From: Candidatus Heimdallarchaeota archaeon
Lineage (GTDB): Archaea > Asgardarchaeota > Heimdallarchaeia > Heimdallarchaeales > Heimdallarchaeaceae
Direction of reading: 5' to 3'
Length of the DNA stretch: 38,321 nucleotides
Assembly: GCA_021399395.1 (NCBI GenBank)
Contig: JAAFKJ010000017.1
Span: 1 to 38,321 of the forward strand
Shown here: positions 1 to 38,321 of the stretch, piece by piece
How the letters are laid out: every line of letters starts with the position of its first letter
How positions within the stretch are numbered: position 1 is the first letter of the stretch
Notes under the pieces: model-generated
Database searches by the model: none
What the model was told of the DNA's origin: nothing
The model's input: only the letters and a program-made list of their open reading frames with translations
Translations under genes and position numbers: made by a program

Positions 1-29
1 AAAGAAGTAAAAAAAACAATTGAATGATT

Positions 30-2042
30 TCATTCAGTTTTATACTTGTTAAACCACTCAACTATTTTCGCTAATCTATCCTTCACATGTTTGGGTTTTC
101 CTGATCTGCTTAATTCATGTCCTTCCTCAGGATATCTAATTAATTCTGCTTCAACACCTACTTTTAGGAGGGATGAAAAGTATTCTTCTCCTTGATGTAT
201 TGGAACTCTAAAATCTGTTTCAGAATGAATTATCCTTGTAGGTGTCTTTACTTTGTCAACATAAGCAATAGGTGAAAGATCCCACAGAGACTTCATATCT
301 TCCCAAGGATAAGCACCTAGTTCATTTTTCATCAATTGGGTAACATCTGTTGTTCCCCAGAAACTGACACAATTGTAGACTCCTCGTTGAGGTACAGCTG
401 CTTTGAAACGTGTATCATGCCCTATAATCCAAGCGGTCATGTATCCTCCATAGGAACCACCTGTAATGAACAGATTCTCCTTATCAGTATAACCACGTTC
501 AATTACTTGATCTACGCCTTTCAAGATGTCTTGTTCTGGTTTAGTTCCCCAGTTTTTTATGATATATCTGAAATCATACCCTCTACCACTTGAACCCTGT
601 GGATTACAATAAAAGATTACATACCCTTGTGAAGCAAAATACTGATACTCAAACCACATTGAAATTTCGTAAGGACTCCAAGTTGCATGAGGACCACCGT
701 GCATCTCTAGAATTAGTGGGTATTTTTTACTTTTATCAAAACCTGGTGGCTTAACAATCCATCCTTGAATTTCCACATCGTCATGTCCTTTATATCTAAT
801 TTCTTCTGTTTCAGCTATCACTTTTTCCTTAAGAAATTCTTCATTTGATTTCCATAGAGTCTTTAGCTCCTTATAGACGAAATCATAAGTTTGTAGGATT
901 GAAATATTTTCTTTAGTTGAAACACTAATTGCGATTATACCCTGTGTACTATCTACATCATATGAATTAATTAATGAATCTCCACCATAGATTTTTTCTA
1001 AGGTTTCTCTTTCAATATTGAATCTATAAACAGTATTTCTTTCCCATTCATCTGAAATGAAATACAAATAGGTAGATTCTGCGTCAAATATGGGTGAAAA
1101 GGAATGATTATCTATAGTTTCACTTACCCATTTCTCCAATCCTGTTGAAGTATTGTATAATTTTAGATGGCTGTTTTCAGTCGAAGGAAATTCTACGTTT
1201 ATTAAAGTATTATAGACGAGCCACCTACCATCTGGAGATAAACTGATTGCTGATCCGAAACCTGTAGCAACTCGTAGTACTTTCTCTTCTTTCGATTCAA
1301 TATCAATTTCAAGTATTTCAAATTCATACAAGTCGTTTAATTGACCTTTTTCCTGGGGCTTTACAGCAAATATTTTTTCATTGTTAGAACCGATAAATGG
1401 ACTGAGATAATTTAGAGAGCCACTTGTAATTCTTGTCGTTTCCTTTGAATCTAAATCTAGAATGTAGACATGACTTAGTCTATCATCCAGAAAATTAGTT
1501 CCTTTTCTATAAACAATCTTTGATATAACTCGAGGATCTAATTTTTCTTGCTCTTTTTCTTGCTCTTTCAAATTCTTGATTTTAGCATCAAGATCAGAAA
1601 GTTTCTCTTTCTTCTCATCATCTTTCTTATTTTCATCTTCTTGCTCTTCAAGATTTACTCGGTGTGTAAAAACAACTTTAGTGCCATCTAATGACCAATT
1701 AAATTCACCTACACCATCTTTCATATTTGTATATCGGAGAGCTTCACCCCCAGCAACTGGCATTATGAAAATTTGAGGTTTGGCTTTGTCTCCACCTCGA
1801 GCAGAAAGAAAAGCGATTCTGTCTTTTTGAGGAGAAAGTTTCATACTCTTATCTTGTGATAGACCGCTTGTAAATTGAATGGGTTCTTGATCCATAATTG
1901 TGTAAATTGCAGAATTGTACTTATTTTCTTTTTGATTCATCGTTTGTTCTTCAAATAGAATCGTCTTTTCTGGTAAAATCTTTGTAGTCATTACCCTTTT
2001 GAACGAAAACAAATCATCAAGTTCAAATTTCTTTTTTTCCAT
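30..2042 (-). CDS. S9 family peptidase (acylaminoacyl/dipeptidyl aminopeptidase-like; beta-propeller + alpha/beta hydrolase)
   Basis: HGGP motif, nucleophile elbow GGSYGG, D-F-R-V acid, YPEEGHEL catalytic His; N-terminal PD40-like repeats (SPQK, WSLDG, SPDG). Confidence 0.95.
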   Translation of the reverse strand: MEKKKFELDDLFSFKRVMTTKILPEKTILFEEQTMNQKENKYNSAIYTIMDQEPIQFTSGLSQDKSMKLSPQKDRIAFLSARGGDKAKPQIFIMPVAGGEALRYTNMKDGVGEFNWSLDGTKVVFTHRVNLEEQEDENKKDDEKKEKLSDLDAKIKNLKEQEKEQEKLDPRVISKIVYRKGTNFLDDRLSHVYILDLDSKETTRITSGSLNYLSPFIGSNNEKIFAVKPQEKGQLNDLYEFEILEIDIESKEEKVLRVATGFGSAISLSPDGRWLVYNTLINVEFPSTENSHLKLYNTSTGLEKWVSETIDNHSFSPIFDAESTYLYFISDEWERNTVYRFNIERETLEKIYGGDSLINSYDVDSTQGIIAISVSTKENISILQTYDFVYKELKTLWKSNEEFLKEKVIAETEEIRYKGHDDVEIQGWIVKPPGFDKSKKYPLILEMHGGPHATWSPYEISMWFEYQYFASQGYVIFYCNPQGSSGRGYDFRYIIKNWGTKPEQDILKGVDQVIERGYTDKENLFITGGSYGGYMTAWIIGHDTRFKAAVPQRGVYNCVSFWGTTDVTQLMKNELGAYPWEDMKSLWDLSPIAYVDKVKTPTRIIHSETDFRVPIHQGEEYFSSLLKVGVEAELIRYPEEGHELSRSGKPKHVKDRLAKIVEWFNKYKTE

Positions 2043-2105
2043 TTAAAAGCCACTTATTAATTTGAAATAAATTGAATTATCATTTTAATAATGTTTACAT
2101 GAATC

Positions 2106-2125
2106 TATGATTTGTTATAATCATA
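2106..2125. promoter_or_regulatory. Dyad TATGATT-N6-AATCATA in the divergent S9/MMPL promoter region; candidate operator
   Basis: Perfect 7-bp inverted repeat between the two divergent TATA-like boxes. Confidence 0.4.
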
Positions 2126-2171
2126 ATTTTAGAGTGTAAATTTTAAATACCCTTTATGCATTATTATTTGC

Positions 2172-4556
2172 TTGAAACAGATGGGCTTCATTGAGAGATA
2201 TCATAAGTTCCTTGAAAAATACAAGATAGTAATTATTCTTCTTTGGCTAGTTATTCTCGGAGTAGGCGCATGGTTAGGTCCAAGATTTTTAGATGAAACC
2301 TCATCTCATTTTGAAGCACCTGAAGATTCTCCAAGCGTTATCGCTGATGCAGTTCTTGCGGAAGAGTTCCCAGAATATGTTAACCAAACAAGTGTGGTTA
2401 TTATTCTACGAATGAGAGAGGACAATGTCAGTATAATTAACGCTCAAACTGAAACTTTCTGTTCAGATATTGAAACAGACATTACTAGCTCTGAGTTCAA
2501 TCAGTATATTGTATCTATACTGAACTATTATGTGTTAGTAGATGCAAATCTTAGTTCTTATGCATCAGCATTGATTTCCTCAGAAGAAAAGTCTATGATT
2601 ATCAACATTGAATTTGAATATCCAGAAGAGGGAGATGTCATCGGTACATTTGTTCAGTTTCTTAGAGAAGAAATAGAAAAACTCGCAACTACAGAAGATT
2701 ATGATGTTTATCTAACAGGTTTCTATGTAATGTACATTGACATGCAAGCAGCTACTGCAGAGGATCTGACAAAAATGGATATGATTGTTCTTCCAATAGC
2801 TTTAGTAGTTCTCGCTTTTGTTCTAAGAAGTCTTAAACTAATGATTATTCCAATAGCGTCTATGGGAATTAGTATCCTAGCTTCTTTTCTTATCATGTAC
2901 CCACTAGCTCTTGTTTGGGACATATTTTCATTTGTTCCCAGTGTAATGATGTCTTTGGTGATTGCTCTTTCCATTGATTATTCTTTATTCCTACTCACTC
3001 GATATAGAGAAGAAATTCTGAAAAAGAAATCTGTTTCAGAATCTGTTCTAATAATGAGCAAAAACGCAGGACATACTATTACTGTGTCAGGATTAATCCT
3101 CATAGTTTGCTACATGGGACTCATTTTCTTCCCATTAGAGCTTCTTTCAACTATAGGTCTTGGAGCAGCAGTAACGATATTCATAACACTAGGAGTAAAT
3201 CTTACGTTTACTCCAGCAATTCTCCTGACATTTGAAAATTTCTTCAAGAAATTCACTTTATACAAGAAATTGAGCAGAAAGAAAAAAGATGAGAAAGAGG
3301 ATGTCAAAGAGAGAGAAATTGCTGATCAACTAAAAAGTATATGGTATAAAATAGGAAGGTTTTCTACAAAATATGCTCCATTTCTAATCATTGCTATTAT
3401 TATTATCGCAATCCCAGTATCAATTCAAGTATTCAAGTTTCAACGGTCTATAGACTTCCTTCAGATACTTCCGAGGGGATCAGATTCAGACTTAGCTTAT
3501 ACAGCATTCAAAGAAGACTTCAGTCCAGGTCAAATGCTTCCTTTCTATCTGATAATCAAAACCAATCAGACTAATGGGCTTCATTCCACGGAATTCTTCA
3601 GTAATGCCAGTTTAATACTAGAAAGGCTTGTAACGGATACAGATGTTGATATAGAGAGTTTCACGTCGATTGTTTGTTTAGCTGGAACGTATGTGCCTTA
3701 TTCTTACGCTAGAAAATTCTTGAATGATTCTTATTCTGAATACTACACTTCAGAAGGAGCTATGTATAGACAAATCTTCGAAATAAATACAAATTCTGAT
3801 AATTCTACAACCACAATCAGTATAAACACACCATTTGATCCATGGGGAGATAATGCAGAGGAGTGGGTAAAAGCAACTCGATCAATCATAGATGAGGTTG
3901 AAGAAATCTATGGATACGCAATCTATCTAGCAGCTGGTTCAGCGTTTATGATAGATGCAATCGATGCAGTTTACAAACTCTTCCCACTGATGATTATTAT
4001 TACAATACTAGTAGTCTATATTATCATAGCACTAATGTTTCGCTCAGTATTCATACCCTTAAGATTAATATTGACAATAGGGTTGACTCTCTCTTGGATA
4101 TACGGGTTGAGCATCCTTGTTTTTGAAACAGCGACTTTCCATACGATTGTACCTGCACTGCAGAGAGTAACAGCTCTTTACTGGCTTGTTCCTATCATGT
4201 CTTTCACTATAATTATTGGATTAGGACTTGACTACGACATATTCCTACTTTCCAGAATCTCGGAATTCAGAGATAAGGGATTCACAGAAAAAGCTTCAAT
4301 TCACAAAGGGTTGTATAAAACGGGAAATGTCATATCATACGCAGGAATCATAATGGCAATAGCCTTCAGTGGATTAATGCTATCCAAAGAGATGGTATTA
4401 AATCAATTCGGTTTTATGCTCTGTATTGCTGTACTCATTGATACTTTCATTATTAGAACCATTCTTGTTCCAGCTATAATGTCACTCGCTGAGAAATGGA
4501 ATTGGTGGCCAAAGAAAGTACCAGAGCCAACAAAAACTGAAATGGACATTGATTAA
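2172..4556 (+). CDS. MMPL/RND family transporter (start may be ATG 2181)
   Basis: Two repeats of TM + large extracytoplasmic loop + 5 TM; proton-relay signatures SIDYSLFLLTRYREE and GLGLDYDIFLLSRISE; C-terminal NWWP. Confidence 0.93.
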   Translation: MKQMGFIERYHKFLEKYKIVIILLWLVILGVGAWLGPRFLDETSSHFEAPEDSPSVIADAVLAEEFPEYVNQTSVVIILRMREDNVSIINAQTETFCSDIETDITSSEFNQYIVSILNYYVLVDANLSSYASALISSEEKSMIINIEFEYPEEGDVIGTFVQFLREEIEKLATTEDYDVYLTGFYVMYIDMQAATAEDLTKMDMIVLPIALVVLAFVLRSLKLMIIPIASMGISILASFLIMYPLALVWDIFSFVPSVMMSLVIALSIDYSLFLLTRYREEILKKKSVSESVLIMSKNAGHTITVSGLILIVCYMGLIFFPLELLSTIGLGAAVTIFITLGVNLTFTPAILLTFENFFKKFTLYKKLSRKKKDEKEDVKEREIADQLKSIWYKIGRFSTKYAPFLIIAIIIIAIPVSIQVFKFQRSIDFLQILPRGSDSDLAYTAFKEDFSPGQMLPFYLIIKTNQTNGLHSTEFFSNASLILERLVTDTDVDIESFTSIVCLAGTYVPYSYARKFLNDSYSEYYTSEGAMYRQIFEINTNSDNSTTTISINTPFDPWGDNAEEWVKATRSIIDEVEEIYGYAIYLAAGSAFMIDAIDAVYKLFPLMIIITILVVYIIIALMFRSVFIPLRLILTIGLTLSWIYGLSILVFETATFHTIVPALQRVTALYWLVPIMSFTIIIGLGLDYDIFLLSRISEFRDKGFTEKASIHKGLYKTGNVISYAGIIMAIAFSGLMLSKEMVLNQFGFMLCIAVLIDTFIIRTILVPAIMSLAEKWNWWPKKVPEPTKTEMDID

Positions 4557-4577
4557 AGAAAAAGAGAAGAAGGGGGA

Positions 4578-6428
4578 TTAGAAGTATACAATCCCTATAG
4601 CTCTCCAGAAGAAAGGTAGTACAAAGGCTATCAACAATAAACCAAAGATATCTACAAGAAATCCTACTTTAACCATTTCTTTGACTTCATATTTCTCAGT
4701 ACTATAGGCAATCATGGTTGGAGGCGTACCTTGAGGTAGCATGAAATCAACACTTGAACCTATTGCTGCAACAACCGCCAATAGCACAGGATCTATTTTG
4801 AAGAGCAATCCTAAAGGTATAACCAAGGGGACAAGTATTGACGCTGATCCCGTATTCGACGCCATGAATGTCAAAATAATACTAACTACTGCTATTAATG
4901 CAATGAACACTATACCACTAGAAATACCAATTCCTTCTAAAGAATATGCTATTAAATCTCCTGCACCCGATTCTGTAAGAATAACACCCAGAGTTAATCC
5001 TCCTCCAAAAATTAGGATAGCATTCCAATTCAAATCGTTTATATCATTTCCTTTGAGTACTAAACTTTTATCAAATATTGCTGGAACAAACAGAAGGAAA
5101 GCTGCAATTATTGCGACAATTGAAGAAGAGAATGTTGGAAATAGGTACTTCTTTATTGTTCCTTCCAAGAACCATAGAATTAATGCTAAAAGAAATACAA
5201 GAAGCACATAGATTTGCTTCTTTTTTAGATGACCCATATTATCTAACTCTTTCTTTACTGCAGTTTTAGCATCTGATATGCTCTCTTTTGGCACTTCAGG
5301 TTTGTACACAAACCAAAGATAGAGCCAGATTAGAGGTAACATTAGAATAACAATTGGTAATCCAAAAATAAACCATTGACTAAAACTAATAGTTACACCA
5401 GCATATTGAGATAATAACGCAATTGCAATTGGATTCGCAGGAGTTCCTATGGCAGAGCCTATGCCTCCAAGTGAAGCACTATAAGCTATACCTAAAATCA
5501 GAGCTTTACCATACTTGTCTATTTTTTCTTCATCAATCTCTTTGTTAACTTTGAGCTTATCCGTTACTGCGACTGCAATAGGAATCATAGTTGCTGCTGT
5601 TGCTGTGTTACTCATAAACATAGACAGAAAGGCGGTAGCAACCATCATTAGAAGCATAAGAATTTTGGGTTTATTTGGGCTAATTCTTACAATGTTAAGT
5701 GAAATCCACTTATCCAAACCTGTCTTATTCATAGCTTTGGAGATAATGAATCCTCCTAAGAACAGAAATATTACTGGTTCTGCAAAAGGAGCAAGTAGAC
5801 CTTTTGCACTCAGATTTAAAGCAATAACACCTATAACCGGAATCATTAAACTTGTAGCTACAAGTGGTATGGTTTCCAATACCCATAAAACTCCCACTAC
5901 AAACAATAATGATAGAACAGCATTGGATTTATATGGTAATCGTAACGAAAAAATCATCCACTTCTGGTCTTTATAATCTGTTTCTAAAGAAGAAGCGGGT
6001 AATATTAGATCAAGCCCATCTTCGATACTACTTGAAATTTCAACACTGAAATTACCAATAGTTGGAACAGGATTTACAGTTTGGTTCATTGCATCCGTTA
6101 TAGATGCTCTAATAACCAGCTGTTTGTTATATCCTATCTGTACTTTGGGTGCATAAGCTAACCACAATGTAAGATTATCTCCCAAATCATATGTTTCTAT
6201 TACTTCAGGAAACGTTGTTCCATTGAACAATTCAAATGTAAAATTAACTTGTGTTGTATATTGATTAGTGCCATTATCGTAGAAACAGTGAAGTGTAGCT
6301 TCATGCAATGCTTCCTGTTTTTCACCTGCAACTGTACCTTGAGCAAAGCTCATGGTAAGTGCTATAACTGTAACCAGTAATACTACTGAAATACTTATCT
6401 TAGTTATTTCTTGCTTACTTATTTTCAT
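4578..6428 (-). CDS. DASS/SLC13 family sodium-coupled di/tricarboxylate or sulfate symporter with N-terminal extension
   Basis: Two SNT motifs (MSNTATAA, ASNTGSA), GTPANPIA and GTPPTMIA hairpins, FLFLGGF, WVLETIPL. Confidence 0.92.
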   Translation of the reverse strand: MKISKQEITKISISVVLLVTVIALTMSFAQGTVAGEKQEALHEATLHCFYDNGTNQYTTQVNFTFELFNGTTFPEVIETYDLGDNLTLWLAYAPKVQIGYNKQLVIRASITDAMNQTVNPVPTIGNFSVEISSSIEDGLDLILPASSLETDYKDQKWMIFSLRLPYKSNAVLSLLFVVGVLWVLETIPLVATSLMIPVIGVIALNLSAKGLLAPFAEPVIFLFLGGFIISKAMNKTGLDKWISLNIVRISPNKPKILMLLMMVATAFLSMFMSNTATAATMIPIAVAVTDKLKVNKEIDEEKIDKYGKALILGIAYSASLGGIGSAIGTPANPIAIALLSQYAGVTISFSQWFIFGLPIVILMLPLIWLYLWFVYKPEVPKESISDAKTAVKKELDNMGHLKKKQIYVLLVFLLALILWFLEGTIKKYLFPTFSSSIVAIIAAFLLFVPAIFDKSLVLKGNDINDLNWNAILIFGGGLTLGVILTESGAGDLIAYSLEGIGISSGIVFIALIAVVSIILTFMASNTGSASILVPLVIPLGLLFKIDPVLLAVVAAIGSSVDFMLPQGTPPTMIAYSTEKYEVKEMVKVGFLVDIFGLLLIAFVLPFFWRAIGIVYF

Positions 6429-6462
6429 TATTTTCCCTCTTATTTAGTTCTAGAAAGAACAT

Positions 6463-7353
6463 TCAGTAGAACTCCTTGGTTATAATATCGATTTGTTCTT
6501 TGCTCAAATCCAAAGGTGCGTGAGCAGGAATAACACCTTGATTGAGAGTGAAATCTCTCTCTTCATAGGTTGTTTTGTGTTCGATTTGATAGAAGATACC
6601 AATGGGCAGATTATCTTTGATGAATTTTTGGTTTGAAAGATCTAAAGCTGCATAGAAGTCTTCTTTATCATGATCTGTATCATCAACTTTGTAAACTCTT
6701 TCTCTGAAATAGTTGAAAGTTTGATTTCGATTGAAAGTTATACATGGGCTAAATACATCAACAAATGCAAAACCTCTGTGATCAATCGCTTCTTTGATAA
6801 TATAAGAAAGATGTTTAAGATCACCTGAAAAAGCTCTAGCAACAAAAGTGGCTCCAGCTGAAATCGCAGTTGCGATTGGATTAAGTGGATTTTCTATCGA
6901 TCCTCTTGGAGTAGTTCTTGTTATAGTGCCTACAGGTGTTGTTGCACTTGCTTGTCCAGTTGTTAGACCATAGACGAAGTTATTGGACACAATTGTAATA
7001 ATGTCTACATTTCTTCGACATGCATGCAAGAAGTGGTTTCCTCCGATACCATATATGTCACCATCGCCTCCATAAACTAAAACTGTAAGTTTCGGATTTG
7101 CTAGTCTTATTCCTGTAGCAACAGGTATTCCTCTCCCATGTACTGTTTGAAGACCATAGACTTTCAGAAAGTTTGGCATGTGTGAAGAACAGCCTATACC
7201 GCTTACCGCAACAACTTCCTCTGGTGGAATCTCTAATTCAATTAATGCTTGCCTAATAGCTCTCCATTGGGAGAAATTCCCACATCCAGGACACCACGTA
7301 GGTTTGAAATTACTCTCATAATCTTTAATTGTAAAGTTGAATTCTTCACTCAA
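6463..7353 (-). CDS. korB: 2-oxoacid:ferredoxin oxidoreductase beta subunit
   Basis: WCPGCG, SGIGCS, TPP motif GDGD...NN, SPCITFN; overlaps the alpha-subunit stop. Confidence 0.93.
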   Translation of the reverse strand: MSEEFNFTIKDYESNFKPTWCPGCGNFSQWRAIRQALIELEIPPEEVVAVSGIGCSSHMPNFLKVYGLQTVHGRGIPVATGIRLANPKLTVLVYGGDGDIYGIGGNHFLHACRRNVDIITIVSNNFVYGLTTGQASATTPVGTITRTTPRGSIENPLNPIATAISAGATFVARAFSGDLKHLSYIIKEAIDHRGFAFVDVFSPCITFNRNQTFNYFRERVYKVDDTDHDKEDFYAALDLSNQKFIKDNLPIGIFYQIEHKTTYEERDFTLNQGVIPAHAPLDLSKEQIDIITKEFY

Positions 7354-9094
7354 TATTTAACACCTCTTTAACTTTCGCAATAATTTGTGACGGGACTATT
7401 GGTTCTCCATCCCATCGTCTTAGATTGTGCTTGATGTCAAAACCAGTTTTCATTCGAATATAGTCATTCATTTGACCTGTAAAATTCTGCTCAACACAAA
7501 GGACTTCCTTCGCATTGCTTAGAATCTCTTTTACTTCTGTTTTGTGAAATGGATTAATAGCCTTTATATGTAATTGATTAGCTTCAATACCTTCTGCTTT
7601 TAGTAATTTGATTGCTTCTCTAAGTATATATTTTGTTGAACCCCATGAGACTAAAGTTATTGATGCTTCTTTTTCTCCGTAAATTTTTGGTTTTTCAAGT
7701 TCCTCTAAAATATACTCCAGCTTACGCATTCGTTTCTTAACCATTTCCTCTCTTATTGGAAGTGTTTCAGGTAATCCTGCTAATGTGGATGCAATAGATG
7801 TACCGCTTTCATTTCTTTCACTTGAACCAGTGAAAAACACCCCATTTTTGGTTCCAGGAAGAGTTCTTGGTGATACACCAGTTTTGGTAATCTTGTATCT
7901 AATATAGTCTTCAGAAGGTTTGTCCAAAATTGCAAACCTTGAGTTCTTCCGCTCTAAATCAAATTTTCTTACTGTTGCAATGTGTTCAGATAAATATAAG
8001 TCTAATAAAACTATAACAACAACTTGATATTTCTCAGCTATTTCAACAGCATCAACACCAACATTGAACGCTTCAATAACTGAACTTGGAGCCAAGATAA
8101 CCTTTGGAAATTCTCCTTGACTAATTCCATAAGCTTGGAAAAGATCTGCTTGTTCTGTTTTAGTTGCCATACCAGTTGACGGACCTGCTCGCTGTGAATT
8201 GATTACCACGAGCGGTATTTCCTCGATCCCTGCCATTCCAACTAGCTCAGACATAAGGCTAAAACCTCCACCAGATGTACCAGTTGCTGCACGAGCTCCA
8301 CAGTAAGCAGCACCAATCGCCATGCCTATAGCAGCAATTTCATCTTCAGTTTGTTTGACAATCATCCCAAGTTTAGGAAGATGTTTTGTCAGATAATGAA
8401 CAATGGAAGTGGCAGGAGTCATTGGATAGCCAGAATAGAACTTTAGGCCAGCTGAAATCATCCCAAGAGCTAAAGCTTCGTTTCCAGTAATAATCATCTG
8501 CTGAGCTTTTTCGTATTTGTGCTTTTCCCATTTTATCGGCCACTTGTTTTCTGTTGCAAATTTATCTCCCTTCTCCAGAGCTTCAAAATTTGTGAAAACA
8601 ACCTCTTCTCCCTTATGACCAAATTGCTCAACAATTACCTCTTTGATTAAAGTTTCATCTAACCCTAATATTTGGCTTATCGCTCCAAAACCTACTATGT
8701 TCTTCAAGACTTTTAATTTCGATATATCTTTAGTAATATTAGCTAAAGGAATTGGTAGTTTCTGAATATCTTCAGGATAATCGAGCTCATCTAAATTGAT
8801 GTAATCATTATCATAAATAACCATTGCATCCTTATTTACACGTACTCTGTGAATAGCTGCAACGGATTTGTTCAATAGAACGATGATGTCCGCTTCTTCT
8901 CCTATGGAAAGTACCTCGTCAGTTGATGCTCGAATCTGATATTCATTATATCCACCTCGAATAACAGATTGATAGCTTCTGAATCCAAGAACATTGAAAT
9001 TATGTTTTTTTAGGATTTTGCTGAAAAGGTTCCCTAAGGACACTAGACCGTCTCCCGCACTACCAACAAATCGAATAATAATATCCTTTGTCAT
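7346..9094 (-). CDS. korA: 2-oxoacid:ferredoxin oxidoreductase alpha subunit (gamma-alpha fusion)
   Basis: N-terminal gamma domain (GSAGDG, IRGG), GNEA, GYPMTP, EDEIAA, TSGGGFSL, RAGPSTG, EQNFTGQ. Confidence 0.94.
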   Translation of the reverse strand: MTKDIIIRFVGSAGDGLVSLGNLFSKILKKHNFNVLGFRSYQSVIRGGYNEYQIRASTDEVLSIGEEADIIVLLNKSVAAIHRVRVNKDAMVIYDNDYINLDELDYPEDIQKLPIPLANITKDISKLKVLKNIVGFGAISQILGLDETLIKEVIVEQFGHKGEEVVFTNFEALEKGDKFATENKWPIKWEKHKYEKAQQMIITGNEALALGMISAGLKFYSGYPMTPATSIVHYLTKHLPKLGMIVKQTEDEIAAIGMAIGAAYCGARAATGTSGGGFSLMSELVGMAGIEEIPLVVINSQRAGPSTGMATKTEQADLFQAYGISQGEFPKVILAPSSVIEAFNVGVDAVEIAEKYQVVVIVLLDLYLSEHIATVRKFDLERKNSRFAILDKPSEDYIRYKITKTGVSPRTLPGTKNGVFFTGSSERNESGTSIASTLAGLPETLPIREEMVKKRMRKLEYILEELEKPKIYGEKEASITLVSWGSTKYILREAIKLLKAEGIEANQLHIKAINPFHKTEVKEILSNAKEVLCVEQNFTGQMNDYIRMKTGFDIKHNLRRWDGEPIVPSQIIAKVKEVLNIE

Positions 9095-9154
9095 TGAGCT
9101 TTTCCTACCGTAATAAACGCTAACAGCTCAAGAAAAAGGTAACTTATAAAATGA

Positions 9155-9168
9155 TGTGTTTGAACACA
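9155..9168. promoter_or_regulatory. Dyad TGTGTT-TG-AACACA just upstream of the korAB TATA-like box (TTTTATAA, minus strand, 9144-9151)
   Basis: Perfect 6-2-6 inverted repeat in a short intergenic region. Confidence 0.35.
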
Positions 9169-9170
9169 AA

Positions 9171-10223
9171 TTAACCCATATACCAAACCAGTAAGACTAT
9201 TTCAAAAGGCAGAACTGCAAGAGCGATTAAGGTTAGTAAAGCGATTGAACGACTTGTGACCACTTCATCCAAATTGAAATACTTTGCAAATGCTGTGTTG
9301 GCAACAGCTGGTGGAGCTAAACTCTGAATAGTCATCGCTATAATCATACCTGCAGGAATTGGCAAGAAAAAGAGTATTAAAACCACTAACAACCCTCCAC
9401 CAAATCTAGCGATAGATTGTCTTACTAACGCAACTTCCTTCCACTCCTTCTTTTTAGGTAATTTGAAGCTTAATCCAACCAGAGCTAGCATTATTACCAT
9501 TGATATATCTTGGAAAATAACCACCGCTAAATGATCTCCAATCGAGAAGAAGCCTAAGGAAACTTGATTCAGATTTGTTAGTTCTGTAACATTGTTTTTT
9601 ACAAAATCAACAAAATGGTGAGCTATAGTAAGCTGTCCTAGAGAAAATCTAAGAATCAACCCAATTGCCATTCCAATTGTTGGAGGAAATAGTAACAATC
9701 CTTTAACTACTTTCCAAATCGATTTTTCCTCAGTAGAACCAAAATGCAATCCAAGATATACACCAATTGTATTTCGATAAAATGTTTGAACTATAAGATA
9801 CAGAGACGCCGCGAGCAAACCTTCTGCGAGCATATCTCCTGACATAATACCGATTATAATTGGAAACGGAAAGAACAGTGCATTCATAAAACCTGTAGTA
9901 CTTATCTCAGCACCAATTGTTTGACAAGGTAGATCCTTCTTTTTCTTTCGAATCATTAACCAGTCCAAAATCATTGAGAATCCCATACCTAGAGTGGTAA
10001 CTAGTACGATAAACCACCAATTAAGGCTAGTTAATGAGCCTGTATCCATATCTAGAAAAACAACAATTAGAAGTGCAGGAGTAAGAATGTTAATACCCGC
10101 AAACAACAGCCATTTACCAGCTTTTTCAGCTTTAGACCATTTTTGAAGGAGGAAACCACCTGCAATTCCAGCATAGATAATCAGTATCCTAATTGCTAGT
10201 TCTGCTATATAATGGAGTGCCAT
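9171..10223 (-). CDS. AEC (auxin efflux carrier/malate permease-like) family transporter
   Basis: About 10 TM helices in two halves; ILTPAL, FMNALFFPFPI, FPPTIG and LAPPAVAN crossover motifs. Confidence 0.75.
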   Translation of the reverse strand: MALHYIAELAIRILIIYAGIAGGFLLQKWSKAEKAGKWLLFAGINILTPALLIVVFLDMDTGSLTSLNWWFIVLVTTLGMGFSMILDWLMIRKKKKDLPCQTIGAEISTTGFMNALFFPFPIIIGIMSGDMLAEGLLAASLYLIVQTFYRNTIGVYLGLHFGSTEEKSIWKVVKGLLLFPPTIGMAIGLILRFSLGQLTIAHHFVDFVKNNVTELTNLNQVSLGFFSIGDHLAVVIFQDISMVIMLALVGLSFKLPKKKEWKEVALVRQSIARFGGGLLVVLILFFLPIPAGMIIAMTIQSLAPPAVANTAFAKYFNLDEVVTSRSIALLTLIALAVLPFEIVLLVWYMG

Positions 10224-10246
10224 TGAATGAGCAAGTAGAGTGCGAT

Positions 10247-10258
10247 TAATAAATCTTT
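10247..10258 (-). promoter_or_regulatory. BRE/TATA promoter AAAGATTTATTA, 23 bp before the AEC ATG (probably leaderless)
   Basis: Archaeal-type box; identical 12-mer at 12251-12262. Confidence 0.6.
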
Positions 10259-10280
10259 TATTTGTGCGGAAAAGAAAAAA

Positions 10281-12212
10281 TTAGGAGTAAATGCTCTTGA
10301 GATTTTTGAGCATTTCTGAATAGATGGGGTGTTTTTTCTCCTTAGCTGTATCTTTAGCAAGTAACAATTCACTCAGATTTTGGGTTGCTTGAATAATTGT
10401 AGTTGGAGCAGTTGTTTCTATAAGAGGATATCCTTTAATTAAGAAACCTTGGAGAATTGTATTATATCTAATGCATATTCGAGCTAGAGTTTTGCTTTCT
10501 TCTTTAGGTTTAATACTTGTAGGTTCTTCAATTTTCAACCATTCAAGAGATCCTTGTTTGGATATTGTAATCATCCACAACATTATAGCAAATCCAAATA
10601 GAGCAGTAGTATTCCCTACTATAGTATAGTGATTGAAAAACTCGAATAGTTTTGCGATTTCATTTAAGATTTCTTTATCCTTCTCAAACAGCTGTAATGA
10701 CAGAATGAAATCTTTCTGAAAGTCTGTTAATTTCTTCTTGTATTTAGCATCAACAAGAAGATATTTGTCTCTCGAGTCTTTCATTTCTTCATAAGTTTTA
10801 TCAACAATCGCAAGCTCGTCAATCAGTAGATTGAATTCTTTCTTTTTCACTGGAGCAACTTTTAGTTCTTTGATATACTCCTTAGCTTTTTCAGCTATTT
10901 CTTTCAGTTTTTCAGTTACTTCTTCGTCAGTTACTTCTGTTGAAAACTTCTCTGGATCTTTTCCTTGAAAAGCTATCTGAGACTGTTTAACCCAAGAAAG
11001 ACCTTCTTTTAGTTTCTCTGGAGTAAGTAGTTTCTGTATAGTTTTAATCAAGATATACTTCTTCTCTTTGAGTTTTTTAGTTTGAGATCCAACAACAGAA
11101 AGAATGAATGTTAGAGCATTTGGAATAATATTATATGGATCCATTTGTTGATTTCCACGCATTGCTTGGAAAATTAGATTCTGGTCTATCCATTCAATCA
11201 AACCCCCTGTAATCATAGAGAACAGTGGATTGAAATTTGAGAATAACGGCATTGAAGCGTAGAAGTTAGCCATTGATATGAAAATGTCTTGATATCCAAA
11301 ACTTGGTGTTTGTTTGTATTTCTTGAAGGATAAAACTTTCTCATCGAAAGTATATTGCATAGAGTAATAATACAAGAGATGTTTATTCATACTAACTTGT
11401 GCAAAGTCCTCTGCTTCAAAATCTTGACCTGTTTGAATTGCTGTTAAAACATCTGGGTTGCTGAACAGTTCTATTCTCTCTGCATCCTCAATAGTTTCTT
11501 TTATTGCTTCTTGATCTTCAGGATAGAGCTTTTCAAGTACTTGAAAAACCCAATGAATCATGAAATTATAGATGAACTCTGATTTTCTAAGAACCTTCCT
11601 CCACTTCAACCATTGTTCAATTTTCTTAGCATGTAACTCTTCCATTTTGTCTAAGTCTTCTTCAGTGATTTCACGTGTAGAGTAGCGCAATGGAAAAATG
11701 GAAACTGGTTTAGATTCTTTGAAAAGAAAACTTCCAAAATCTTTCACTAAGGTTCCAAAAACCAATTCGAGGTCCATCATAGCATAACGAGTTATAACTT
11801 TCGCTTCCTTGAAATAGTCAGGAAATGTTGCTCCACGCTTGTAAAAAGCTACTTTTAGAATTTGATCATAAATAGGTTGTATGAAATTCTTACCCTCTTC
11901 ATCCAATCCTTCAAGAAGGGTCTCTAAGTTTACTTTTTCTTTAATATAATATTCAATCAGAAGACCACCAAAAGTTGTTGCGACTAGATCTCGATGATTA
12001 AGATAAATCTCTAAAGCTTTATCTGTCTCTTTGGTAGTTTTCTTTATTTTTGCCAAGTCTATTTCTTCTGGCAGTTCAATAACTTTGCTACTTTTATCCT
12101 TCGGAAAAAGGTATTTACCGCCTTTCTCAAAAGCTAAAACTTTTTTCTTTGTTAGTAGACCAAATGATATCTCTGCATTTTGCAAAGTTCCTTTGAATAG
12201 AACAACATCCAT
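10281..12212 (-). CDS. Hypothetical protein, 643 aa, predicted largely alpha-helical and soluble
   Basis: Long ORF with RBS-like GTGAGGA and TATA upstream; no recognisable motif. Confidence 0.85.
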   Translation of the reverse strand: MDVVLFKGTLQNAEISFGLLTKKKVLAFEKGGKYLFPKDKSSKVIELPEEIDLAKIKKTTKETDKALEIYLNHRDLVATTFGGLLIEYYIKEKVNLETLLEGLDEEGKNFIQPIYDQILKVAFYKRGATFPDYFKEAKVITRYAMMDLELVFGTLVKDFGSFLFKESKPVSIFPLRYSTREITEEDLDKMEELHAKKIEQWLKWRKVLRKSEFIYNFMIHWVFQVLEKLYPEDQEAIKETIEDAERIELFSNPDVLTAIQTGQDFEAEDFAQVSMNKHLLYYYSMQYTFDEKVLSFKKYKQTPSFGYQDIFISMANFYASMPLFSNFNPLFSMITGGLIEWIDQNLIFQAMRGNQQMDPYNIIPNALTFILSVVGSQTKKLKEKKYILIKTIQKLLTPEKLKEGLSWVKQSQIAFQGKDPEKFSTEVTDEEVTEKLKEIAEKAKEYIKELKVAPVKKKEFNLLIDELAIVDKTYEEMKDSRDKYLLVDAKYKKKLTDFQKDFILSLQLFEKDKEILNEIAKLFEFFNHYTIVGNTTALFGFAIMLWMITISKQGSLEWLKIEEPTSIKPKEESKTLARICIRYNTILQGFLIKGYPLIETTAPTTIIQATQNLSELLLAKDTAKEKKHPIYSEMLKNLKSIYS

Positions 12213-12250
12213 GTTTATTCCTCACTTAAGTCCTTCTAAATGCGAACAGC

Positions 12251-12262
12251 TAATAAATCTTT
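12251..12262 (-). promoter_or_regulatory. BRE/TATA promoter AAAGATTTATTA of the 643-aa gene
   Basis: Identical to 10247-10258; 38 bp upstream of the ATG. Confidence 0.55.
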
Positions 12263-12313
12263 ATTTCGACGATAACGGAAAGAATTAAAGAAGGGTTCAG
12301 AGATTTTTTGTTG

Positions 12314-12817
12314 ATGAACAAGCAAGAATCTATAGAATTTTTACTTGAAGACCATAGAAAAATGGAGTTCATTATTAACACATTACATGATGAAGAAATG
12401 GTTCAACACCATATACTAAAAGCTTGGACTATCAAGGATATTATTGCCCATCTTGCAGCATGGAATAAAGAGTTGAAGAAATCTATAGATGCAATTATTT
12501 CTAACAAAGATATCTGGTTTCGAGAAGGAGGGATAGACGATTTTAACAAGATTCAAGTTACAATCAGAAAGTCTAGAAGTTTGAAGGAAATAATTGATGA
12601 ATGGCAGGATTCTTTTAGCGAGTTGATAGATAGGATCAAACAACTTTCAGACGAGGATTGGATTTTTGAATCAGAATACAAATGGAAAGATGGCAATCCA
12701 ATCAAGATTAAACACCTATTCACTCACCAATATTTAGGATTTGGTCATGAAGGTGGACATGCTTGGCAGATCGAAGATTACTTTGAGAGCGATAGATGTG
12801 CTTGTAGAGTATATTAG
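12314..12817 (+). CDS. DinB-superfamily four-helix bundle protein (ClbS/DfsB or maleylpyruvate isomerase N-terminal-like)
   Basis: WTIKDIIAHLAAW, DDFN and HEGGH (HxxxH) metal triad; ATG 12314 preferred over TTG 12308. Confidence 0.8.
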   Translation: MNKQESIEFLLEDHRKMEFIINTLHDEEMVQHHILKAWTIKDIIAHLAAWNKELKKSIDAIISNKDIWFREGGIDDFNKIQVTIRKSRSLKEIIDEWQDSFSELIDRIKQLSDEDWIFESEYKWKDGNPIKIKHLFTHQYLGFGHEGGHAWQIEDYFESDRCACRVY

Positions 12818-12867
12818 ATGTCCATTACTCAATGTTTAAATTGTGATTCTGTCCGTTGTTTTTAATC

Positions 12868-14169
12868 ATGATTCTCGATAAATACCTATCTGATACAGGT
12901 CGATATGTAAGTGAAAATGTTAATCTAGCAGCTGGCTCTCCTGCATGGGGATTACGTGCAAAAAAGAGAGCTAAGGAACATTCAGATTTCATCAATGCCA
13001 CAATTGGTGCTGCTACCGAGGATAATGGTGATTTAATGTCTTTTCCAACCCTTGTTGAAGAGATTAAAAAACTCACAGCTACACAGCTGTTTGCATATGC
13101 TAATATGAGAGGAATTTCTGATTTTGTACATGCTTGGAAGAGAGACACATTAGATACATATCCTACCAATCTAAAAGATAAAGCAGACAGGTTATCAACA
13201 CTTCCAGTAACATCTTGTGGTGGTCTAACAGGTGGACTAATGCTAGCTAGTCAATTGTTCTTTAATCAAAACGATCCACTTCTAGCTCCTAATACAAGAT
13301 GGGGTAATGTAGACAATGTCTTTTTCAAGAATCAAAGGTTAAGAGAAGAAACTTATCAGCTAGTTGATAAGGAAGGTAATCTCGCTTTTTGTAATCTCAT
13401 CGAGAATCTAAAATCACTTCAAACTTCTGAAGATAAGATTGGTATCTATCTCAATTTCCCAAATAATCCATCAGGGATTAGTCCAACACAAGAACAAGTT
13501 AAAGAGTTTCAAGATGCCCTTATTGAAGTGAACAAACCTACAGTTGTCATAGTAGATGATGCTTACGAAGGGTATGTTTATGAAGAAAAAGCATTAAACC
13601 ACTCAATTTTCCCCCATTTAGTAGGATTGAATGAGAATGTTCTTCCAATAAAAGTAGATGGACCCTCAAAGAGATTCTGTGCATATGGAGCACGTTTAGG
13701 TATGGTAACATTAGGGTTTGGAGAAGAAACTGAAGACTCAAAGAAATCAGAGGTTAGAGAAATGATTGCTAAAATTGCTAGAACAAATACTGCAAGTTCT
13801 CCAAGAGGTATTCAAGAAGCCCTAACAAATGTCCTCACTGATCCTGTAAAGAAACAAAAGATTGCTCAAGAGAAACAAAGTAATCTTGAACTAATGAAAA
13901 AGAGATATAATTTAGTTAAAGAATATGTAGAATCAAATGAAAACAATGTTCTTCATCCTGTAAATTTCAACTCTGGATTCTTCAGCTATTTCCTGTTAAA
14001 GACTCAACAAACTGCAACTGAAATTTCATCTAAACTTCTAGAACAAGGTCTTGGAACAGTACCATTTGTTAATCAAAATAATGGTTTGAATGGCATACGA
14101 GTTGCCTTTTGTTCAATAAACACAGAAAAAATAACTAAAGCATTAGACATACTTTACTCGATAAAATAA
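12868..14169 (+). CDS. Class I/II fold PLP-dependent aminotransferase
   Basis: NATIG, NFPNNPSG, DDAY, PLP-lysine DGPSKRFCAYGARLG, IRVAF; ATG 12868 preferred. Confidence 0.92.
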   Translation: MILDKYLSDTGRYVSENVNLAAGSPAWGLRAKKRAKEHSDFINATIGAATEDNGDLMSFPTLVEEIKKLTATQLFAYANMRGISDFVHAWKRDTLDTYPTNLKDKADRLSTLPVTSCGGLTGGLMLASQLFFNQNDPLLAPNTRWGNVDNVFFKNQRLREETYQLVDKEGNLAFCNLIENLKSLQTSEDKIGIYLNFPNNPSGISPTQEQVKEFQDALIEVNKPTVVIVDDAYEGYVYEEKALNHSIFPHLVGLNENVLPIKVDGPSKRFCAYGARLGMVTLGFGEETEDSKKSEVREMIAKIARTNTASSPRGIQEALTNVLTDPVKKQKIAQEKQSNLELMKKRYNLVKEYVESNENNVLHPVNFNSGFFSYFLLKTQQTATEISSKLLEQGLGTVPFVNQNNGLNGIRVAFCSINTEKITKALDILYSIK

Positions 14170-14200
14170 AGAGAAAAAGAAAGGTTAAAAGCATAAGAAG

Positions 14201-14944
14201 TTACTTTAGAGCTTCGTCTGCTTTTCCTTTGAAAATTTTCCAAAGCTTCATTTTCTTTGCTTCACCAGATTTTATCTTTCTGAAGTTTTCACCTTGACGG
14301 CTTAGTACTACAAAAGTAATCGCCACCATTGTTGCAAACGCTACCCATCCAAATATCGCTATTTCATTCAAGTCTATCAGCGGTGATGCATTAGCCGGTG
14401 AAACCCATGTCCAGATATATTCTCCCCAGAAAATGAAGATTACACCCATTACTATGAAAGTGACAAGGTATGTTATTGCGCTGTACATTATTGCAGATCC
14501 TAATACGAAGTAAAGTACTAACCAGAGTGGCATGAATATAGGATTGAAGAAGATCATTGTACCTAAAGTAGATGCAACTCCTTTGCCTCCTGGACCCCAC
14601 AACCATATACACCAGTTGTGCCCTAGTATTGCGGCTGGTCCCGCAAAAGCAATAACCCAGATGTCAGCTTGACTATATGTAAATGATATCCATACTGCTA
14701 ACCACATAGCAAAGAATCCTTTTAACATATCTAGTATGGCTTCTATTATACCAACAGTATAAGCTAATCCCTTAGGTTTCTCTTGTGCTTGAAAAGCTCG
14801 GATAACATTTCGTCCTCCGACATTTTTTGATCCAACTGTACGAATATCTATTTTCAACCACAGTTTGACTACAATCCAAGCAATTGGTATTGAACCTAAA
14901 AGATAACCCAGAGCTGCTGCCCATAAAACGTCTAAAGTTATCAT
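14201..14944 (-). CDS. plsY: Glycerol-3-phosphate acyltransferase PlsY homolog
   Basis: GYLLGSIP, DIRTVGSKNVGGRN (motif 1), DMLKG, ILGHNW, GGKGVAS (motif 2), RQGENFRKI (variant motif 3). Confidence 0.88.
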   Translation of the reverse strand: MITLDVLWAAALGYLLGSIPIAWIVVKLWLKIDIRTVGSKNVGGRNVIRAFQAQEKPKGLAYTVGIIEAILDMLKGFFAMWLAVWISFTYSQADIWVIAFAGPAAILGHNWCIWLWGPGGKGVASTLGTMIFFNPIFMPLWLVLYFVLGSAIMYSAITYLVTFIVMGVIFIFWGEYIWTWVSPANASPLIDLNEIAIFGWVAFATMVAITFVVLSRQGENFRKIKSGEAKKMKLWKIFKGKADEALK

Positions 14945-15075
14945 GTAATGATTCTCTTCTGAAGCTTCTTTAAAAACTTTGTTCGACTGCCTAAGTTAGC
15001 TTTTAACTAGTTTCCTCAAATGATTGTCGTTTAGAAATATTTTTTATCCCATTCTATTTTTGTAAGTTGATTATT

Positions 15076-16896
15076 ATGGCTAAAGAAATTACTTTAGAGA
15101 AACTAGCTTCTATTCCATCTTACTCTTTTATCACACCCAATCATAACAAAGATAAAGTTGGGTTTTATTGGAACAAAACTAAAAGCCAAGAGTTTTACAT
15201 TATTGATCCTAAAACTATGGAATATGAGCAAATAACAGATGGAGAGTTGCCTAAGGCAATTAGAGCAGGATTCATCTGGTTAAAAGATGACATTCACATC
15301 ACCTATACAAGAGATGTTGATGGTAATGAGCAGCATAACATCTTTCTATATAATACTGAAACAAAAGAAAGTGTTCAATTAACTGATACTCCAAAAGCTC
15401 AAGAATATCCAGTAGATATTAGCCCAGATGGCAAGAAACTTCTCTTTGCCTCAAACCGCCATGACCAAATGAATTTATTCATCATGGATTTAGAAACAAA
15501 AGAAGTAACACAATTAACAGCTTTTGATAAACCAGTTTGGGGTCTAGCTGAATGGGCTGAAAATGGTTGGATCTATTTCAGTTATAATGATACTTACAAT
15601 ATTAAGAATAACGATGTTTGGGTAATTAAACAAGATGGAAGTGAAATCAAGAAATTGTTCTCTGTTTCAGAAGATTCAAATGATAGTTTTGGAAGCATAT
15701 CTTCTGATGGAAAACTTATGTCTATAGAAACTGATCATTCGGGATTAACTCGAGCAGGTGTTTACAATCTTGAAACCGATGAAATTTCTTGGCTTGGTGA
15801 CGGTAAATATGAAGAAGCTCCTGCAAAATTCTCTTCTGATAATAAGAAACTCATTGTTGTTCGTGTTAATGAAGCAGAATTATACCCCATAATTTATGAT
15901 ATTAAAACAGGTGAAGCTAAAGTACTCTCATTCAAAGGACTGACTTACTATACTAGATTTGTTCTAGATGATAATTATTTGATTTACATGAGAATGGATT
16001 CAAAGACACCTGTTTTTCTTGCTCGCTATGATATGGCGAATGATAAAGAAGAAATCATGATACCACCTCAGACAGATCTAACAGCAGAGGATTTCTATGA
16101 ACAACAATACATAAAATATCCAACTTTTGATGGTCGTGAAATTGCAGCAACTGTATACACACCAAAATTAGAACCAGGTAAGAAGTATCCAGCTTTAGTA
16201 AATGTTCATGGTGGTCCAACAGGGCAATATTTCCAAATGTTTGATATGTTCTCTCAAGTATTTGCACACGAAGGTTTTGTTATCCTCAATCCTAACATCC
16301 GAGGAAGTACAGGTTATGGAAAAGAATTCATGGAATTAAATCTCAAAGATTGGGGTGGAGGAGACGGAAAAGATGTAGTTTATGCCAAGAAATACTTAGA
16401 AACACTCGATTATGTAGATACTAATAAAATAGGTGTATTTGGTGGTTCTTATGGAGGATATATGACTTTTATCCAATTAACTAAATATGCAGATGCAGGA
16501 TGGAATGCAGGTTCTGCATGGATAGGCATCTCTGACTTGAAAACAATGTATGACAAATCTAAACCTCATTTTCAATATTTCCTCATTCAGCATCTAGGTT
16601 CCTATGAAGAAAATGAAGAAGTCTGGAAAAAAGGTTCAGCAATGACTTTTGTTGATAGCATCTATGCGCCTATTCAGATGATCCATGGTGTAAATGATCC
16701 TCGTTGTCCAGTTGAAGAAAGCAGACAGTTCAGAGACAAACTTCTAGAAATGGGTTGGAAAGAAGGAACTGAGGGTGAAAAAACATACGAGTATGTTGAA
16801 TTCACTGATGAAGGTCATGGTGCTTTTTCTGACATAGGAATGAGAATCAGAACTTTCAAACTATTCATTGACTTTTTCAAAAGAAGATTACTCTAA
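15076..16896 (+). CDS. S9 family peptidase (prolyl oligopeptidase superfamily)
   Basis: DVDGNEQ, SPDGK, VHGGP, PNIRGSTGYG, GGSYGG, NDPRCP, DEGHG. Confidence 0.95.
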   Translation: MAKEITLEKLASIPSYSFITPNHNKDKVGFYWNKTKSQEFYIIDPKTMEYEQITDGELPKAIRAGFIWLKDDIHITYTRDVDGNEQHNIFLYNTETKESVQLTDTPKAQEYPVDISPDGKKLLFASNRHDQMNLFIMDLETKEVTQLTAFDKPVWGLAEWAENGWIYFSYNDTYNIKNNDVWVIKQDGSEIKKLFSVSEDSNDSFGSISSDGKLMSIETDHSGLTRAGVYNLETDEISWLGDGKYEEAPAKFSSDNKKLIVVRVNEAELYPIIYDIKTGEAKVLSFKGLTYYTRFVLDDNYLIYMRMDSKTPVFLARYDMANDKEEIMIPPQTDLTAEDFYEQQYIKYPTFDGREIAATVYTPKLEPGKKYPALVNVHGGPTGQYFQMFDMFSQVFAHEGFVILNPNIRGSTGYGKEFMELNLKDWGGGDGKDVVYAKKYLETLDYVDTNKIGVFGGSYGGYMTFIQLTKYADAGWNAGSAWIGISDLKTMYDKSKPHFQYFLIQHLGSYEENEEVWKKGSAMTFVDSIYAPIQMIHGVNDPRCPVEESRQFRDKLLEMGWKEGTEGEKTYEYVEFTDEGHGAFSDIGMRIRTFKLFIDFFKRRLL

Positions 16897-16925
16897 CTTC
16901 TTTCTTTTCTTTTATTTCTGTTTTT
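16897..16925 (+). terminator. Archaeal-type oligo-T terminator
   Basis: CTTCTTTCTTTTCTTTTATTTCTGTTTTT immediately after the stop codon. Confidence 0.55.
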
Positions 16926-16973
16926 AATCATTAAACTAAAATAAGCTAGTAATCTATTTTTTCGTGATTAGAG

Positions 16974-18155
16974 ATGATTCAAGAGCTCAAAAACACAGAA
17001 GATCTCGAGAAAGCAGCCAATCTAGCAGCCCTTTGTTTTCATGATCCGATTAAAGAAATGAAGGAATTTTATTCCCAAATACAAGAACTTGAAATGATTG
17101 GGATCTATGAAAAATCCATTCTAACAGCTGCAGCTGGTTCATATAAATTTCGAATATTCATTAGGGATCAAATTTTAGATTGTGCTGGTGTTGCTAATGT
17201 TATGACAGATCCTGCTTATAGAAGGAAGGGATATGTGAAGGAATTAATGATTAAGATTCTAGAAGATAGTAAAAATCAAGGTTATCCTATTGCAGCTCTT
17301 TGGCCGTTTGATCATGATTTCTATAGAAAATTCGGTTTTGAGAGCGGAGAAAAGACAATCACCTTCAAATTCAAACCTGGACAGATCAAATCTGATTTCA
17401 AAATAGAAGACAATATAACAATCGAAGATGTTACTGAGAAGAATGATTTCCTTCCGTTAATTCAAGTAGCAGAAAATGCTCAAAATAAGTATACAAGAGT
17501 TTATGGTGACGTGGCTGCTTGGCAAATGAGAGGAAAACTTCAAGGATTCAAGACCTATTTAATTGAGCGAGATGGAAAGCCAATAGCATATATTTCTTTA
17601 AAATTCAAGAAAGTAAAGGAATGGGAGTTTAACATGAATATTATGGATTTGGCCTATGTTGATATAGAAGCTAAGCACACTCTTTTTGCATTCTTAAAAA
17701 ACTTTGAAGCTGATATCACCAATATTTTCATCAATCTACCTTATCAAGAAGAAGTTGAAAGCTATCTAACTTCTGTAAATGATGAACACAAGTTCAATCA
17801 ATGGCCAGCGATGATGAGAATACTAGATATTCAGCAGTGTTTTGAACAATTACACTATCCTAAACATCTTGAATCTAAGATTTATTTCAAAGTTGAAGAT
17901 AAAATAATTTCTGAAAACAGTGGTATATGGGAACTGGATATTCAAGAAGGAAAATGCAAAGCATCGGTAATTGAAGATGGAACTGTAGAGATGGATAAAG
18001 TACTAGAAATAACCATTAACCAACTCACTCAAATCTTAATTGGCTACTCATCTATTGCCAAACTTCTAGAGCATCAAAAAGCAAAAATTCCAAACGAATG
18101 GACTACTAAAGAATTGTTTCCAGAGGTACCTACAGCTATAATGGCATGGTTCTGA
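16974..18155 (+). CDS. Eis-like GNAT N-acetyltransferase (two GNAT domains + SCP2-like domain)
   Basis: GVANVMTDPAYRRKG acetyl-CoA motif, LWPF...FYRKFGFE, RILDI, D...ENSGIW, terminal Phe. Confidence 0.9.
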   Translation: MIQELKNTEDLEKAANLAALCFHDPIKEMKEFYSQIQELEMIGIYEKSILTAAAGSYKFRIFIRDQILDCAGVANVMTDPAYRRKGYVKELMIKILEDSKNQGYPIAALWPFDHDFYRKFGFESGEKTITFKFKPGQIKSDFKIEDNITIEDVTEKNDFLPLIQVAENAQNKYTRVYGDVAAWQMRGKLQGFKTYLIERDGKPIAYISLKFKKVKEWEFNMNIMDLAYVDIEAKHTLFAFLKNFEADITNIFINLPYQEEVESYLTSVNDEHKFNQWPAMMRILDIQQCFEQLHYPKHLESKIYFKVEDKIISENSGIWELDIQEGKCKASVIEDGTVEMDKVLEITINQLTQILIGYSSIAKLLEHQKAKIPNEWTTKELFPEVPTAIMAWF

Positions 18156-18196
18156 TTCAAATAAATATAAATAGAACGAATGCTAATAATTGAATC

Positions 18197-18634
18197 ATGA
18201 GCGAACACGAAGTTGAGAAGATAGAGAAATATCTTATTCCTTTTGCGCTACAAAGATTTGATTTTGATAGTTATCAAACAAACTTTCCCATGAGCAAAAT
18301 GGCTATGAATATGGCAAAAAAAATGATGGGCAACTGGTTAAATGATTACGTTACTTGGCTTGTTAGAGCTTTTACTAGATGTCTATTGAATGTTTCAGAT
18401 GAAATCTACCTAAAAGATCTTGGTGCTGTTGTTGCTGCTGAAGCAAATTATATGTCTGGAATCGGACCAATGGGACCTTTTGAAAGACAGAGTATGTCTC
18501 AGGGTTCTGGAAACCGTGCAGGTACTGAGAATTTAGTAGAAACAGAGATACATGTATGGTTACTTCACCTACAAGAAGAGAACATGTTACCAGGAATCTA
18601 CGAGCGGTTTACAGGAAAATATTTTGTAAAATAA
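18197..18634 (+). CDS. Hypothetical protein, 145 aa
   Basis: ATG ORF with TATA-like element upstream, filling the intergenic space; no assignable family. Confidence 0.75.
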   Translation: MSEHEVEKIEKYLIPFALQRFDFDSYQTNFPMSKMAMNMAKKMMGNWLNDYVTWLVRAFTRCLLNVSDEIYLKDLGAVVAAEANYMSGIGPMGPFERQSMSQGSGNRAGTENLVETEIHVWLLHLQEENMLPGIYERFTGKYFVK

Positions 18635-18656
18635 GCAAGAGAAACAAGCTTTAAGC

Positions 18657-19901
18657 TTAAATCTTCGTTTTTTTTCGATTATTACAATATAGAAATATTA
18701 CCCACAAGAAAATCATTGGTAAAGGAAAATGTAACGTTGTAGTAGTAGGTCTTTTTAGATTCTCATCCAGAGGATAAAGATCATTGTTTTCTGCTTTTCC
18801 ATTGATATGGTAAGTACTGCTTTGGTTCAGATCTGACCAAAAGTTTCCCTCCAAAGCCTCTTCATCAAACCAATAGTTATCTTTTCCTGAATCGTATGCT
18901 TGTGATGATCCTTCGACATTGTTATGGATAAAGTAATTATGATGAATAGAATTAGATCTGGAATTCTCATCTAATGACACACCAAATTCAGTGTTATTTC
19001 TAATTAGATTATAGGTCATTTTACATCTAAGAGTGTCCCATGATCTAATCCCATGCCAACCATTAAACTCAATTGTATTTGAGAAAATTTCTGAATCATA
19101 TACTGAATATGTCATTATTCCATCCCTTTCATTGAAACCGATTAAATTGTCATCTATCACCACATCTGCATAGATTATTTCTAGTCCTACGATATTGTTA
19201 TTGATGATATTACCTTTTATGGTAGCACCTCTAGCATCTACAATCATTATTCCCCAGAAGTTGAATGAGCACACATTATTACTAAAAGTGTTATTTTCAC
19301 TATTAATAGAAAAAATTCCATCTTCGCTTTGATTTAAACATGTATTATTCTCAATTAGCGTATTGTTAGTTGAATACAAATAAATACCTGAATCTCCATA
19401 TTCATCCAAGTGGGTTACTTGCTCATATTCACAGAAGTTATTTGTTATTTTAGCTCCGTTTGTTCTACTTATTTCTATACCTCTACTAGCTGTCTGATGG
19501 TTATAAATTGTATAACAAGTGTTATTGGTAATAGTTGCAGTATAATCAGCAACATCACGGATGTAAATACAAGTCCATAGAGCTTTAATTGAACAATTTC
19601 TAATAACAAAATGCTTTGTAGTATCTTCAACAAGAATTCCTACACCATAATTGTAAGTGTCAAATACATAGTTTTCAATAATATATGGATCTAAAGTGGT
19701 TCCTAAACCTGAAAAACCATAATCTGTGAAATTTTGATCATTATATATTAAAATCAATTCAAGAGATTCTGATTCTATGGTATCTGATGAACTAGTAACA
19801 GTACTATTATCTGAACATTCTTCTAATTCGCTAAAACATGGTACTGATAATAATACACAAAACAGAATTATTAATGTCAGATATTTGCTCAGTTTACCCA
19901 T
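18657..19901 (-). CDS. Secreted, C-terminally anchored right-handed parallel beta-helix (NosD/PbH1) surface protein
   Basis: Signal peptide, GLGTTLDPYIIEN motif, repeated GI...N..I.NN units, GNFWSD, DLYPL, Thr linker + TM + basic tail. Confidence 0.9.
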   Translation of the reverse strand: MGKLSKYLTLIILFCVLLSVPCFSELEECSDNSTVTSSSDTIESESLELILIYNDQNFTDYGFSGLGTTLDPYIIENYVFDTYNYGVGILVEDTTKHFVIRNCSIKALWTCIYIRDVADYTATITNNTCYTIYNHQTASRGIEISRTNGAKITNNFCEYEQVTHLDEYGDSGIYLYSTNNTLIENNTCLNQSEDGIFSINSENNTFSNNVCSFNFWGIMIVDARGATIKGNIINNNIVGLEIIYADVVIDDNLIGFNERDGIMTYSVYDSEIFSNTIEFNGWHGIRSWDTLRCKMTYNLIRNNTEFGVSLDENSRSNSIHHNYFIHNNVEGSSQAYDSGKDNYWFDEEALEGNFWSDLNQSSTYHINGKAENNDLYPLDENLKRPTTTTLHFPLPMIFLWVIFLYCNNRKKTKI

Positions 19902-20049
19902 CCTTAACTTCCTTCAACTATAACAATATCAATTTTAGAATAATAAAGCTTGTGGAAACAGAAGATTTGTTGTAAGAACAATTTGAAAAATCAATACCAA
20001 TAAATTCCGATTATAATAACTTAAAAAATGAGAAGAAAGAGAGAGTTTT

Positions 20050-20799
20050 TTAGCTATAGAAGTCGTCTTCTTCGCGAACGTTTATATCCCCATCTTTGAT
20101 AATAGGTTCTACTTGGTAGACTATTCTTCCCTTCCAGAAATACTCACCAGTACGATAAATAGGATTCTTCCTCAGATAAGCTAAAGTGCTTCGTGGAATA
20201 TCATATTTGTTGCTAATAGTTGACATTGTAACATTATCTTCAAACATTTGAAAAATATCAATTAGCTTTGGTCTCATTTCCTCATCAATTTTTAGTTTAC
20301 CATCCTCTATCTTATATCCTATAGGTGGTCTAGACATGATCTTCTGATCCTGTATTCTACGTTTGATTCCGTACATTCTTTTCTGTCTATATTTCTTCAA
20401 CTCTTCTTCTCCCAGCAGATCATAGATTCTTGTAACTAGCATTTCTTCAGATTCTTCTGTAGCCCTGATTTCAACTCCTCTGCTTCGGAGTAGTACAGAA
20501 GCGTATCCAAGCATATCAACTTCTCTCGAAATTCTATCTCTTGTCTGTACCCACACTTCCCTGATTGGGTCTTCTGGTCTTTGAGAATTATAGGTTGAGA
20601 TGAACTCCAACATTTCCTTAAAAGCTGGTCTTTCCTCTATATGACTATCTCCAGAAACATCTTCATCTACGAAAGTGTCTAGAACGTGTCTGTAGCCGAT
20701 CGATTGTATTTTCTTATCAATTACATCAAACTGAGTATCTCTTCCTGATTCTTGATCAGCGGTACTAACTCTCACATAAGTAACGACATTCACATGCAT
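20050..20799 (-). CDS. Serine recombinase (resolvase catalytic domain + short recombinase DNA-binding domain)
   Basis: YVRVST..Q catalytic Ser, DEDVSG..ERPAF, RDRISRE, SRPPIGY, NPIY; ATG 20799 (alternative TTG 20808). Confidence 0.9.
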   Translation of the reverse strand: MHVNVVTYVRVSTADQESGRDTQFDVIDKKIQSIGYRHVLDTFVDEDVSGDSHIEERPAFKEMLEFISTYNSQRPEDPIREVWVQTRDRISREVDMLGYASVLLRSRGVEIRATEESEEMLVTRIYDLLGEEELKKYRQKRMYGIKRRIQDQKIMSRPPIGYKIEDGKLKIDEEMRPKLIDIFQMFEDNVTMSTISNKYDIPRSTLAYLRKNPIYRTGEYFWKGRIVYQVEPIIKDGDINVREEDDFYS

Positions 20800-20907
20800 A
20801 GTTTCCAAAAAGGTGGGTACTTCTTATAACCTAATGTAATCCCTAAATAGTACTTCAGAAATATGGTAGGCCTATCTAATTTTGTCGGGAAAAATACTTT
20901 ACCGAGT

Positions 20908-22017
20908 TTAGGATTTTAAACGATTATATTTCTTCATTATTTCAACTAGTTTATCATGAGGAAGAGCATGGACCTTGTTGTCATTTATTCCTTTCATTGT
21001 TTGTGCATTTACAAGAGCATTAATGATTGATTCTTCTGTTGCTTCAGCTGTAGCTTTAAACAATGGATCAATTAAATTATCATTCAATGAAGTGTAATTT
21101 TTAACAGTTTTATTCCTATCAGTTGAATCGATTTTGTTCGCTGTTGAAAATGCAATAAAGATATCTCCTGAACCATTATGACCATACCCTCCAACTCTTG
21201 CTAATCCAGCTGTAACTCTTTTAGCTATTCGTTTAAGCTGATAAGGTAGAAGAGGTGCATCTGTAGCTACAACAACTATGATTGACCCTTCACTTTCTCT
21301 CTGAATGTTCTCGTAAACTGCATTGATTTCTGGCAATAGTTCATTTTCTAATTCTTTACCAACAGGAACACCACTAACAGTCAGGTGAGATCTCCAACCA
21401 TAATTAGCTTGAACTAGTACTCCGACAGTGAAACCACTAAATTCTTCATCAAGAACTCTTGAGCTTGTTCCAATTCCACCTTTGAACTGATGACAAATCA
21501 TCCCTGTACCTCCACCAACATTTCCTTCAAGAATTTCTCCAGATTTTGCATTATCTAGTGCATCAAACACATGTTCTTTCTTTATATGAAATCCATTTAA
21601 GTCATTCAACCAACCATCATGTGTTTCAGCAACAACTGGTAAACCCCAAAAAACTCGACCTCGGAAAAGATTGTTAGTAAATAACCATTCAACTATTGCA
21701 TCTCTTACAAGACCTACGCTATGAGTATTAGTAATAGCAATAGGTCCTTTCAAATGTCCTGATTCCTCTAACCAATGACTTCCTGTCATTTCACCATTAC
21801 CATTATAAGCGAAAAAACCTGCAAATACCTCACCAGCTGTTTTTCCAAGAGGAAGAATTGTGCTTACTCCTGTTCTTATAGGACCTTTTCCAACAACTAA
21901 TTCACCTTCTCCTTCTATAATTGTTGAATGACCAACTAACACTCCTTCAACATCTGAAATTGCATTATTCTTTCCAGGAGTTCCTTCGAAAGGAATTCCT
22001 AAATCTCTAGCCTTCAT
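20908..22017 (-). CDS. dmpA: DmpA/BapA-type (P1/S58) aminopeptidase, Ntn-like autoprocessing
   Basis: ARDLGI, NAISDVEGVLVGH, NGNGEMTG, TNTHSVG, GGGTGM, FKGGIGTSSR, G|SIIVVVATDAPL cleavage site, SGDIFIAFSTAN. Confidence 0.92.
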   Translation of the reverse strand: MKARDLGIPFEGTPGKNNAISDVEGVLVGHSTIIEGEGELVVGKGPIRTGVSTILPLGKTAGEVFAGFFAYNGNGEMTGSHWLEESGHLKGPIAITNTHSVGLVRDAIVEWLFTNNLFRGRVFWGLPVVAETHDGWLNDLNGFHIKKEHVFDALDNAKSGEILEGNVGGGTGMICHQFKGGIGTSSRVLDEEFSGFTVGVLVQANYGWRSHLTVSGVPVGKELENELLPEINAVYENIQRESEGSIIVVVATDAPLLPYQLKRIAKRVTAGLARVGGYGHNGSGDIFIAFSTANKIDSTDRNKTVKNYTSLNDNLIDPLFKATAEATEESIINALVNAQTMKGINDNKVHALPHDKLVEIMKKYNRLKS

Positions 22018-22040
22018 AATCTTATTATCCTTCTTCTAGC

Positions 22041-23333
22041 TTATAATTTATCAAATGCATTACTTAGTTTTTCTAAAACACTCAAAGCTTGTTCTTCAGA
22101 AATACAAAGAGGTGGCTGTAAACGGAGAACGTTGCCATAAATTCCACCCAATCCAAGGATTACACCACTATTTTTCAATACATTAACAATGTTTTTAGCT
22201 TCATCAGCAGCAGGAATTTTTGTTTGCTGATCTTTTACAAGCTCTATTCCAATCATTAGTCCTTTACCTCTAACATCACCAATCAACTTGAATTTCTTCA
22301 TAAGATCCTCTAAACCATCAAAAAAGACCTTACCAATTTTGTTTGCATTATCCATAAGATTTTCATCTTCAACAATAGAGATATTTTCTAAGGCTATTGC
22401 AGAACAAACAGGATTTCCACCATATGTTGAGAAGAAATCACCAGATTCAACACTAGCTGCAATTTTTGAAGTTGCGACAGCTGCACCAATTGGCATACCT
22501 CCACCTAAACCTTTAGCCAAGGTCATTAAATCAGGTTCAAGGTTCCAGTAATCCCCTGCTAACATCTTACCTGTTCTTCCTATTCCAGTTTGCACCTCAT
22601 CTGAAATGAAAGGAATATCTCTTTCTTTCAGAATTTTTGTGAGTGTTTCAAAATAGGTATCTGGAGGGACAAGAATTCCTCCTTCACCAAGAATGGGTTC
22701 CATGATAAAAGCAGCAACATCACCAGAGGTATGACGATCAATAATAGCTTCAACTGCTAGAGCAGCTTCAGTTCCAAACTCATCTTCAGGAAGTTTTGAT
22801 CTATAACTGTATGGAACAGGAGCATGAACTACACCAGGGGCATTTGCATAAGTTCCGAAACCTTTCTTATATTTAGCTTGACCTGTTAGACTTAAAGCAT
22901 AACCTAGTCTACCATGAAATGAACATTCAAGAGCTATCATTCCTGCTCCAGTCTTACCTTTGGAAACAGAGTATTTCTTAACAAGTTTCACTGCATTTTC
23001 AACAGCTTCTGTCCCACTATTACAAAGGTAAGTGTACTTTAGGTCACCTGGTGTTATTTCTGCAATTTTTTCTACTAACTTAGTCTGTGGTATGTTGTAA
23101 AATCTCCCAGATGTATGTAGTAACTTTGACATCTGTTCTGTTCCAGCTTTTACTAACCTTTTATGAGCATGACCAACATTAGAAACAGATATTCCTGCAA
23201 AGCAATCAATGTATTCCTTTCCCTCAATATCCTTAAGAATCGCACCATTGCCTTCAGTTAGAACAATTGGTACTCTTGCATATCCTTGAATAAAAAATTC
23301 TTTATCCTTATCCATTATTTCTTTAGAATCCAT
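22041..23333 (-). CDS. Class III PLP-dependent omega-aminotransferase (AGXT2/beta-alanine/GABA-type)
   Basis: NSGTEA, SFHGR, EPILGEGG, DEVQTGIGRTG, AKGLGGG, STYGGNP, LRLQPPL. Confidence 0.92.
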   Translation of the reverse strand: MDSKEIMDKDKEFFIQGYARVPIVLTEGNGAILKDIEGKEYIDCFAGISVSNVGHAHKRLVKAGTEQMSKLLHTSGRFYNIPQTKLVEKIAEITPGDLKYTYLCNSGTEAVENAVKLVKKYSVSKGKTGAGMIALECSFHGRLGYALSLTGQAKYKKGFGTYANAPGVVHAPVPYSYRSKLPEDEFGTEAALAVEAIIDRHTSGDVAAFIMEPILGEGGILVPPDTYFETLTKILKERDIPFISDEVQTGIGRTGKMLAGDYWNLEPDLMTLAKGLGGGMPIGAAVATSKIAASVESGDFFSTYGGNPVCSAIALENISIVEDENLMDNANKIGKVFFDGLEDLMKKFKLIGDVRGKGLMIGIELVKDQQTKIPAADEAKNIVNVLKNSGVILGLGGIYGNVLRLQPPLCISEEQALSVLEKLSNAFDKL

Positions 23334-23430
23334 GAGTTTCTACTTCCTGTAAAAGATTTCTAGTTGAATATCAAAGCCGGAATTTGAATAAAAGATTTTC
23401 CTATTATAAACCATTCTTATCGCAATTAGA

Positions 23431-23438
23431 TTTATAAG
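23431..23438 (+). promoter_or_regulatory. TATA box TTTATAAG, 22 bp before the dehydrogenase ATG (probably leaderless)
   Basis: Canonical archaeal TATA position; no RBS visible. Confidence 0.5.
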
Positions 23439-23460
23439 TAGACTATGCTGGAACATCTTA

Positions 23461-24918
23461 ATGAAAGGTGAGATACTAAAAAATTACATCAATGGCAAAT
23501 GGGTTGATTCTAGAGCAACAAAAACTAGAGATGTTATCAATCCTGCAACTGGAGAAATCCTTGCACAAACGCCAATGGGTACCAAAGAAGATGCTGAAGA
23601 ATCTATTCAAGCAGCTAAAGAAGCTTTTTGGAGATGGAGGACTACCCCTGCTCAATCCAGAATACGTTATTTGTACGAACTCAGAGATGCTTTTGAAGAA
23701 AATTTTGATGAATTAGCTGAGGTATGTACTTTAGAACATGGTAAAACTCTTGATGAATCTAGAGGAGAATATAGAAGAACCATCGAAAGTATAGAAATTG
23801 CTACAAGTATTCCATCTCTTCAAATGGGTTTTAACTTCGAAGACGTTGCTATGGGAATAGATGAAATGATGATCAAGCAACCACTTGGTGTTTTCTTCTG
23901 CGTAGCTCCATTTAACTTTCCAGCTATGGTTCCAGCTTGGTTTTGGCCTCTTGCAATAGCTACAGGAAACACATATATCGTAAAACCCTCTGACCAATGT
24001 CCAATTACTATGGTAAAGCAATTTGAAATTATTGATGAGCTGGATTTTCCAAAAGGTATAATTAATCTAGTTCATGGAGGACCAGATGTAGTAAATACTT
24101 TAATTGAGAATCCAGATACTGTTGGATTATCTTTTGTAGGTTCCTCTAAAATTGGGAACTTACTTTATAGGAAGGCAGGAGAAGTTGGTAAAAGAGTTCA
24201 AGTTCAAGGAGGAGCTAAGAATTTCATTACAGTAATGCCGGATGCAGATTTGGAAAGAACTATTCCAAATTTAATTACTTCTTTCTATGGAAATGCAGGA
24301 CAACGTTGTCTAGCTGGAGGAGTTTTATTAGCAGTGGGAGAAGTCTATGAACCTCTAAAGGATAAAATTCTCGATGCAGCAAAGAAGATTAAGCTTGGGT
24401 ATGGAATGGACGAAGATACTCAAATGGGTCCTTTAGCCTCGAAAGCTGGAATGGATAATGTTCTGAAATTCATAGATAAGGGAATAGAAGAAGGTGCTGA
24501 ATTAATACTAGATGGAAGAAACCCAAAATTAGATGATAATCTAATCAATGGCAGTTTCATAGGACCAACTATTTTCGATAAAGTAACCCCAGAAATGACT
24601 ATTGCAAAAGAAGAGATTTTCGGACCTGTTATTCCAATAGTTAAAGTAAATAGCTTAGAGGAAGCAATTGAGATCATCAATAAAAGCAGGTATGGTAATG
24701 CTTCTTCAATATTCACTTCAAGTGGAAAAAGTGCAAGAGATTACCAGTACAATGTGAACGCTGGTAACATAGGTATTAACATCGGTGTAGCTGCACCTAT
24801 AGCATCTTTTCCTTTCTCTGGGATGAAAGATAGTTTCAAAGGAGATCTACATGGTCAAGGTAAAAGTGGTGTGGATTTCTTCACAGAGGATAAAGTTGTA
24901 ATTACTAGATGGTTCTAA
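23461..24918 (+). CDS. mmsA: CoA-acylating (methyl)malonate-semialdehyde dehydrogenase
   Basis: PFNFPAMVP, SFVGS, GKRVQ..GGAKN, AGQRCLA, EEIFGP, YGNASSIFT, FSGMKDSFKGDLH, VITRW: the MMSDH-specific pattern. Confidence 0.9.
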   Translation: MKGEILKNYINGKWVDSRATKTRDVINPATGEILAQTPMGTKEDAEESIQAAKEAFWRWRTTPAQSRIRYLYELRDAFEENFDELAEVCTLEHGKTLDESRGEYRRTIESIEIATSIPSLQMGFNFEDVAMGIDEMMIKQPLGVFFCVAPFNFPAMVPAWFWPLAIATGNTYIVKPSDQCPITMVKQFEIIDELDFPKGIINLVHGGPDVVNTLIENPDTVGLSFVGSSKIGNLLYRKAGEVGKRVQVQGGAKNFITVMPDADLERTIPNLITSFYGNAGQRCLAGGVLLAVGEVYEPLKDKILDAAKKIKLGYGMDEDTQMGPLASKAGMDNVLKFIDKGIEEGAELILDGRNPKLDDNLINGSFIGPTIFDKVTPEMTIAKEEIFGPVIPIVKVNSLEEAIEIINKSRYGNASSIFTSSGKSARDYQYNVNAGNIGINIGVAAPIASFPFSGMKDSFKGDLHGQGKSGVDFFTEDKVVITRWF

Positions 24919-24931
24919 ATAAGGTGATTCA

Positions 24932-25330
24932 ATGACATTAGGAACTTTAGGAGCTGTAATAAAATACGCTCTAAAACTAGAAGCAGCAGTTATATCATTA
25001 TATGAGAAAGCGCTTGAGACTGCAAATGTTAAAGAGGATAATGCAACTATCACGTCCAAGGTATCACAAGGTCAAAAAAATATCAAGAAATTAAAGAAAC
25101 TTCAACGAGAAAATACTACAGAAATGATACTAGAACCAATCAAAGATTTTCACAAAGATTCCTTTGAAGAAATACTTCAAACAGATTTGGAAACTTTCAA
25201 TTTTGAAAGATCAGGTGAGATAGAAAATAAGATTGCTTTATTCTACGAAGAAGCTGCATCAAAAGTTAGTTTCATTCAAGAGGCATCATATATCTTTCAA
25301 CAGCTTGCACTAAAGCATTCGGAAGAGTAG
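24932..25330 (+). CDS. Degenerate ferritin-like/rubrerythrin-like four-helix protein
   Basis: A..LE......Y (ALKLEAAVISLYE) repeated as EIENKIALFYE; RENTTEMILEPI; AGGTGA RBS. Confidence 0.6.
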   Translation: MTLGTLGAVIKYALKLEAAVISLYEKALETANVKEDNATITSKVSQGQKNIKKLKKLQRENTTEMILEPIKDFHKDSFEEILQTDLETFNFERSGEIENKIALFYEEAASKVSFIQEASYIFQQLALKHSEE

Positions 25331-25350
25331 ATATTAGCTAGATTTAAAAT

Positions 25351-25421
25351 AAGAAGGAAAAGAAGGAAAAGAAAAGATTTGACTTGAAAAGGTTTTTTTG
25401 GTGAAATTATAGTCAAATCTT
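25351..25421 (-). terminator. 11-bp inverted repeat AAGATTTGACT...AGTCAAATCTT followed by a pyrimidine tract on the minus strand
   Basis: Arms at 25374-25384 and 25411-25421, 26-bp spacer, between convergent genes. Confidence 0.5.
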
Positions 25422-26869
25422 CAGTCTTCTTCTAACTCAATTGTCTTCTTGTGTAGTATAAATCGTTCCCATTCAAATGTTATTTGACCATCAGTATGCT
25501 TAGTAAAAGGTGTATCCAATTTACCATATGGAGTAGTAACATAATAGTTCATACATTCGGGATCATCATTTCCTGGAATCAAAGGTACAACATTCTTATC
25601 GACCCAATTTTCATCAGTTAAGTAGAGTAGGCCATTTCTATTTTGTATTTGTATGATAGTTGCTTTCTTGTATGATTCATATCTTCCACTTAATAATCTC
25701 ATGTGTTTTCTTTTCTTGAAATATGGCATTTCTTCGTCTGGATTTTTACCAAGTAGTAAGGCAAAAGATTTCAACATCAGGTGCAGTGGTATCCAATTAA
25801 CATTTTGAAGCTGAACATACGTTAGATTGAGCTCAGGAATGAAACCTACCCATCCACCTGAAACTCCGGACATCCCCCCATGAGTAATCAAGCGATATCC
25901 AAAGAAATTGTCGTAAATCTTCCAACCATATCCATAAGTTGTATCTAAATCTGGATAATAGTGGAAGTATTTTGCTTGTATATTTTTGTTATGTGGTTGC
26001 CACATTTCTTTTACAAGATCTTCTTTTAAAATTCTTACTCCTTTATATTCTCCACCATTAACTTGACAAAGAATATAATTGGTCATTTCCCTCACACTAG
26101 AGATTAAACCACCAGATCCTGCGATGAAAGGTCCAGATAATAGATCTTTTTGCTCTCTGAACATCTCATTATTTGCTACTCCATAATTAAAACCACGAGA
26201 AGCATTTCCATCCTCTTCAGCTTTTTTGTTGGAAAATGTGCTTCTATTCATTCCTAAAGGAGTCAAAATGTTCTTCTCAATATATTCCTCGTACTTTAAA
26301 CCACTGATTTTTTCAATAATCTTCCCAAGTAAGCTAAAGCCAGCATTCCAATAGTAGTATTTTGTACCTGGAGCACTCAAAACTTCTGAAGTAGCATCAT
26401 TTACGTGGAAATAGAAATCATCCCAATTACCCATAGGAAAATCCGGAGGATTATTTCTTACTAGTTTTTGATTCTTTTGTGAGAAATAGAATGTGTTTAA
26501 TGAAGGTATACCAGAAGAGTGACTCATCAAGTGTTTGATAAGAATAGGATTCTCTTCAAAACCTAATTCGAATGGAATATATTTAGAAACAGGATCGTTA
26601 ATGTCTAGTTTCTCTTGCTCATAAAGCTGCAGTATTCCTAAACAAGTTATAGATTTGGTAATCGAAGATACTCCATACAAAGTGTCCTTCGTTGCAGCTT
26701 TTACGTCTTTTCCACTTTCTCTTAGACCGAAAGAACGTTCATAAATAGCATTGTTATCTTTTGTAATGTAAACTGAAATTCCAGGAACTTTGAAATCACG
26801 CATAACTTTTACGACTTCTTTTTCAAACTTCTTTTTGAAGTTATTCACATTTATCTCTGGGGCGTTCAT
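25421..26869 (-). CDS. Serine hydrolase, beta-lactamase/S12 family (Pab87-like D-stereospecific peptidase)
   Basis: SxxK (SITK), LMSHSSG, YxN (YWN), PLGM, HGG; extra C-terminal beta domain; no signal peptide. Confidence 0.88.
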   Translation of the reverse strand: MNAPEINVNNFKKKFEKEVVKVMRDFKVPGISVYITKDNNAIYERSFGLRESGKDVKAATKDTLYGVSSITKSITCLGILQLYEQEKLDINDPVSKYIPFELGFEENPILIKHLMSHSSGIPSLNTFYFSQKNQKLVRNNPPDFPMGNWDDFYFHVNDATSEVLSAPGTKYYYWNAGFSLLGKIIEKISGLKYEEYIEKNILTPLGMNRSTFSNKKAEEDGNASRGFNYGVANNEMFREQKDLLSGPFIAGSGGLISSVREMTNYILCQVNGGEYKGVRILKEDLVKEMWQPHNKNIQAKYFHYYPDLDTTYGYGWKIYDNFFGYRLITHGGMSGVSGGWVGFIPELNLTYVQLQNVNWIPLHLMLKSFALLLGKNPDEEMPYFKKRKHMRLLSGRYESYKKATIIQIQNRNGLLYLTDENWVDKNVVPLIPGNDDPECMNYYVTTPYGKLDTPFTKHTDGQITFEWERFILHKKTIELEED

Positions 26870-26898
26870 TCTTATTCACACTCTAACATACAAATATT

Positions 26899-26958
26899 AT
26901 GTTTAGTTTTTAACGTTTTTGCTAAACATATATTTTTTACCCCGAAATACTTATATAT
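26899..26958 (+). promoter_or_regulatory. Operator ATGTTTA-N17-TAAACAT + BRE CCCGAAATA + TATA, upstream of the SBP gene
   Basis: Same architecture repeated at 28843-28898. Confidence 0.65.
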
Positions 26959-27029
26959 TTCTGAACTTCTTTTATGATAGTCTTTGACGAAGTATCAAAG
27001 GCAAGGAAATAAAAAAGGATTGATAAAAT

Positions 27030-28778
27030 TTGAAAAATAAATTATTAATCGCAGCAGCAGTTTTGTTTGCTGCACTTATGACGACATCATCATCTATGTC
27101 TGTCCTTGCTCAAGATGACCCATTTGTTGGTGGTAGCATAACTGTTGCCAGTGGAACCGATCCACTAACACTTAACCCTCTAACATATGGTTCAATCTAT
27201 GAAGGATATATTATAGATTTTGTTTATGATGCACTTATAGCATTAGATACTGAGAATAATCCAATGCCTATTTTAGCTGAGTCTTGGGAACACAGCACAG
27301 ATAACACTGTATGGAACTTCACAATAAGATCCGGTGCAGTATGGCATGATGGTATTCCGTTAACATTAGATGACGTCGAGTATACATGGAATCTGAAACT
27401 AGGTGATGCTGGTCTTCCACGAAGAAGTTGGTTATTTGATGACCTTATTGGAATAACCAAGTTTCCAGCAGAAAATAAAATTCAAGCCGAATTTGATTTT
27501 TCACCAAAAAGTGCTGACATACTCCTAGATTTTGCAACTGGTACAATTTTACCTGAACATATTTGGGATGCTGTTGGAGATATTTACTCCTTCAACAATG
27601 AAGAGCCCCTAGGTAGTGGTCCATTCGTATTTGAAGAATGGGAAACAGGACAGTTCATTAAATTGTCTAGAAATCCAAACTACTTCTTAGATGGTCCATG
27701 GATTGAAGAATTGATTGTTCAATTAATTCCTTCAACTGAATCACAATATTACGCCTTAAGTACCGGTGAAATTGAAATGATGGGTGGCCCACCACCAGAA
27801 TTAGAAGCTTTAGCAGAGGTGGATCCAAACATTGAAGTTCATGAATTTTACCAAGATTACATCATGTACTTAACCATGAACCAGAGAAGATACCCAAATA
27901 ATGTGCTAGAATTCAGACAAGCTGTTCTAACTGGAATTAACAGAGATGAAATTGTTGATATTGCTCGTTATGGACGTGGTTTAACCTGTCCAGCTTCAAT
28001 GAGCTTACCATACGGTCTCTATTATAATCCAGATATTCCACAGTACGACTATGATGTTGCTGCAGCCAAGGCTCTATTAGATAGCATTGGATTTACTGAT
28101 GACATCGGAAGCGATGGAATTAGAGAAGATGCTAATGGCACAGATCTTTCATTTGAATTGTTAGTTTCAGCTGAAGCTCAAGAATCAGTTGATACTGCAA
28201 AACTAATCGAAGATTACATGGCCGATATTGGTGTTGAAGTAACACTCGTTCCAATCTTATTTGATCTCTTATGGACATATGTCGGTGGTCCTGGAGGAAC
28301 TTATCCAGATAAGTACGACTATGATTGGGCATTCCTCGGTTGGGTAGGCTTCTGGAGTGATTTCTATCCAAACTGGGCATATTGGATGTTCAGTGCTGAT
28401 AGATGGTGGGGATCAGATGAAGTAAACATTCCTGGATGGGATGGTACCCCAAAGGATGATGTTACTGCGCTTTGTGATGACATTTTGTATACAGTCAATG
28501 AAACTGAAATTTCAGAAAAGCTTGACGAAATACAAATGATTGTTGCAACCGATCTACCATACATACCAATTAATGTACTTGGTGGTGTTGCACTGTACAG
28601 AACAGATGAGTTCGCAGGATATGTCATGGGTAATACAACTGGACCAGACAATTGGATGACTTGGCTTAATTTGCATCTGATTGAACCTGTAGAAACCGAA
28701 GTTGCTCCAGCATTTACAATAATTGCTGCAGTAGTATCTGTATTTGCAGTAGCCAGATTCAGAAAACGTAAAAAATAA
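27030..28778 (+). CDS. oppA: Oligopeptide/dipeptide ABC transporter substrate-binding protein (family 5), C-terminally anchored
   Basis: Signal peptide, DPLTLNP, PILAESW, WHDG.P.T.DDV, GSGPF, RNPNY, FRQA, DLPYIP; PAF + TM + RFRKRKK tail. Confidence 0.92.
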   Translation: MKNKLLIAAAVLFAALMTTSSSMSVLAQDDPFVGGSITVASGTDPLTLNPLTYGSIYEGYIIDFVYDALIALDTENNPMPILAESWEHSTDNTVWNFTIRSGAVWHDGIPLTLDDVEYTWNLKLGDAGLPRRSWLFDDLIGITKFPAENKIQAEFDFSPKSADILLDFATGTILPEHIWDAVGDIYSFNNEEPLGSGPFVFEEWETGQFIKLSRNPNYFLDGPWIEELIVQLIPSTESQYYALSTGEIEMMGGPPPELEALAEVDPNIEVHEFYQDYIMYLTMNQRRYPNNVLEFRQAVLTGINRDEIVDIARYGRGLTCPASMSLPYGLYYNPDIPQYDYDVAAAKALLDSIGFTDDIGSDGIREDANGTDLSFELLVSAEAQESVDTAKLIEDYMADIGVEVTLVPILFDLLWTYVGGPGGTYPDKYDYDWAFLGWVGFWSDFYPNWAYWMFSADRWWGSDEVNIPGWDGTPKDDVTALCDDILYTVNETEISEKLDEIQMIVATDLPYIPINVLGGVALYRTDEFAGYVMGNTTGPDNWMTWLNLHLIEPVETEVAPAFTIIAAVVSVFAVARFRKRKK

Positions 28779-28784
28779 TAATCT

Positions 28785-28825
28785 AGAACTAAGGTTTTAA
28801 ACCTTAGCTTCTCCTATTTTTCTTT
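28785..28825 (+). terminator. Hairpin CTAAGGTT-TTA-AACCTTAG + T tract after the SBP gene
   Basis: Perfect stem at 28789-28807, extendable by AGAA/TTCT, followed by TATTTTTCTTT. Confidence 0.65.
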
Positions 28826-28840
28826 AGAATTGTTAAAAAT

Positions 28841-28898
28841 TAATGTTTAAATTAATAATGTTTATCTAAACATTAAGTATATCCCGAAATATTTAAAA
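28841..28898 (+). promoter_or_regulatory. Operator ATGTTTA-N17-TAAACAT (with nested perfect dyad TAATGTTTA-TC-TAAACATTA) + BRE CCCGAAATA + TATA, upstream of the permease genes
   Basis: Same architecture as 26899-26958. Confidence 0.65.
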
Positions 28899-28939
28899 AT
28901 ATTTCAACCATAAGGAGATACATCCAAGGAGAATTTATC

Positions 28940-30514
28940 ATGAATATGCGAGACGCTGAAGTCAAAATAGGTTTTTTTAACCGAGAAAAGAACTTTTCTT
29001 TGTTCATTATAGTGGGAGCTTTACCTTTATTGTTAACGATTAGCGCAGTTGTTGTTGGTGCCATTGCATCTTTAGCAACACCTCAAGAAATTCAATCATT
29101 TTTCAACATAAAAATCAATAGTTTCTTTGGAAGTAATAATCTTTGGTTTAGGAGTTTTATTAGTGATCTTAAGGACAACCTATACCTCGGACCCAAGGAT
29201 GTAATAGTATCAGGAGGAACAGCATCTATACCAATGTGGATGGCACTTGGTTGTGCAGTATTAACAATAGTGTTTTCAATCATCTATGTTGTTGTCGTAA
29301 AAAAAGACAAAATAGAAGAACACCGAAGATTTTTCAAATTATCTTCAGGTATGTTTTGGTTTCTCAACATTATCTTGATTCTAGGAGAACTCACCACTAT
29401 AACTATCCCTGATTGGAAGACATCTCAACATCCAGCTTATCTTGCTAAAATGATACTCGATATCCTTTGTATTGCCACTATAGCACTTCTTGTCTGGTCT
29501 TATTATGTGTGGAAGTACATTAATTGGAGGCTTGTAAAATATATAGTTAAGAAATTGTTATTTGCTCTTGTGGCTTATTATATTGCTATAACTCTTGTCT
29601 TTATTATTTACAGAGTAATGCCTGGAGATCCCACATTCATTTTTGCTACTCAAAGAGATGTTGACCCAGCTGTAACGCAAGCATTAATTGAACGATGGGG
29701 ATTAAATGAACCTCTTTGGAATCAATATTGGATATATCTTGGAAATGTTCTTCAAGGAAATCTTGGTTATTCATATCTCCATATGAAATATGTTAATGAA
29801 ATAATTGCTGATTTCGTCCCATGGTCACTTCTCCTTTTAGGGACAGCTTTTGTCCTTAATTCCGTAATTGGAATAGTTCTAGGTGCTGTTGTCGCTTGGA
29901 GAAGAGGGTCAAAACTAGATTCTGCTTTTGTACTGACATATAATGTCTATAATGCAATTCCGCTCTTCTTTGTAGGAATGATATTCATTGCAGTTTTTGG
30001 CTTTATGGCGAGAGATAATGGTTGGCTGATTTACTTCCCTATCTTTGGATCATATTCCGCTTCATTTACAGGAGGAGGATTGATGAAATTCTTGGATATA
30101 CTATGGCACATGTTCTTACCTTTGTTGGTTTTGGTGATATCTGGTGTTCTAGGTTGGTCTTGGTTCATGCGAGGGAATTTGATGAATGTAAAGACAGAAG
30201 ATTACATTCAAACAGCTAAAGCAAAAGGACTCAATGACAATCAAGTACTGTTCAAACATGGGTTCAGAAATGCTGCTTTGCCTGTTATTACCTCAATTGG
30301 GTTGAGTTTTGGTGGGTTAATTGGAGGGGCATTGTTAATTGAAAATGTATTTGCGTACAAAGGGATGGGTACGCTTATTTTTGGAGCAATCCAAAATAAG
30401 GATTACCAATTATTGATGGGAACTTTCATCATTATTGCAGGAATAACTCTCTTGGGTCTTCTCATAGCTGAGATATTTTATGGATTTGTGGATCCAAGGA
30501 TTAAAGCAGAATAG
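28940..30514 (+). CDS. oppB: Peptide ABC permease OppB/DppB with an extra N-terminal 4-TM domain
   Basis: MPGDP, GLNEPLWNQY..YL, GNLGYS, HMFLP, EAA loop EDYIQTAKAKGL, HGFRNA, IENVF, VDPRI. Confidence 0.9.
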   Translation: MNMRDAEVKIGFFNREKNFSLFIIVGALPLLLTISAVVVGAIASLATPQEIQSFFNIKINSFFGSNNLWFRSFISDLKDNLYLGPKDVIVSGGTASIPMWMALGCAVLTIVFSIIYVVVVKKDKIEEHRRFFKLSSGMFWFLNIILILGELTTITIPDWKTSQHPAYLAKMILDILCIATIALLVWSYYVWKYINWRLVKYIVKKLLFALVAYYIAITLVFIIYRVMPGDPTFIFATQRDVDPAVTQALIERWGLNEPLWNQYWIYLGNVLQGNLGYSYLHMKYVNEIIADFVPWSLLLLGTAFVLNSVIGIVLGAVVAWRRGSKLDSAFVLTYNVYNAIPLFFVGMIFIAVFGFMARDNGWLIYFPIFGSYSASFTGGGLMKFLDILWHMFLPLLVLVISGVLGWSWFMRGNLMNVKTEDYIQTAKAKGLNDNQVLFKHGFRNAALPVITSIGLSFGGLIGGALLIENVFAYKGMGTLIFGAIQNKDYQLLMGTFIIIAGITLLGLLIAEIFYGFVDPRIKAE

Positions 30515-30523
30515 GTGAACAAA

Positions 30524-32554
30524 ATGGAAGTACAAGATACAAAACGTGTCAGGAAAATAATGATTTATTGGTTATTATCATCAATTCTATTTATTGTAGA
30601 TGCGATTTATGTAGCTCTACCCGCATATAGAAATCCGACTACAAACAGAATATTACCTCATTTACAATTAGGTATTGAAACACCAATTTTGGTTAATCAA
30701 AATTATCTAGTTTGGGGGATTATGAATTTCATTGGTTTAGCTTCAATTATTTGTCTAATAATCGTAATTTTGAGACCTCAAAAGAGTAAAGACATTTACT
30801 TTGTTGGATTAATTCCATTTGTAATTTCAATTATCTCATTATCTTTTGGTACAGCAAGCTTCTGGGGAATACTCGCACTTATCTTTAATTTGATGATAGT
30901 TCTTAATGCTTTAAATCTTACAGGAAGGATGAAACAAGGTTTCAGCATAATAAATAGAACAATTTTTCAGAATGAGAAAATTGTTACTGGAGCAATTTGG
31001 TCTATAACAACAGTTGCGCTATTACTTGATGCAATTTTACTTGCATTTCCTGAGAGTCAAGTAGAAGGCATACAACTATTTCGAGGGATAATGGACTGTG
31101 TTGGTGCTGCATCTATTCTACTTGCATTTCTGCTATTCAATAAGAGTATATCAAAAAGAATAAAATTCTGGATTGGAATTATACCATTCGCTTCAACAAT
31201 GATAGGATTCTTGGGTGGATTTCCTGGTTCAATGACTTCAATTTGGATGTGGGTAGCTATTGTATTCAGTATTGTAAATTTAGTGAGTTTCGCAAATCTC
31301 TTTGGAGAAGTGAAAGATTTAATTCTCCTCAATAAGAAATTGCATTTTCTCTTATGGTCTTTAGCCTCAATCATGGCGGTTATAAATGCTCTGAAAGTGG
31401 TATTTCCGCTTTATTCCGTACAACAAAAAACTGTTCAACTTTCTTGGGGAATAATTGACATTATTTTTGCAGCGTCGGTAGTAGTTCCAGTATTAATTCA
31501 CTACTTCAAACCGAAAAAATGGGTAGTTATAGTTACTGGATTTATTCCTTTAATTCTTGGAGTGACAGATTTAATACTTGGAATTAAAGCAGAAAAAACA
31601 GAAATTTGGACATGGTTTTCACTAATATTAGGATTGTTTGCTACTTTGTTTGCCTTCTTAACTGTAGGTAACCCAAATAATCAGCAAAGAAGTTTGAAGA
31701 AATGGAAAAGGACTTGGGGAGTTTTCAAACAAAACTGGATGGGTGTTTCAGGACTCATTCTTTTAACTGCTATAGTCGTTCTAGCTGTAGGAGGTTCAAG
31801 ATTAACTAAGTGGGATCCTGATTCATATGGAGAAAGTGGAGCTCTTGAAGCACCAAGTGTTACTCACATTTTAGGAACAAATCGGTATGGTCAAGACGTA
31901 TTCACTGTCCTTTTAGATAGCCTAAGTATATCACTTTTAATAGGAATTATTGCGGGGAGTCTAACTGTGATACTCGGAACGACTATAGGAGTTGCGAGCG
32001 CATATTTAGGAGGATGGGTTGACACATTTATAATGCGTATAACAGATGTAGTGTTAGTAATGCCTGCACTACCTCTGATGTTAGTTCTAGCATCGCTACC
32101 GTTTCTCTTCGGTCAGGTTCATTGGTCAGTTATAGCAATAGTTTATATTGTTGTATTTTGGCCCGTATCTGCTAGACTCATTAGAGGTCAAGCTCTTTCA
32201 ATTAAAGAAAGAGCATTTGTTACAAGTGCTAAGTCATCAGGAGCAGGATCAAGATACATCATATTCAAGCATGTATTACCTAATGTATTTCCTCTCATGC
32301 TAACAATGATTATCACATCCATGAGACAAGCAATTCTCTATGAATCGTTCCTATCTTATTTGGGGTTAGGAGATCCTTTGAACTGGACTCTAGGGCAGAT
32401 GCTTTATATTGCACAGCAGCAAGCAGCTCTATCATCAGGAGCATGGTGGATGTTCTTCCCACCAGGTTTAGCAATTGGTCTGATTACTCTGAGTTTTGCT
32501 TTTATTGGGATGGCTTTAGATGAAATTGTCAATCCACGTTTGAGAAAGAGGTGA
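30524..32554 (+). CDS. oppC: Peptide ABC permease OppC/DppC with about 12 extra N-terminal TM helices (ATG 30524 follows AGGTGA; alternative GTG 30515)
   Basis: HILGTNRYGQDV, GGWVD...MRITD, ARLIRGQ, HVLPN, LSYLGLG, AWW..FPPG, NPRLR. Confidence 0.9.
   Translation: MEVQDTKRVRKIMIYWLLSSILFIVDAIYVALPAYRNPTTNRILPHLQLGIETPILVNQNYLVWGIMNFIGLASIICLIIVILRPQKSKDIYFVGLIPFVISIISLSFGTASFWGILALIFNLMIVLNALNLTGRMKQGFSIINRTIFQNEKIVTGAIWSITTVALLLDAILLAFPESQVEGIQLFRGIMDCVGAASILLAFLLFNKSISKRIKFWIGIIPFASTMIGFLGGFPGSMTSIWMWVAIVFSIVNLVSFANLFGEVKDLILLNKKLHFLLWSLASIMAVINALKVVFPLYSVQQKTVQLSWGIIDIIFAASVVVPVLIHYFKPKKWVVIVTGFIPLILGVTDLILGIKAEKTEIWTWFSLILGLFATLFAFLTVGNPNNQQRSLKKWKRTWGVFKQNWMGVSGLILLTAIVVLAVGGSRLTKWDPDSYGESGALEAPSVTHILGTNRYGQDVFTVLLDSLSISLLIGIIAGSLTVILGTTIGVASAYLGGWVDTFIMRITDVVLVMPALPLMLVLASLPFLFGQVHWSVIAIVYIVVFWPVSARLIRGQALSIKERAFVTSAKSSGAGSRYIIFKHVLPNVFPLMLTMIITSMRQAILYESFLSYLGLGDPLNWTLGQMLYIAQQQAALSSGAWWMFFPPGLAIGLITLSFAFIGMALDEIVNPRLRKR
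30569..31670 (+). repeat. Three tandem protein-level repeats (about 120-140 aa, 4 TM each) in the OppC extension
   Basis: W-x9-[DN]A-x5-P at W19/W162/W281 (numbered from 30515), then GI[MI][DN]-x4-AS, GxIP and late W motifs in each copy. Confidence 0.8.
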
Positions 32555-32558
32555 TGAA

Positions 32559-33668
32559 ATGGTATTACTTGATGTAAAAAATCTTAAAACTTATTTCGAG
32601 ACTAAACTCGGTTCAGTGAAAGCTGTTGATGATGTTAGTTTTCAATTGAAGAAAGGCGAAGTTCTCGGTCTTGCAGGTGAATCAGGATGTGGAAAAACGA
32701 CCACATGTCTATCTCTAATGCGTATGATTGAATTTCCTGGCAGAATTTTAAGTGGTAAAATAAACTATGAGTATACTAATTCTATTATAAAATCATATGA
32801 TGGAGCCTATGATAGATATTTGTTTGATAAAGTTAAACCTGCTAGAGAAAATAAAAAAGAATCAACAATATTCGAAGAAGCTTTTGTTGATAATATTCTC
32901 TTCAAAAGAGGTATCAAAGATAGATCTAACAACTTGTTAGATTTAACAGAAGCTGAAATGAGAAGAATCAGGGGTAAGCATATTGCTATGATATTTCAGG
33001 GAGCTATGAATGCCTTGAATCCTGTACATAGAGTCGGGAATCAAATAAAAGAAGCAATTACTATTCATGACCCTGATATTGAAAATAGAGATGCTTGGGA
33101 TAAAGTACTAAATATCCTAGAGACTGTTGGAATAGATTCTTCTAGAGCTAGAGATTACCCTCATCAATTAAGTGGAGGAATGAAACAAAGAGCATTGATA
33201 GCAATGGCTCTTGTGAATAATCCACAAATTGTCATAGCTGATGAACCAGTTACAGCGTTAGATGTTATCGTTCAAGCTCAAGTTCTTAAAGCTACTAAAG
33301 AGTTACAAAAACAATTTGACCTATCTATGATTATGATCACACACGATCTTTCTGTAATAGCAGAAGTATGTGAAACACTTGCAATTATGTATGCTGGAAA
33401 GATGGTGGAATATGGAAAACTAAGGGATGTTTACAAAGAACCACTACACCCCTATACTGATGCACTAATCAACGCGTTTCCAAGCATAACAGGTCCAAAG
33501 ACAGAACTTTTTGATATCGGAGGACGACCTCCAGATTTGAGAAATCCACCAACTGGTTGTCGGTTTCATCCAAGGTGTCCAAAAGTTATGCCAATTTGCA
33601 GCAAAGAGGAACCTAGAATTACAAAAATTAGAGAAGGATATGTTATTTGTCACTTATATCAAGATTAA
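32559..33668 (+). CDS. oppD: Peptide ABC ATPase OppD/DppD with an insert of about 50 aa
   Basis: GESGCGKT, MIFQ, YPHQLSGGMKQR, IADEP, ITHDL, HPY, GCRFHPRC...C...C. Confidence 0.93.
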   Translation: MVLLDVKNLKTYFETKLGSVKAVDDVSFQLKKGEVLGLAGESGCGKTTTCLSLMRMIEFPGRILSGKINYEYTNSIIKSYDGAYDRYLFDKVKPARENKKESTIFEEAFVDNILFKRGIKDRSNNLLDLTEAEMRRIRGKHIAMIFQGAMNALNPVHRVGNQIKEAITIHDPDIENRDAWDKVLNILETVGIDSSRARDYPHQLSGGMKQRALIAMALVNNPQIVIADEPVTALDVIVQAQVLKATKELQKQFDLSMIMITHDLSVIAEVCETLAIMYAGKMVEYGKLRDVYKEPLHPYTDALINAFPSITGPKTELFDIGGRPPDLRNPPTGCRFHPRCPKVMPICSKEEPRITKIREGYVICHLYQD

Positions 33669-33680
33669 GAGGAAAAAAAG

Positions 33681-34904
33681 ATGTCAGTAAAAAAAGTAGT
33701 AATCGAAACTAAAAATCTGAAAAAACACTTTCCTGTAGCTGGAGCTGTATTTAGAACAATTACTGGTGGTGGACAAAAATATGTTCATGCTGTCGATGGA
33801 GTCACCTTCAAAATTTACAAAGGTGAAACTTTTGGTCTCGTAGGAGAAAGCGGGTGTGGAAAATCTACAACTGGTGTGTTAATTCTGCAACTTCTAGATA
33901 GAACTAGTGGAGAAATTTACTTTAAGGGAATAGAAACTTCCGAATATACCAGGAAACAATTGTGGATCAGCACTATCAGATCATTCTTTCATTTTATTTT
34001 TGGAACATTAAAAAGAGAAGAAAGAGAAAGAGAAGAAGCTGATCAAGATGTTACTAAAGTATCTAAAAAATCTAAGAAGAAGAAGAAGAAGAAGAAGAAG
34101 TATAAGTATAAAATAGTTAGAATAGATTGGAAGGATGTAAAAAATACCTTTCAAGAATACCGAAAACGAGTTCTATTATTTAGAAAGAATATCCAAATAG
34201 TTTTTCAGAATCCTTATGAGTCTTTAAGTCCTCGATTTAATGTTCTTGATACTATTGCTGAACCTCTTAGATTAATGAATATTGTTGAAGATGAACTTGA
34301 AATTGAAAAAATGGTCATTAATGAACTTGAAGAAGTAGGACTTGTACCAGGAACTGAATTTCTAGATAGATACCCACATGAACTGAGTGGTGGTCAAAGA
34401 CAAAGAGTCGGTGTTGCTAGAGCTTTCATTCTAGATCCTGAATTTGTTGTAGCGGATGAACCAGTCTCTATGCTTGATGTTTCTGTTCGAGTTGGGGTTC
34501 TTAAGATAATGCGCGAGTTAACTAAAAGAAGAGGAACAGGTTTCCTTTTCATTACTCATGATCTCGCTCTTGCTAGACACATGTGTGACAGAATAGCTGT
34601 AATGTACCTAGGCAGAATAGTTGAACAAGGACCAACTGAGGAACTCATTCGTAAACCATTACATCCGTATACAAAAGCACTCATCAAAGCAGTTCCAACA
34701 GCAGATCCAGATGCAAGAAGAACAGAAGATTTACCAATTGAGGGAGAAGTACCTAGCGGTATTGACATACCAGAAGGGTGTCGATTTCACCCCAGATGTC
34801 CATATGTGGCAGATGAATGCAAACTAACAGATCCTGTTCTTGAATCAGCAAAAGAAGATTATATGGTAGCATGTATAAGGTTTAGGAAAATCAATGAACT
34901 TTGA
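33681..34904 (+). CDS. oppF: Peptide ABC ATPase OppF/DppF with a charged insert of about 70 aa
   Basis: GESGCGKS, IVFQNP, YPHELSGGQRQR, ADEPVSMLDVS, HPY, GCRFHPRCP. Confidence 0.93.
   Translation: MSVKKVVIETKNLKKHFPVAGAVFRTITGGGQKYVHAVDGVTFKIYKGETFGLVGESGCGKSTTGVLILQLLDRTSGEIYFKGIETSEYTRKQLWISTIRSFFHFIFGTLKREEREREEADQDVTKVSKKSKKKKKKKKKYKYKIVRIDWKDVKNTFQEYRKRVLLFRKNIQIVFQNPYESLSPRFNVLDTIAEPLRLMNIVEDELEIEKMVINELEEVGLVPGTEFLDRYPHELSGGQRQRVGVARAFILDPEFVVADEPVSMLDVSVRVGVLKIMRELTKRRGTGFLFITHDLALARHMCDRIAVMYLGRIVEQGPTEELIRKPLHPYTKALIKAVPTADPDARRTEDLPIEGEVPSGIDIPEGCRFHPRCPYVADECKLTDPVLESAKEDYMVACIRFRKINEL
34074..34100 (+). repeat. Perfect (AAG)9 microsatellite encoding Lys9 in OppF
   Basis: Read directly from the sequence; in frame. 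Confidence 0.95.
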
Positions 34905-34917
34905 GTAATAAGAGGTA

Positions 34918-37113
34918 ATGAAGGGTGTAAATATGAATTCTGAAATTATCAAGAAAATAGATCATCAGATGCTTAAAGGAGAATATAAAAGCGCATTTGA
35001 TCTGATAAATGAAACTCAGAGTAAGACAACCCTTTCAGAGGAGGAACAAATCATCCTAGATAGTAAAAAATGTCTATTATTAAGATACCTAGGTGAATTT
35101 GAAGAACTCATAAAAATCTCTAAAAAAGTTCAATCAAAAGCAAAGACACTTAATGAAAATCTAATTCAAGTAGATGCTCTAATTCTGGAAATTTTTGCAC
35201 ATTACAGATTGAACAAAGTTGAATATGTTCTTGAACTGATAAATAAAGCAGAAAATCTTTTGTCAAAGCTTAAAACAAAGGATGTAGTCAATCTTCGAAC
35301 ACGACTATTATCGTATAAAGCATATGCTTGTATTACAAATGGTGATTTTGATCAAGCTCAGCTTCATTCTCGAGAAAATTTTATGTTATGTAAAGAACAA
35401 AACAATCCTGAATTACTAGCTGCTGCTCATTATATCAACGGATGGACACACATGCATAAAGGTGATATGCGCTCAGCTGCTGAAAGTTACAAAGAAAGTT
35501 TAATTATCAGAGAAGAACTCAACAACAACCCATATGATCTATCTCATTCTCTTTTTGGCTTAGGTTTTGTATACAGAAACTTAGGTGATCTTGATGATGC
35601 ATTCTCTTGTTTAAATCGATGTAAAAAAATTAGAGTCAAAATTGGAAATCAACAAGATATTATCTGGACCTTACTTAATCTAGGTGATGTCCTTTATACA
35701 AAGAATGAAGTTAAGAAAGCTCAAGAATATTATGATGAAGCATTGTTGATTAGTCAAAGTCTGAACTACATTTCAGGCATTATATTCTCTCTACGAAGAC
35801 TAAGTTCAGTTTATGAGAATCTTGAGGAACCACAACTAGTTTTGGATACTTTGGAAAAATCACTTGATTATTCTAAACAACTTGAAGATGTTGATCCTGA
35901 GGTTTATAGTTTATTTGATCTAATTAGATACTTATTAGAAAATAATATTGAATCAAAAGAGCTTAAAGAATACACATTAAGATTAAAAACTATAAATCAG
36001 ACTTATAAAAACAAAATCTTCAATTTAGTTTATCGATTATCTCAAGCTTTATTATTAAATGCAAAAAAAGAGAAACGCAATCAAATTAAGGCTCGGAACT
36101 TATTTAGAGATATATCTGAGGAAGAGATTATTAGTTTTGAATATACAAAAATTGCTATGCAGAATTATAGTAAACTTTTGGCAGAAGAACTAACTAGATA
36201 TCTAAATGATGAAATTCTAACCAGTCAATTAACTGATCTATCAGAGAGCATAAGTCATGATGTATTTCACAGATCATATACTCAAGTTGCTGAAAACTTC
36301 TTAGATTTAAGTCAAATTGCTTTACAGGAAATTGATATTAACAAAGCACGTGAATTATTGCGAAGAGCTCAATATTTGTGCGATTTTCTGAATCTATATA
36401 ATAAGGGATCTACCCCGTTTCGAATAATATATTCATTATTTGCTAAAGAAAGAAGTCTTAGCGAATTAAGCAAAATTCTGAAAATAACTAAAGGTGCTTT
36501 AAGCACACAATTGAAATCACTAATTGATTTAGAAATTGTCAGAATCTCAAGAGAAGAGCAGGTTAGATCTGCGACTATGTTAAAGAAATATTATACACTA
36601 GGGGACATGGGTATTGAGCTTCTTAGACCTCTGAGCATTAAACTATGTGATAGCTTAAATGTAGAGGTTAATGACACTAACATTTTGATTGATAACCTCA
36701 TGAAACCAAGACTTTTGTTAAAGATTATTAGAGATACAACAAATCTCATTGACAATTTTCAAAACTTCCTAGAAGAACAAGTTTTTCTAAAATCATCAGA
36801 TTCGAAAAAGAAAGAAAGAGATGTAGTCTTACTGAACGATGTGAAGAAGATTTTTGGTAAAACTACAGATGTTCAAGTAGATCAATTTTTCTTGACTGAG
36901 AAGCAATATCAAACGTATAAGAAAATGTGGAAGGAATTTTCAGAGAAGATAAGGTCAGAAGTTGTTGTAGAAGATATTACTTCACCAGAATACCATTCAA
37001 AAGAAAAACCGATTTATGTAGCTAATCTTGTGCTTCCCATAAATGAAATGATGGCTCTTGAAAGATACCAACTAAAACAAAGGAAGATTAAAGAAAAGAA
37101 ACCAGACGATTAG
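34918..37113 (+). CDS. TPR-repeat protein with a C-terminal ArsR-like winged HTH; putative transcription regulator (start may be ATG 34933)
   Basis: TPRs (SLFGLGFVYRNLGDLDDA, TLLNLGDVLY...A.EYY..AL); wHTH FRIIYSL...SLSELSKILKITKGALSTQLKSLIDLEIV...KYYTL. Confidence 0.85.
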   Translation: MKGVNMNSEIIKKIDHQMLKGEYKSAFDLINETQSKTTLSEEEQIILDSKKCLLLRYLGEFEELIKISKKVQSKAKTLNENLIQVDALILEIFAHYRLNKVEYVLELINKAENLLSKLKTKDVVNLRTRLLSYKAYACITNGDFDQAQLHSRENFMLCKEQNNPELLAAAHYINGWTHMHKGDMRSAAESYKESLIIREELNNNPYDLSHSLFGLGFVYRNLGDLDDAFSCLNRCKKIRVKIGNQQDIIWTLLNLGDVLYTKNEVKKAQEYYDEALLISQSLNYISGIIFSLRRLSSVYENLEEPQLVLDTLEKSLDYSKQLEDVDPEVYSLFDLIRYLLENNIESKELKEYTLRLKTINQTYKNKIFNLVYRLSQALLLNAKKEKRNQIKARNLFRDISEEEIISFEYTKIAMQNYSKLLAEELTRYLNDEILTSQLTDLSESISHDVFHRSYTQVAENFLDLSQIALQEIDINKARELLRRAQYLCDFLNLYNKGSTPFRIIYSLFAKERSLSELSKILKITKGALSTQLKSLIDLEIVRISREEQVRSATMLKKYYTLGDMGIELLRPLSIKLCDSLNVEVNDTNILIDNLMKPRLLLKIIRDTTNLIDNFQNFLEEQVFLKSSDSKKKERDVVLLNDVKKIFGKTTDVQVDQFFLTEKQYQTYKKMWKEFSEKIRSEVVVEDITSPEYHSKEKPIYVANLVLPINEMMALERYQLKQRKIKEKKPDD

Positions 37114-37128
37114 AAGATTATACACTAC

Positions 37129-38169
37129 TTAACGATTTTTTAAAGATCTTCGAAATAATAAGACACTTTCTAGAAATACGAATATTAATGCAGAATAGCT
37201 TAAAAATACATAAAAAATGATTCTGTCAGTGTAATCAAAATTTCTGTCAGTACTTAAATGATAGTAAATTAAGACATCACCTAATTGATAGAAAGGGGAA
37301 AAGAAATCATAAGCTTTATTGAGTTCATAATCTCCGTGATTCTCGATTCCAAACTGATTTGTTACAATCTCTGTCTTATGTTCTCTTAGTTCTTCCATGA
37401 TGCCTTCTTCTGAAAAACTTGTAACATTGAGTGCTGTCCAAGCATATACTCTTCCACCATCATCTCTCTGAGGAGAGTGCATATCTGTCCCTGTAATCAT
37501 CCCAACAGAATCATTGTTTGCTTGGACAAATTCATAGGCATCTTGAGCAAGATCAAGTCCATTAATTACTTCATAAAAATCCACTCCCCAATTCATCAAA
37601 ACTCGATCTGATGGAACATATTCTTCAGTCGTTCTTCTTGTAAAATCAGGATGATTGAATGTAACTGTTCCATTTTGCCTATGAACTTCATCTATTGCTT
37701 GTCTTATCTCGTCATCTGTTGGATTTCTTGGAATCTCTAAATTCCATTCTTTAATACCTATGAAATTGAAATGAATTCTTTTTGTTGTCCATTCCATTCC
37801 TTGAATTACAATACATCTATTCAGGTACTCATTAGCTATTTGTTGTATTTCATCTGCATTTTCCAAAGTATTATGATCGGTTATTACTACAGCGGTAAAA
37901 CCTTGTGCTATATGCCACTCTATATTCTGTCGAACAGTAAGCTTGCCATCACTGTATTTTGTATGAGAGTGTTGATCTAATAGCACATCATAAACTACGC
38001 TTGTTTCAGGTTCGAATGGAACTGAATCTTCCCAGCTACTATCATTGTAGATGAACTTAGGTGGCCCAAAAACTTTTAACAACACACTGGTTGCCATTAT
38101 AAGGCCTACTATTATCAAATAGATAGCTAAATGGAATGCGATTCTTTTAAAATTCTTATAGAATTCCAT
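37129..38169 (-). CDS. Membrane-anchored PHP-domain metallo-phosphoesterase
   Basis: DQHSHTKYSDG, ITDHN, GMEWT, HFN, NHP, EVIN, GTDMH; TM helices at both termini. Confidence 0.9.
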   Translation of the reverse strand: MEFYKNFKRIAFHLAIYLIIVGLIMATSVLLKVFGPPKFIYNDSSWEDSVPFEPETSVVYDVLLDQHSHTKYSDGKLTVRQNIEWHIAQGFTAVVITDHNTLENADEIQQIANEYLNRCIVIQGMEWTTKRIHFNFIGIKEWNLEIPRNPTDDEIRQAIDEVHRQNGTVTFNHPDFTRRTTEEYVPSDRVLMNWGVDFYEVINGLDLAQDAYEFVQANNDSVGMITGTDMHSPQRDDGGRVYAWTALNVTSFSEEGIMEELREHKTEIVTNQFGIENHGDYELNKAYDFFSPFYQLGDVLIYYHLSTDRNFDYTDRIIFYVFLSYSALIFVFLESVLLFRRSLKNR

Positions 38170-38321
38170 CTAAGTACAATTTCTTACCAAAGTTAAAAAA
38201 TATTAGGTTTAATCAAAAAGTGAAGAAGAAGAGAAATTGTTATAAGAGTCTTTTTGTACAATTTTTTGTGTTTAAATAGTCTAGTCTAGATTGTATTCTG
38301 AAGGACTGTAGCAGTACCTCA

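What the first reader, a model, noticed from the sequence alone, without database searches (positions are those of the whole stretch)
30515..31690. OppC permease fused to three tandem copies of an unrecognised 4-TM module
Seen: OppC is about 680 aa, and its canonical core starts only near residue 395. The extension holds three repeats. Helix 1 reads WLLSSILFIVDAIYVALP / WSITTVALLLDAILLAFP / WSLASIMAVINALKVVFP, with exact W-x9-D/N-x6-P spacing. Helix 2 reads WGIMNFIGLASI / RGIMDCVGAASI / WGIIDIIFAASV. Helix 3 carries GLIPF / GIIPF / GFIPL, and helix 4 carries SFWG / SIWMW / EIWTW. Established: OppC/DppC permeases are usually about 300 aa with 6 TM. Inference: about 12 added helices with conserved intramembrane Asp/Asn form an accessory membrane domain (ion-coupled sensing, lipid or lipopeptide handling, or scaffolding) that I cannot assign to a known family.
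Basis: partly seen in the sequence, partly recalled or inferred. Interest (0 to 1): 0.85.

Follow-up and report, generated by a model that had tools for sequence, protein, structure and literature searches.

The report
Repeated four-helix membrane modules on OppC
A peptide-type ABC importer of a Heimdall-group archaeon carries an undescribed, tandemly repeated four-helix membrane bundle in front of its OppC permease, with a shifted copy on OppB, and its function is still unknown.

Summary
ORF 30515-32554 (+) encodes a 679-aa OppC-type permease. Its Pfam core begins at residue 397.

Residues 15-392 are three homologous 4-TM units. Smith-Waterman z is 10-15, with 0 of 300 shuffles reaching the score. 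hhalign gives E 1e-11 to 2e-18. Each unit models as a discrete up-down four-helix bundle (pLDDT 90).

No Pfam, NCBIfam, PDB-sequence or fold match goes beyond the generic four-helix bundle.

The module occurs only on OppC-type permeases. It is present in 8 of 400 genomes of the phylum and 2 clusters among 1.84 billion representatives. Copy number is 1, 3, or 3 plus a divergent insert.

New here: wherever OppC has three or more copies and upstream DNA is available, OppB carries a ~200-aa extension. That extension holds the same helices in a shifted order.

The extension evolves much faster than the core but keeps W, D/E, P and a second polar residue.

The most likely role is a non-catalytic peripheral membrane scaffold, and that part is inferred. 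I class it as a new variant of a known kind, of moderate interest.

The parts
30515..32554 (+). OppC-type ABC permease gene, 679 aa, with a 395-aa N-terminal extension
   Evidence: ORF; Pfam OppC_N and BPD_transp_1; NCBIfam best match Opp4C at 216.5 bits, below its 350-bit cut-off
30557..30934 (+). Repeat unit R1 (aa 15-140): 4 TM helices, W19-x9-D29-x6-P36, and a long conserved outside loop between helices 1 and 2
   Evidence: the unit profile matches this stretch at E 4.8e-38
30980..31318 (+). Repeat unit R2 (aa 156-268): 4 TM helices, W162-x9-D172-x6-P179
   Evidence: modelled alone as a four-helix bundle with pLDDT 90.1 and pTM 0.82
31325..31690 (+). Repeat unit R3 (aa 271-392): 4 TM helices, W281-x9-N291-x6-P298. 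It lies next to the core and is orthologous to the single module of the one-copy relatives
   Evidence: tree, where R3, G089_R3 and the single-copy modules group at 90/89
31703..31822 (+). OppC_N (aa 397-436), the first canonical helix of the permease core
   Evidence: Pfam PF12911, E 6.6e-6, 26.4 bits against a 23.9-bit cut-off
31976..32548 (+). BPD_transp_1 permease core (aa 488-678)
   Evidence: Pfam PF00528, E 1.8e-25
28940..30514 (+). OppB-type permease gene, 524 aa; the canonical core starts at residue 199
   Evidence: (BPD_transp_1_N 199-283, BPD_transp_1 311-522)
28940..29536 (+). OppB N-terminal extension (aa 1-199) with 4 TM helices. The last helix of its first half resembles unit helix 4, and its last two helices resemble unit helices 1-2
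   Evidence: hydropathy; hhalign; conserved in 3 other genomes and in L053
29330..29506 (+). OppB half-module (aa 131-189) with W140-x9-E150-x6-P157, homologous to unit helices 1-2
   Evidence: hhalign Prob 94.7%, E 5.8e-8; the halves test gave 96.5%, E 7e-10, with cross-controls below 1%
27030..28778 (+). Family-5 solute-binding protein with an N-terminal signal-like segment and a C-terminal hydrophobic anchor followed by a basic tail
   Evidence: Pfam SBP_bac_5, E 3.9e-70; sequence
32559..33668 (+). OppD-type ATPase
   Evidence: ABC_tran plus oligo_HPY
33681..34904 (+). OppF-type ATPase with a lysine-rich insert
   Evidence: ABC_tran (two stretches) plus oligo_HPY; sequence

Best explanation
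Shown. The 395-residue N-terminus of this OppC-type permease is a real, translated accessory membrane domain specific to this lineage. It is a tandem array of three homologous four-helix transmembrane bundles with an N-in topology, and the even helix count leaves the core topology intact. It grew by tandem duplication from a single module next to the core; relatives carry 1, 3, or 3 plus a divergent insert. In loci where OppC has three or more copies, the partner OppB carries a fourth set of the same helices in a shifted order (helix 4, then helices 1-2). The translocator therefore has about 28 TM helices instead of 12.

Inferred. The bundles do not form a second transport pathway. They sit as a non-catalytic belt or scaffold at the lipid-facing periphery of the OppBC core. 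Each helix 1-2 hairpin keeps a buried acidic or polar pair in the outer-leaflet half: D/E on helix 1 seven residues before the outside Pro, and D/E/N/S on helix 2. This pair either clamps the two helices together or offers a polar binding site that opens to the outside. The scaffold would modulate assembly, stability or partner docking of a peptide-type ABC importer.
For: Repeats.

Fold: each unit is a confident bundle on its own (pLDDT 90.1, pTM 0.82). In the whole-domain model every structural match covers only one unit, with aligned lengths of about 93-131 residues. The single longer row is talin, 304 aligned at rmsd 21.8. pTM is only 0.46, which reads as separate beads and not as one 12-TM fold.

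Topology: K+R 27 inside against 5 outside.

Fusion partner: every clear hit is an OppC permease. All 6 of 6 hits and all 6 of 6 carry PF00528 and PF12911. No protein of 62-268 aa scored among 4780 candidates.

Copy number and orthology: and the tree.

OppB extension: present in 4 of 4 loci with three or more copies and upstream DNA (the window, G040, G032, G039; also metagenome locus L053). OppB ORFs of ordinary length (340-351 aa) occur in 3 of 3 one-copy loci. Homology to the unit.

Constraint: W 16/16, P 16/16, D 13/16 (N 2, S 1) on helix 1. The helix-2 position is polar in 16/16 units (D 7, N 4, E 3, S 2).

A non-catalytic role fits the evolutionary rate. Extension versus core identity is 64-66% vs 91-94%, 56% vs 87-88%, and 27% vs 69%.
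Against: No experiment or binding prediction supports any particular role. The arrangement of the bundles relative to each other and to the core is not known (pTM 0.46). No model of the full OppBC pair was possible within the size limits.

A strictly conserved charged residue inside the membrane is more than a passive scaffold usually needs. The module is missing from most genomes of the same genus (18 of 25 had no match; those genomes are 72-92% complete). Whatever it does is therefore dispensable or niche-specific.
Confidence: 0.5

Rival explanations
1. Cation- or proton-binding regulatory module. The conserved acidic pair on helices 1 and 2 of every hairpin binds Na+, H+ or a divalent metal from the outside and tunes the importer, or pre-concentrates a cationic or metal-bearing substrate.
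For: Acidic or polar residues sit at both positions in 16 of 16 units, and E150 plus D/E in the OppB half-module. Both lie one to two turns below the outside end of their helices (topology). The binding protein also scores against nickel and opine binders: NikA E 1.5e-34, CntA E 2e-21, all below cut-off. Weak sub-threshold similarity to the Cad metal-transporter family appears in 2 of 16 units.
Against: The third repeat tolerates N or S at the helix-1 position in 3 of 16 units. No metal-site motif or known ion-binding fold was found. The Cad hits are below gathering score (21.1 against 26.2 bits) and inconsistent. The gene neighbourhood is peptide catabolism.
Confidence: 0.2
2. Docking rack for tethered binding proteins. 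Each bundle captures the C-terminal membrane anchor of one solute-binding protein, so several receptors are held beside one translocator. This would be functionally like the tandem fused binding domains of GlnPQ or OpuA (recalled).
For: The binding protein in every locus examined ends in a hydrophobic anchor with a basic tail. That is 8 loci: the window, G040, G032, G039, L053, G024, G030 and G031. The module number varies, as would be expected for a valency device. R1 has a long conserved outside loop (P36, Y38, Q51 and P57 invariant).
Against: One-copy and three-copy loci have the same kind of anchor, so the anchor does not track copy number. The anchor resembles a sorting signal that may be cleaved off and replaced by a lipid (recalled, not tested). 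No interaction was tested.
Confidence: 0.15
3. Nearly neutral lineage-specific expansion. A hydrophobic hairpin or bundle that duplicates easily because an even number of helices is topologically harmless, with no specific function beyond being tolerated.
For: Fast divergence: 27% identity against 69% in the core. Copy number is variable. Distribution is patchy and narrow: 8 of 400 genomes and 2 clusters among 1.84 billion representatives.
Against: The same handful of positions is invariant or nearly so in all copies, across genera and down to 27% identity, including a charged residue that is costly to bury in a membrane. The reading frame is open in every copy examined. OppB gained a matching extension in step with the OppC expansion.
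Confidence: 0.12
4. Artefact: an assembly chimera or a mis-called fusion of a separate upstream membrane-protein gene with OppC.
For: The genome is a fragmented metagenome-type assembly: 201 contigs, 81.8% complete.
Against: The same continuous frame occurs with a conserved junction (G385, N386, N388, N389 and R392 invariant). It is seen in independent genomes and contigs at 27-98% identity. No Met lies between residue 396 and the middle of core helix 1.
Confidence: 0.02

Closest known systems
Canonical OppC/DppC/NikC permeases of Opp-type ABC importers
   Same: The core from residue 396 on matches OppC_N plus BPD_transp_1. The operon order is binding protein, OppB, OppC, OppD, OppF. The best NCBIfam matches are Opp4C, Opp2C and NikC.
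   Different: Canonical forms are about 300 aa with 6 TM helices; this genome's own second operon has an OppC of 306 aa and an OppB of 352 aa. This protein adds 12 TM helices in front of the core. All NCBIfam equivalog cut-offs are missed, so the substrate cannot be named.
MalF of the maltose importer, a type I ABC permease with extra N-terminal helices (recalled, not tested here)
   Same: An ABC importer permease enlarged at its N-terminus by extra membrane helices that are not part of the conserved core.
   Different: As recalled, MalF adds only a few helices and a large periplasmic loop that contacts the binding protein. Here there are three to four complete, mutually homologous four-helix bundles with short loops. 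No sequence relation was seen: no Pfam or PDB sequence hit.
GlnPQ/OpuA-type importers with accessory domains fused in tandem to the permease (recalled)
   Same: A variable number of copies of an accessory domain is fused to the N-terminus of the translocator subunit.
   Different: Those accessory domains are soluble substrate-binding domains of known fold and function. Here the repeated domain is membrane-embedded and has no known ligand.
Small 4-TM auxiliary or scaffold proteins of the claudin/TARP-gamma, tetraspanin-like and MARVEL kinds
   Same: They share an up-down four-helix membrane bundle. They appear among the structural matches at Z 8-11.
   Different: Soluble four-helix bundles score as high or higher: copper storage protein Z 11.7, an engineered single-chain ROP four-helix bundle Z 13.3. 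The match is therefore only to a common arrangement. There is no sequence similarity (4-16% identity) and no large outside domain.
Pfam DUF308 (HdeD-type short membrane repeat) and Cad (CadD) families
   Same: These are the best sub-threshold sequence matches to single units: E 4.1e-4 and E 3.4e-4.
   Different: They are below gathering score (21 against 25 bits; 21.1 against 26.2 bits). They are seen in 1 and 2 of 16 units only, and cover only part of a unit.

Membership tests
Opp/Dpp-type ABC importer permease, OppC branch | BPD_transp_1 permease core above Pfam gathering score | tested here: met
   PF00528, 90.2 bits against a 26.4-bit cut-off, residues 488-678
Opp/Dpp-type ABC importer permease, OppC branch | OppC_N first helix ahead of the core | tested here: met
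   PF12911, 26.4 bits against a 23.9-bit cut-off, residues 397-436
Opp/Dpp-type ABC importer permease, OppC branch | Operon with a family-5 binding protein, an OppB partner and two ATPases carrying oligo_HPY | tested here: met
   SBP_bac_5; BPD_transp_1 with BPD_transp_1_N; two copies of ABC_tran with oligo_HPY
Named NCBIfam equivalogs (Opp4C, NikC, DppC, GsiD and others) | Score above the curated equivalog cut-off | tested here: not met
   The best is Opp4C at 216.5 bits against a 350-bit cut-off. All 15 listed families are below their cut-offs.
Any described protein family covering the extension | A Pfam or NCBIfam model matching residues 1-395, or a single unit, above its cut-off | tested here: not met
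   No Pfam hit at E<=0.1 in residues 1-396. 0 of 16 units reach any gathering score. NCBIfam reports 0 families for residues 1-395.
DUF308 (HdeD-type repeat) | Pfam PF03729 above its gathering score | tested here: not met
   1 of 16 units matches, at 21 bits against a 25-bit cut-off
Cad (CadD cadmium resistance transporter) | Pfam PF03596 above its gathering score | tested here: not met
   2 of 16 units match, the best at 21.1 bits against a 26.2-bit cut-off, covering part of the profile only
Claudin, tetraspanin or MARVEL-type 4-TM proteins | A fold match standing clearly above unrelated four-helix bundles | tested here: inconclusive
   Z 8-11, tied with or below soluble bundles. Foldseek E >= 0.6.
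Known 12-TM transporter folds (for example MFS) | A whole-domain structural match | tested here: inconclusive
   The best Foldseek E is 0.19 and TM-scores are <= 0.23. VIA matches cover single units only. The model's own pTM is only 0.46.

The most novel reading that the evidence does not exclude
The module is a self-contained, plug-in four-helix membrane bundle. It duplicates and moves between the subunits of one ABC importer: OppC in 1, 3 or 4 copies, OppB in a shifted order, and possibly an insertion near the N-terminus of the OppF-like ORF in genome G089. Together the copies would build a 16-20-helix outer ring whose outward-facing acidic pairs form an in-membrane capture site. That site would bind cationic or lipid-linked substrates, or the anchors of several binding proteins. 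This would be a new way of accessorising a type I ABC importer, from the archaeal group closest to eukaryotes.
Probability: 0.12. Interest if true: 0.75.

Novelty: new variant of a known kind. Interest (0 to 1): 0.5.

Why it matters
As far as I recall, type I ABC importers are described with 10-14 core helices and only small additions. An Opp system with about 28 helices (32 in the long forms) extends the known architecture of the class. The extra helices are built from a repeated bundle that no family library or solved structure accounts for.

The case also shows domain birth and tandem expansion in progress, from 1 to 3 to 4 copies, with a matched gain on the partner subunit inside one genus.

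The practical weight is limited. The family is very narrow, its function is unknown, and the fold is the commonest helical arrangement.

Tried and rejected
Binding test. I sent the OppC extension (alignment A3) and the OppB extension (A4) as a complex. The answer was 'no answer' with a score of 0.00, and the controls were not run. It says nothing either way.

ESM Atlas look-up of residues 1-395.

Weak hits. These were G231, G366, G373, G374 and G375, at E 1e-3 to 7e-3. I read 3 of their loci (L007, L008, L012; L009, L011 and L015 were not read). L007 and L012 hold a 338-343-aa membrane protein between two ATPase-like ORFs, and L008 holds soluble proteins. None has an Opp core. I rejected them as chance.

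Weak hits to the unit profile. There were 18 genomes at E 6e-6 to 8.3e-4, each matching only part of the unit. I read 7 of the 18 loci (L025-L029, L032, L036). By eye these are other membrane proteins and none is an Opp permease. Their families were not tested. I treat these hits as chance, and the other 11 were not read.

Fold searches. Foldseek against the PDB with both models gave 0 matches at E<=0.001. The wide VIA-align searches gave only generic four-helix bundles, with best Z 11.7 and 13.3. That is at or below the level the tool's own note calls common for helical bundles.

PDB sequence profile. One hit, a halorhodopsin at E 0.19, which I rejected.

Internal duplication within the unit. 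Helices 1-2 against helices 3-4 gave Prob 0.4%, so the unit is not two copies of one hairpin at detectable level.

Metagenome scans. A search with the G089 fourth-module ORF gave 0 relatives among 70 pattern matches. The N-domain alignment gave one locus, L053, with the same architecture as G039.

Literature. Two full-text searches were made: 'OppC' + 'N-terminal extension' + 'transmembrane' found 1 paper, and 'Heimdallarchaeia' + 'peptide' + 'ABC transporter' + 'permease' found 4 papers. I saw only the listings and the starts of the abstracts, and none concerns this domain. This is a thin basis for saying it is not in print.

Earlier findings of this scan. Look-ups by place and by sequence both returned nothing.
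Full report
**What is there**

The window is contig C20 of a 2.8-Mb assembly of 201 contigs, 82% complete. A 98%-identical protein is named by NCBI as coming from a Candidatus Heimdallarchaeaceae MAG.

Positions 27030-34904 hold a complete Opp-type ABC importer operon on the + strand:
- a family-5 binding protein (SBP_bac_5);
- OppB, 524 aa;
- OppC, 679 aa, at 30515-32554;
- two ATPases carrying oligo_HPY.

A TPR plus HTH_5 protein follows the operon. In OppC, Pfam finds OppC_N at residues 397-436 and BPD_transp_1 at 488-678, and nothing before that at E<=0.1. NCBIfam finds no family for residues 1-395. The core scores best against Opp4C, Opp2C and NikC, but below every equivalog cut-off, so the substrate class (peptide, possibly nickel or opine) cannot be named from the permease. 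The surrounding genes point to peptide use: two S9 peptidases, an S58 peptidase, a beta-lactamase-fold protein with a Pab87 octamerisation domain, aminotransferases and a 2-oxoacid:ferredoxin oxidoreductase.

**The repeat is real**

I defined three units: R1 (aa 15-140), R2 (156-268) and R3 (271-392).

Pairwise local alignments score 105, 92 and 120. Composition-preserving shuffles score about 33 +/- 6, so z is 10-15, and 0 of 300 shuffles reached the observed score. The same units against the OppC core give z below 1, which shows that hydrophobic composition alone does not produce the signal.

Per-repeat profiles cut from an alignment of eight homologues match each other by hhalign at E 7.8e-16, 1.1e-11 and 1.6e-18.

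In an alignment of 16 units from seven genomes, column counts are:
- helix 1: Trp 16/16, Pro 16/16, and the residue ten positions after Trp is D 13, N 2, S 1;
- helix 2: a second polar position, D 7, N 4, E 3, S 2;
- helix 3: Gly 13/16 and Pro 14/16;
- helix 4: the S-x-W start, S 12/16 and W 13/16.

Helices 1-2 and helices 3-4 are not detectably related to each other (Prob 0.4%). The unit is therefore four helices and not a doubled hairpin.

**Topology and fold**

Hydropathy and the models give twelve helices ahead of the core. With the N-terminus inside, the loops assigned to the inside hold 27 K+R and those assigned to the outside hold 5. Because each unit has an even number of helices, any copy number delivers the chain to OppC helix 1 from the correct side.

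On this topology the helix-1 Asp lies seven residues before the outside Pro, and the helix-2 polar residue lies four residues after the outside Trp/Arg-Gly. Both are therefore one to two turns below the outer surface. This is an inference from sequence and topology; I could not read model coordinates.

Unit R2, modelled with the 16-unit alignment, is a confident up-down four-helix bundle (pLDDT 90.1, pTM 0.82). The whole extension models at pLDDT 73.7 but pTM 0.46. The units are well defined, but their mutual arrangement is not.

**Comparison with known structures and families**

- Foldseek against the PDB gave no match at E<=0.001 for either model. For the 12-helix model the best was E 0.19 with TM <= 0.23. 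For the unit the best was E 0.61, and the best TM of 0.75 was to a soluble plant invertase inhibitor.
- The wide VIA-align searches gave flat lists of generic four-helix bundles. The best Z was 11.7 for the unit and 13.3 for the whole model. For the whole model the matches covered only one unit at a time, apart from one talin row (304 aligned, rmsd 21.8). Soluble bundles tie with membrane 4-TM proteins of the claudin/TARP, tetraspanin-like and MARVEL kinds, so the fold carries no functional information.
- A profile of the unit against all PDB sequences found one hit at E 0.19.
- No unit reaches a Pfam gathering score (0 of 16). The best are Cad at 21.1 against 26.2 bits (2 units) and DUF308 at 21 against 25 bits (1 unit).

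**Distribution**

- HMMER with residues 1-395 against 1.84 billion cluster representatives found two clusters only. One is at 66% identity. The other is a 716-aa OppC at 27% identity, E 4.1e-21, which also has three units.
- The word-indexed search found 6 proteins, all OppC permeases: 4 of 676-680 aa and 2 of 828 and 837 aa.
- The unit profile against 400 genomes of the phylum gave strong matches (E <= 2e-32) in 8 genomes: 7 of 25 in the window's genus (counting the window's own genome) and 1 of 11 in a genus of another family of the same class.
- The remaining 18 genomes had partial matches at E 6e-6 to 8e-4. The 7 loci I read are other membrane proteins.
- Against 5.8 billion proteins, the unit profile found only OppC permeases among longer proteins (6 of 6). 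It found nothing among 4780 candidates of 62-268 aa. Both searches depend on shared words, so absence here is weak evidence.
- Within the window's own genome the module occurs only here.

**Copy number and history**

- G000, G032, G040 and G089 have three units.
- G039, P0006, P0007 and metagenome locus L053 have three units plus an insert of about 150 aa with four helices, placed between helices 2 and 3 of R3. The profile match to R3 is split there. The insert aligns to unit helices 2-4 at Prob 73.5%, E 3e-5, so it is probably a divergent fourth copy.
- G024, G030, G031 and P0009 have OppC proteins of 489-501 aa with a single unit.

In a maximum-likelihood tree of the 16 units, R1, R2 and R3 of the genus form separate clades with support 95/98, 99/99 and 100/99. 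The single-copy units group with R3 and with G089's R3 at 90/89. The core-proximal unit is therefore the original one, and R1 and R2 arose by duplication before the three-copy species diverged. The placement of G089's R1 and R2 is unresolved because of long branches.

The one-copy and multi-copy loci share gene order. By eye they also share the divergent upstream beta-lactamase-fold gene (not aligned).

**OppB carries the same helices**

The window's OppB core starts at residue 199, and the 198 residues before it hold four hydrophobic helices. The same extension is present in G040, G032, G039 (ORFs of 535, 534 and 539 aa) and L053. It is absent from the three one-copy loci, whose OppB ORFs are 351, 351 and 340 aa. 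The G089 contig ends before OppB.

- hhalign of the OppB extension profile against the unit profile aligns OppB residues 131-189 with unit helices 1-2 (Prob 94.7%, E 5.8e-8).
- That OppB stretch has the exact W140-x9-E150-x6-P157 spacing and an acidic residue at the helix-2 position.
- Tested in halves, the second half of the OppB extension matches helices 1-2 (96.5%, E 7e-10).
- The end of the first half, around GGTASIPMWMALG, matches helix 4 (79.3%, E 1.6e-5).
- The three cross-comparisons give Prob below 1%.

OppB therefore has the helices in the order (?)-4-1-2, a shifted register of the OppC array. The gain of the OppB extension tracks the OppC expansion. The loci involved are related, so this is not a statistical test.

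**Rate of change**

Against the window protein, extension versus core identity is:
- 64-66% against 91-94% (P0003, P0004, P0005);
- 56% against 87-88% (P0006, P0007);
- 27% against 69% (P0008).

The extension is under much looser constraint than the translocator. It nevertheless keeps its frame, its hydrophobic pattern and a small set of invariant positions, including a buried charge.

**How it most likely works**

The anatomy, the homology of the units, the restriction to OppC (and OppB), and the duplication history are shown. The rest is inferred.

Separate bundles, fast divergence and the lack of any transporter-like fold argue against a second substrate path. I therefore favour a non-catalytic peripheral scaffold around the OppBC core. 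In this view the conserved D/E plus polar pair acts either as an inter-helix clamp or as an outward-opening polar site.

The rivals are:
- a cation-binding or regulatory site (0.2);
- a docking rack for the membrane anchors of the binding protein (0.15);
- a nearly neutral expansion (0.12);
- an artefact (0.02).

One attempt to test contact between the OppB and OppC extensions gave no verdict and is recorded only under Tried and rejected.

**Novelty and score**

The transporter is an ordinary Opp-type importer. The appended domain matches no curated family and no distinctive solved fold. Two literature searches found nothing on it (listings only).

I class it as a new variant of a known kind. 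Interest is 0.5. The architecture is unusual (about 28 helices) and is a tidy example of domain birth and expansion in an Asgard lineage. Against that, the family is very narrow, the fold is the commonest helical bundle, and no function is established.

Noticed in passing
L016 (G089:C136:1-1822), minus strand, contig positions about 2-583: A fourth copy of the module (E 2.4e-18 to the unit profile) lies in an ORF just downstream of OppD. Its first ~25 residues look by eye like the start of an OppF ATPase. The ORF runs off the contig end. It could be a module inserted into OppF, a second permease, or an assembly chimera.
   Followed up: partly
window 33681-34904 (OppF), roughly residues 85-165: The OppF-type ATPase has an insert of about 80 aa that splits the ABC_tran match into two stretches. 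The insert includes a run of about a dozen lysines.
   Followed up: no
own genome, contig C28, minus strand, 4978-8862: A second Opp-like pair also has enlarged permeases. The OppB-like protein is 870 aa and its core starts near residue 531, after a long extension. That extension has a repetitive, apparently extracellular region and further hydrophobic helices. The OppC-like protein is 419 aa with a ~126-aa extension. Neither matches the module profile. A third pair on C183 is of canonical size (352 and 306 aa).
   Followed up: partly
window 28690-28778 (C-terminus of the binding protein); also L047-L052: All binding proteins of these loci end in P-[AG]-F, then a hydrophobic helix, then a K/R-rich tail. 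This resembles an archaeal C-terminal sorting signal (recalled; no model was run for it).
   Followed up: no
window 34918-37113: A 731-aa TPR plus ArsR-type HTH protein lies directly downstream of the operon. A homologous ORF follows the operon in L053, so it may be the operon's regulator.
   Followed up: no
window 20050-20808 (-): A serine-recombinase (resolvase) gene sits among peptide- and amino-acid-catabolic genes, about 6 kb upstream of the operon.
   Followed up: no
window 30515 / 30524: The longest ORF starts at a GTG that abuts the OppB stop codon. The Met at residue 4 (ATG 30524) is invariant in all seven aligned homologues, and the NCBI relative starts there. The true start is therefore probably 30524.
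   Followed up: partly
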